In this document: positions 1 to 64,000 of the stretch, in pieces
Layout of the letters: each line of letters starts with the position of its first letter
Numbering within the stretch: position 1 is the first letter of the stretch
Source of the DNA: Fimbriosthenelais zetlandica
Lineage: Eukaryota
Assembly (NCBI GenBank): GCA_977030845.1
Contig: OZ365118.1
Span: 15,314,001 to 15,378,000, forward strand
DNA length: 64,000 nucleotides
Direction: 5' to 3'
The notes under the pieces: generated by a model
The model's input: only the letters and a program-made list of their open reading frames with translations
Told to the model about the DNA's origin: nothing
Database searches by the model: none
Program-made: the position numbers and the translations under genes

Positions 1-17
1 TTATGCTCCATGGTCTA

Positions 18-40
18 CTTAAAGCGGCTCTATCACCTAT
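18..40 (+). mobile_element. TTAA-flanked transposon-end-like sequence (Kolobok/piggyBac-type end)
   Basis: CTTAAAGCGGCTCTATCACCTAT is 22/23 identical to 36438-36460. The two copies diverge immediately after. Partner ends were not found. Confidence 0.35.
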
Positions 41-1676
41 CTCCTCAGTGCACAGATTTCGAAGGTCATGTCTTTTCCACTGGTCTTACCTTGTGAGTCC
101 TGCATTTTGAGTTACACTGGCTGAAGTTTTGGTGTCAGTTACAGCAGCATTTCTCGATCAGAATACCTCAGATTTTCTCAGCCAATGCCCAACCTTGAAA
201 CTGGGTCAAATAGCATGAATGTAGGTCACTGTGACATAATCTTGAAATTTAAATGCTCCTCCCTGATCAGTGATACTGTGCCACAGTAATTGTACCTTGT
301 TCCCTGTGGAATTCTTACTGAAAATTGACTCCCAACCATGTCCATAGAAACGGCTACAATACCTCTTGAACCATAACACTTCATTGCAGTTGCATAACGC
401 ACAGCTGCTAATCTCAAATTCATAACCGGTGGTTAATATTGTATAACGGTATCCATGGAAACCACTGATATTCCCAAATCATAACCAATAATTAAAATTG
501 CCTAACTTTAGCCAGAGAAAGGGCGGTGCATTCAGAATCGGAATCCATGATTGACATGCTAATAATTCCAAGTGAAATGGACTATTAAAGAAATATATAG
601 CCCAATTCATAATCATAAATCGAACAATAACAAATTTGGCTCAGTGTGTCCTGGCCAGTCTCCTTTATATTATCATCCTTGTTTTTAGATTCCCTGAAAT
701 GAGCATTCCCAAACCATTCCCTTTATGAATAGCTCCAATCCCTCCAGTTAATTCCTGAGGTCAAAACCAGTATTTGCGTTTAACATGTGGGGTATGAATT
801 ACATACGAAGCATAAAGAAGCGACTATTACATTTCTCGTTTGAAGAAACAAGATCTGAGTAGAAGAATGGGGAGCTATCGGCGAAAGGCTGGATGAAAAG
901 CATTCCATTCATCAACAAACAGTCCTCCATCGGCCTGGCCTAGTCACCCACATATCTATTCCCATCCAGAGAAAGAAAAAGCGTAAAACAAATAGACTAT
1001 AAGTCCAACTTTGACTTCTCCTTCCCATTGAAAAAGTCTTTAAACTAACACATCAAATGCACCTTCAGTTAATGCACAAAAGATCAGTAAAGACTGCCTT
1101 GCATGTGCAGTGCTGCTGTAGATGAATTTCGCAATAGTACATCTGTCTCTTTTTCCCAGACACGTGTATGGTGGGAAAGCATACACCTATGACAAAAAAA
1201 TCCAAAGCACAGACGCCGCCTAAAATAGTAGAAGAAAGCTCCTTGGAACAAAAGGAATGGTATTTTTGAGTGGATCTCCAAACTGTGAAGTCGTTTTCAA
1301 GCGGAGGGCATGACACTCGTTTCCCTCTTTTCACAAGCTTCTTAATCTCATTTCACCGCCGTTATCGGCTTGTGAGACTGCATCTTGAAAACTACACCTG
1401 CTTTTACTGCCTTCTTCAAAGCCTCCAAATCAGAGAATGACATTTGAATTGTTTTATTTCAAGGCTTTCTAATTACGCTTAATCAGAAAACCAACCACCA
1501 TCAGATGTGATGGTGAGTTGAGTGGGCAAAGGAGACTTTTGCTGGATTGACTAAAACTTATAATATTTCCATCTCATCATCCTTCCATTATTCCCCCACC
1601 CCATTCCTTTGTTATATTCCACTGATCCATGGTAAAGTAATCCCATGCAGTTAATGCATTTGACAATTTTTGGAGT

Positions 1677-1706
1677 CTTGGCTTGCCTTGGCTCGCCTTG
1701 GCTTGC
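1677..1706. repeat. 10-bp tandem repeat x3 (CTTGGCTYGC)
   Basis: cttggcttgc cttggctcgc cttggcttgc. Confidence 0.85.
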
Positions 1707-2159
1707 AGACACTTGCTCGGATGGTGAATCATTTTGTTTACCGGGGCTGGGATAATAGAACTCCACCCCATCCCTATTGATTCCTCTTATTCTCACCACA
1801 CAACAGGTAGAATCCCTCCTCTGATTTCCCTCCCCGAGGGACAAATGTATGCTTTGCATGACAAACAATAAAATTGGGCGCTATAACTGAGATATTCCAG
1901 CCTATAATGTCTCTCTTCTATGAGCCAGGGAAAGATATTGAAATTTCACTTTCATAATGACTCTGATCCTCTGCGTGGATCAGGTGCTTCCCAGCTGGAA
2001 TTACAGTTGGATGGGCCGTGGGTGGAATATTATTACAGACCAGCATCTGTGGCATGGTGATATAGTTATAGGGGGTGATTTATATAAACCTAAGCTGCTT
2101 TGTTGATGAAAGAAACGGGATCAACACCTTGTCGTGCGATGTTATGAATGTTTGACAGC

Positions 2160-2355
2160 CTCCCCCTCCCTCTGGTCCTACCTCTATTCTCTCTCTCTCT
2201 TACTTTCGCTCACCCTCACTCTCTCTTGCTCACTCTCGCTCTCTTTTGCTCCATCGAGCTCTCTCCATCTCTCTCTCAGCTCCCTCTCTATCTCTCACTC
2301 TCGCTCTCTGTTGCTCGCTCTCTCTCTGCCCCCTCCCCGACTCTCCCCTCCTATA
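2160..2355. repeat. Degenerate (CT)n polypyrimidine tract
   Basis: About 200 bp of nearly pure C/T on the plus strand. Confidence 0.9.
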
Positions 2356-3076
2356 TATACCAAACTCCAGCACTATTTCCTCTTGGTTTGTCTTCATTTA
2401 ACCCCAGTCGCACTCCCTCGTGCTACATTTATTATGAAAGAATTTGTTCATACGGGTTTGTGATCCCGGAGAAATGCGACAAGGGACTTGAAGGAAATGA
2501 GATTCTTCTGCCTTGCCAGCTTCGATTCCAACAGCCACAGAGGTGGTGGTGGGCTGTGGGGGGATGGGTGTGGGGGTAGGGACAGGGGGATAGGGAGAGG
2601 AAAGTATAACAGGATGGAATGATGAACGAGTGAATGATGTGCAGACCAGGTGAACAATAAAAGGTGCACTATCACGACCAAAGCCGGCCCCCCGTGCATC
2701 GCTTGCAAATTACATTTATGTAGATTAACACCTATTTCATGTCGAGCATGCCAAGCCTGTTGACCTTGGAGGCTCGGTGGTTGGGGCATTCATGACCAAG
2801 TTACCGCCTGTGGACGGACACCGGCCGATTGTGCAAACCTCGGCAATATTTCCCCCACTCCGACTAACGCCAAGGACATCACAGCAGGCGTGACAATCGC
2901 GTTTTTTTATATCCCGCCTGGAAAGCTGGACTTGTGCATGGATATTTTAGACCTTGCAGACCATCAGGCTGTCCAGTGCTTGTCCAAACCTTCCCAATCA
3001 ACCTTTCGGGTCTTTTTCCAACCGCCCCCCCCCATCCCCATCCACCACAAATGGCCATTAATAGGGGGTAGCTCCT

Positions 3077-3325
3077 CTGGGGTTCTTTTGCCTTAATTGC
3101 GAGTGTTGCGATTTTGTTGTGGCAAGCCCTATATGGCTGACTTTTCTATGGCCTCAATTGCCATTCTCAAATAGCAAAATATAGACACCACTGGGCACCA
3201 ATAGCAAAGTTGACATTTTCATGGCTGCAACTGCCTTATCTGCCACACCACCCATTGCAAATCGTAAGCCCCTGCTGGTGCAGTTACAGTTGCGGCAGAT
3301 GAAGCAGAACATCCAGTGGAGGTAC
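3077..3325 (+). repeat. Dispersed repeat, copy 1 (unclassified)
   Basis: Collinear blocks shared with 20366-20571: CTGGGG(T/A)TCTTTTGCCTT, AGTGTTGC, ACTTTTCTATG, GCCTCAA(T/C)TGCCA, CCCTGCT(G/A)GTGC, ATCCAGTGGAG(G/C)TAC. Roughly 70-80% identity by eye, with indels. Confidence 0.7.
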
Positions 3326-4350
3326 CACATTACCATCGGTACTATCTCCACCCATGGAATGTCCTTTTATACCATGGCCGCTGTGAATTCATCACCGAGG
3401 TTGGGCGGGAGATTGATGAGGGAATGATGACCCACAATAAAGTGGCGTGGAGACAATGGAGGATCCGGAGAGACAGGATGGCGAGCCCGCCACATTCACA
3501 CCTGATGGCTCTTCCTCCTTCTACAATGGTCCACATTCAAGCTTGGACACAGTCCACCCCGCAATGGCTTAAGTGCACCGCCTCAAGGCTCCTTGGTCAC
3601 ACTCGAAACCTGTGTTTGCTTCGCCCTTTTTATCTTCCGTTTTCTTAGCTTGCCTTGCCTCCTTGCCCTCGGACTCACCTTTCGTTAATTTGGTATGCTT
3701 AATTCCCCTCCGCCGCCACCCCCTCAGGCTTGCTACTTGATGTTTATAGTCAGCTTGAGCTTCTATCAACACGGCTTTTCCTCCCGTTTCTCTCTAATTG
3801 ATTTTCCTTCCTTATACTTATCTTCTATTGCTTTCTGCACTTTGTATACTGTATTTGTGCTTGTAAGATCTTTTCTTTTCTTCCTTACAATTTCTATTCA
3901 CTCGATAAATCTGTCCTCTTTCTCTCTCTTGCTTTATCCCTCCAATAGCATGCATCTCTTTTCTCATTTCTTAGTCTCTTTATCCATTGGAATTTTACTC
4001 TAAAACGTTCATAAATTGTTTCGTATCTGTAACTTCTCTCCATGCATATATATTATGCCCTTTGTATATTAGGCCCTTCTCTTAGGTCACTCATACCCAA
4101 TCCCTTGTTTTTAACCCTCGTTTCTCTTTCAAACCAATCTCCCATACAAATGTCCCCTGCCGGCCCTTATTCCATTTCCTGCCGTTCCTTTCTTCTCCCC
4201 CGCCCCCGGTCTGTGTCTTACCCCAATCTTCCCTTTTACCCATGTACCCTCCTCACATTTATCATGTATAATCCCACCCACCCTGTATTTCATCACTCAA
4301 ACCTTCTCTCCCTTTACCCCTCACTCCCTCAATCTCCCCTCTCCGACTCA

Positions 4351-4559
4351 AGACTGGAACACACTAATCCGATTCTATACTAGGATCCATCCGATCTATC
4401 CGAAATTATATTTCTATTCACAATAAATGCTTGTAATTTGAACATACCTTTATACCTAGGTAAGGCTAACCACTGAAAAAATTCCAATCATTGGATGCCA
4501 TTAGAAATGGGGGTTCTGAAGGCGACGGATTGGAGAATCGGATTAGTGTATTCCAGGCT
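4351..4559. mobile_element. MITE, PIF/Harbinger (Tourist)-like
   Basis: Terminal inverted repeats AGACTGGAACACACTAATCCGATTCT and the reverse complement AGCCTGGAATACACTAATCCGATTCT (24/26). TCA on both sides (4348-4350 and 4560-4562) gives a 3-bp target-site duplication. No ORF. Confidence 0.75.
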
Positions 4560-5706
4560 TCAGAGTGGCTTCCCCATCCACTCTGTCACTCACTCTCCTT
4601 CCCATATTCTCCCTCTGCTCTCCACTCTCTCTCTCTCGGCTAGTGATCAGTCTTGCCTATCAACGACGTCTGCCCCGGCCTGCTCAAGGCTGAGTCATGT
4701 CGCTTTCATTAGAGTTAAATGCTTTTATGGTGAGGTAAACAGGGGCTGGGGCGTCTCAGGGTCACTTGTAGCATGTCCAGATGGCCATGTACTTAGTACC
4801 TCTCAGATGTCAGCAGCCCGCTACCAGGCCAGTGGCTTCTAATGGGGCATTGTCTACTAATCTCCTCACATGCTTCCCCTGTGGCCTGCTCAACCAATCC
4901 CCAACCCCCACCCCTACCCCTATACACGCTCAAACCCTACCCCCAAGGCCCCAACGCCGCTCCGGGGAAGAACAGTATAAGGGGAAGAAATAAGCAAAAG
5001 GTCAACTGTGTAGTTCCATTTACAGGCCCTGGCCTTATTGCCAGTTCATCACGCCCATCAAACTGACTCTAGTTGAGACCATCTTCTCTCCCCTGTTTCG
5101 CTCCTGTCAGTGTATAGCAGGCTTGTACTTCAAAACTGGAGCCGCGCCCCGTGCCCAGCCCATGAGAACCGTGACATTTAGAAAAGCCATCCCAGCGGCT
5201 AGGAGCACGTTCCAGCTTGTTATGATCATGACCATGGCCATTGATCTCTCCTCGCTCCTGACCTTTCCTCCTGCGTCCCATTGTTGCCCATATAGTTGCT
5301 GCTCCTCCTGTCCTCCCTTCCTCCTCCTCCATGGTGGGATCTGCAGCTCCTCCTCATCACCACCATCATCATCCAGGAGGCAGGTAAAAATCTAATCAGG
5401 CTAAAAACGCCTCTAGCTGCTTCAATTGCCTTCATCTGGCAAACCAACCAGCTGGCTGGATGACCAGCCTACCATTGCGGCCCCCTCTCCCTCCATCCTC
5501 CTTCTCCCCTTCCTCCAGGGACGAGACACTATGGGGGATAATCCTTGCGGGACTGACAAGTGTCACGCTGCTTTGCATCGCGTAAACATTAAGATTGATC
5601 CAAATCCCATTTGATTGTTGACGCGCTGCAGGTAATGCCCATGCTGGAGGATTCAGGTGAGGGGGGTGGGGTGGGGGGAGGAGCAATCTGATCCCAACAC
5701 ACCAGC

Positions 5707-5709
<3 letters not shown>

Positions 5710-5746
<37 letters not shown>
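5710..5746. repeat. Perfect (CT)18 microsatellite
   Basis: Direct reading. Confidence 0.95.
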
Positions 5747-5748
<2 letters not shown>

Positions 5749-8127
5749 CGAACCCCATGCAGCAAGGCTCAACTCTCAGTGCATAAAAAAACCTTCTTCC
5801 AGATGCCTACAAAAACCCTCTCATCTACATGGTATGAAAGGGGCACCGAGCGCTGGACATCCCACTTGACATGTCCCTTCTATCGACGCCTGTAATTTGC
5901 ACGCCTGTCTCCCATTGATTGCCAGCCTCAAGAAAATATCTGAAGCCTTAACGAAGGCAGGACCAGAGACAATCTCTACTTCGCAGGCAGATTACCATTT
6001 CATCCCACCATCCTCGTTATTCCATTCTCCACCTCCTTCACCGGCTCAGAGCCGTGGAAAATAAGTAGAGCCCTGACAACGTTCATTTCAACAGCAGACA
6101 TCATTTAAAGTTCCCATTCAAAGCCCAAATTACACCTAATGACATTCTGTGTTGGGACCTCGAGGAAAACAGCTTACATGATGATAGAAAATGAATGTTA
6201 AGTCGTTGGTACCTTTGATATCTTATAACCATGGATGATATATATCATTTCATGATGTCTGTCCATTCCCTCGGTTATATCTCACGGAAACCCAATCCCT
6301 TTTCCAAGCTTGCCCGGAACCCGATGGCTTTAGGGTGGCAACAAATGCAGTTATTTCTCTCTTGGACACAGAGAGGAGCCGCGAAGGGCAGTAATTGGAA
6401 GTGAAAGGCCTGGTTTTGTATTACCCCTGCCCACACGCTACACTCATAGGCACAATATGAACCTAATGGAACAGGACAAAATTATGATTTGCTGCCGCGC
6501 CTTCCTGATGGCTGTGCCAGTTCTTGTACAATAAAGTGTTGTAGGCAATTGCCACTGCTTTCTCCTTCCCACTCTAAGACTTGTGTCAGCCTTAAAATAT
6601 CCACTGTGACACCCTTTATACGCAGCTACAAACATTGCTCCCAGAAGCTTGCGGCCATCAATTCATCGCGTGATTAGAGGCATTTAATGTAGGGGTAGTT
6701 GGGATATCGTTTTACCAAAATAAATGCATTCTTTCACTGGGTTATTTTATGAAGAATGAGCGTGCGATTTTCCCATAGATGTACCATTGCCTTATGGTGC
6801 GTGTCAAATACAATCTAGATTCCATTATTACCATTAAGCTATTAAGCTATATGGAAGGTGTCAGATTTTCATGGATGTAATAATATACCATCGAATAATG
6901 TCATAAATTCACATTCGAATCATGGAACACTTTTTAATTTTGCTCGTTCCGTAGTGAATTTGACTTTGCTGAACATCTGAAGAATTTCAATCATAAAGTT
7001 TATGAGAATTCTGCTGTATAAAGTTATATGTGGCATCAGAAGGTTCTGTGAAAGTTTTGAAAGCCTTTCCTCTTCCTGTCGGAGGAATAGACAGGAGTAG
7101 CGTGTACAGTCCTTGGACAGTTTTGATGTTGACAAGTCAGAGGGCCTCACCCACTTCAAATCGCTCGTTATGTTTTCAGTTTGGACAAGACAAAACGACA
7201 GCGTCCTTTGTCTCTTGAGGAGGCACATCTCCGTCTAAACGCGGTGGCTCGGGCCGGGGCTTGTCATGCGAAGACTAAAAAAGCGGGCAAAGACATGAAG
7301 AGTTAGGTAGTATGGTCGGTCCATGCAAATGTCAAACGGAAGACATTCTCCAAGTAATTCCTTTCCGTTTGCTTTCTTTCCGCGGGTTTCTGGTTTCAGG
7401 GAGTATGACAAGTTAGTGTTATGGGTGAGTGGCAGTGTTTAGTGGGAGCATCTTACCGTGGATTGGCCATGTGATGCCCCATCATTGACTGTAACAAACA
7501 GGTGTATGCAGGTAAATGATGGCAGGCCATCGTAATAGCTCCCCACTCAAGTTACCTCTTCTTCATCTCCCTTTGCTTCTTCCTCAGTACTCGTTTGCAA
7601 AACAATCTTGCCCGGATTGGTTGTCATTTGGAGAGCAACTTGTGTTTCTTCCGCTCCCCGTTCACCTGTCAGATTAGAAGAATTCAATTTTCCCGATATT
7701 TGAAGCTCTTTCATCCGATGCCAGAGAAGCCCATGCATGCATTTTTCCTGCATCTTCCCAACATTCAAGGATGATAATTATCCACAATGTGTAAATGTGG
7801 GACTTCCTCGCTTGGCACTCAACAACAAGAGGACAGTACTAGGACTGGTCAACCCGGTGTCAGTACAATATGACTTGATGAGGTATCATGTCATGTGCCT
7901 GCGACATGTTTCCTCGGTGAGGCAGCACTATAATAGAGAATTGGGCTCACTGTCACAAGTCGGCACCGTCCTAATATAACTGATAAATTGTTGAAATGTG
8001 ACGTTAAACAACCATACAATACAATGTGTAAAAGACATCATTGTCAAAAATCCACATTGTCGGGTTGTGAATTGATTGAAGGACAGCCCTGCAAATGGTC
8101 AAGACAGGGAGGGCACATGTTGGACGT

Positions 8128-8280
8128 ATTGGTTTCTTTATGATTCAGGAGATTGGAGGTTGTCATGGTAACGGGAGATGCCTCCTGATCCCTGACACCA
8201 GGAGGAGCTGCCTCTGACGCTGGATCATGTTCCCTTTTAACTATAAACCACCTGTGCCCAAGCTTCTCCCCTTCTTTCTC
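8128..8280 (+). promoter_or_regulatory. Candidate plus-strand core promoter (2x reverse CCAAT, RFX X-box-like, TATA, TCT-like initiator)
   Basis: ATTGG at 8128 and 8152, GTTGTCATGGTAAC at 8159-8172, TATAAA at 8242-8247, TTCTTTCT at 8272-8279 with its C 32 nt from the TATA start. Confidence 0.3.
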
Positions 8281-11200
8281 TCCTTAGTGCTCTCTCTCAC
8301 CTCGGCACGCCCGCAGCCTCCAACCTCCCGGACACCCGGCCTTGACCCGGGGACTGGCGGGGAGTTAATCCCTTCGTGATCAGTATATATAACAGTAGAA
8401 ATCGCCTGGTTATCACCCTCTCAGTAGGATGGCCAGATTTGGCTGCAGCTCGCCATCGCATGAAAAGAGTGGGGGACGTACACAATGCTATAAAGCGTGT
8501 TTTATGGACGGCTTTCCTGCCCGCCTTTGATCATGAAGGCCCTGGTGGTTGGTGAGATCATTGCTGAAGACGCAAGACAGTGCTAACGAAAAGGCTGGAG
8601 GAGTGTGGATGTATAGAGACAATGACAATGATTCCTGTATAGATTAGCCCCAGCTGTTCTAGTCAGTCTAGTTAGAGCAGGCAAGAGCAGGGTCAATATC
8701 AGTGGCATTTGCTTAATAATGAATTTACATAGCACTTATCAAATCTCATATTAGAGATCATGTCACTTAGTCAGTTGCATAGCGTCCGGTCAGATATTTT
8801 TCAGCAATTTTGGAACAATTTTTCCCCTAACTGAACAACTACACATGTTGGTAGATGAAAATGTTAACTTTGGAGAATGCTTCGGTAATATTAACCTCAG
8901 ATCCTTAAAGTTATCAAACCAGCAGTATAGTAGCAAAAGAAAATGCCTTAGTATCATTTATGTTCCTTCAGTCTTGAGGCTCAATTGAATTCAGTCAACT
9001 CTTAACAATGCCATTGGGCATTCACCATAAAAAAACAACCAGCATGCCAACGTTTAATCAAATCTGATGTTTGAAACAAAGCTTTTAGAAGATGAGTGAT
9101 AGCATGTTGCCACCTGTGGGGATGATCATCAAATTGCCACCTGTGTGCTCCATCATGCCATGCTTGACAAAAAAAACCGGGACAAACCTGGGAAGCCACT
9201 GTAGAAGACGAACGACCCAGACTGGTTAATAGCTGCAAACCACGACAGCTTTGAAACCCATGTATTATCAACGCATTGAGTCCAACCCGTAAAAGATCCC
9301 ATCCAAGCATTGAGGATGGTCATACATAAAGCTTTTACCCAGGATTAGCTTCATTTTGGGTAGTCTCACTCACTCTACTTTAAGTTGTTATATTCCTGGG
9401 ACCCACTAGGCGAAATTTCAATGGCGACTGAATATATATTAAGGTTTTTAATATCGCTTATGGAACTGATCGGCAAACAATCTGGTTAACCTTAAGTAAT
9501 ACCATTGCTAAGATGATAAGTGATGATCGATAATCATCGTTTAAGATTTCGGCATAGTGGAGCTCCCACATAAGGGGAGGCTGGGGGAGGGGCCAATAAT
9601 ACAGGTCACCACCTTGTATAAGGAATTCAATCTCAATCCCCCACTAATGGACCTCACCCATGAACGTAAAGAGAACATTATTTGCGTCTGGGAGGCAAAT
9701 CTTGCCGAAACAATCATCTACCCTCTCCGGATATTAGCCCCCCGTGTTGGAGGTTAACTATAGGCCGATGACCCAGTTTTTACCAGCAAATCGAGGTGGG
9801 TGATTAATTATGGTAATGTGGGCCCGTCTCGTCGATCGGCCGTGTTCATTAGGAAGGACAGCTCCTGTGACTGGAATGGCTAAACCCAGGAGGGCCGGCC
9901 GTCTGAAAGGTGTGATCCAAGCCCGTCAACTCCGGGTGAGGCCAGGCTAACTTGAGGCTTGTTGGCCCGGTTAGCTTTCAACCAGAAGATCCCAGGGAAC
10001 CCATTGAAAGGCTCTCTTCCCACTCACAAACCCCTTGAGGTGGGTTGACAAGGCCAACCTGGAGGGGACTCCATGACACATGTGTTGCAGGCCTGAAGCC
10101 ATGTTGGAAGCCACTGGTGCTCCCCACTCACACAATCCATCTTCAAGAGGTTAAGCAGGGAAAATAACGTCCACAGATTACCTCCAATAGACATATGCTA
10201 CAGAAGTTTCCTCTCAAAGTATGCCCCTTCATACTAACATACTTTCACATTATTTAGATGGTAAATCAGACATTTCCTTAATAAGAAATTTGTGCTTTAT
10301 ATATTTCCCTCTTTCTCTTGCGCACAGCTTTGATATTTGAAGCTCTCTGTGTTCACACTTAGCTGTTCTTGTCTGGAAGCTTGGGACATACTTCACTTGC
10401 TGATTGGCAACTCTATAATTATCTCCGTGACAATATGCCTTCCATGTGATCCGGCAGCCGTGATGTGGCAGGGTAATAATAGGCCATGTTATGAAATAAG
10501 ATGGTACATTCAGACTGCTTCCCCCAGTACTGCAGGATGGCTTATTGAACATTAGCTACTTCTCCTCTACACTCTAAGAAATGACCTGTAAATTTACCAC
10601 GAGAAGAGTAAATTTACTAAGAATTGAATTGGATGATCCATTGTGTAACAGTGATAGAAAGGTTGATGGTTCAATTCCCTCAGCTGTTCAGTGAATTCTC
10701 ACCCCTCCCTCCTCAAAGATTGAATGCTAACTGCATGGATATTTACTCAATTAGGGATTTTTGCCTTGCAAACTTTTCCCATTTTCCCCATTTACAATGG
10801 GCGTATATACTGCCAGTATCCCATCGTTTTTTACAGTGGAAACCCCACGAGTCTTTCCTAACAGTGTACTCCAGCAAACAGTGACCTTTACAGTAGCCTG
10901 ATATGTGGCACGGAGGACGCGGCTCTGTGTCATATCCGTTATCTGTCACCATCCTTGTTTTCCCTTTCCTTCAAAGTCATACATTCTACCTTCTGTCAGA
11001 GCGTTCCTCACTTCCTTCTTCGTGCTCTCTTTATTAGGGATCGGCATTTCAGACCTCGTGCATGCACCGATTGTGGTGGCACTAAAGAGTTAACAACACG
11101 TCCCTGCCGCAACTGTTAACTGCCTCCTTTGTGAAAAATGTGCCAAAGCGGTGTTTATGACCAGTCTGAAACCAGTCTGAAATGAGTCAATATTGTCCCG

Positions 11201-14200
11201 TAATGAAAACTATTTTCACTGGATCCATTTCAAATGGGTCAGCTCTGTGCAGGGGCCTGTGTCAAGTTCCGTTTTCAGATCTGCCAAGAAATCCTGTCCA
11301 GTTTTTATCTTAAAGCTTTAAGCCCTTTACTTGCATAATTCCTCTGTGAATTATATGGAATTAAAGATTAAGATAAATGTTCAATTTTTGATGGAATCAC
11401 CAAATGTTTCAGATTTACCCAACCCGAATACAACAAACCTTTCTGGGAACTCCATTGGTTCATTCCCATTGCAGCAATGGCAACTGTGTTGCAATTGATA
11501 TTGCAGGCTTGCCATAGAATTGCTAATCGCCCAAATAGATTTCCTTGTAGCACTGCCACCTGCAAGTTCTTGCTTTATCGACTCCCACTCCATTGATGCA
11601 ACGTTCTAGCCATCCAACTGTTCCCAGAAACAGTTGCAAACGGTTGCTAATGAAATAATAACACAGAGGAGTTAGCTGATTATCACAGCCATCTCTGTTA
11701 ATCTTTCACTTGTTCAAGCTTGTGTTCATCAATTTTCACTGGTGTAAATTAGGGGATTCTGTCCATTTATTTTACTGGTGGAAACATTTTATTGGGAACC
11801 TCTATAGTTGACCGTGACCTCTGTTCCGCCTCTGTTGACACAATAGCTGTCTAATTGGTTGTAATCTTGTTAATTGTCCATTGGATTGATTAATATGGAT
11901 GAGACAGCTTTTAAGAATTATTTCCTCTGGTGCCTATTACCCCGGAGTCCTCCAGGGAATCCCCAATCTGTCACGTTTGAGAGGTCATAAAGAGAAAGCT
12001 CTAACGACTGCTTCATCGTCCAAACTGAATTGAGTGAAAATTCCTCAACATTTGTCTTGTCATTTCTCCCTCGACGGTTCATTTAGACCCATAAGCAAGT
12101 CCGGGCTAATTAACTTTCTAGGCGGAGATGCTTGCGAGAAGCATTACCTCGCGCGAATAGCACATAAGATCCTGATTAATTAAATGATCTCTAATTAAGA
12201 CACTAATGACTGGGACGGTGTCACTGCATCCGATTTCACCAGGTGATTGACCATAATGTTCCCCGTCTCATGTATGACTAAATGAACGCAGCCCTCAGAT
12301 ACAAGTTATTGTTGTTTAAATGATAAAACCATCTCTGCGGCGTAGGAAATCAAATTAAGGATTTGGATGTCGACCGCGCAGCATTTGCGAGTTTTCTTGC
12401 AAAAGCCTGCTTGACGTATATATGTATTGCTCATATTCGCAGGCGGGCGAAGAATACAAATGCTGTAATGAGAATTAAAATGGAGAAATTGAGAAATTAC
12501 ATTCAGGAGGCTGGTGCATTTGATGCTAATTGCAATGTCTAATTACTCAAAGGCATTTAAATCAAGGGCCTGTTTCAAAGGCCATATAGTCTTCATTTAG
12601 TCCTCACATAATTGCAATAGGCAGTGCATCTTTCAACTGAAACAGCTCCCTGGCTTGTCCTCCACTTTCCTTCTAGTCCTGAGAACTATTGCTGACAATG
12701 TAATATAAATATTCCAACATCACTAGTTTCAATTCCGAAACTACCCAATAAAGAGATGTTACTTTGATATTAGTGGGAAATCCAATGCTACGTTTATGCA
12801 ATTTGAAGAATAAGTTCATCATTCAATGAAGCTGAATATTATTATGAGGATTGTGTGGACAAGCTTCAAGCTTGAGTCCGCCTGGCGTGAGAGGTCATAC
12901 ACTACGAGCCTATGAAGTATATATAGAGAGGCAGATCTAACTGAAGCGAGGATCAAGCAGATCCATTTGTCTCCTGATTGCCTTCATCTAATCCGATGGC
13001 TTTGTGTCCCAAGGAAGGATGGCATGTAAAAGTGCGCTTAATAGAGGCCAGGCAGGGGACAGCCAGCAGGTTCAAAATGTCAGCGCATAGGTCGAAACCT
13101 CAATAATGCTCGGCATATAAGCACTAACCTTTGATAGCCTAGAAACTCGTCTGAAATGACTGCCCATATCTGATGATGATGAAGAACCATTATATCCACC
13201 CGACTTTTAATCACCACTTTCAATAGCTCGCTGCTGTTTGAACCGGGGCCTCTTCTTAATGTAGTTAATTGGCGATCTGACCAAAAGCATTTAGGGTTGG
13301 TCAAAGACAGTGGAGGCAATAGGAGCTTCAAAAGACAGACAAATTTGCATAAGGCTGAATGTCAGAGGATATTTTTTTGCTAAGATGGCGTTCATGATAT
13401 CGCTGGCAGCGTGGCAATTATCGCCTTTTCGAGGCCCTTGTTATCAGGGATAGTCGCTGTGTCACACTCAGGCGTTAGACAGGCAATGCCGCCTGCTCTG
13501 TCATTTCTAAAATTGGCATTGTTTTCTACCAGATCCTTCAGAAGTTGAAATCGTTTGAATTATTTGAAATGAGTGAAGGTTTCGCCAGAATGGTAACTAG
13601 TCCTTTAAGTTTTCTTTCATGATGCTCAGAAGTCGGAGCCGTATGGAGTTAAAACCTTTTGGGCATGGACTGAATGTTGGTCGATGAAGTACGCTTTGTG
13701 TAATTATTTCTTTGACCAATTATGTAACGGGACTATTACGTCTGGTAATGATCTGCGAAGAATTTGTCCCCGCTACGGACAATTAACAGCCTCTGTTGTC
13801 CTTTTTTTGTGGACTATCTAAAAAAAAAATCCATCTAGATGCAGATTTTTTGAAAAAATCAAAGCTTTAGAATCTTGCATGCATGCATGAATGCATGGAT
13901 CATTTTCCTTAATAAGTTTTTGCATGCATGATCCTTCTAGAGTTTTTTCCCCATACAAAGTGTGCTTTGAAAGAATGCGAAAACTCAGTTTAAATTTGTG
14001 GAAATTCCAATTGTGCAGTTACTTTGCTGCGTTGACAGACTTTCACCAGTTATGATGAAGCAAGTCTTCATGCTGTTAAATCCAATTAACTTTTAGAATT
14101 CAGCTTCATGCTCTCCTTTGAGTTCCATGTCACTGAAAGACCTGCTTTATCTCATGTTAAAGTCAAATAGAAAAACAAGCCAGCACCGGCAGCTAGGGGA

Positions 14201-17200
14201 GCGACAGGCACAAGGAGTACAACAAATTGCTTTATGGACTCGGCACAATCTGATTCTGTTTGAACCAATTTTATAGGACCCTGCCTAATCATCACGGTCT
14301 CTTCCGGCGGAAATAATAGACTCGTCAGAAGCTTGTCAGAAAACAATGCAAAAATCCCGCCCTGACTTCACTCAGATTGAGTCGTTCCGCAAAACGCCGC
14401 TTGTATCAACAGCGCCGCGGCCGTCAAGGGAAAAGCATCCTGACAGCGCTGTAGTTAAGACGATTAGAAAACCCTCTTAATTTCCTAGTGGAAAAATCGG
14501 CAAGAATCACATGGAGGATCCAGTATGAAAATGCCATTTTAACGACGCCAAAGCCCGGTGAAAGTCCTCTCGCGGGGAATCCGTCTGTATTCTTGCTCGC
14601 TCCCCCGTTCATTTGCTGTAAGAAAATAAACGATAATTGGAAAAGACCAAATCGACTTGCCAACTCTGTTATCGGTTCAGAACATGTTTACCTTTTTGAT
14701 GGCACGGTCCGATGGAATTAATTATTCATTCACCATTTCATCCCGCAAAAAGAGTAATCGCAGGGGGATGGGCCTTTTCAAGTAAATTAGAGAGAATATA
14801 ATGATAAAATTGGAGCATCTCCGAGAAGTTGCTTTATTAAAAGTCACAAAGCGCCTACAAAGCAGCTGGGGGAGAATGGCGGGGAGCATGACAATGGAGA
14901 GGTAATTAGTGGAAGGCCACAGACTAGTCCCTGTGTTAGACTAATCACTGCCACACTATTACGTCATTTAACTTGAGATTTGCCCCTCCTATGATCACGG
15001 ATTACACGCTAAGATGATGACAATACCAACAACCCTTGTCATTTGCTACCGATTCAATGAGGCAACATTTGGAGAACTTCTTCTTGTTCTTAATCACAAC
15101 TTCCTATACTGATTTCAGCCCCGTCTCCACTCGGGCGATCATCCAACATATCGGCTGATCAGAAACGATAATATTTAAAACGTTTATCTCTTGGAATTCA
15201 ACCGATTCAAAAGCGATCTGGTGAACTCAAGGCAATCCCCACCTTCACTTAATGGTGACATTGACTGCTCCGATTTTAAGCCGATTTTGCAATCAGCAGC
15301 TAGGTCCAAAAACTGACAAAGTACGTAAAAATCGAATCCGAGTGTGTTTTGAAATTTGTGTGCTGACCACAAAAGTCTGGACACTGTATGTCAGATTATA
15401 ACTGTCGATCCATGAATAAGACTCAATGAAAATCGCTTCAGAAATCAGCATAGTTTAGACCATGCATCTAAAAGTCACCTCAAGCGATTCATGAGTGAGT
15501 GAGCAATAGATGATGCGAGTCGATATCACTGCGGGGACAGGGGGAGGAACATGGAGCTGATGAGCAGCTCACGAGTTACTCGTTAAAGGTAAAAAAACGA
15601 CCGTCTGTAATAGATTTCTATTGTTCCCCACCCCCCTCTCCCTGCTACAATGCCTCACCAAGCCTTTTAAGTGAATATCAATATCCTCTTTCTCGCCCAT
15701 GTCCTCTTGGGTTATCAAAAGTTTCCTCTGTAGATGAGTCATCTCCTCACTAAGGTAACCTCGTTTGTAAGGTCTGCAATGACAGCCACAACGAGTCTTC
15801 TCTCTTGTAAATATTGCCTTCCCCTTTCTCAGTCCCCAAGAGCATGAGGCCAAATAAAAGAGCCAATTTGACAGCAATGGACAAGAAGAGAACCTCATTT
15901 GATAGGTCCATATTGTGTCCTTTCTGAAAAATGTCAATGTTTGCAAAGTTATTACAAAATCTAATCTATGAATCCAGACTCCCCTATGTATTAATTATAG
16001 AACAATTTTCCATCAAATTTTAATCTTCTTCGCCCTTTGTAGCTCCTGTTTAAATACATTCAATAATCCCAAATACAAAAGCTCTGCAAATCAGAAGGTC
16101 CTATTGAAGTCAAAAGGACAAATTTTAACTTGGAAATTTCACTGAAAGTCACATTTTCCTAAAAATCAATGGGTCTTTTACAAATTTTAAAGGGATAGTG
16201 GGTCGGGTTATGGGAAACGGCAGATTTGTCCTGGCCTTACCTGAACCAATATCCCCAGGCGATGAAGCCCTGAATGGGCAACACACCATCTGTTTATGGC
16301 CGCGATGATCAAAATGGAAATTATTATTAATGTAACCATCATATTTTGATGGTTGGTTGATAAATTTCTCCACATGTTTTCTCTGCTCAGAGGAGATGGG
16401 TAATCTATTCCAATTAACAAAATGTGACACTATTTGAAGTCCATCATAAGAAAGCCCGATGGGGATATAATGATTTCCTTTGTCAATCATTAAAGAGTTT
16501 CTTGATTACAATAATGGCCAATCTGTGTTTCTTATACAAATTTTACAAATTAATCATGCATGATTTAAAATAATATTATAACAATTAGGTCTCATTTTAT
16601 TATAGAACAAACAAATATACTCTTAAATCCTTCCGTTGAATAACACACTCATAGGGAAAATTGGAAATATTTTTATTTTTTTAGCTTTTGATGTGCGCAT
16701 CCCATTAGTGTTTTACCTTGTTTCAGGACTTTCAGGTCTCATTATCTTTTTATGTCTTTAAATGTCGCCAACCTTTCACATACTATTGAAAGTCCCACAC
16801 TGCACAAACTTTTTAAGCCTTCTGTTGTTTAAGCTTTCTATGTACACAAAATAGTTGCATACAATGCTTCGAGGAAATCTGTTCAAAAACGAAGCCCAAA
16901 TGAAAGATCACGCATTTGTTCTTAAGCCAAAATACCCAACAGCATCTAGCCTAGTTCATGGAAAGGTTTCCAACCGAGAAAGAACCTATTCCATCTACCT
17001 TCAAAACAACTTTTTCCTCTGGCTTTCAATACAAAACAACCTTGAAATGTAAATCAAAATCCAGCAGTAGTCAGCCATGGGCAGATAAAGTTCTCCGTCT
17101 CCCTGCCGCTTTCTAATTAAACTTGCCTACTGGCATAATGGCCGTATCTCCTCCACCTATCGGAATAGAAAGGCGAAGAAATTGCTACACCACAAGCACA

Positions 17201-18212
17201 TTTTTTCCCCTTTAAACCCGCTTCAGCGGATAAAATCCATTCCATGTAAACCCAAGTGTCTTTTCTTCGTTATAGAAGAAAGATAAGTGCAATCATTGGC
17301 ATCCCGCCTTTTTCCCAGCATGGTAAGTGCGTGTCCGGATGCTCTTGCAATACCACTAAAATCCACTCTCAAACTGAAGCGGTATTCATGGCGGATCGAG
17401 CGCCGCCAAATTGCATGGAGAGCGATATTACGTGTCAAAAGAATCGCAGCGACTACGGCCATGAGGAGCGTATTAGGGCAATAGATAATGATTAATGAGC
17501 CCCCACTACTGACACATATGGACGTCCACATCGAGGGTCCTGCCAGCCCAGGGTGTGGTAATGTCCATAGAAAAAAGACCTATTGCCTTTTCAGTTACTG
17601 AAGTTGGACACTCGCACCCCACCAAGACCCTGTTTAGTTTCGTCTCGGGCTGCGCCTTGCCAGACCCCACTCTGGAGTGCAGCAGGCTCCTGAGAGGAGG
17701 AGACAAGCAAACCCATGGGGTTCTCTTCAATGGGCTTCTGCTGGACAGGGGTTCTGGTGATTCTATTTGGGACCTCGTATCAACTCCGCCTGGCAATGCG
17801 TTTAAGGCTTTTTTAAGCCTTCTCCTCATTATTGTTTTACAAAGAGATTTGCATTACCGCAATGCCTTTGCAATGTTAACTTTCTTTCCTGAAGAGGGCC
17901 GTGAGCTTGATGCAAAATAAAAGTTTAGCGATAACTCCTAGGGATTAAAGTATTATGAGTGACTTAAGGTTTAAACCCTGCATCGATCTTGGCACTCAGG
18001 TCCATCGCCAAGAGCAATAATTGGTTTTGACTGGAACCTAAAAGGGAAATATATACAAGACTGGGCTGACAACAAGCCGGCAATGCAATAGACACGCGGC
18101 TAAACGGGTTAGTGCCCAGCTGGAGAAAAAGCACGGGCAAGTTTGAGGAGGAATAATTCTGAATTCTTCTACAACATTTATCCCATCTGTCTGAGGAATT
18201 ATCTCAGGCTTA

Positions 18213-18449
18213 TGCCTTGAACAGACCAGAGTGTTTTTGCGGTTGCGCTCTTCGCACGGGCGATTTTTTTTTTATAGACGCACCCTTTTGTCTGTCTCTT
18301 TGTACCACTTCTGTGCCTACATTAAGAGAAATCATTGTCTCTGTGACTCGTTTCTAAAATCTAATCTGAGCACTCGATTACTGTCATTTTTGAAGTTGCA
18401 TGACAAGAAAAACCCGCGCAAAAAAGGCGTACTTAGTCTGTTCCAGTCA
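18213..18449 (+). mobile_element. MITE family 1, copy 1 (PIF/Harbinger-like)
   Basis: TIRs TGCCTTGAACAGAC / TGACTGGAACAGAC (12/14) with an exact TTA duplication at 18210-18212 and 18450-18452. Homologous to the copies at 20204 and 45943. Confidence 0.8.
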
Positions 18450-20203
18450 TTACACAGACATGATGAGGTGGTGGGGTGTTGTAAAACCAGGATACCCTCA
18501 CATCTCCCTCACCCTCCCCAGGTCCAAACCAGGCTCCCTCTCATATGCAAGAAGCATCGCTCTTACAATAAAGATAGCATCCCCCTTCCACCTCCAACCC
18601 CACCACCCACAAATCCATGGCCTGGCCTACATTCTCTTCACCCTCAACTGCTAGCAGACCACCCAGGCCATAAAAACAGTCATGAATATGTGATAAAAGA
18701 GAAACACTGTATTAACGATGCCCTACTTATACTCTTCCCTCCCTTTCTACCCAAGTCCGTGTCAGTTGCCAGTTGAAATCGATCCCCCGCTAAGAAAACT
18801 CGACACGGAAATAGAGGGAAAGGAATATCGACCACATATTGATTAGCCGACTCGGCGAAAAAGACCTGTGTTTTCGGAATCTGTACAAACATGAGGCATC
18901 TCGCCCATTTTCTCTCCCTGTCTCCCACGTACTTCCTCTGCCCTGGGCTAAACACAAGCTCGTCTGGTCACAGACTCTGATGTTGCACAGCCTATAACCT
19001 GTTGAGGGTTGGGGGGATAGAGATAGCCTGGTGGGTGGTGGGTGGATTGGGGTTCTGGACTGCCAAGGTGATGATCCCTTGGCATGCCCCGGGGTGGAAA
19101 GGTCCAAGAGACAGGATTTGAACCTTAGTGGACTGGAAATGGTGGGCAGGCTACAGGGCTTGTTTGACAAGCAGGGCTTGGCCTTGAGGGAGTGGAAATG
19201 CAAAACAACATGGAAGGGACACTGAAGGGCATTCCTTGACCATTTATCAAAATGGTCACTGATATCAGCCATCTTTGTGAAAATGTGAATTCTATGTCTT
19301 TAGATTATCTTTAAATTATCTTTTAAAGGAACATCTGATGCCTGCAGCTCTATACATATCAAGAACCCTTCAACCCTCGCTCGAAATAGTCCCAGAAATC
19401 AATAAGTAACCTGTGTTCATAGCTTAATACGTCTGTTTACATTCTGTATATAGCTTTAGCCAGATAAAAAAAATCCATTAACTGAGGTCTTTCTTGGGTT
19501 CATTGTATGAACATAGTAAACCCCCATCTGAATGTATGTGAGCTGTACCTTTGATGTGCACGTAAGGGAGGATCTTATGAATGTATCACAGCGAGGACAA
19601 AGAGTTCATAGAAAACATGATCATAAACTCACAGTACTAGACACACAGCAAATGTACCTTCACTCCCTTAACACAATTCCTGCCATCACTGTATGGGAAT
19701 TATGTTGAGTAAAGAACGTATTAAGGCAATGGACAACAACAAAAGTTTTTCTTGACAATCTAAATATATTATTTATTTTGATCCCTGTTAGATTATGAAA
19801 CTAGTTTATTAGTTCATAGATTATGAGACATAACCTGATCCTAACTCAATGAATGATTCATACTGAGCAATGAATCCACCACCTGTTTAGAGACCTTCTT
19901 TGTATAGGATCCATCTAAATACAGACCATTTCTGACAACAAACCTCTTGATATATATGCTCACAGTATAAACGTGATTGCTTCTTGCTTCTTGATGGCCG
20001 CCATCCAAATTATACATCAGCATTCAAGTGCTTCCTCAATTCACCACCTCAGATCTTGATTGACTCAATAGAGGAAGCTTTGATGCAGAGAATAATATAA
20101 ACTTGCCGGCTGGCCTATACACTGCTTATAAATGATATGTCTGTGACAGGGGTATTCAAGAGGGAACTCTCTTATATACCTTGGTTCCACTCTAACCCAA
20201 TAA

Positions 20204-20290
20204 TGCCTTGAACAGACCAGAGCGTTTTTGCGGTCGTACTCATAGCACATGTGAATTCTGATAGACATCCGCCTTGGTCTCTTTGTAAGA
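20204..20290 (+). mobile_element. MITE family 1, truncated copy 2 (left end only)
   Basis: TAA|TGCCTTGAACAGACCAGAGCGTTTTTGCGGT matches the left end of 18213 and the reverse complement of the end of 45943-46156. No right TIR found, so the right boundary is approximate. Confidence 0.7.
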
Positions 20291-20365
20291 TCTGTAAGAG
20301 CTTTCACTCCTGTGAAATTTTTGGCCTGTTGGAGATCCTACATTATTAGTTATGGGATATATTCA

Positions 20366-20571
20366 CTGGGGATCTTTTGCCTTGCAAGTGTTGCCACTTT
20401 GTTGCGGCTAGCCCAATAAGTAACCCTTGTGACTCACTTTTCTATGCATGGCCTCAACTGCCACATCTGCCAAACCATTGCCAAATAGAGCACAAATAGG
20501 CACCCCTTACAAATAGCAAGACCCTGCTAGTGCTGTTACCCTCGTCGCAGATGCGGATCCAGTGGAGCTAC
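20366..20571 (+). repeat. Dispersed repeat, copy 2
   Basis: Same blocks as 3077-3325. Lies just downstream of the truncated MITE at 20204. Confidence 0.7.
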
Positions 20572-21854
20572 TCCATCTCTTGCCATGGATTAGTTGAGAC
20601 CCTGTATTAGTTATCAAGCTCTGGCTGGATTGGTTTGTAATAAAAGCTCGCGGCCCTCACTAATTAGATGAATCTGGTTCCATCTATCTCAGCTGGCGCT
20701 TGATTAATTAGCCGGGATGAGCCATATGTAAAATGACTGTATGTATCTTCATTGCTCAGTCTTTAGCAGGAGTTGCTCTGAGTAATATGAACATGATTGG
20801 TGGAGATGTATATGGGGAGTTGATCCACTGGGGTCTTGAGGGGGTAAGAGACCCTCCCTAAGAGCAGGACGTTTAAGATTCTATCATTGTTTTTGTGCTG
20901 CTTTAATTTTGTGATGGTCCCGTATGCTTCTCATAGGAGATGCCTTAATATATGGTTAAAAATTACAATTCCTTTAAGAAGTAATATTTTTTATTGGGGT
21001 GGTTTTAGATTCCCTGCCATTTCATAGATGTATTTAGAGAGGGGTAAAGATAGCCTATACTACATAATATATTGGTCAAATGTCAAGTTGCTATGATCAC
21101 CCTTTGATTTATCCTTGCAGAATGAAAGCCTAAAAACGGTTCGCTGATGTCTGTAGACCTGTTTGTGATGTGAATACATGCGATTTTCCAGAGTGCAGAG
21201 GTCACCACTGCACAGCTGATCGATCTGCACAAAACCAGTCCCATCCACCAAGAACAGACCAAGAGGTAAGTCCTAGTATGAATTTAGAGGACAGAAGTCC
21301 ACATTAGAATGATACAATTCGTGAATTCACTCATTCTGGCCATTGCTATGAGCGTATATATAAGACTTCAGTGACACTTCCCCCAAAACCCTACATATAG
21401 GAGTGATCAAACTGGCATTCAAAACAATCTGAAACTTATTCACTTGGTCGATCGATACATAGATTTGGGTACCACCTGCATATACAAAAACCTACACTCA
21501 CTGCCCTTTCAAGAAAGAACAATTTATGCTGACAAACAAAAACTGCACAGATACATTGATTATACTCATACAATCTAAAAGGTTAGCATATAGCAGCTAT
21601 GAAACCAAACAATACTTTTTCTTTGTATTTTCTGTATGATGTGAATTGGAAAGTTCTGTCTCTCACAATTTCTCTTTGGGTGAAGACATCTTTATAAAGA
21701 GGTCATATACCTCGTATTTATATATCAAAGAAAACTTTATGGCGATTTGGGAATGTTTTACTTGATGTTACATTACATACCATATTATTGAGTTGTGAAT
21801 GACGTAGCTTTAACCCTCAAATACACCTGGTGAAGTCTTTGAAATAACTACATT

Positions 21855-21876
21855 TGAATGAATGAATGAACGAATG
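21855..21876. repeat. (TGAA)n microsatellite, possibly a SINE tail
   Basis: TGAATGAATGAATGAACGAATG followed by TTTGAACGCCAGGCCAGCAAC. The SINE-tail reading is only a recollection of similar invertebrate SINE ends. Confidence 0.7.
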
Positions 21877-22530
21877 TACGAAAAGAAATATTTGAACGCC
21901 AGGCCAGCAACATAACTGCGCATTTCTAAACTACAATGTCCATAATATATTAATTAATGATCGCATGGCTTTCAGCCATTATGTAAATTTGTGAGCAACT
22001 CGTCCTTGCTTATCAGCTTTGAGTGCACATTTTACTACTGATTGAACCACTACTTAAAACTTCTATCTTTCACTACAAGTATAGTCGGGTCTATGCCTAT
22101 TCCTACCTATACCAGTCCAGTCTTTCTGATTAAAAGAAAGGGGCACAGAATGGCATGCTGGATACCCAACCCTGATGAATAATTGACAGATCAAGGCCTA
22201 TAATATGGCCATGTTGCTTGGTATCCACTTGTAAATCATTGTTATTGTTCCTTCCCCTGAAAGAGCCTTGATTTGGGCCTACAAGGGCTGGAATTAGACT
22301 GTCAATACTTGCGAACTAACCCCCTCTTAGCACCTGGGCCTTTGGTCTTTGCTCTATGATCCAGGGTGATTTGTTGAGGGTGATGGAGTGTGCCCCTCCT
22401 GTTTGACCAGTTTCCCTCTTGGAAATACCTCCATGGCATGAAAGGCGTACATAAGAACGCCTCCTCTCAGTGCAGGCCTCCGTACCTGACAGATCCATAG
22501 ACTAACTAATCACTCCTTGATTTCCTATTT

Positions 22531-22889
22531 GAATGGAACTGTATAGGTGGTGTACCTTCTTTCAGACTTCTTGGAATGAATCGTTTACTTTGAAACATTC
22601 AGTCAAGTCTTTGATATATTTTCGAAAGAAAGATGGCTACAAAATGGCTGCGGAAATGCATAGAATTGTCTCTCTTTATAGAAACTTTTTCTTAATAATT
22701 TATAGGCTATTTGAGCTGTAGGCTTGGGCTACTTAAAACTCAAGAGTTGATTCTGAATGTTCTAACCGTTGCTAGAAAGTTATACTATAGGTTAGAACTA
22801 CATAATTAGTTCTCAAGAGTAGATTTTGAATGCTCTATCCCCATGTTCTTTACCCCACAAGTTTATTTCAATTATTTCGAGTTCCATTC
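22531..22889. mobile_element. Probable non-autonomous DNA-transposon remnant
   Basis: 10-bp inverted ends GAATGGAACT / AGTTCCATTC, an internal 26-bp direct repeat (22739-22764 and 22812-22837, 23/26) and tandem AAGATGGC/AAAATGGC. No TSD seen. Confidence 0.35.
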
Positions 22890-23358
22890 GGCATGCATTG
22901 AGCTCCAATACGTTCGTGATTTAGATTCAAGCATTGCTCCTTCATTGGGTAAGTTTCCCCATCAAGTAGTACACGGAAATGGGGGAAACGCTCGGGTTAC
23001 CGCTGGTGCCTGCTAGAATGCTGAAAACCTTTTTATTTGCTCTTACAAAGCAATTTATCTATTAGTGTCCACATACAATATCACCTTACACCCGCACCTG
23101 ATCCACAGGCCATCAGAGCAGACCTATAGCAATATACCGTGCTTCTAAAGTAGAACCTCACATAACAGTCACCTCACTAAAGCGGTCACATTGCATGACG
23201 GCCATGTTATGTTTGGTCCCATTTATACTATTATATTTATTATGTTACTATTATGTCACATATATAGGCTAGAAAACCTTGTGACCATAGGTGTCCGTAA
23301 TAGTGAGCTTCTACTGTATTTCATATTTAATAATAATTATATTGTTTGTAACGTCGCT

Positions 23359-23484
23359 TCTGATTGGTTGACATATTCTGCATTGACCAATCAGAGAGTC
23401 CTACTCTAGCCACTTCCGGTCAGCGATGTAAACATTAATTAGCGGAGAAGCTACGGAAGATTACGGAAGCTACGGAAGATTAAG
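23359..23484. promoter_or_regulatory. Promoter-like cassette, probably transposon-borne
   Basis: Inverted CCAAT arms TCTGATTGGT (23359-23368) and ACCAATCAGA (23386-23395), ACTTCCGG (23412-23419), GTAAACA (23428-23434), and a 19-bp duplication carrying three CGGAAG cores. Confidence 0.35.
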
Positions 23485-25134
23485 AGACTATTTCATCATG
23501 TTTTGAGGTAAAATTTTGATATAAACATGGAATACAACTCCACATTAATCTGCTCGAGCTGATGGGTCGCACTTGGGGTGACAAAAACGCAGATATAATC
23601 GAGAATGGCGAAGCCACCACATCTTACCACGTGCGCCCCATCACCTCTCACAGACCAATGTTTCATTGTATTCCATGTAAGTATTTCATGTTTAATATAT
23701 TCACTAAATTGGTCACCTCGCATAAAGACCTGAATATTTGTGACCAAGGGCGACCGTATAGGTGATGTTCAACTGTACACACATAGACCTAGCCATACAT
23801 AGGGTGGGGTCCTTAATCTATCCCAGTCCCCTGCCACACGCACTCTCCACCTCCTTAGTGGACAACAAAAGAAGAAAGCGCCTGAAACAAACCCCTCGAG
23901 TATTGCCAGCCCTTAGATTACACTTGATAAGATGCTCTAATGGAGTGGCCAGGCTGGGAGGAGCAGATACCATGCGATAACACGCAAACCGCGCTCCATG
24001 GACAAGGTGCCTATAGACACCCTGCCAGAAGAGTCTGATTAGAAGGCGCTTTGTTCAGACCATGTTTGTGCTGGCACCTACAAACAGCCATGGAATTAGA
24101 CTCTTACCAGGTCCCCTCCAGTCCCCCCATGGCTTCATTTCATGTCTGGGACTGATATATCAAGCCGAGGAAAGAGTGGAAAAAAGCATCACTGCTAACG
24201 CTTAGAGTAATTCACGCCTCCAGAGCCGGGCCCAGCTTCCCGCTGCCAACCTATTGAGCCTTAGAAGGCCAACTTGGGAGGACTTCTGCCATGCTACTTG
24301 TGGTCTAAAGGGAACAAGGTGCTCCGCCATGGCATGCAATTCACTCTAATGTATTTTGGTAGGCCTCCAGTTGAATGAATGGGAGATTTCAACGGAATTA
24401 TTCATGGGTAATCAGGAAATTCTTCTTCTTCACAAGGCCACTCTGGACTTGGCTGATAAATCATTTTGTTTTCACTGCGAGCCCAACACCACCCGGAGAG
24501 AGAATTATTTAAAACTCCAGTATGAATAGTGGATCATTAGTGTTTCTTGCACTCTATTTATGGTGGTTTCTTTACGGGGACTTTAACTGATTGCTTGAAG
24601 TAGCTCTCCTCTTCTCTCCTACCATCAATGCATTTATCATTCAAACATATCTATGAGTGAGGATGGACGAACCAACGCATGGTCCTCTCCCTCCCTCAAC
24701 TATCCATTTGTCACACTCGACACAAAACCTTAATGAGAAAGATCCACTTGCTCCCCTCCCCCTAGGGATTTACCATTGGTTTTATCCAATATTGGTGTTG
24801 GGGATTAGGCTTATAGGATTTAAGCCATAGATCTTATCAAGGTGGCACTGCATGATAACATGGGGATACGGGGGAAAGCTGACCTAGATAACACCTGTAC
24901 TCACCCTGATATTACACCTGTGGAGTGTTATAACGGCCACCACACACGCACATAGGTCACAGCCACGTGTGTGGGACACTCTGACCTTCCTGCCCTCAGC
25001 CCCCTGCTTCATAAGAAAGATACATGTGCTGGGCTATAACTCATAAAATGGCCCTTGTATGGCTAATGTAGTTCTAAGCGCTTTGTTATCAAACATGACT
25101 GGACATTAATAAGATATTCATTCTTACTTTCTTT

Positions 25135-25239
25135 CTCACTCATCCACCATTCATTTGCTCACTCAATTGCTCAAGCAATGGCTCACTTGCTCATTTGCTC
25201 ACCCCATCACTCACTCACCCCATCACTCACTCACTCACT
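25135..25239. repeat. Degenerate (CACT)n tract with a 16-bp duplication (CTCACCCCATCACTCA x2)
   Basis: Direct reading. Confidence 0.85.
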
Positions 25240-27013
25240 TATTACGAAACATAAACTTAATATGTAAAAATACAATGCAGAGCTATTTAGTTTTTTTTCA
25301 CAAATATTAAATTTAAAATTAATCCAATTGCTGTTGCATAAAAAACCTGTATCCATCTCAGGTGAAGTCTGTCATTGAATGGTGCACATCTGCATCATAC
25401 CTTTATGAAACAAATACCACTGATGATGTAGCAGCTAACCTAATACATGCAGCCAACGCCCATGCATGCCTAGCTGCCTACAGATCCTATTGTTTCACGT
25501 ATGAGGACAATAACTACATGTCAGAATGTCACACTACACCTGAGCAACTCGATCCTCACCCTACATGACTCACAATACAAGACATTCAAGCGAGCAGTAC
25601 ACATACACACCCACCCTCCTCCTCTCATCTTTTTCCCCATCCTTTCTTTCTTTTTTTTGCACAAAGCTTGCTCGTGGAAATGCAGCCCTTGCTGTCGTTT
25701 GATCTATTAGAGCATTGCCTCGATTGAAAGGCCTGGCATGCATTGCTTGTTTTAATGGGAGCGGCCTAAAAGGCAGCCTTATTCTCTGTGAATCAGCAGT
25801 GCATTAGTCGCAGCCTTGCTAATACGACTTGCGGGTGGCGGGAATGACCGTCATATGAAATAAATTGTCATTAGTCTATCCCACACTGTCTGCCTTACAA
25901 AGAAGGCAGCGGGAGACGTGGGAACTATTAAACAGCAGAAATAGGGTGGAAGGCATTGACATGCTGAGATGGTGTGAATGGGAGGAGAGAGCGAGAGAGG
26001 CTAGGGCTCTAAAAAGGCAATGATAAGAGATAGAGATAGAAGGCATGTGTATAGCATAGCTATTATGGGAAGCCCTTTCCTTACTAGAATCAAGAGAAAG
26101 CATAAATAAGGATTTTGAATGCTGCGAAAAAGAAAGTGTAACTATCGCGGGGCAAATGCACACATTTGTCAGGCGGGAATGTCGGGAAGGTTGAGGGAGA
26201 GACGTTAAAGGACAAAAGCTTGGTTTATCATGCGATATGGGGGCAGGTGGGTGGTGTCCTAGCTTCAGGCCGACCCCACGACGGTTCACTGTCCTTTAGG
26301 GACCGGCCCAGTAGATGGGATTGGTTAATATTGAAGGAATATTGTCTGGTACATGAGTTAGTGTCAATTTGGTTTCCTCTGAATGTATTTTTTAAGTTTG
26401 CTCACGGGCGGTAGCAGCTTCAGAGATATTTAAAGAGGCTTGCGACTCGAGGGCTAATGAATTTGTAAACAGTTTGCCTTCAAGAGCGTTGGCATTTGTT
26501 GTGACAAGGGATCGAAATTTCGGAATGGTCCTTTCTATAGTAAAAGCCATTGTCCACTGAGTAGTTCCTATAGGTCTTTATTAGTGTTATTGAAGGCACA
26601 CTGTCAACCATCAATCGAGGGTGTGAGTTTTAAATGTGGGACCTACTGGGCAAAGATGACAAATAAATAGTGTGAAAACCTATCAAAAATGGATGTTAAA
26701 AAACATAGAGCGATCTAAAAAGATGATTCAAAACTAAACAAAAACCTGTCCAGATTGCCATCTCTTATCTCTTGTCACTCTCTCAGGCGGTATTGCGAAA
26801 ATGACTATTGTTCAACTGAAAGATTTGGTTGTGAAAAATCCGCAGCCAACACAAAATGACACTTTGGCAATAGAGACGTGAACAAAACCTAATTATCATG
26901 GTGAAGAGGAAGTGAGGCAATAACGAGCGCCTGGCCTTACTAAATAGAGCGTGAAGAAAAACGTCTCCCCTCTGTCTACACGCGCGCAGTCCAGCCAACA
27001 GATAGGCCTATTA

Positions 27014-27135
27014 CAGGGGCCTGTTTCATAAACTTACGATGACTTGCTCTCCTTTGCATAAGATTCATGGATCTTACAGATTTTTGTTCAGATTTCTATG
27101 CGAATTTTAAGAGATGTCGGTCTATCTTTATGAAG
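27014..27135. mobile_element. Decayed MITE, same TIR family as 29874
   Basis: Starts CAGGGGCCTGTTTCATAAAC. Only a partial right TIR (TTTATGAA) remains. Confidence 0.4.
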
Positions 27136-29051
27136 TTTATTGCTGATCTCTTTTTTTTAACTTTGATATATAATATATGACCAATTTAGAAAATGTCAAT
27201 GTCAATGTCAAACCATCATAACATTTCATGATGGTTTTGATATAATTTTCTTCACTTTCATGAAGAGATTTTGAATGCAAAGAGCTAGCTGAAGGTCCTA
27301 AAAATGCTGACTGGTCACTGACCAAAGTCTCCCCTTTCTGCACTCACTATTTTTTCCTGTGAAACCATCCCCTTGGATCGTGTTTCATAAATGCTGATCG
27401 CTCCGTTAGCCAAGGTCAGAGAAGCATACGATGTTGGAGGGGGAAACAGTGGACAGCGGGAGGAAATAGTTGATTTATGGCCACTCCTGCCTGCCCTTAC
27501 ATCGACCGTGGCAGGCGTGCGACCCAGGTAGACTGGACTCAGCAAGCTTGCCGCTCTTTAACGACTTGCAGCACGCCAAGCCTTCATTAGAATACTAGCC
27601 CGCCGCACGTCAGGCTGTTTTGAGACGCTGCATGAAAGAACATGCTAGAATGGTATTGCCTTTGTCATATTGTTGCACTGCCATTGGTCATGCTAATGGG
27701 CCCTACCGCCTGGCCTCACCTCACAACAGCCATGCCAGCGAGGACTAGAAGGGCAAGGGCTCGCTCCGTGTTTTGTCGCACACGCTGGCAGCTTATAATT
27801 CCAGCCATAAAAGCTTGGCCGGCACAGCATTAATACTCTTGGCATCCATCTTTTGGCAGTAAACAATGTACTTTCTTCTGCCATCAGGCATCAGCTATTG
27901 TGTCTGAAGACAAAATTATGAAAGAAAAAGAGCCGCAGCTGAAATGACTGCGTTTGGGCCTTGAATTGGTCATATGAACGCGTGCCATTAAAACAACTGA
28001 TGAAAGGAACGAGCAAATGAAAGGAAACACAGTTTGCTCTTTCCTGATTCCTGCCTGCTGACAATCAGACCAATATCAGATTGTACCGATGGAAAACAGA
28101 ACCACAAAAAAAATCCAGGAAATGGATTTGGGTTATGAGCAAGACCTATGTGGCTGGAGGGCGAGGGGCCTCACTAGGGGGGAGGACTGGAGTAGGTTGA
28201 AAGCAACATAGCAATGCTTTGTAGGGAGCTTATCGCTCACTCCTCCTGGATTTGAGTACATTTATTTCTCCTTGTTCCTCCAGCGGGGACATCTAGATCA
28301 TTGAGGCTGGACCACCAGCACGGAGACGATACGCTATAGCACTGATATTGCCATCCCAGGCGACACTGTCTCTGATACTACAATATTGTCCCGACTATAT
28401 ATCCACTATACAAGACTCCTGATCTCTGATTTTGCTTTGAATTTAAAAGAACTCACTTTCTAGTCGCCACTAGAGCTCTGCGTCTCTGATTTTACTTCAA
28501 GAAAAAAACCCTTGAAGATTTGGTAACCGACACTGCAATACTGATTCCCATATGAAGAAACAGTACATGTGGGTGGGATATATTATGCTTATATACTAGC
28601 ATTAGAGTCTTTTGGCCTGATCCATGAGGTAACTTCTTCATCGCTCCAAATAATAACCCCAAACATCTTTGGTTAGATCAAGGATCTGTCCTTGTCCTAT
28701 TTCAGTGGAGATCCCTATAGTGAATCCTATAGATAAAGGGGAAACTAAAGATCTGTCGGATATATATGTCATATGGTATACTTACACCATATAGACGTAC
28801 TGTTTTAAGTACTAACACACAAAGCCCTTGCCTAAGCCCACGCCTCTTCACCTTTCCATATGTGTCATAGAATATAAATGCAGAGCGGTACGGGTGTGGG
28901 TGTTGTATGACAGCTAGAGATAACACCGCAATAGCTTTGTTCTCTAGATGGATTCTTCTACTCACCATTCCTATATGTTCAACTCTATAATGCCTGGAAG
29001 AGACTATGACAGGGTATATTTTACTTTGAATTTCATTTTGCATAGCAATCA

Positions 29052-29111
29052 GAATCCAAAACCCCACCCAAAAATCCAAGATGAAAATATATTTTTATAT
29101 TTTTTTTTATT
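29052..29111 (-). terminator. Candidate cleavage/polyadenylation site
   Basis: Minus-strand AATAAA at 29111-29106, a CA dinucleotide about 24 nt downstream (29083-29082), then a U/GU-rich element TCTTGGATTTTTGGGTGGGGTTTTGG. Confidence 0.55.
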
Positions 29112-29873
29112 GTGAATAGATTTGTTTTGTATGTCTTGACACGAATGATATTAATATAACTAGTATTCCTTACATGGTAATATTGATACGAATGTGGACA
29201 ATTGCAATGCATTTACACTTTGTGGCAGCACATTTTGGTTTATTTTTTCAATATATGCTTCATCTAGCACCACTGGCCACGACACATTGGAGTTGATTTG
29301 ATGATAATTTACAGAGAACTTTACAATTTATTTTACACATACTGCATCCTTAAAGCCTGCAAGGGCTCCCACCGATTCGTAAATAGTGATAATGTTTTTC
29401 ATGTACCATTTAATTTAATATAATAATTGTGTCTGAAAAATAGTTTTTGAGGGACTGGAGAGCACCTTTCATGCTTTTTTGATATACATATCAATGTTTT
29501 TAAAAATGTTATTCCTTTGAACAATTTCGGGACAGGAAATTAGGTACATTGATCATTTAGAGAGAGGGAGAGCTCTGCTAGACATTCATTTATTAATTAG
29601 GAATTATTGGAAAAAGGGTTAAATTGATTAAAAATTAAACCATACCCCCGCCCCCGTCCCCGCCCAAGCTATTTAAGGAAACATGACATCACAGTTGCCG
29701 TCGAAGCCACACAATCCCATAATACCATCCCAGAATCCATTACCAGGGAAAAATTAAAACAAATAAAATGTATTATTTCCCCAAAACCAGCGAGGTATTA
29801 ACACAATAGGCGTACGAAAATAGCAGAGTGTTTCACAACGTGGCCACTGATGGCCAATATACATTCTCAGATC

Positions 29874-29971
29874 CAGGGGTCATTTCATAAAAAAATAACC
29901 CACCAACGCACTGATTATTCCAATGGTCAATTACGTACATCTTGGCTGCGTTTTTTATGAGAGAACCCCTG
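29874..29971. mobile_element. Short fold-back MITE in the 3' UTR (GGGCCTGTTTCATAA-type TIR family)
   Basis: CAGGGGTCATTTCATAAAAAA versus reverse complement of the end CAGGGGTTCTCTCATAAAAAA (18/21). Related ends occur at 27014 and 50924. Confidence 0.6.
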
Positions 29972-30300
29972 TATGAACGGACAAGCCTCAGTTACTCATT
30001 TAATGGTGTGTCGATTGCATCATGAGGGTGGGTGGTTTTGCTTGGTAACGTCACCGCTATTGGTAACCATGGCAATCTTCTCTGTCAACTGTTTTAATTA
30101 TATAGGCCATTGGTTGGAGTGGCTGTAGTTAGAAGAACACAACATTACACAAACTCATGTAGATACAATATACCATTAGACATTATATAACACACATGAA
30201 TCCATTATCTGCGGATTAGGGTCCTCGTCAGACCTTTGGAAATACTCTTTTTTTGTTATACAATAATGCTGTACATAGGACCTTAATATGCTCATCTTAA

Positions 30301-30466
30301 GATGGGTGCACACTGAGCCTTCGGTCTATACGATCCGGCATCGCATGGCCTTCTGAAGATCTCTTCAAAGACTGAAGCCATTTTCTCTTAAACGTAAGAT
30401 TCTTATGAAGATCTTAGTGAGATAAATGCCAAATCGGATGAACCATCGGCTCAGTGCGATGCCATC
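30301..30466. mobile_element. Decayed fold-back MITE in the 3' UTR (PIF/Harbinger-like)
   Basis: Imperfect inverted repeats CTTAAGATGGGTGCACACTGAGCC versus reverse complement CTTGAGATGGCATCGCACTGAGCC (19/24), with weaker pairing for about 20 more bp. Flanks are TAA and TCA. Confidence 0.55.
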
Positions 30467-31614
30467 TCAAGTCATCAATGAAAGTCTTAAGTGAATATCA
30501 ACAAATATAACCGAAAAATAGAAATAAATCAATTAATAACAATATTATGCTGAGATCGCTGGGAAATATTAATTCTTTCCTCTTCGTTTAATAATATTAA
30601 GAACAGTTTATAACATCTCTGACAATACCTGTAATAGTTTGACTTCAGACAAAAAAATGTGTGCGAGTGGAAAATAGACTCACAGATTTGTGTATAATAG
30701 GTTGGTATTGGTATATATAACTAGAAATATAGCATTTTTTGACCACCAGTCTCTCTGGGTTTGATAATGTATATATTATTCATACACAATATCAGTTCTA
30801 TATATACTTATAATAACGAATCCATTCTTTGCAAGTGATTTTTTTTCTCTGCTGTACCAGACTTTGGGGGGAATAGGGATGAATGAAGCGAAAGAGTTTC
30901 AATACAAAACATCACATGAGAGAATGCAGCTTGTGGATAGAATGCGCACTGGAGAATTCTTACTAATATGAATATAATGTAGAACCTGCACTCACTCACT
31001 CACACCATGTTGAGCAGATGATTTTTTTTAATAATACCTCTTTCATTCATACACAATATTTTGGTCAGTTTAACCCCTTCGTGAAGGGTATCTGCATGTA
31101 TACAAATTAAAAATATTGTCAGAAGTCAAAAGTTATGAAAAACTTTCCTGTACAATTTTCATTTACTTGGGACAATAAGAGTGATTACCGCGACAACATT
31201 GACATTGAAAAAATCGTTTTGCTCCTCGTATGAAAAACTATGGTTTCCAAAAATGTTCACACTTCATCACACGAAAGTCAACTATTATAGTAGTTCATAT
31301 TAGAAAGATTTTGCACGTTCAGTTATGGTTCGTTTTGGAAAAAAGATTCTTGGTTAACTTGGTCTTTTTTTGGTATCATCCATCAGTATCGCCTCTATAT
31401 TCATTCAACATAAATCACTGCATATATTTATCTTAAAACTAACAAACACACATGACTTTGGAACTGTGCTGTATTATGCAAGTAATGGAAAAGGGAATTG
31501 CACTGATATTTTTTTTCTGTTCATAGGACTGCAGCGTTGAAACCGGTCAGACAAGGCAGAAAGGTGTCTGAAATGAAGGCCTCCCTGGTGGTCTCTCAGC
31601 GACCCCACAATCCC

Positions 31615-31700
31615 TGAGTCATCTCATTATGACGTCACATCCTTCTGACGTCACTACCTCATGACGTCACACACCCTGAGGTCACACCGTTATAATGTCA
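31615..31700. promoter_or_regulatory. Phased array of bZIP (AP-1/CRE) motifs in the 3' UTR
   Basis: TGAGTCA at 31615, TGACGTCA at 31630, 31646 and 31662, TGAGGTCA at 31677, TAATGTCA at 31693. Period is 15-16 bp. The motifs are seen directly; function is inferred. Confidence 0.5.
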
Positions 31701-32067
31701 CACAACTGTCACCTCCATGAACTGAACTGGTAAGTGCGACACATCATTTTTAAAAGCAAACAATGGAACTGTTGCACAAGGATTGCTGCAACCTTCACTA
31801 TGTTGTGACAGCAGATATCACCAGCCATGTACAATGCATTAGGCATAACTGTCAGTTAAATATGTCATTTGTGACAGCTGTGACAGCAAGGTGAAGTCCA
31901 TCAGAAATCTCATGCAAAAAGACCATTGTGCTTATTAAGATTTGGTTTGTTAACAGGGATGTTATCATTAAGATTTGGTTTGGATTATCACACATCTTCG
32001 TGTCACTGTCACTGTCACCCATCTCTCTCATGTTTGTGACAGCCGCTGAGAGTCTACCTTATGTAAG

Positions 32068-32825
32068 TCAGACCACAGTGTCCATCTTTTTCCGCACTGT
32101 TCCGTGAGGTGAGTTCCCGTCACCGTGCAACTCAAAACTCCCTGACGTCGTCGTACTATCATCACTGACTTCATCACGTGACTCGTCCACTTTACCCAGA
32201 GGTCTTAGCGGCCCTGTGTGGCCAAAAGTGTTGGTATTGGATCGTGAGGGAGAGAGCTGGGGGGAATGCCTGGGGTCACTAAACGTCCGTCCCTGACAGG
32301 CCTCACTCTCACCTTTAGCAACACTCCCGTCACCACAGATACGGCCATGTTTTGAAAGGTCATTATTGTTCATTTGTTGATGGTGGCCATTGGCCAGTCT
32401 GGACTGTGGCATGCCGTCGGCTTGGTCGATGTCACGGGGGATCGATGTGGCCACCGGCGGGGTCCCGGCGCCCGTGGGGCTGGGCCGCACCCCGCACTGA
32501 GACACCGGCAAGTTGCTGGTGTGGATTTTGGCCAGTTGTTCCCGGATACCATTGTGGTCTATCCGGGGCATGGTTTTACCGGCGTATCGTGCCCCAGGGG
32601 GACGTAACTGGTTACAGTTCGGTGGGAATCTCCGGATGTGCAGAGGCCCGTTGTCCACAGGGGCCCCGGCCCCTGCTGCTACTGGGCCAGCACCGGAGGG
32701 CAGTTTACTCCCGTAGGCCAGCCGCGTCCTTGTCTGGGGGCTGATGACGTCAGCATTCCGGCATGTCTCCGCTCCCTGCATGTCGTTTGTACTCCCCGTC
32801 CGGCGGTTCTCGCTCCATAATGACT
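32068..32825 (-). CDS. Pcdh: Protocadherin-like terminal coding exon C (phase 1 start, 251 aa plus split Glu, stop TGA; ends DDSTTTSGSFELHG...KKMDTVV*)
   Basis: Acceptor gttgtattttgttttgtAG at 32827-32826. G from exon B plus AG gives Glu in frame with the longest ORF of the window (32068..32877). GC-rich relative to flanks. The STTTSGS[FY] motif (32134-32163) and hydrophobic C-terminus resemble invertebrate protocadherin C-termini. Confidence 0.85.
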
Positions 32826-35800
32826 CTACAAAACAAAATACAACAGGCATTAAGCTAATGGCCCCTATAATGAGCATAATTACTTTTTCCTAATTAGTGT
32901 AACACCCGGGAACTGCCATCAATTCATCAATATATTACACTTGCAGAATTGATCTAAAAGGCTTCGGACATTTAAAAATATCTTGGAAAGCGCGCTTGTG
33001 AACAGGTTAAAACACCCTACCCTGTCTGGCAGGTTTCTGGATTACTATTCCTCCCAAGATACCCACCCCAAAACCCGGTGACATGAATAAAAGATGGAGC
33101 GTAATTCCCAATAATTTGCTGTATATTAGTGCAATTAACAAAGGTGATCTGAAATGCAAACTAATCTCAACCATAAGCTATATTCATGACACTAGTGTAC
33201 GGCCGACACTGAACATGTGTGCTCCTAAACAAAAGGCCCTATATATTCATAATATAACACTGACAAACTGCGGCACCTGAATAAAGCCAGCTTGAAGTAG
33301 TATATGAAAACATATTACATCACCGGGCAACAATTCAGGCAATCATCATGGCCAACGCCCAAAGTGATCCCACTTGAACAATGAGTATGAAGTTTGTCTG
33401 ATCTTGAGTCATTGGGATTGCCTGTATAGAAGGATAAGGCGTGTTATTCATGCACTAATACATCCACTCATGGACACACGAGTGGACAGATTAAAGGCTA
33501 GTTAATATGGGTGGAGTTTACGGTCTTACGTTAACATGGCTAATCTGACGTAACGTAAGGATCGTTATAACAGCTGGGTGTATCCTGATTGGTAATCACG
33601 TACAAAAGCTGCCGTATTATTAGCTCTATGGTAAATCCTGTTCAATTGACCATTATGCCTACTGTCCACTTCATTGTATTGATTTCAATGTTTATTGTTC
33701 AACTACAGGGACAAAAGGGCAATTTTAGAACTATTTAAAGTTCTTTATAAATTCATTTTGAAATACGGTATTTGGATGTAATAATACCTTTGATATTACA
33801 TGTAATAAGTCTTCTTATTAAGTTCTTCTCCAGGCTTATTACATTTAAAACTACTTTAATTTATACTTTTTTCTAGTAATATAATACCTTTCCTTTCATT
33901 CTTTGTATCTAAGCAATATTATATTTATGATCATTTAATTCATAACATTTAAAGGTTAATCGATTCAGTATTGTTCAGAATCAATACTTTTCCTAAAATC
34001 CACATAATAAAGTCCCTGCCGGGCTCACCCGTACAGCAGATGTTGAGCGACACTTGGACAAAACATATCATACATACATATGGTACATTACAAACATTGT
34101 CAGAGGCACTTTGAGTAGTACTACACAGTGCAGTCCTATTATAGGTCATAATAATATAGTCATAAAGTCAATATCAGTACATAGTCACATGATCACATAC
34201 AGTCTGAAGCTCCACTATAGATAATAATAATAATATAGCCACGGTTCAGTTGAGTTAAGTGCCAGACACACAACACTAATTGTCCATCCTGTTTGTCTTA
34301 AAGCTGGTACTCCACAGCTGCGATACTGCTTGCGACACAAGTACAGTACAAAATTGTGGTCCAAGCACTGCATCCCCTTTGTCCCACATCACCTTTGGCA
34401 CAATGGTGTTGCAAACCAAAATCGCAGGGGTGTAACGTCGCTTTAAAAATTCCGGCGGATGGACAATCGGTTTTGTATGTTAAGCCTTATATCCACTGGG
34501 TCATTATCCTGACGTATGTCAATAGTTAATGGGGAAATTTTGAGAGGTCCATTGACATTCATCAAGAAAACAACTTAGTGGTTATGAGGGATTGGATTGG
34601 AAAAGTTGAAGAGAGAATAGAATATAAGGAACCAGTCTATGAGTGGTCAACACATGTAGTTTACACACCATCACAGTGAGTCGTAATGGGGTAGTTCCAC
34701 TGGATTTCATTTCTTGCGTGTCTTGCGATTTCTCTACAGCAATAAGTGCAATTTTCTCCCCCAACTACTGCAATAGCCGCATCTTCTAAAAGTGTTTAGC
34801 ACTAAGAGCTTGATATTTGCGACTAAATTGTGCGTTTCGTGCGGCAGGAAGATGTAGCAGTTGCAGCTTGAAAATCGCAACTCTCGCAAGGCAGAAAAGC
34901 CCCAGTGAAGCTACCCCATGTATAAAATATAAAGCTTGAATGAGGTATGAGTAGTATAATGGTATGACACGCACGTGTGGATGGTACGTGTAGGTGCGAC
35001 TCGTGGTGGTCGACGTGTACGATGGCACGTATCTGCAACCACATGAGTAGGATGAAAACAAAATAAATTATCATTACAGGCCAGGGGAAATTATTTACAA
35101 CCTGGAAATTAAGATCCATCTGAAAGTTAAGATAGCATGGGCGATTATATGGGAATAGATCATCGACATTTTGAATAATGCTTTATGCAGAAGCATCTGG
35201 AGCTGTTTCAAAACGAAGAACAGTAAACGTATAGAACTAGGCTAATTTAGGTTTAGAAATGGGATCCAACCAGCTTTCATTACTATGGTTTCATCAAACT
35301 GCAACTTGGGGATGGAAATTCTACATTTATAAAGTCCTTTTTATTTGGTTTCCCTAGCCCTGGCATTGCCTCTATGTGTTCGGCACCTTTATAGAAATAG
35401 CCTGCTTTTCACTGAGCGACTGAGAGATAAGAAATGTTGATGTAAAACCTGGCCCACACTAATTCTGCGGTTGGGGAAATTCAATGAGAGCCACTATGAA
35501 TGTCCAGAGTTGAATTGGAACTTCATGTGTCCCCGATCAAATATCAACTTTTTCTAGGGGCTCGGGTATTTAGAAGGCTTTGGATTATTGATTTGAGTCT
35601 TAATCAAATACCCGCAATACCATTAACAGCACAGTGATCTCCCAATTGATTGACGGTACCGAGCATTTCTACGGGCTTCTATTTAACAACACAACCGGAC
35701 CTAATCATTGCTTGTTTGAATGCCTTCAATACACGATTGACCTAATCTAGTCTCCATGGTAATGCAATATCGCTAAGCTTGGGGCTTCTGGAATTAAATC

Positions 35801-36437
35801 TCGCTCGGTCGCTTTTCAGAATTTGCTGATCGAGCAGCAGCCAGGCAAGTCTCAATGCTTATACAACTGTTCACAGCATATAAAAGGCCAACGAGGATAT
35901 TGCTCTGTGTGTTTCCCTCCACCCTTCCCCCCACCCTTTTCTGCCCTTCACTTCAATACCCATTACAACAGGGAGTTAAATCTACCTTTAGTTGACATAC
36001 AAGGCTGGGGCGACCGTGCTGCCACTAGCTGCAGCGGTGGCGGAAGGAGTGACTGTTAGAGCTTCAACGAGCAAGCAGTGGAAGGGCTTCCATAATAGAA
36101 CCAGGGAGGCAAGCAATTAGATCCGGGGGAAGTGCTACGGCTTCAGGGTATATAGAAGCAGGGAAAATAAAGTCAGGCCGGGAAATCGACATAGGAAGAC
36201 CTGTAATGGGATCATGGGGTGGGGTGGGAGGGGGGGGGGGGGGTGGAATCAACACTTGGCACCACTGCTTTCTCTAGTCCTTTGAAATAAAGATACCCAA
36301 GGTCAACTCTACATATACTTCCATTCTATGATGTTCTTGTCAAACCTTGACTCTTGTACATTGCCAAAGGCTCAGTTGCATGTCTTTTTTCCTTATCTAA
36401 AGCACACACTTTTATATGTATGGTCTCTAACTAGGAT

Positions 36438-36460
36438 CTTAAAGCGGCTCTATCGCCTAT
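36438..36460 (+). mobile_element. Second copy of the TTAA-flanked transposon-end-like sequence
   Basis: CTTAAAGCGGCTCTATCGCCTAT, 22/23 identical to 18-40. Confidence 0.35.
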
Positions 36461-39400
36461 ATACTTAAGCTGGATATATACAACTTTCATTGACGCGTAA
36501 AATCTGGGAAGTGTGTAATTATGTATCTTTAGCATGCATAGTTCCATAAATACTTTTACTTGTAGGTCTTGGAGCAAGCTTTCCCAGAAAGTATCTGGTT
36601 GCAAACCCAAGCCTCAACATTGCATATAGATAGTCTCAGTGCTTGGAAGGTTTCTGTTGTAGAAGCCATGGTAACACGGTCACTATATCAAATATCCAAT
36701 TTAATTCTGAAACCTAATCAAGGTACAATCTTCACAGTAAAATGCATTTGGTTGATATTTTGATATCTGACAGCCATGTACAAGACACATTGCAGGCTGC
36801 TGTTTACCAACAGCATGTTTCCTATACTGGTCATGTGATAGCAGAAAAATGACTGGACTTTGCAACTATTTTGCTCGAATGGTCTATTGTTGTCGAACTG
36901 TCTGAATGTGAAACTGAATGGAGCACACATTTACCTGTATGAATTTGAGACGATGCTTATTTTATGGTGATTATATCTGCCCTGACAAGAACGTAAGTGT
37001 CATGGTAATTGATAAATGGAGCTGATGATAGATTATTATCATTATATTTATATCAGACACGCCTATATCTGACACCCTCCCATCCCTACTATACCCCCAC
37101 CACACCCAACAACACACCCCTACCTGGGATATCAAAGGCCAGTCATGTCTCCTCCCACTGTCTATGTTGAAATGTTGAAAACTGTTAAATGAACCATCGC
37201 TGTTTTTTGGAAAGTCACAGCACATTGTATGCCGGCAGTGTCTTTCCGTCTCATCCAGAGATAGTGGAGTCATTTCTGGATGGTTATTAAACAATTTTTC
37301 ACTCAGTTAATAACCCCCCCCCCCCCCAAACACCCCCAGAAGTTTTCGTTCTCTGTATTGAATACAGGTGTACTGGGCCTGGTCTATACACCTGGGGACT
37401 GCCACCACAACAGGTATGATGATTATGTTAGTTACCTGGAGTTTGTGGGGCGGGGTTGGGGGGGGGGGGGCTGGGGGGCTTGGGGGGTGATGGCAGATGG
37501 CAGATGTCAACATGGATCTGTCCATGCCGTCATCGTGGTGAAGGCTCAAGTTATTAATTAGAAATATCGAAAATCATTCCTCCTTGCCATGGCCGCCTTG
37601 TATTCATACGAGCACGTTCTGTTGATATTTGGGAAATAAGGCGTTATAGTTAGAAGGCAAACTAATTGGTTTTAGTGCAAGATATTGCATAAATATTAAA
37701 TTGATCACTGAATCTCTTTGCCTTTCATGAAATTTCTTTTGATGACTAATTGAGCCTTTCTGCCAAATTCTGCAGTTTAGTTTCAATATTGGGATGCCAA
37801 ATTCAATCTAGTTAAATATTACCAGTGAAGCCAGATATATGCCTACAGTTCTTACTTTTATATGTCATCCATCTGCTGGCAGCAGATTGCTATGTACATT
37901 TTGCAGTGATGTCTGCCTTGTCCTCTAATCAGGTAGAACACCAGCTTGTAGATAGCATCAGCTGATAAAGCTATACATGTACCTGGCCAAGCCGGAAACT
38001 CAGGTAGACGCCAATTAATTTGATTCCGGCTTACCAAAGCACATACGTACACACCCAACCCCCAACCCCTGACCATGAAATGTGACCTCACCTTAAATAC
38101 CAGCCCCACCCGTACATTAAGAGAGATGAACCTGTCCCTCATACTTTCATGTGCCTACCTAAAAGACATCAAAGTCTTTCCATAGTAAGTAGCCCAGACC
38201 CATGTGATTGGCAGCCTAAGATCTTCCTTTTCTCTGTCCATATCCCATTCTCTCAGCCCGCATTTACGTTGACAGATGAAAAGACTGACATGTCTGTCTG
38301 CCTCTGCTTTTTCTATGAAATATGTAGCCACAAACACTGCCATGTAGCATAAAAAAGGAAGAAGACCGGCCAGAAAAGCAACCCAATCTGTGATAGAAGG
38401 CCGTCTGCATATACATGCAGAAGGGAGGGCACAATGAATTATGAATTTAAGCGCCTCACATTTTCACTTTGCCAAAGCAATTGCAATCATATGGCCATTC
38501 TATCGATCTGCCTATCAGTTACGCCAGTGACACAGCAAATTTGATTGCGCAAGACGCCTCCCAGGGCATGAAATTGGTACCAATTCAAAATGCAAACAAT
38601 TATGTCTAAACGTTTAAAAAAGAGCTCATCAGTTAGGGTTTTGGTTGCAGCAATGACGTTTCAATGATGCATAAAAACGCCTGGCTGAGCAAAGGAATTG
38701 AATCAAGTTGCTCAGAAGGCTCCATGGACAGATGAATTGCTAATTGATTTCTTTCTTATTTAGCTGGCGTTATAAATGACAGTTGCACTGATCGACCTAC
38801 ACTCAATTTCCTCTAGCGAAATGAGATAAATGCTCGTAGAGGGAAATAATGTACCCTTCAATGTCTTTTGTTGCAGCATCGCAGCGAAGAAAACTATAAC
38901 AAGAGCTTCTGCCCATGTCAATCAAAGTCCGTCACATCTGACATTTGAAGACAAGCATGTTTCTGCCGCCTAAAGTATATAATGCTAATCAAATGGATTA
39001 CTCTGCTAAAATGTCATGAGCAATTGATCATGTTTAGGATGGAGGGGTGGAAAAAAAGGCTGGGAAGCAAAAAGGCGGGAGGGTATGGGATGGGAGTGGC
39101 AGAGCTCGGGCCGACCTAACAATGGCTTGCTCCTGCTGCCTTTTATACTGGCAGGGCTGATCGACATGGCAAAGGCAGAGGAGCATTGTCTATGCACTCA
39201 TCACTTCCAAGACCTCTTTTTTTACCACTCTCAAAATGTCGGTAAATAATTAATCTATCCTATCCATGCTAATTAGGAGCGCATTGTCCCGCGGACAAAA
39301 CACGGGCCCGGTCGGCTTTTTGGTTGAAGTGTGAGCCGGGGTGAGGAGTGGGGGTGAGGGGATTTACTCATACAATCCTACAGGATAGCATGTCAGGTAA

Positions 39401-40129
39401 AGAGCAACTCATGGACGCTTTAGAGCCACTCCCCTGCCAGCCCCTTCAATGACTGTTATTTGCGAGAGCCCTTCCGTGTCACCAAATCGTAAAAGATTCT
39501 GTTTAATGCATGGGAATGGCTTGCATGAGCTTCTGATAGGCATGTTTTGTCACAATACAGCCTAATTAATAAAATTTCCACTACACTGCCTTGTTCGATT
39601 GGAGGTCAAGCCCTTCTTTGACCTTCCCCCACACACCCGCTTCCATCAATAACACCCGCGAGAACCCTGCGATGCTCTAAATGCGTCCTCATAAGATTTA
39701 GAGCCGGGGGCTTAATTAATAATTGTGATTCATTGTCCTACATGGATTAAAGCAAGGATATTGGCGAACTGGAGAGGGATTGTTGGGGCCGTCTGTTCAG
39801 ACTATCACTATAGAAACTATTGCCTTCAATGGAAACAGAATAAGGGCATTGACACGCAGCACATCTCCATGTCTTGTCTAGTGCCTGGCAACATTGATCT
39901 TGGCATTCTTATACCCCTGCTTTGTCTATATTCCGCGCCCTTTCGTGTTCAAAACAAAGCCATGTATCTCGGTATAGGAAGCCATTGGGTGGCTTCCCCT
40001 TAGCAGTGGTTGACGGAGAGTTTAGCTGAGTCATGATGCATGGAACTCATCGAGCTGTCTCATGGAGGGCTGTTATTTGTCTCTCCTTGATCCTGATCAC
40101 TCCCAGGTGGGCTGCTCATACCCCCAAAA

Positions 40130-40435
40130 CGCTCTCTATCTCCCTCTCTAGCCTGCTCTCTCTTCCTCTCCATCTCTCATCATCTCTCCATCACTCTATC
40201 CCCTCGAGTTCCCTCCTATCTGTCCCTCTCTACTCTGTCCCCTCCGTCTCTCTCCTCCCTGTCTCCTCTCTTTCTGTATTCTCCTCTATGTCCCTCTCCC
40301 TACTCTGTCCCTCCCCCTGTCCACTCTCCTTTGTCTACTCTACTCTCCCTCCTTCTCTACTCTCCCTATACCTCTTATCTCCCCTTCCTCTCTTTCTCTC
40401 CCACATCCCCTATCCCTCTCTTCTCCCTCTTACTT
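40130..40435. repeat. Degenerate (CT)n tract (~300 bp) in intron B-C
   Basis: Nearly pure C/T on the plus strand. It explains the Ser/Leu/Pro-rich ORF 40033..40458. Confidence 0.9.
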
Positions 40436-41485
40436 CCCAAACAAGGCAGGGACCCTAACAAGCTGTGCTAGCAGTCTCAACTATCTCATTCTTTATACTT
40501 CATCATGCTAGATATCAATTATTAGCCGCTGAGGGAATAAGGGATACAGTGACAATATGTCCAGTGACAGACTCTATATACTACCTACTGTATCAGCCAT
40601 AGAACCTCCTGGGTCTTCAAGTCCCTAAGATAACTTGATGTATATTTCAGAAGAATTGGTCTTACTGGCCTTATTTTCTCCGTCTCTAATGCCCTATAGA
40701 TGTCCAGTTTAGACATACAACCTAAAAACATTAGCTATGTCTTACCATGTATCTACTAGTTTTTCCTTTTGATTCCCTTCAATACATTCCCTCTTAAAAG
40801 CTGTCTTTAGTTATGTATTAGCAGGTGTTAAGATCATTAAAATATCAATATTCCTACTAATTTTCCTGACTGTAAAATCCACGTCCTTTAACAGTTTACC
40901 TGCATTTTCTCGCCAGGGAAATTAAAAACAAAATGACATGACACAAGCCAATTCCCTTATCCACACTCAGATTTTCTTTCGACTGGAATCAAGCCGAAGA
41001 AATCCCCAAACATTGACTCGGTGCTCATCTCAAATCCTTAATAGCTGTCTTGTTTTATTGCTAACAGTCCTACAAAAACATGAACATAAATTGAACGTGA
41101 TTATTTTCTTTCTCAAAATTAATTTCTGACAATGACACCTTAATTTGAAGCGACTGACTCATCGGGAGTTTTATCAGTCTCTGTGAGACGTGTCTCTTGG
41201 GGGGCTGGGTGGAGAGGAAAAAAAGAATCCCTCTGAGCAGACATACACGAGACTTCCCTTTTTGTCCTCAAAGCTACAAAAACAAACTCTTGGCTGGAAA
41301 GGAGAAGGATCGAGCGGTGCGGATTTACATCCTTTGGAAACTATCTCCTCCCAAACGTGCGCTTTGCACTGGCTTATGGCTTCCCGACGACAATGGCAAT
41401 GTAAATCCAAGCTGTGTAAGGGGCTAAAAAAAGGGCAGGGAGAAGAGGCAAAACTAAAAGAGATAGGAAAGAAAGGCTGGCTCAC

Positions 41486-41672
41486 CATATGGGGGTGGCG
41501 GGGGTTGGCTTTCTCCGGGCGTTCCTGGGGGGTTACCATGGTGATGATGGTTGTCGCCGTCCTCACTTGGCCCTCGACCTGAGTCCGTGTTGGACATGTC
41601 CGCAGAACAGCCCGAGGCCGAGTCAGAGTCCTGGGGCGTGTCCTGTATCATTCGATGTAGAAGTTGGTGTAC
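41486..41672 (-). CDS. Pcdh: Protocadherin-like cytoplasmic-tail exon B (phase 0 to 1, 62 codons + 1 nt: VHQLLHRM...DSGRGPSEDG...PPPPPY)
   Basis: Acceptor ttcttctgaccAG at 41674-41673 and donor ATG|GTGAGC at 41485. Phases match exon A (0) and exon C (1). The motif DSDSASG..MSNTDSGRGPSEDG resembles the conserved DSGRGxSE motif of protocadherin tails (recalled, not searched). Confidence 0.85.
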
Positions 41673-41837
41673 CTGGTCAGAAGAAGCGGTTAAGAATTCA
41701 ATATGTTCCACAGATGGGGGCAGAAAAGAGAGAAGAAGAAAGAAGTCTATGATCTATAGTATATAGAAAGGAGTTTACAGGGGTAATTTGGTGGGTTTGT
41801 CGATGGATATGGGGGTGCTTATGATGTTGGTTTTTTG

Positions 41838-41873
41838 TTATATTGGTTATTTGGGCTTATATTGGTTATTTGG
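41838..41873. repeat. 19-bp-period tandem duplication (TTATATTGGTTATTTGG x2)
   Basis: Copies at 41838-41854 and 41857-41873. Confidence 0.85.
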
Positions 41874-44800
41874 TTCGGCTTATGCTGGTTTGATAGTATG
41901 TGTTCTGGCTCATTTTGTTTAATGCAGTTTGACTAGTGTTGCTTATGTGTTGACTTGTGTTTTGTCTCATGTCGCTCAATGCATTTTGGCTCATGTCGTT
42001 TGGTGTTATTGGATTCTGAACATGAAGGACATCTGTATCACAGAAGGACACAGTACTGCTTGAATTCTCTGTCAACCTCGGATTGTCATGAAACACAATG
42101 ACACCACTAAGCTGCAAAGGCATCCATTCTCTTCACAAATCACAATAGGCTTGAGGGATGAGAATTCTTATGGTTTTTTTGCCTCATCGCTACCGCATTC
42201 CTTGGATGTTTTCAGTGTTCCTAGTGAAAACGAGCGGGCAGGGACTGTGGCAGGGGAAAAAGGCGCAGGATCAATCTCCCCTTGTGTCTTTTTCCATTTT
42301 TCATCCCTTTTTTCATGTCAGAGGTCCTATTTTCATTTGCGGTCTGATTCTCAGAATCGTCTTTCAGCTGGGTGTGCATGGTAAAAAAACTGCATCCTTC
42401 GGGGAAATTTAAAAGGAAGCGTAGACGGGAGCTACACTATAGTTTTACTATGCCGAGCACAGGAGACCAGTCCCTGGCTAAAATTAGATAGAAGCCAGCG
42501 AACAACGTGAGGCATGTTTCATAAATTGCCCGGGGATGTAAGCACGTGACGGAAGAGCCACCGGAGGGGGTGGGAGACTAGCTTGTAAGCGCAGTGTTCA
42601 CCGCAGAACAACATGGAAGATCTAATAAGTATGTTAAAGCAAAGCGTATTAGTGCGCCTGAAAGTGACATGATCCTATTAGTAAGCCTGAAGTACACTCC
42701 AAGCACAATGATTCACTGGCCATTCAATCCTAAAAGCTCTTGTTGTGGTATAATGAAGCGGACCGTGTATTTAATCAAACCAAGGTATATGGCAGTGACA
42801 AATCAAAGGCAGGCTCCCGCAGCAATTATTCCTTTAATAGATCTATTCCAGAGCCGGTTTTCCTGCTAATGACACTTCTTTGTCAAAATTTATAATCAAT
42901 TAATGTCCGTAATGACGGCTAAGGTAGATAAGAAGACAACATACAGATTGGAAGTTTTTGGAGTGGAAATTGTTAGACAAGTACCTTCAGAAGGCTGTAA
43001 GGAAAAGGCAAAGCTTAGAAGAGCATCTTCCTTTGTAGTGCCTTATAGAAGGGAATTTCTCTTTCATTTTCGGGAACCCTCAATCATGCCTGCATTAAAC
43101 AAAGATGTTGAGGTATAAAAAGATTAGGGCACAGCATCAGGAACTTTATATGAAAGGTTTGAACTATAGAGGGGGTAAGCTATTCATTAAGATGCACCTT
43201 GATGGATCTTCCTACACCCTCTCCGTCTTCCTCATCAAGACCATTCCTTTATCCCCCCTCCTCCATCTCTACTGCCTAGGACACACTAAGCAAATTATCA
43301 GAGTAAACTTTTTAAACAACTTTTGACGTTTAATCCCCTGTTCAATTCCCCAAGCTTTCTCCATTGTACTTCTCCAGCCAGTGCTGCTAACTGGGATATC
43401 AAAGGCCATCCATGCCGCTCACTACCGAAAATACATCTTCTTCAGCCCTTGGAACTTTGAGTAACTATAATCTGACACACATTGTATGCTCAGTGTACCA
43501 TCAGCCTAAGCCATGATTGTCTTTTTTACACCAAGCTCCAATCTCTGAATAATTGTACTCGATGGCTCTGCTGCAAGAGTAATGGCTTTCTTCTTTCCCG
43601 TGCCACAAACAAATACCTTTTTACATGGCAATATCTTGATGTACAAATCTAAATAAAAACAAATCTAACATAAAAAACTGACACTCGTTTAATCAGCCAA
43701 GCTTTCCAAAGACCATTACAGCAAAAATCTCTGATCGCGCTGAAATGGCTGCGGCATGACTGCTGACAAATGCCTTGCTTACCAAGATTAGATAAGCTAC
43801 AGCATTGATTGTATACGATGCTATCGTATATCAAAGGCAGGCAAGATATATACATGTATTTGGTAGCAATCTACTTTAGGTACAAGGCCAGCAGGAAAGG
43901 CGGTCAGTTTCACAAACCTCACCCACCCCATCTCATCTTGTTCCTATCGCACTTTTATGCATGGAAGAGAGAAAGGGGAGGAGAGGGCTGGAGACTGCCT
44001 CCTGAGCTCCATTGATTCGCCCTGCTACAGCCATTAGCAGTGTAAATGTATACGTGGTCGGCAAACGCCGATATTGGAACATCACTTTTGCTTTGGGCGA
44101 ACTCAGTCTGCTCCCACGCAAAGCATGAACGTGGCCATCAGTGAACCAACTGATGCCATCTTAGCGTCCTCCATGAATTTTAAGGTCATGTCCAATAGAT
44201 CTTTACAATTTGGACGTATTCATTTCCACCTATAAAACCAATGCTCATTTGGTGGGAAAGTCTATACTTCCTTCTTGCCTGATCTAATTTTGGACACGAT
44301 ATGCAATCACTAATAAACTCACTCGAAGTCAGGGCAGTTTCTATACTATTGGCTATTTTTGAACTTTGAGAAGTTATCTGTCGGGTGCTGGGGATTGTAA
44401 ATTGAGAAATTAAGTAATGGTAGAATTTATCTGGATCTGTTTATGAACCAGACATTTCACACACTCTGATCCGTATGGCAGACTAATATTTAAAATCCCT
44501 GAGGCATTCTAGCCATCCCAGGTAAAAATAACATATTAATCTAGCCCTGCCATCACAGATATGAGAAGTAAAAGTAATGAGGAAACGGAGATGGACTTAA
44601 AAAACAGGTGTACATCTGCCAGTAAAGTCGCTCTTTTCCGGAAAGTGACATTGGAGAGGAAGAAGGTCATACACTTGTATAAGAAGGCTTCTTTATATAT
44701 GTGTGGCACATCACTGACACAAGCCACCTGTATTAAGATATGGCGCTGATATTGCCATATGTTAGTTACTGATATAAAGCTGCGTATATCAGCCCAGGTA

Positions 44801-45942
44801 GGAGGTGATGGGAATAATGCCCACTCCTCATATTTCTATAGGGTGCAACCTTTGCTTCATTACTCTCTCTTTTTCCAAGATCATTTTCTTTCATTATACT
44901 TGTCTTCTAATATGAAAGCAGAATGGTTTTGTTTCCTGAGGAGTTGACACTGTTGCGAAACAACCCTTCCTTCATTGCAGGTTTTATGACTTGTCAACCT
45001 GTCCAAAAGAAATATCACCTGACTTTTTGGCTAATCCTAGCCGGGGAGGAAACGTGAGAATGAAAGTACCCCTTCTATTACGTCCTCCAATTAGTTTTCC
45101 TACAAAACCGTAGACCACGGACATCTGTTCCCTCTTGGAAAATATGAAAGTTCAATCCTAATTGGGGGCAAATACGACGCTAGAAAATGTCAAGTTTCGA
45201 TGTCATGATCTCGCTGGTTGCCAGCTAGATCGGCTTTGATTGCTGTCGGGGTGGCTCGGCCGGGTCACGTCACCCGATAGGTCTTAGCGCGACTAAAACC
45301 TAGTTGTTTAGCGAGATTAGAATTTCATTATCGGGTGGAACTAGTCTGGATCATCTAAAGGCTTCCGTGGTACGTGTGTGATTAAAAGACGAAGCAGCAA
45401 TGCTAATTGCCACTATTTCCCCTCCCAATATCGGCGGAAACATGATCGCTAGCAATCGGTGAGATTGCCTGGCATATGGCCTAAACAGATAAGGTTCCCA
45501 GTGTCTGTATTGGAGACAATAATCAAACACTGGATGGTGAGGGAAGGCCATTTCATGGGTGCCTATCCTCTACCCTTGCCTGTGTATTACTGTGCCGAGT
45601 AACAGGTAATCAAATTACAAATAACGGCATTATGTGGTGTCATAAAAACCTACATCCCGGCTTTACAGGCGGAGTATTGGTTGTCTGTGTGCAGATGAGA
45701 GGGATCCGGGATAGGGATGGTGTAAGGGGAAGACCAGGGTGTTGTTTATTACCAATGAATCCAATCTGTTCTCTAACCGCCTCACAGGACCTGATGTTCT
45801 GACAATCGCCAAAAGGCGGGCAAAGATACAATTTGCACTTTATACACTCCAAAATCAAATCACGGCCGTCGATCGTACAGCAGCTCTTTTCGATGTAAAG
45901 CGAGATGGAATTGGGAACAAAGCGTCCAACAATGGGACCTTA

Positions 45943-46156
45943 TGACTGGAACAGACTGTGGATGCCTCCAGTTGCTTGCGTTTTACTTTTCATGCGACTT
46001 AAGAAAAGAAACCGCCAGCAATCGAGTGTGTTCATTAGATTTTCTAATCAAATCACAGAGGTTATGCATTCGCTCTCTTGCGGTGCATAAGTATGTCTAT
46101 GAGAGTCACCTGTGCCTTGAGCGCGACTGCAAAAACGCTCTGATCTGTTGAAGGCA
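45943..46156 (-). mobile_element. MITE family 1, copy 3 (inverted), inside intron A-B
   Basis: TTA|TGACTGGAACAGAC ... ATCTGTTGAAGGCA|TTA. TTA duplication at 45940-45942 and 46157-46159. Its reverse complement aligns with copies 1 and 2. Confidence 0.8.
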
Positions 46157-46835
46157 TTATAGAACATAGGCAATACTGAATAGTCAAAGTGGGCCTGGCT
46201 CGTAGATCTAAGGCTAAACTCAGTGGTGGAATATGATTTGAGTGTATGTTGTTTGTGTGATGTGAATAAGGTTGGTATACTAGAGTGAAGGCTGGTTCAA
46301 CCATGGGAACACAATGATGTATCAGTACACCAGACAGCAAAGGAAATCAAAGCCTTGTAGGCATCTTGTATTTTTGTCGAGTAATTACAATGGATGATTA
46401 TGAGGCTAAATGAGATAGTGGGCGCTCTGAAGGCAGCAAGTCTCTAGGCATTAAATCTATTTTTATAAGTCTTGATATGTATATGTCACAAGGAATATAG
46501 TCGGAAGAATTGAAGCTGATGGTATGTATATAAGACCAACATCAGTCCATTCACCAAACCTTTTGATTTTCTTTTCTGTCTGGTTGAATATATACACAGA
46601 GGGATGTTTTTTGTATCATAATAGGAGAAAATATCAACTTTCTTATACTACTTCATATTTGTTCATTACATCCAAATACGACTCTGTAATAGTTTCCATA
46701 TAGAATATCACACCAAGTGGAGGCCTTGGTATTTGCAGGTCAATTTTCTCACTCTCCCTTGAGGGTAGAAGTATAAAGAGGAAATTAGAGTGTGAAACGA
46801 AGATAAATGTAACCCGTACTCACTCGTTTACCCAC

Positions 46836-47153
46836 CTCTAGGTCTTTTTGCGTCAGGGTAGCTGATGGCGGCAGACCATGCTGGGGGTCGTAAAGTAGGC
46901 GGTGTCTTGGGAGGCTCTGATAACGCGCTTCTCTCGGGTCGCCCATCACTTTACTCGGCCTCGAGCAAGTATGGGGATCCTCGGGTGCAGGAGGGGGAGG
47001 CGGCTCCCTCTCCCTCCCCCCTCTCCTCTCTCGTTCCAGTTCCAGTTCCCTCTCCTCAGTTTCTGAATCTCGGTCATGCTCAGGCCTCTCTGGTTGATCC
47101 TGATAACGGAAGGTTGTCATGGGGCATTCCTCTGGTCGCGTTCTCCCCTCCTT
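46836..47153 (-). CDS. Pcdh: Protocadherin-like cytoplasmic-tail exon A (internal, phase 0 to 0, 106 codons: KEGRTRPEECPMTTFRYQ...ATLTQKDLE)
   Basis: Strong acceptor (ttttttctctcttttctcAG at 47155-47154) and donor GAG|GTGGGT at 46835. The frame is open throughout (inside ORF 46785..47189) and continues into exon B. Contains WIRS-like MTTF and a polyproline run. Confidence 0.8.
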
Positions 47154-50100
47154 CTGAGAAAAGAGAGAAAAAAATGATGAAAAATACACATCAAGACCTT
47201 CGATGTCTGTCGTTCAACCAAGAGCTACTATTATCAGTTTTTTCCACCCACGCGTGGCTCTTTTGAAAGTACTGTTATGATAGCCTGATTCATAGGGTCG
47301 TTTAGCAAGCGGAGGGGCTGTGCGGGTCCCTGGGAAGGGCTTGATCTGGTATATCTCACTGACACTAAAGGGGTTTAGGGCATAGGTGTATATGGTGAGG
47401 GGTGGGGAGGGGTGGCTGGCGTGTTTATAAATATGAACAGCGGCTAGGGAAGGGCTGAGCCAGATGGATGATAGTCTCTAAATGCGCGTGTGGCTTCAAG
47501 TCTCAGTCAGATCAGTTTGTGTGTGGAAGAAGCCAACCTTCCAATGTGGCTTCTACCTACAATCCAAAGTCCATGACCTAACACTACAGTGGCATCCTAG
47601 ACACAGAGAGATGGGAGGGAATTTTTAGCCCTTGCCAAGGCAGATGGCATCAAAAGAGCAGGGATGCATCGATTTACCATGCCTTCACAATAATATCATC
47701 CCTTCTTATTACCCCCTCCCCCTCCCCCTTACCTCCCCACCCCCACTAAAACCAGCCCCGGAAGTCAATATTGAGGGCGAAGTGCGGCCTCGAGCGGCTG
47801 TAGTCTTTGCCTGATAATGCCCTCGTACAATGGAGAATGGGGGACAGCAGTGCTAGGATGGTCATTTATATTTCATAATTCCCTTTCAGTGTGGCCAGGA
47901 TGAGGTATAAATCACAGTGTCTGGTGACAGGCAAGCCTCATCTGGCCACATATAGGCAGAGAGATTAGGACCCGCTATCAGTCCCAGCCAAAAACTTAAC
48001 CTCAGTTCATCTCAGTGTAGATATCCCACTGATGGACAATGCTATCCAGCGATAAGCTATACAAGCACTGAAAATCAGTCATTACTTTGAATATAGCTGT
48101 CTTTTGGGGGTCCCAGGAGTCATGATCACTTGTGAGGAAAATCATGACTGCTCATGTATAAGTCTATTCATTGGTAGCCAAAATGGCCAAAGATTCGCTT
48201 CGAAGTATTTTTAATTAGCTATTTGACAAGTCTATGGACAACTCTATGTTTCAGTGTCGGTGACATTCCAGACAGACTAAGTAGGTACGAGACATATCAT
48301 GCAAGGACATTATCTATAGTGGGAGCTACGTACTTAATGGTCTATCAAAGTTATTGCTTAAAAGCTTATCCTTCATAAGGTTTGACAGATTACTGTGTAT
48401 ATGTGTACGGGAATACATACATGTTGTATGTATACCGTGGAAATACATCTTTATATAACAGATTGAGAGAGATTGTGGAGCAAATGAGAAAAAACATTAT
48501 TCATATATGGTTTAGTTCCACTGCAGTCCACTGAGGTCCCAGGAGCTTTTAAAAATATGGTTCCTGCAATGCTTCCTTCTGACAAGTCGGTTTCCCTTAC
48601 GACCAAAGTTATGACTGCTTTAGGATTGTCCTAAAGACAATCTTAAGGCTGATATAATCCACTGCATTGGCAGTTGCAGCAGTAAATCCACTGAGCTCCC
48701 CTTTAAGGCTTCAGTGGATCTGGGACTTATGAAGTTAGAATGTCTCATCAGGAGATCCTTATTAAGCCTTTATTCAAGCATCATGATGGATCATTTTGTT
48801 TCCTTTGCACATTTTATGCTTCATGTAGCGAACCAAGCGTGAGAACTATAAACAGTCTTGATGTCTGCAGGGATATAAAAGATTCCTAATGGCATACATA
48901 AACTTATTACAATGTGCTCGTTTCAAATTCAAGTTCCCTACAGCACTGAAATTACCCAATGTTGTACAGTATGTGTGTCATAATACATCGATATTCTCTT
49001 TTAACTGTTATGTATTGAAGTGTTTCTTACGGATGGAATTTGATAATTCCACCCTTCACTTTCAATTTGTTTTTTAACTGGTTTTGACTTTTAACCAGTT
49101 TGCTATAAAGCCCCTGCCCAATGTGTCCACGAAAATCATTAAGGCCTCCCTGGGACTTTAATAAAGGATCTTGTTAGGTCCATCTCCAGTAAAGATGCCC
49201 TTAAGACAATAGGGCTTAACAAAGGACCCTAGAACTGCAGAGTTCTATGCAAGGGCCAAATCCAATTTTGTATTTTTAGAGGAAACCCATTAGCATTATA
49301 ATAGCCAGCACTTTCAATGATTTAGACCGTTGGTGTCAATATATTTCATCTATCCTCATTCCAACATTCAATTTGGCAATGAACTTTGTTATTAAACAAT
49401 GAACTATGTTATTGAACATCTGTAGATTGGTAAACATCTCAACTAACTGTTACTGCAGTAACAGAATGTAAACTGGATTTTGTGTTATAACCCCACCCAA
49501 TGTAATTTGCCACTCTTAGCTTTTATACCCATAACAAGGTGTAATAGAATTTGCCCGAATCTTCAATTTAATATTAGAGATAACGTGACATAATTAGAAG
49601 CTTAATGATTTCAGCTGCTGTACAACGGTGGTACGGACAAATAAGTCGCCCCTTCAGCACGCACAAGCCTGCCTTGTTTTATTGCATTTCGCATTCTAAT
49701 TATCGGATTTATGTGCATTGCAGTGGCATGTTAAAACATCATAAATTGTCTTCCTTTCACTCCGGTTCATAAATGGTTAATTTCAGAGTGTAAGACACAC
49801 CGGGAATCTGCCTTGTCATTTTTTTATACGACCTAGTTTAGAATTTTGCGATAGTTCGATGCAATGAAAACTGCGGAAATTGATCGGAATGTTGTTCCAG
49901 CGTTAACAATATGGTCGATTTCTCACCCCATTATCTTTCCCTTTCAGAGACGAGATAGCTGCTTATTTTACGAGTGGAGAGGTTTAAACCAGCGAGACGA
50001 GCATCTATAATGGGACGGGCCCGGTTAAATGATTACAGAAGAAAACCGCCAAAAGCCAAGCAGCGAATAATGGTATAAATTTACGGGCATGCCCAGGCCG

Positions 50101-50639
50101 GGAATCCCTTAATTGTCTTACGACCAAGCCCGTTACTGGCTTCCGCATTGCTGCAGGTAACATTACTCCTCAACAAGATAAGCTGTAATCCAACTAATGG
50201 TTCTGATTAGACTGAATATCTTATCACTCCCCTTCCATCAGGCACTCTCTTCTTCGTCGTCGTTTTCTTCTTACTCCTCGCCAGCCCAGGCCTTCTTTGA
50301 GTCATATTTTTATGTTTGAGTCATATTGTCGCGAAGAAAGGGGGCCACTGGTCTGTTGGAGGTATTATAAAGCCGATTAGAAGGTTGGGAGTTCACTCTG
50401 GTTTCCTTTCTCAGATGCAGGATACAAAATGCACCTGGTAATGGCAACCATGCATTGTACAACCATAATTGTTGTACAATGCCCTGAATATTGCCTAAAG
50501 TATTGTCAAATTACCTCAATGGCAAATCACCTATACACAAAATGGTTGATATTTTCACTCCTTTCAAAATCTTTTAATTGATTTAGGCGATTATTCAAAT
50601 TTCATGCCAAGTCCTTCACCTTAATGCAGTTTCTTATAT

Positions 50640-50704
50640 AACATCCCATAATGCTAATGAAACATCCCATAATGCTAAATGAAACATCCCATAATGCTAA
50701 ATGA
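50640..50704. repeat. 21-22-bp minisatellite x3 (AACATCCCATAATGCTAA(A)TGA)
   Basis: Units at 50640, 50661 and 50683. Confidence 0.95.
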
Positions 50705-50923
50705 GATGATCATTCCATTAAGACCATAATGCCTAATTTTCATTGAAATTCCACACTTATATATAATTCATGCTGTGACACTTTTTAACATTGTCATCCT
50801 TTTATCATAATCATTCCTTTTAATTGAATTATGATAATCACCATTAAATTATGCAAGGAAAGCCTCGGGGCTTTTCATTACGTGGGAAATAATTTCCTGA
50901 GAAAAGGCATCCACTCTGGCCTG

Positions 50924-51004
50924 AGGGCCTGTTTCATAACAAACATACAACACTTTCCCAGGGGGATATCATGTGCTAATGTATCTCATTTTTCTGAAAC
51001 ATGA
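50924..51004. mobile_element. Decayed MITE, same TIR family as 29874
   Basis: Starts AGGGCCTGTTTCATAAC. Degenerate right end TTTCTGAAACATG. Confidence 0.35.
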
Positions 51005-53650
51005 CAGAACATAACTTCTTGCCCTTGCAATGGCGTCCTGGCATGTCATCAACCGATAGACACCTTTATTAAGTGTGCTCTATTTAACCAAGATAAGGAT
51101 CAGACAAGAATTTAATTAGACCCATAAAAAAACTTTGCCCTGTTAAAAGGTGTTCACCCATTGTGGGGGCGATGTGTATCAGATCGGTGGATTGGGTGCG
51201 TATTTGTAATGGGAAGGACACATGCAAACAGTCATATCACGACACGTTCAGCCCAACATAGGCCTATAGACACACCACTCCCCGCCCGATCACCTCTCTT
51301 GCCTTGCATTAATCGGGCACCATACCCCATGCCTAATGAGCCATGTTTGCCTTATTGGATCCAGTGGAGGAAATCCATAATGCCAATGAAATTTGACCTT
51401 CCTGGGTTTGGGCTTCATGCTGGGGGGGAAGCAGGCCAGGGGGAAGTACCACAAATGCGGCCTGGGGATCCCAAATGGAAGAGTCGCGCAACAAAGGAAA
51501 CACTCGCTTTATTCTCTCCCCCTCGCTTTATTCTTACAGCGGGCAGATGTGTGAGGTTGAGCGGTGCAAATGCTCTAAATTGCATCACGCTATTACATTA
51601 TTTCCGTTAATTACGTGCCTCTTGTTGGTTCTCTATTAGCTGTGGAATCAATAGTGACTGAGTTGCTTGTCTCTTTCCGTTCCCTTGTCCCTGTGAATCT
51701 CAGTTAAAGGCTTCCCCAAGGCTTCCGTCCGTCGACGGTTCCCCTATCAATAATATCATCTCCATCATCCTTATCAGTGGCTATCACCAACGGCCCAGGC
51801 ATGTTCCATATTTTTAATGCCTTTTTTCCAAGGGAATACTTGGTCGATATTCCCCCCCTATGTGCGCGGTGCAATGAAAAATGTGAATAATCAAGTATAC
51901 GCGTTTAGACGGGCATCTATTTGCCCACTGTAGATATTCATGGGAGTTGTGAGTAGCGAAAATGTTTTTATGTCCAAGCATGAGGAGCTTTCTATTCTGC
52001 TGATAGACTCCCGCCATATCTCTCTATATCTATATATATACACATACAAGGCCTCATATAAGACATCCTTCCCAGTGCCACAAACAATCCCTTCTATCCT
52101 CCTATATGTATGTTTTTTTACTCTGCCTCAAGGGATCGTACTCATAAACTGTTTAGGGACACTATATATGCTGTGTATGGGGAGCCTGGCTTGCTCTCAC
52201 ACAGGCAACTGCTCTTACCAGCTCAGCCAGCCTAGCATGAGCTGCTCGATGGTTTTTAAAAGCCGCTAGGTAGAGAATAGCAGGAGAAAGCCAGCCACCA
52301 CCCACGGCCTCATTTGGAATTAAAAGACCCATCTCCTACAGATTCCGCGTCCCAAATCACTACGCTTCCCCTCATTTTCCCACTCCACCCAACCCACACA
52401 CTCTCATATTTGCAGCTCCCATCTCCTTCTAAGATTACCATGCCCCCCCAAGCTGCCTCCTCCTTAGGGAGCCAAGTCCCTCCTTGTTTTTCCCTTGGAC
52501 CATCCAGCCCTGGTTCCCGCACCCCCTCCCTTGACCACTTGCCCGACCGTCTATTAGGTCCTTGCTCACCCTCTTCTGAAATCAATCACTTCCGCATGCT
52601 GGGGAGGCAGAAAAACTTATCTAAGAAGAACTTCCCCCTCATCGAATTCGCGCCAGATGATTGGCTCCAAATGATCGCTTTCGTCAACAATATCGCATTT
52701 CTCTAATGAAAATATTCAGTTCCCTTCTTGAGACGCCGGCGCCTATAAACTGGCTCCCCCGAGTGCTGAAAAACTCGTTTAGACCTTCATGTACTTAAGT
52801 ACCTTGTGTCTGAATAGAGTTTTTTTTTAAAGGATACTGTATATTAGTAGGTCTAACTTTGTAGTTGCTCAGGCTAACTACCAATTTCTTTTTCTAAATA
52901 AAGTTAGAAACTGCAAGCCAAGTGTAGGGTATAGTTCCTAGCTTATAAAGTACACAAGATACTAAAAGGGTTCTATATACTGTATTTGCAACATGGAATT
53001 CTCTGACAACAATATTGTCAGAGAACATTATTATGATGATCAGTATTATACAGAACAGCTATTAATCATAGCACCTCGCCAGAAGCTACGACAGTCAATT
53101 GATTCCTATACAGTACCATTGTATGAAACCATGGCTGTCGAAGCCCACCCAACAGATATTCTGTTCCACTCTGTTGTACAATATCACTCAAAAATCTGTC
53201 GCCCATTTGAATGGCGTAGCATGTTTTACATGCTAGATCCATGATTAATGTTTACATCGATCGCCGTAAGCCTGCCTCACCCAGGGTGGCGGTAAACAAT
53301 GCAGCGTCGATCCATGGCCCACTGTTTGATGTTTTGCCAATGTAGAGTACTGTTGAGTCAAACTGCTCATTGACAAACCGGCCAATAACAGGCGATGATG
53401 TGAGCAGATATGAGCGACTCAAATGCTTGACAGAAGCTGCTCGGGTCCACAACTGCAAGCAGTAAGCGAGACTGGGGGAGGTGGGGGGGGGGGGGGGGGG
53501 TGGGGGGTTAGGAGAACAAATGTTTCTTCAGTAAATGTTTGTCGAGTGGGCCTGGGAGACTCATTCCCTCAGACAGTCCCTTTGCTCGATCATCATTTGT
53601 CAGTGATGCTCCCATTGGACCTTTCCCCCCAGACAAAGCTTGCATGTAAA

Positions 53651-53695
53651 GCGCATGCGTTGATTGGCCTGCAGCTTCCGGTAGCTCTCGCGAAA
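53651..53695. promoter_or_regulatory. Promoter-like motif cluster (NRF1, CCAAT, ETS, TCTCGCGA) inside the long intron
   Basis: GCGCATGCG at 53651-53659, ATTGG at 53663-53667, CTTCCGG at 53675-53681, TCTCGCGAAA at 53686-53695. Locally CpG-rich. Confidence 0.4.
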
Positions 53696-56600
53696 CGGAT
53701 GGAACGCACATCAGAGTTTGTATATTGCTCGGGCACAGATTTCCAACCCATATGTGAGACCCATGCTGTGATCCGAAGCAAATATCACCAAGACCAAATC
53801 CAAAACTGGCTACATGGGGGCTTCAAAAATCCCTGTTTCGTACAGCAACCATTTTGCTGTTCTGTTCAGCTCCCAAAGCCGAAGGAGGAATATACAGCTA
53901 TTTAAGGCAGTAGAAAGTGGATTAGACCATCTCAGGAACCTTGAGCCTTCACCTCATGAGCCGGGCACTACTAATTATAATGAACCCAGGTAGAAACCTT
54001 AAATCTCCTTCCACCGATGCTATCCCAACACCCAAGTATAAATTAAACCAATTAGGCCGGGGCAGCCGGGTTCCCTCCAACCACTGGCACGCGCTAATTA
54101 TAGCTATTAGTATGTGATGGATACGGACCGGTCATGATATAGCACTACCCCCCGTGACAAATATCATCCCAGAACCTGGTCATAGATCATACCTCATCTA
54201 TTACACCTTAAAAGCCTTCATTGAGGATGTCTTGTTAAAAGGCTTATTTATAGCAGTGTCAGCTATGGCAGGCCATTAGAGCTGAATATGTCAGCTTATT
54301 TCATGCCTACTGGGTCAATCAAAAGTTGGCCTCCTCAGGGTCTGGAGTGACTGTCAGTGAGAGAGCCAGGGACATTAGTGTCACTGAGCCGGACTCACTG
54401 AGGCTGGCTACTTTCTTATACTCCTCTCCCCATTAATGCCCTGCTCGTCAGATCAAGGTGATTGCTTCCAGGTCAGTGCATCTGGGCTGAGGTAAGAGCA
54501 ACAGGAGTTGGTTCTCTGCCATGTTGAAGGCTCAGCAACACTAAGCAGATTTCTCCACTGCTTTCCAATCTACCATCTCAAACCCAAATCTTCACCGCCA
54601 AAGTCGTTCGAAGGATTTTTGGTCGGACTTTTAAGCTTTATAAGCTAGCCCCCAACTGGAGGCGTCTGAGAGGGAAAATTGAAACGAATGTGTTTGGGCC
54701 AGCGCATGCATCCCAAAGGGCATATGATGTGCTTGGTCGAATATTTTGACTGAATATGAGCATTCTACAGGTTGTACTTCTAAGAGTTTGGAGATAAGAT
54801 TATGTCTTGAATTACAAATTCCACGGTTGGTAGTGAAAGGCTTGTGGAAACGTCAACGACCAAACCCTTGCATTAGCCATGCGTTCAGCATTTAGACGCT
54901 TCAGTAGCAGAAACGCACGCACGCCTCCAGTCTGCGAATACCTTTATTCTTAACTTCAACTTTTGTATTGAGGAAGCCAGAGAGATAACCAAATGGAAAA
55001 TCGGCTTATTGGGTTGTAGATATAAGCCATGCAGACAACTCTGACAATATCAGCCCCTAATAACCTACCACCAGAGCTGGTCTTCCACTGGTCACCTAAT
55101 GCTACTGACCACTAAGTGTAGACCCCTCACCACAATGTCCCTCATCAGCCTTGCTCTATCCCCTCCCACACATAAAAATACTGGTTGGCCCAGACCTGCT
55201 GCTTTAGCTTTGCCTCAATGTTATATGTACCTATATCTCTCACCACTTGCCTGTACAGTTGCTTTCCTCCCATCTGTGACTGAGAATCAGATATCAGAGC
55301 TATAGATATTAATAGATCCAGACAGGTAAAATGAAGCAAAATGAAAGACAGGGGAGAAAATGGCACGTTGATTGTCATTATGAAAATGAGAAGGAATTAC
55401 AACCGTCTCAAGTCGTCTCCTTAAAATATTCCCAAATGACATCAGGAATTAATGGGAAAATTAATAATAAAGAGAAAGTCAACATCAAGTAGATGAGGGG
55501 ATTGAAAGGGATAGATGAGTAAAAAGAGATGGGTTAATATTGACAGTATCCAATATGGAAGAAAGCCAGGAGGGATGTAGTTGGTTGGCAGGGTGTAGCA
55601 ATAATCATAGCGGAGCGTATGTGACACACCTATAAAAGCCATGTCCCCTCAGATCTCCCTGAACATGGCATATAGCCGGAAACAGCCCCAAGGAGACTCT
55701 GCCAATCGACCTCTTACAAACACAAGACCGTGTACGGCCCCTTCTTTTTATTCATAGAAGCCATCCAGCCGATTTATTTGATAAAACTTCCCCCTTTTAT
55801 ATGTATGTGTTAAGCGTTGGACCCTCCTCCTCCCATATAACCTCGGAGGTGTTGTTCGCTTAGACCGCAAATATTTTGATCCAGCTGTAAAAGCAACAAA
55901 GGTGGGGAAATGTTTGTGGGGAGAAAGCTATATATGCATGGTACAAACAAGGCCTGGTGCCCAGTGGGAGGTCTCATTCGTAGGTTCAAATAGATCGTGT
56001 ATATTTCAGTGAGAGCCTCAACCAGTGATAGCCATGTCAGTTCAAATGGCCGCTTGCCTCGGCTTCTTTGAGACCAGACGCTCCAGCGACAGCCGTTTCT
56101 ATCGATCATTTAAAAATGCCCCTGGCAAAGAACACATTTATTTCACGACATCAATGCGCATGATTACGCTGTGAAACCCATTGCCAACATTGGCTTACAA
56201 AAGCCTCGAGTAAAAATATTTTGCTTTATGCCATTTCATTGCCCCTTGGTATTGGTAAAACATTTTTCTTTAAGAAAAAAACCGCCTTCTTAAAAGAGCC
56301 TGAAAGGAAAGAGTGTTGTGGTTTAACTTGTCTGAGGACTGCCATATTTTACACTGTCCATTGAGCAGGGCATTTTATAGATGGTCCAATGAGAGGAAGC
56401 AATAAGCTCTCCTCGCCCAGTTACAGTCCTGGGGTAATACCTAAAGTAGTGGAGGCAATGGACGGAGGTAAATGATTATGAATATTGAGGGGCCGCCTCA
56501 AAGTAACCTTTCATTATGTCCGCCTGCCTCCTGCTAGCTTTTCCTTTAAGGGAGATGGCTGGCTTTCCTTGACAAGTGCTTGCCCTTTGAGTATTATTAT

Positions 56601-59600
56601 ACCTTCCATATGTCCCACGGGATGAGATATTTCACTAGCAGGCGCAGCAAAGTATTCTAATAACATGGGAAATATGAACCGTAAACTTGGAGGGTGTCAT
56701 TCTTATACATGACTCCCTATATTTACTATAGGGAAAGGGTTAAATGCACAATGATGTATGTAATATACTCAGCGAAACGACCGAACCCCTTGAAAATAAA
56801 GAGTCCCCGCGAGACACAAGACACCTACTCACTTTTCAATAGAGAAGTCTCACTTTTAAGTTGATTCAATAAGGCCCTAACCCCAAAGCTTTTAATGCTA
56901 TATTGTATGAGTGGACATGGCCAGGAGTCTGCATCGGGAACTGTGGTGGGATTTAGGGCTATGTCGATTCCATTTTTCTGCTTTTCCTTTCGAGCCGTTC
57001 CATGCTTTGACTACAAGTCGTTAAAAGGCCTCACTCCTACGAACACCCTCAGACATCATTGTGAGGCTGGGAATGGAGATCCTGGGCCAGGATCAATAGG
57101 GTTCACTTCAGGCAATTGACTTGAGCTAAATCAATACTTGCAACCCTTTAAAGGTAGGTTTTTCTATTGCCAAGCTTGTGTCCCCCTCCTCTCCAAGGCA
57201 CTCGCTTCAAACCAAATACAAGTCAGCTCTGGGGGTTCTGCTCCCCACTCCACAATAGTAAAAGACAATACAATGGATTATTTACCAACACCCGAGGCAT
57301 AAACGCTTCCATATAAAAGCAATTGCTTTGTTTTCCTATTGCAAATCACATAGCAAAGAGACCACCCTAGTTTATCATTCAGTGATCGGAAATGCCTTTT
57401 TGGGTGATAGCTTAATGAAAGATTCATAAGGGGTGATCGGAGCGAAAGATCTGTGCAATTTCGCGATTATATCGTCTGCATGGACGAGCGAGGCAAAGAT
57501 GGATGAGTGAGAGCGTTGGCATCGGGTCTTATCACAGACTTGTACTGTCACCTCAGAGGAGAGAATGATGGAGATGGTCTCACTAAGTCATCGTAATTAT
57601 CACACACACCCCACAGCAAGGGACAGTCTCCAATCAGGACGAGCAGCGAGAAAAACTGCCGCAATGATCGATTCATATCATCTGTGATTAATAAAGGAGT
57701 GGAAGATCTAGGAGGAAATCGATATGCTGTAAGCAATGATGTCACTCTCCTCTATCAAAGATCACCCAGTCTTTTTCATTGGTGAAATATGTGTAGGATC
57801 TCATAGACCATTGCTTCTACCCGCCATACATCAGTAACCTCCTCATTCAATGATTATGCGACTTTGCTTGCGACTCAACTGCGACTAAGCTAATTGTGCT
57901 GCAATACAATTTTTTCTTCAAAGTGTGCAAGTCCATAAGCCCATATGCCACTGGTACATTTTTTCATTGCGACACTGCATCACCTTTATCGCAGTAGTAT
58001 CGCAATCAAAACCACAGCAGTGGAGTCCTGTCTTGCTATCATAGACTATGTTGAATCCCTTTAACATACTAATATAGATTGGTAGTGGGAGTATGGACAG
58101 GAATATGGCCACACATTTAAGTCTTCAAGCAGTGATAGATGAGAGTAAGTTCAATAACTGGGGGCGGTTTATACGCTATTAACGCCGCTAGATATGAATC
58201 ATACACCCAGAGCTTGGAGACGACCCAGCCTCGTGTGAACACCGACTAGCGAGGTCAAGCCCGGGAGACGAGGGTCAGCCTCATGTGATAGCCATCCCGG
58301 CTATTTCATTAACCACATGTCCCCTCGGACATCTAATGAGTTTCATTATACATGCTGGTCGTGCAATTAGACTGACGGATGAAACACTCGAGTAAAGAAG
58401 CCAAGGCTGGATCCCTCCGTAGGAAGTTGCTTTATTAAGAGGAGTGAAGCCGGGAGGAAGAGAGAGAAAAAAGCCTGGATTAGTCTGCCTTCTCCAGCTT
58501 TTACCATCCCTGATAGAGTGTCTGTAAAACATCACTTCAAGCTCCCCACAGATTAGATGCCCCCGCCTGCCTTTTGTATATCCTAAATCCAGCCTGATCA
58601 TTCCAGGCGCCTTTCAGATGTTCACTTCATTCAACAAGAGCCCCCTCCATCCACTGAAATTCTTTTTGCATACGTAATTGATCTAGAATGTGAAGAAAAC
58701 AACTTGAATTTAAGTCCAATCAAGATTGGCCAGGATGGAGAAATTTGCCTTCCTCAATGATTGAACGGTCTTGGAGCAAAATAATGTTAAGAAATATGTT
58801 TACGGGCGATTTAAGTGGTCCGTCGGTTTCAAGTGAGACCGTATGAAAGAGACATTTGGATTATTGAGCCTGTGGCTTATAACTAAGACAAGGCTCGGCT
58901 TTGGAGCTCCTTCATTCCAACACCTGTCGCAGCCAAGTAGAAAACTGTCAATGGGAATTCCTCCGCCCCAATCACTCCGTCCGGGCTTATAGCCGCAAAG
59001 AGTGGGAGAACCTTAATTAAACTGGCTAAAATGTGCCCACCGAGATACACCCAGACATAGCTTAAATAAGCCGCTGCCTGCGCCCATTCCTTGCTCTGTC
59101 AAACCGACGTATTAAAGCCATATTTCTTTTTTTTCAATTATTTTTCCAAGGGACCATTCATGTCCGTGTGACTCAGGCTTTTTATGATGGTGTGAAATGC
59201 ATTTTCTCCGCTGCGGAAGGCGGCGGGGCTTTTGAGATGCTATGACATGTGATAGAGGCTTTCAGGCGAGGGATCATTAGCCTAATAAAAGGGGATCAGT
59301 CGACGGTGATGGGATTTATTTCATCACCTTTGGTTTTGCTTTAAAAGCCATGGAACTCTGCCTCTCTTCCTCCGGCTCCAGTGTATTCACACCATACCAT
59401 GTATTTTACCACATTGCAGGAACCAGAGAAGTGCCAGTCTAAAGCTTTAAGGCTCAGTCTCCCCATGTTATTTTTCCCACCTCTCTCCACTCACAATAAG
59501 CAGTTATAAAGTCCGCTTATCCGCTTATATATTCACGGCCCAAAGTGCAAATGGAAGGGAGGCTGAATAGAGCAGTTATTCGATGAAAAAAACATATATT

Positions 59601-62600
59601 TACTTTCTAATGCTTTTCAGGCTATGCGACCTCATTACTTCTATATCAAGCTCTCAGACGGCCTAGAATGCTCCAATCTCCCTAGATATATATTTCCTAA
59701 GTAGATTAATATCAATTTATGGGCCCACTTGCCAATAATCGGACTGTACGTATATATATTTCTTTGCCTCTTGGCTGTCGCCTCTGCCAGTGCCAGCCAC
59801 CTGGGTGTAAAATTGTATTGCATAATTGTATGCTTAACACTCACAGTTTATGGCAGGGTAAGATTTTTATGAGACACTAATGCAGATATCATGGCAGCAA
59901 ACACTACAGGCCATTCTCCCGCATACTGCTAGAGCTGATAGCGGCTGGCAAGCATGGAAGAAATGGCCATTTGTATGGTAATGCTAACCCTGACCACCGA
60001 TACGTGCACACCAATCCTATTTGACAGTACACTAGCATAGAGACATGCAACTTGCACAGCCTGCCCAATGGCAACCACTCATTGCCAATCATCTACTGCT
60101 CCGGCTCCCCCCCTCTGTTTCCAATTTTCGTCCAGTCACATTTGAAGAGAATGCTAAGGAGGTTAGGGGGCAGAGAAATGAGCATTGGTATTCATAAAGA
60201 ATTCATACCACTGTTTGAATGCGGCCGCCTGGACTGGCTTTTGGGATGGCGAACTCAAAGACTACCGAGCTCTGGCCCGTCCCTCCGGCAACCCTCGCAG
60301 GCCTGGCGTTTGCATTGCGCACTTAAAGGCTGGCAGATCAAAGAGATTGTCTTCTGATAACGATGATAAAGAGTTAACTCAGGTATAACCTGTTCATCTG
60401 GCCTGATGCAATTTATTCAGGGTCGCGAGCAGAATTCAACATGGTGCCGCTGGGCCTGGCTCCTACCATATTCAGCCCTAAAGACTTGCCACGTCAGATT
60501 GGATTAGCTGAGAAAGGCTTCAGTTGACCTGGAAAGGTATACTTCACACGCTCTCAGCTTTGCTATTTGGTGATCAGACAATATTGTCCCCGACTGCCAG
60601 GCCTGCGTATTCAGACTGGGTAATTTCTTCGAGCCATGGCAGAATGGAGCCAGCCTATCTGCTTTGCTGCAGGATAGGGCAAGGTTGGCAAGGGGAGCTG
60701 TACTAGAGAAAAGGCTCTGCTGCCTGGATTGGATTCGGGTATATATAGAAGGAATAGCCTACTGAAATGCCTCATAGTCCTAGATAATCCCCCCGTGGTA
60801 AGGCAGCTAATTTGCTGCCCAGAACGTTGCTTTGGATTCAGCTCAGCATCTCTCCAAGCAGCAAATTGATGGCCTTTGAATTATGCAATAAATAGCGCTC
60901 AAAGATGCTATCCATTGGCTATGATGCAAGATAGTGGTAAGTGCCAATGCAAGGTATTATTATGGCAAGTTGATGTGGTCTTAACATTGTACTAGCCTGC
61001 GAATTAATGCTAATCTATTGGCATCGATTGCTGTTAAAGCGAGACGATCGATACGTGGCAGGCGAGGCCGCGGCAGATTGGAAACAACCAAAATGGTCGG
61101 TTACCGGATGCTAACAAGGCGTAGGAGCTAATCTTTCACTCCATAATATGATCGGGGAAGGGCCAGGGTGGATCAAATAGAAGCAAGGGATGTGTACCTC
61201 TTATATAATAATTGCGTCCAAGCGGAAGGCAGACTTCCTGCTGCCTGCAATAGCCGCCGCTAGATGGGGTGACAGGCATTGGTAGCCATGCCTGGCCATG
61301 TGCGAGTACTGCATAGCAATGAGGCCTTCTCAGATCCTGACAGTGTAATCGCAATGTTTCCGGTATTGAAATACACTGAATACTGAAGGCCTTTCATAGC
61401 TATGGCAACAAAGGCATGAACAGCGACCAGCTGTACTCCATGGTGTGTATTTACACTGGCTGACAGCTCGGCTGAAAGATTCCAAGTAGTTATCACTCAG
61501 AAACGTCGGGGAAATGTAGGCGCATTGTGATGTACAAAACCTCGTATGTACAGCCCCCAGGCCTGTGATTATCCATCATATCTTTAACAACCAGCTTTGT
61601 GGCTGCCTTCCTTTTTAACTTGCCTTCTGCCAGAGTGAATGTATACGCAGGGAAGAATCACGCGCGGGCAAGCCCCTGTGCCCGGCCATTAACAAAGCTA
61701 AAATGTACCCAGGGATTCTACATCATACAGGGTCTCTACACTCTACCTTTTACCACAGATTTCCCCATAGTTTTCCCCACCGTATTAAAAGCGTTTAGAG
61801 ACATCAATGAATTACAGCAGTGGCTTGGGGTAATCATGTTTCCTCACAGAGTCTATCATCAATCCTTAGCCTCGTGCGGGCTCCAGCAGAGATAAGCTGT
61901 TGGTTCCTTTCTTTTTTCTTTTTTTTACAGCATTAAACTCTGGTGAAGGTGGTTCAATCACTCGCCGTCCAGCCCCAACCCGCACGGGGGGAAATTGGTG
62001 GTACTGGAGGAACCGAGCAAGAGGAAGGGTGGATGTCTATTTCCATCGAAGCAGATTAGCTCGTGGGCCAGCTGCCTCTGTAATGGCTTAGCCTTAAAGC
62101 CCGTGGACATGTTGGCTTTAATCACATCAAAGATTGTACTATGACCAATGTGGCAGCACTGTTTATTCAGATGGCCCACGTTATGCATGTTGTCAAGATG
62201 GAGGACTGCCACCTCTCGGTCGTCTCCAGGAAATGTGGGCTGTCGGCGCTAACTGGGTTAAACACGTCTCTGAGAATACGAGCCTGTATAATCTAATTTA
62301 AAGGTGACCGAAGGGACTTGTACGGCTCAAAGAAAGAGACTGATAGCCCAACTGGTGCCTAAGATTAGGACGCCGATATAACAGATTGGTGCTTTAATGC
62401 CAGGCAGCATTTAACGAATAGCTCTGTTCATTTAATTGCTACTGCGACCATCCGTCCATATCCAATATACACGTCGCGGTCGATAGGCCTTGCATATTCC
62501 TTACATTTCCATACATTTATGACACTTTACCGACCCACTCACAGCTCGGGTGGTCAGGGGTGGAGCTCTAAATCAGACACTCATTTCCACCCGTATGCCA

Positions 62601-64000
62601 CTGTGCTGCGATCCCCGGGTCAGACAAACCGATAGTGTATTTGAACATAGACTGCGGCAGGCTGCTTGCTGCTGGCTTTGGAAGAGTTAATACTGGATGG
62701 TTTGGACTGTGCTGAGCTATCTGTAGTACAGTCACATTGCTCAGGCCTGATCTATCTGAGCTCGCAGCCAGTGCCCGGTGATGATAGGACCAGAGGAAGG
62801 TCAAGACAGGGAATGAATTATAACCGGGGTTTTGTAGGGGCTTTGAGAGAGCAAACCGTGATGCCACATCCAGCATACAGACCAGGGTCTCGCTTCATAT
62901 TACAAACTGACTACTATGGTGTTTCACTAGTGAAATTACACTCAAATCATGGTCGAATAGCAGCAATTTGAGATTAGACATGAGGATTTGTAGTCTATGG
63001 GAGTTAGGGTTCCGAAACTGAAGGCCAAGAAACCCAAAATCCCATAGAGCTTGAAGCCTGAATGTCAACTGCTCTTTTCTCTTTAGTACACAAAACCTTG
63101 ACAAAGAAATCATAGAAAGTACCCTTTAACTAGATCGCTTCACTATATAACAGGTATCAGGAGCCAACTAGAAGAAGTACAGCTTTTCCCATCTCCTTGT
63201 TCAAACTTTTTCTGGCACAGAATACGCCATCTCGTGTTGCTTTCCCTTCACATAGTAAATTTGTCCCGTCTGTGAGAAAAAGCCTTGGAATGTTTCCTTT
63301 TTTGCCTTGGCAACACGAATATCAATGCAGGCCAGTGTCGATACTGTATACAGACTTGCAAACTGGAAACTGACTTTATGCTTGCCTGGGGAGCAATTGA
63401 TGTAGCCTTCCCACACGCATATACACATCAGTCAAACTTGACCAGTCCATCTTAGGTTAAATTTCAGAAAAAAAACTCCCAAACCTAGTAACTTATCATA
63501 GACTGCTGTTGCTGTCCAAACCAAGGTGACCTTAGAGCAAGATCCCACATGTATAAAGACCCCATTACATTAAGGACAGGCAACCAGAACTGGCCTCTTG
63601 AATTCCAGATGGGTTGCCTGAGGCATTTGCTCATTGGCAAGTTGGTTGAAGGTGCCCGGGCCAATCCCTCATTCTCCTATACTACTAACCCCCTCCAACC
63701 ACCATACACCAAAAGAAAAGTAAGGAAGATGGCCTCAACGTTAGGATGGGAAAAATGAATTTGCGCCAGGCAGCAATTTCCTTTCCCTGACTCCTCCTCT
63801 ATCATCACGCCTTGGTTAACATACTTAGGTTGAAAAATGAACATTTTGAAAGCCCCTTGATGGCCTCTAAAGGCGTGCTTCAAGTGGCACGGGCTCTTGT
63901 AACATCTGGCCGGGTGAGGGACTACGAGGCGAGTGGACCTGACATGGCCTTCCATATTGGGTACAGAGCTATATATCCAAGACAATAGCTACCGGGGCCT

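Follow-up and report, generated by a model that had tools for sequence, protein, structure and literature searches.

Delta1 and delta0 protocadherins have seven EC repeats (PMC7339444), and the tails of vertebrate delta-protocadherins carry short conserved motifs together with xxTFGK- or LxTFAP-type WIRS sites, the WIRS consensus being hydrophobic-x-T/S-F-x-x and the sites of the human protocadherins having been listed (PMC10318009). Octopus bimaculoides has 168 protocadherin genes (PMC10084454), and the Platynereis dumerilii protein Pcd11x (UniProt A0A2H5BFB8) is derived from a transcriptome (PMC5725810). We analysed a window of 64,000 nucleotides from Fimbriosthenelais zetlandica, in which a sequence-only reading had found three minus-strand exons (A, B, and C, with phases 0/0, 0/1, and 1/stop) encoding a 420-aa tail. 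We find that these are very probably exons 2–4 of a single four-exon, nonclustered minus-strand protocadherin gene (Table 1).

The gene resembles the vertebrate delta-protocadherins (delta1: PCDH1/7/9/11X; delta2: PCDH8/10/17/18/19) in having one gene per ectodomain, a long first exon, few and distant cytoplasmic exons, and a tail with short conserved motifs and a WIRS site. Its seven EC repeats agree with the delta1 group, but the RRVTF docking site for PP1-alpha in the CM3 of that group is degenerate: the corresponding residues are THLRF, within KTHLRFELD, and homologs at a greater distance read KEV(S/R)F. In Pfam, the gene matched neither the delta1 cytoplasmic domain (PF08374) nor any other tail family, and when scored against solved structures the ectodomain was no nearer to delta1 than to clustered or delta2 chains. 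The VHQLL... and DSGRGPSE segments resemble ..QLLSML.. and DSGRGDSE of PCDH10, and we take them to be possible equivalents of CM1 and CM2. As in the vertebrate clustered alpha and gamma protocadherins, a single exon for ectodomain and transmembrane (TM) helix is followed by three cytoplasmic exons, and a TFG(K/H) motif lies late in the tail, as in the clustered alpha constant region (FITFGK; PMC10318009). Unlike in the clustered genes, there are no tandem variable ectodomain exons directly before shared constant exons, the tail exons are unshared, the EC repeats number seven rather than six, and no Cadherin_tail match is present. The gene has in common with the cephalopod expansions its lophotrochozoan protocadherin family and the large ectodomain and TM exons, but the approximately 21 genes here are dispersed on a chromosome and do not form tight tandem clusters.

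Table 1. Exons and conserved sequence features of the protocadherin gene (window positions unless a contig is named)
Feature	Position	Strand	Description
Exon 1 (ectodomain/TM)	G000:C37:15380953-15383784 (locus L002:2953-5784)	minus	outside the window, ~3 kb past its end
Exon A (exon 2)	47153-46836	minus	106 aa, phase 0/0
MTTFRY (WIRS consensus match)	47103..47120	minus	residues 956-961
Start of intron 2, ~57 nt	46779..46835	minus	100% identical to close relative
Exon B (exon 3)	41672-41486	minus	187 nt, phase 0 to 1; VHQLL start, contains SNTDSGRGPSEDGD
SNTDSGRGPSEDGD acidic motif	41553..41594	minus	core SNTDSGRGPSE invariant in all six aligned tails
Exon C (last exon)	32825-32068	minus	phase 1 to stop; 251 aa + split codon
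NTFGH motif	32218..32232	minus	NTFG invariant in six homologs
DDSTTTSGSF motif	32134..32163	minus	DD-x-TTTSGS invariant across the aligned tails, Pcd11x and P0121 among them
DTVV C-terminus	32071..32082	minus	MDTVV kept in orthologs and paralog

The splice sites and their conservation confirm the exon structure and phases read from the sequence. Exon A has the acceptor ttttctcag|AAG and the donor GAG|gtgggt, both of phase 0, exon B extends from gaccag|GTA (phase 0) to TATG|gtgagc (phase 1), and exon C begins at ttttgtag|AG (phase 1) and ends in a TGA stop at 32070-32068; spliced together they give 1263 nt. A 7-residue upstream extension of the exon B match (LT only) was rejected, as the orthologs are not conserved there. 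Using a seven-repeat ectodomain as a tblastn query, we found no cadherin exon anywhere inside the window, in agreement with the absence of a cadherin-repeat exon noted earlier for the 16.8 kb upstream. The ectodomain exon lies just past the window end, 19.8 kb upstream of 47153 and on the same strand as exons A–C. Its product of 944 aa comprises a signal peptide, seven cadherin repeats (PF08266, Cadherin_2, and six stretches of PF00028, Cadherin; E 8e-116), a TM helix at residues 830-852, and 92 cytoplasmic residues. The donor of this exon, CAG|GTGAGT, is of phase 0 and thus compatible with the phase-0 acceptor at 47153, and in a comparison of four species the conservation of the ectodomain stops exactly there, at ...SQ|VS. 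Together, the four exons encode 1,364 aa, of which 512 aa are cytoplasmic. The protein combines seven EC repeats and a TM helix in one large exon with a tail in which Pfam detects no classical catenin-binding domain, as is characteristic of protocadherins. Searches for sequencing runs with the ectodomain exon (RNA runs) and with exon C (runs of any kind) listed none. The RNA junctions of the gene, including the joint between exon 1 and exon A, are predicted from the genomic sequence, and the 19.8-kb intron likewise appears to contain no additional small exons.

Comparison with related species indicates that the exons are coding and did not arise as ORFs by chance. The coding blocks gave dN/dS values of 0.02–0.07 against the relatives, indicating purifying selection, with dS at least 1 and near-saturated; for exon B the values were 0.02–0.03. 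This exon retains 83% amino acid identity in two relatives, where its splice sites are identical, and the acceptor and donor positions of both exon B and exon C are shared with two related species. The orthologous ORFs of exon A are 95% (P0130) and 64% (P0131) identical, the latter by BLASTP and rising to 75% in a MAFFT alignment, and DNA identity to a close relative climbs exactly at the acceptor at 47153. Exon C has orthologs in P0122 (60%) and P0123 (55%), which share their contigs with the ectodomain orthologs. The positions of ORFs called separately on these contigs show synteny of the tail and a seven-repeat cadherin exon in three species: two relatives carry the ectodomain exon together with exons B and C on one contig and one strand, with ectodomain–B and B–C spacings of 22.7 + 8.2 kb and 17.3 + 7.4 kb in comparison with 25.3 + 8.7 kb here. 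The first 10 kb downstream of an ortholog's ectodomain exon (L022) contained no tail exon because the intron of that ortholog is longer.

The same tail is found in full-length proteins of other species, namely Pcd11x and P0121, a JGI transcript-like protein named "protocadherin delta 1" whose complete ORF lies on a contig of 5.8 kb. Pcd11x is 41% identical over 95% of the ectodomain exon, and exon B is 65% identical to its residues 973-1007. Pcd11x reads LTQRELE and then VHQLL...DSGRGPSEEGE without interruption, matching the end of exon A and the start of exon B, and P0121 does likewise; TTTSGSY stands near the C-termini of both, placed as in exon C. The collinear elements shared with the two proteins are LTQ(K/R)(D/E)LE-VHQLL, SNTDSGRGPSE, one match to the WIRS consensus, DD-x-TTTSGS[FY], and a C-terminal V. 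In contrast, the remainder of the tail is unalignable, the WIRS match lies elsewhere (LQTFAP or LQTFSQ, mid-tail), and the chains end in DMVV (Pcd11x) and DMIV (P0121) instead of DTVV. Given the 41% identity, Pcd11x and P0121 probably represent a different paralog group. The occurrence of DSGRGPSE and TTTSGS[FY] in the same order in these proteins and the synteny with the seven-repeat exon bear out the protocadherin identity initially proposed for the tail. A search with the Pcd11x tail (955-1241) at E ≤ 0.001 recovered one further protein only and no vertebrate protein, and thus gives no link to vertebrate tails.

The tail contains no Pfam domain and is predicted to be disordered. No family reached its cut-off in a Pfam search of the three tail exons (E ≤ 1); the only match listed, of AIB (PF15334) to exon C at 18.4 bits against a cut-off of 27 (E 0.0015), was dismissed as a chance hit to low-complexity sequence. 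Pfam domains were likewise absent from the cytoplasmic residues of exon 1, and a PDB sequence search of the tail exons gave a single match at E 1.9. Exon C is largely of low complexity and predicted to be disordered, AlphaFold2 giving a mean pLDDT of 46.5 and no secondary structure. A regex scan of the 512-aa cytoplasmic domain identified MTTFRY, which has the hydrophobic-x-T/S-F-x-x sequence expected of a WIRS receptor, as the sole match to the consensus. The consensus is short, the chance probability of at least one match being 0.16 in shuffled tails, and the motif is unchanged across three species, including P0130 and P0131. Closer to the C-terminus, TNTFGH of this gene misses the consensus by lacking the hydrophobic first residue, whereas VNTFG[HN] of the paralog and more distant homologs fits it; comparable human sequences are FSTFGK, FITFGK, and FQTFGK (PMC10318009 Table 1). 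The C-terminus, earlier described as hydrophobic, is more exactly a conserved -DTVV end that would fit the class I PDZ-ligand pattern (T at -2, V at 0).

To place the locus in its family, we mapped the ectodomain and tail exons genome-wide. The 21 full ectodomain exons of this kind are scattered along contig C37, at spacings of approximately 0.05 to 7.6 Mb over the 23.8-Mb chromosome. A profile of exon B found 16 copies of the VHQLL...SNTDSGRGPSE exon, all on C37, each lying 6.5–72 kb downstream of a different ectodomain exon on the same strand; the one-to-one pairing covers these 16 family members, and no tail exon was detected for the other 5 of the 21 ectodomain exons. Eight family members also have their own collinear C-terminal DDSTTTSGS exon, and a ninth such exon was matched at E 0.5. 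The four-exon structure and its intron phases recur in the nearest paralog, at 16.0 Mb, which carries a tail of its own and whose equivalent of exon A ends LTEKDLE|GTGGGT. These approximately 21 paralogous genes, each apparently with its own tail, would provide diversity via gene number and not via variable/constant splicing.

The sequence-only reading had also offered that exons A–C are a detached constant region common to several variable ectodomain exons, in an independently evolved clustered array. Such an array would share with the vertebrate alpha/gamma clusters the giant ectodomain/TM exon, the three small cytoplasmic exons, and the phase-0 junction, and every protocadherin-like gene is indeed on one chromosome. 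However, the proposed scan past the window end for tandem ectodomain exons met one exon only: beyond exon 1, tblastn found no further cadherin exon in the window and the next 200 kb upstream. Further upstream on this strand, the nearest ectodomain exon is at a distance of 1.77 Mb and comes with a tail exon of its own, each of the 16 tail exons detected is matched one-to-one with a different ectodomain exon, and the cadherin repeats are seven, not six. We consider a shared constant region extremely improbable, and the other option of that reading, the tail of one long-intron protocadherin gene, is the one that the single upstream ectodomain exon and the one-to-one pairing uphold. It is also very improbable that the tail exons belong to a separate gene or transcript with its own promoter in the 19.8-kb gap, unjoined to the ectodomain exon. 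The junction to exon 1 is predicted, and exon A has an in-frame ATG at MTTFRY that ORF callers take as a start, but coding conservation extends past this ATG to the acceptor (KEGRTRPEECP vs. KDGRTRPEECP, with synonymous changes). Furthermore, in full-length transcript-derived proteins of other species this tail follows an ectodomain within a single chain, and synteny and strand are maintained in three species and 16 paralogs.

Within the single-gene model, the end of exon A allows for variation. A second in-frame donor, CGA|gtgagt, is located 12 nt past the first and would add VGKR, so that some transcripts, or all of them, could encode a tail of 424 aa. The second donor is conserved as well as the first, and VGKRVSTGY is retained even in the more distant P0131; the RNA fold of the conserved intron 2 start is ordinary (z = 0.10). 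The model may thus be right but incomplete, with extra small exons in the long introns or alternative tails, the forms proposed being a short isoform, made when the exon 1 donor is read through, and a +VGKR isoform via the second donor. The closely spaced tandem donors and the perfect conservation of the following ~57 nt speak for this, as do the isoforms differing in the tail reported for vertebrate delta-protocadherins (PMC7339444). On the other hand, tblastn with two full-length tails of other species found no additional exon in the introns, the second donor is absent from the paralog, and the VGKR residues are missing from the cDNAs of other species, and we regard an incomplete model as possible but rather unlikely.

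As in other protocadherins, the ectodomain would function in cell–cell recognition, and the 512-aa cytoplasmic part may be an intrinsically disordered tail that acts through short linear motifs. Judging by their sequences, the WIRS-type MTTFRY and the related NTFGH site would recruit the WAVE regulatory complex, and the -DTVV end could bind PDZ proteins; the invariant acidic SNTDSGRGPSE and DDSTTTSGS are other candidate motifs, and all binding partners of the tail are putative. More speculative, and in our view doubtful, is the linked proposal that NTFG(H) and the TFGK WIRS found in the constant region of vertebrate alpha-protocadherins and in the delta2 and PCDH12 tails are homologous and that the tandem donor is a regulated ±VGKR switch. 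If that homology is true, recruitment of the WAVE complex would be an ancestral output of protocadherin tails, older than the vertebrate variable/constant arrangement. As by-products, the analysis provides a verified four-exon gene model, a one-chromosome map of the ectodomain and tail exons of the family, and a set of conserved tail motifs (WIRS-type, SNTDSGRGPSE, DDSTTTSGS, and -DTVV) as candidates for binding partners in lophotrochozoans. On the genomic layout, the choice between a long-intron gene and an array is settled, with no variable/constant array either here or among the 16 paired family members, and the approximately 21 protocadherins of this invertebrate are ordinary stand-alone genes with long introns.

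Three minus-strand exons, which the sequence-only reading had described as a protocadherin cytoplasmic module, are confirmed at their positions by sequence, splice signals and phases (table). Spliced together, they give 1263 nt or 420 aa within the stretch studied (G000:C37:15314001-15378000; 447-Mb assembly). Pfam gave no above-threshold match for exon A, B or C. Exon C, searched in full with HMMER against 1.84 billion representatives, has ORF matches at 60% and 55% identity, and the DNA flanking both of these orthologs contains exon B at 83% amino acid identity. The exon B acceptor is identical in both relatives (cag/GTACAC) with phase 1 donors, and their exon C acceptors yield the same split Glu codon. 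Nei–Gojobori counts gave dN/dS of 0.02–0.03 for exon B and 0.04–0.07 over the 54 codons that close exon C, with dS at least 1 in these comparisons. Two orthologous ORFs match exon A, one at 95% identity in BLASTP and 96% in the alignment, the other at 64% and 75%; the exon A acceptor at 47153 is the exact point where DNA identity to a close relative climbs, and KEGRTRPEECP, ahead of its first Met, is preserved there via synonymous changes. Judged by this conservation, exons A, B and C are genuine coding exons.

The missing ectodomain lies just beyond the end of the window, where a PF00028 scan of the whole assembly found three to four repeats (C37:15381376-15382941, minus strand). The ORF there ends in a phase 0 donor, TCACAG/GTGAGT, after residue 944, and protein-level conservation stops exactly at this point (...SQ/VS) in four species. 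This exon 1 is located 19.8 kb upstream of 47153, and joining it to exon A and the rest gives a 1,364-aa protein, of which 512 aa are cytoplasmic. We infer the splice junctions from splice signals, phases, conservation and the cDNAs of other species. Small additional exons or alternative tails may exist; searching by tblastn with two foreign tails revealed none. In the cytoplasmic part of exon 1 (L002:2953-3240, minus strand), four species share an unchanged juxtamembrane RNHRDSYKYMRRVDLEHQSPSPKHIP.MRRVETDEKV, and the ortholog group of this gene reads THLRF where more distant homologs have KEV(S/R)F, an RVxF-like, possible PP1 docking site.

The same order of parts is found in Platynereis dumerilii Pcd11x, known from a transcriptome study (PMC5725810) and 41% identical over 95% of the ectodomain. 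Its chain runs uninterrupted through ...PLTQRELE VHQLLQML...SNTDSGRGPSEEGE..., with DDATTTSGSY 22 residues before the end, matching the exon A end LTQKDLE, the exon B start VHQLLHRM...SNTDSGRGPSEDGD and DDSTTTSGSF of exon C. P0121, a JGI protein named 'protocadherin delta 1' whose complete ORF lies on a contig of 5.8 kb, has the same motif order. As both chains read without a break, they support the first of two possible exon A donors, GAG/gtgggt, the one originally proposed. The second, CGA/gtgagt, is in frame 12 nt downstream, and its use would add VGKR. The ~57 nt that follow exon A, this second donor included, show 100% identity to a close relative, a conservation above that of exon A itself, and are also preserved as a protein reading in a more distant relative; the RNA fold of this segment is not unusual (z = 0.10).

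Features of the gene, its relatives and its surroundings (positions are those of the window unless a contig or locus is named; a slash in splice signals marks the exon boundary)
Feature	Position	Strand	Content or boundaries	Conserved motifs
Ectodomain ORF (exon 1)	L002:2881-5784	-	signal peptide, Cadherin_2 + six Cadherin repeats (seven EC), TM helix, short cytoplasmic stretch	RNHRDSYKYMRRVDLEHQSPSPKHIP, KTHLRFELD
Exon A	47153-46836	-	ttttctcag/AAG phase 0; GAG/gtgggt phase 0; 106 aa	MTTFRYQDQP, LPRHR..YDPQHG...LTQKDLE
Intron start	46779-46835	-	~57 nt after exon A donor
Exon B	41672-41486	-	gaccag/GTA phase 0; TATG/gtgagc phase 1; 187 nt	VHQLL, SNTDSGRGPSE
CT-rich stretch	40033-40458	+	intron between exons B and C
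Tandem repeat	40193-40271		39 nt, two copies
Exon C (last)	32825-32068	-	ttttgtag/AG phase 1; stop TGA 32070-32068	SLW.E.RR, RRFP.NCNQLRPP, SQCG.RP.P.GA, NTFGH.GPLRPLGKV, DDSTTTSGSFELHGD, KMDTVV
Nearest paralog, exon-A-like			cag/GAG; GAG/GTGGGTAAA
Nearest paralog, exon B			tag/GTTCAC; TACG/GTCAGT
Nearest paralog, exon C			gcag/AT; ends MDTVV-stop
ERZ25767047 ctg39071	2778593-2781541; ~2804207; 2812313-2813188	+	ectodomain P0002 (75%); exon B; exon C P0123
ERZ26168297 contig_275	124515-127454; ~107204; 99041-99823	-	ectodomain P0003 (70%); exon B; exon C
C37 ectodomain; VHQLL/DSGRG exon (starts)	1197081; 1190494	-
same	1299358; 1277919	-
same	1832383; 1846327	+
same	2259875; 2239257	-
same	2987372; 3044848	+
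same	3145924; 3112354	-
same	3272058; 3239478	-
same	3467279; 3490450	+
same	3627123; 3645709	+
same	12398708; 12447159	+
same	13390801; 13318202	-
same (gene studied)	15380953; 15355493	-
same	16003223; 16060754	+
same	16422639; 16464816	+
same	17151304; 17136032	-
same	21859236; 21873492	+

The tail exons had also been proposed as the constant region of a variable/constant array, shared by several ectodomain exons. In the window and the next 200 kb upstream (L002-L021, free of N), tblastn with the seven-repeat exon 1 gave no match at E <= 0.001 other than exon 1 itself. Such an exon would not have been missed, because the paralogs are 34–52% identical over ~800 aa. Genome-wide, the pairing of ectodomain and tail is one to one. 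We found 20 additional full-length ectodomain paralogs, on both strands of C37 at 1.2–23 Mb, and this single 23.8-Mb contig carries all 21 full-length ectodomain exons and all 16 VHQLL/DSGRG exons of the assembly. Exon B as sole query detected 13 related exons on C37, and a six-sequence profile the full 16. Every one of the 16 has its own ectodomain exon 6.5–72 kb upstream of it on the same strand, no two sharing one. With a C-terminal block profile, eight copies scored E < 0.01 and one more E 0.5, and all nine are located beyond their matching exon-B-like exons in the downstream direction; for 5 of the 21 ectodomain exons, at 11.20, 12.27, 13.81, 20.89 and 22.98 Mb, no tail exon was detected. 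The nearest paralog, at 16.0 Mb and 52% identical, repeats the intron phases 0, 0, 1. A shared constant region is not supported: at the 16 paired loci each gene has tail exons of its own. The protocadherin exons on C37 form loose groups at 1.2–3.6, 11.2–13.8, 15.4–17.2 and 20.9–23.0 Mb, on both strands.

Elsewhere in the window (1-32000 and 47200-64000), no further convincing gene, tRNA or large repeat was seen. The CT-rich low-complexity stretch, which includes the tandem repeat, contains a spurious 141-aa Ser/Leu/Pro ORF and no sign of a gene. Of the 14 ORFs with 130 aa or more, those that do not bear the exons are of low complexity or antisense to the exons. The database ORFs of two exon C homologs, P0122 and P0125, continue beyond MDTVV as W..., and L023:10742-10783 translated under code 11 differs from P0122; these extensions are probably artefacts of a gene caller that read TGA as Trp, not longer tails.

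Ectodomain and exon structure place the gene among the protocadherins. The ectodomain matches solved structures, including those of gamma-B4, PCDH10 and PCDH19, at E 1e-75 to 1e-109, and among these matches PCDH1 is not nearer than delta2 or clustered chains. VHQLL and DSGRG are perhaps equivalent to CM1 and CM2. Like the delta1 group, the gene has seven EC repeats, stands alone with long introns and has a tail of short motifs (PMC7339444), but it shows no PF08374 match and its RRVTF-type site is degenerate. The defining feature of the clustered protocadherins is absent.

Pro, Ser, Gly and Arg abound in the cytoplasmic domain, whose conservation is clustered in short motifs. AlphaFold2 with an alignment of six homologs predicted no secondary structure for exon C (mean pLDDT 46.5, pTM 0.12), the pLDDT rising, to ~67, only over NTFGHTGPLRPLGKVDE. 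The terminal -DTVV conforms to the class I PDZ-ligand pattern and is a candidate for PDZ binding. The WIRS motif, hydrophobic-x-T/S-F-x-x, binds the WAVE regulatory complex (PMC10318009), and its sole consensus match in the tail, MTTFRY, is invariant in three species; a shuffled tail matches 16% of the time. The only match of the nearest paralog is VNTFGH, where the gene studied reads TNTFGH and more distant homologs YVNTFG(H/N). Pcd11x has LQTFAP against LSTFAP of human PCDH9, and at the human WIRS sites PCDH10 and PCDH18 read FSTFGK and the alpha-Pcdh constant region FITFGK. By homology, the ectodomain would serve as a protocadherin adhesion and recognition module, and the best lead for the function of the tail is the WIRS motif, through which it may bind the WAVE regulatory complex.
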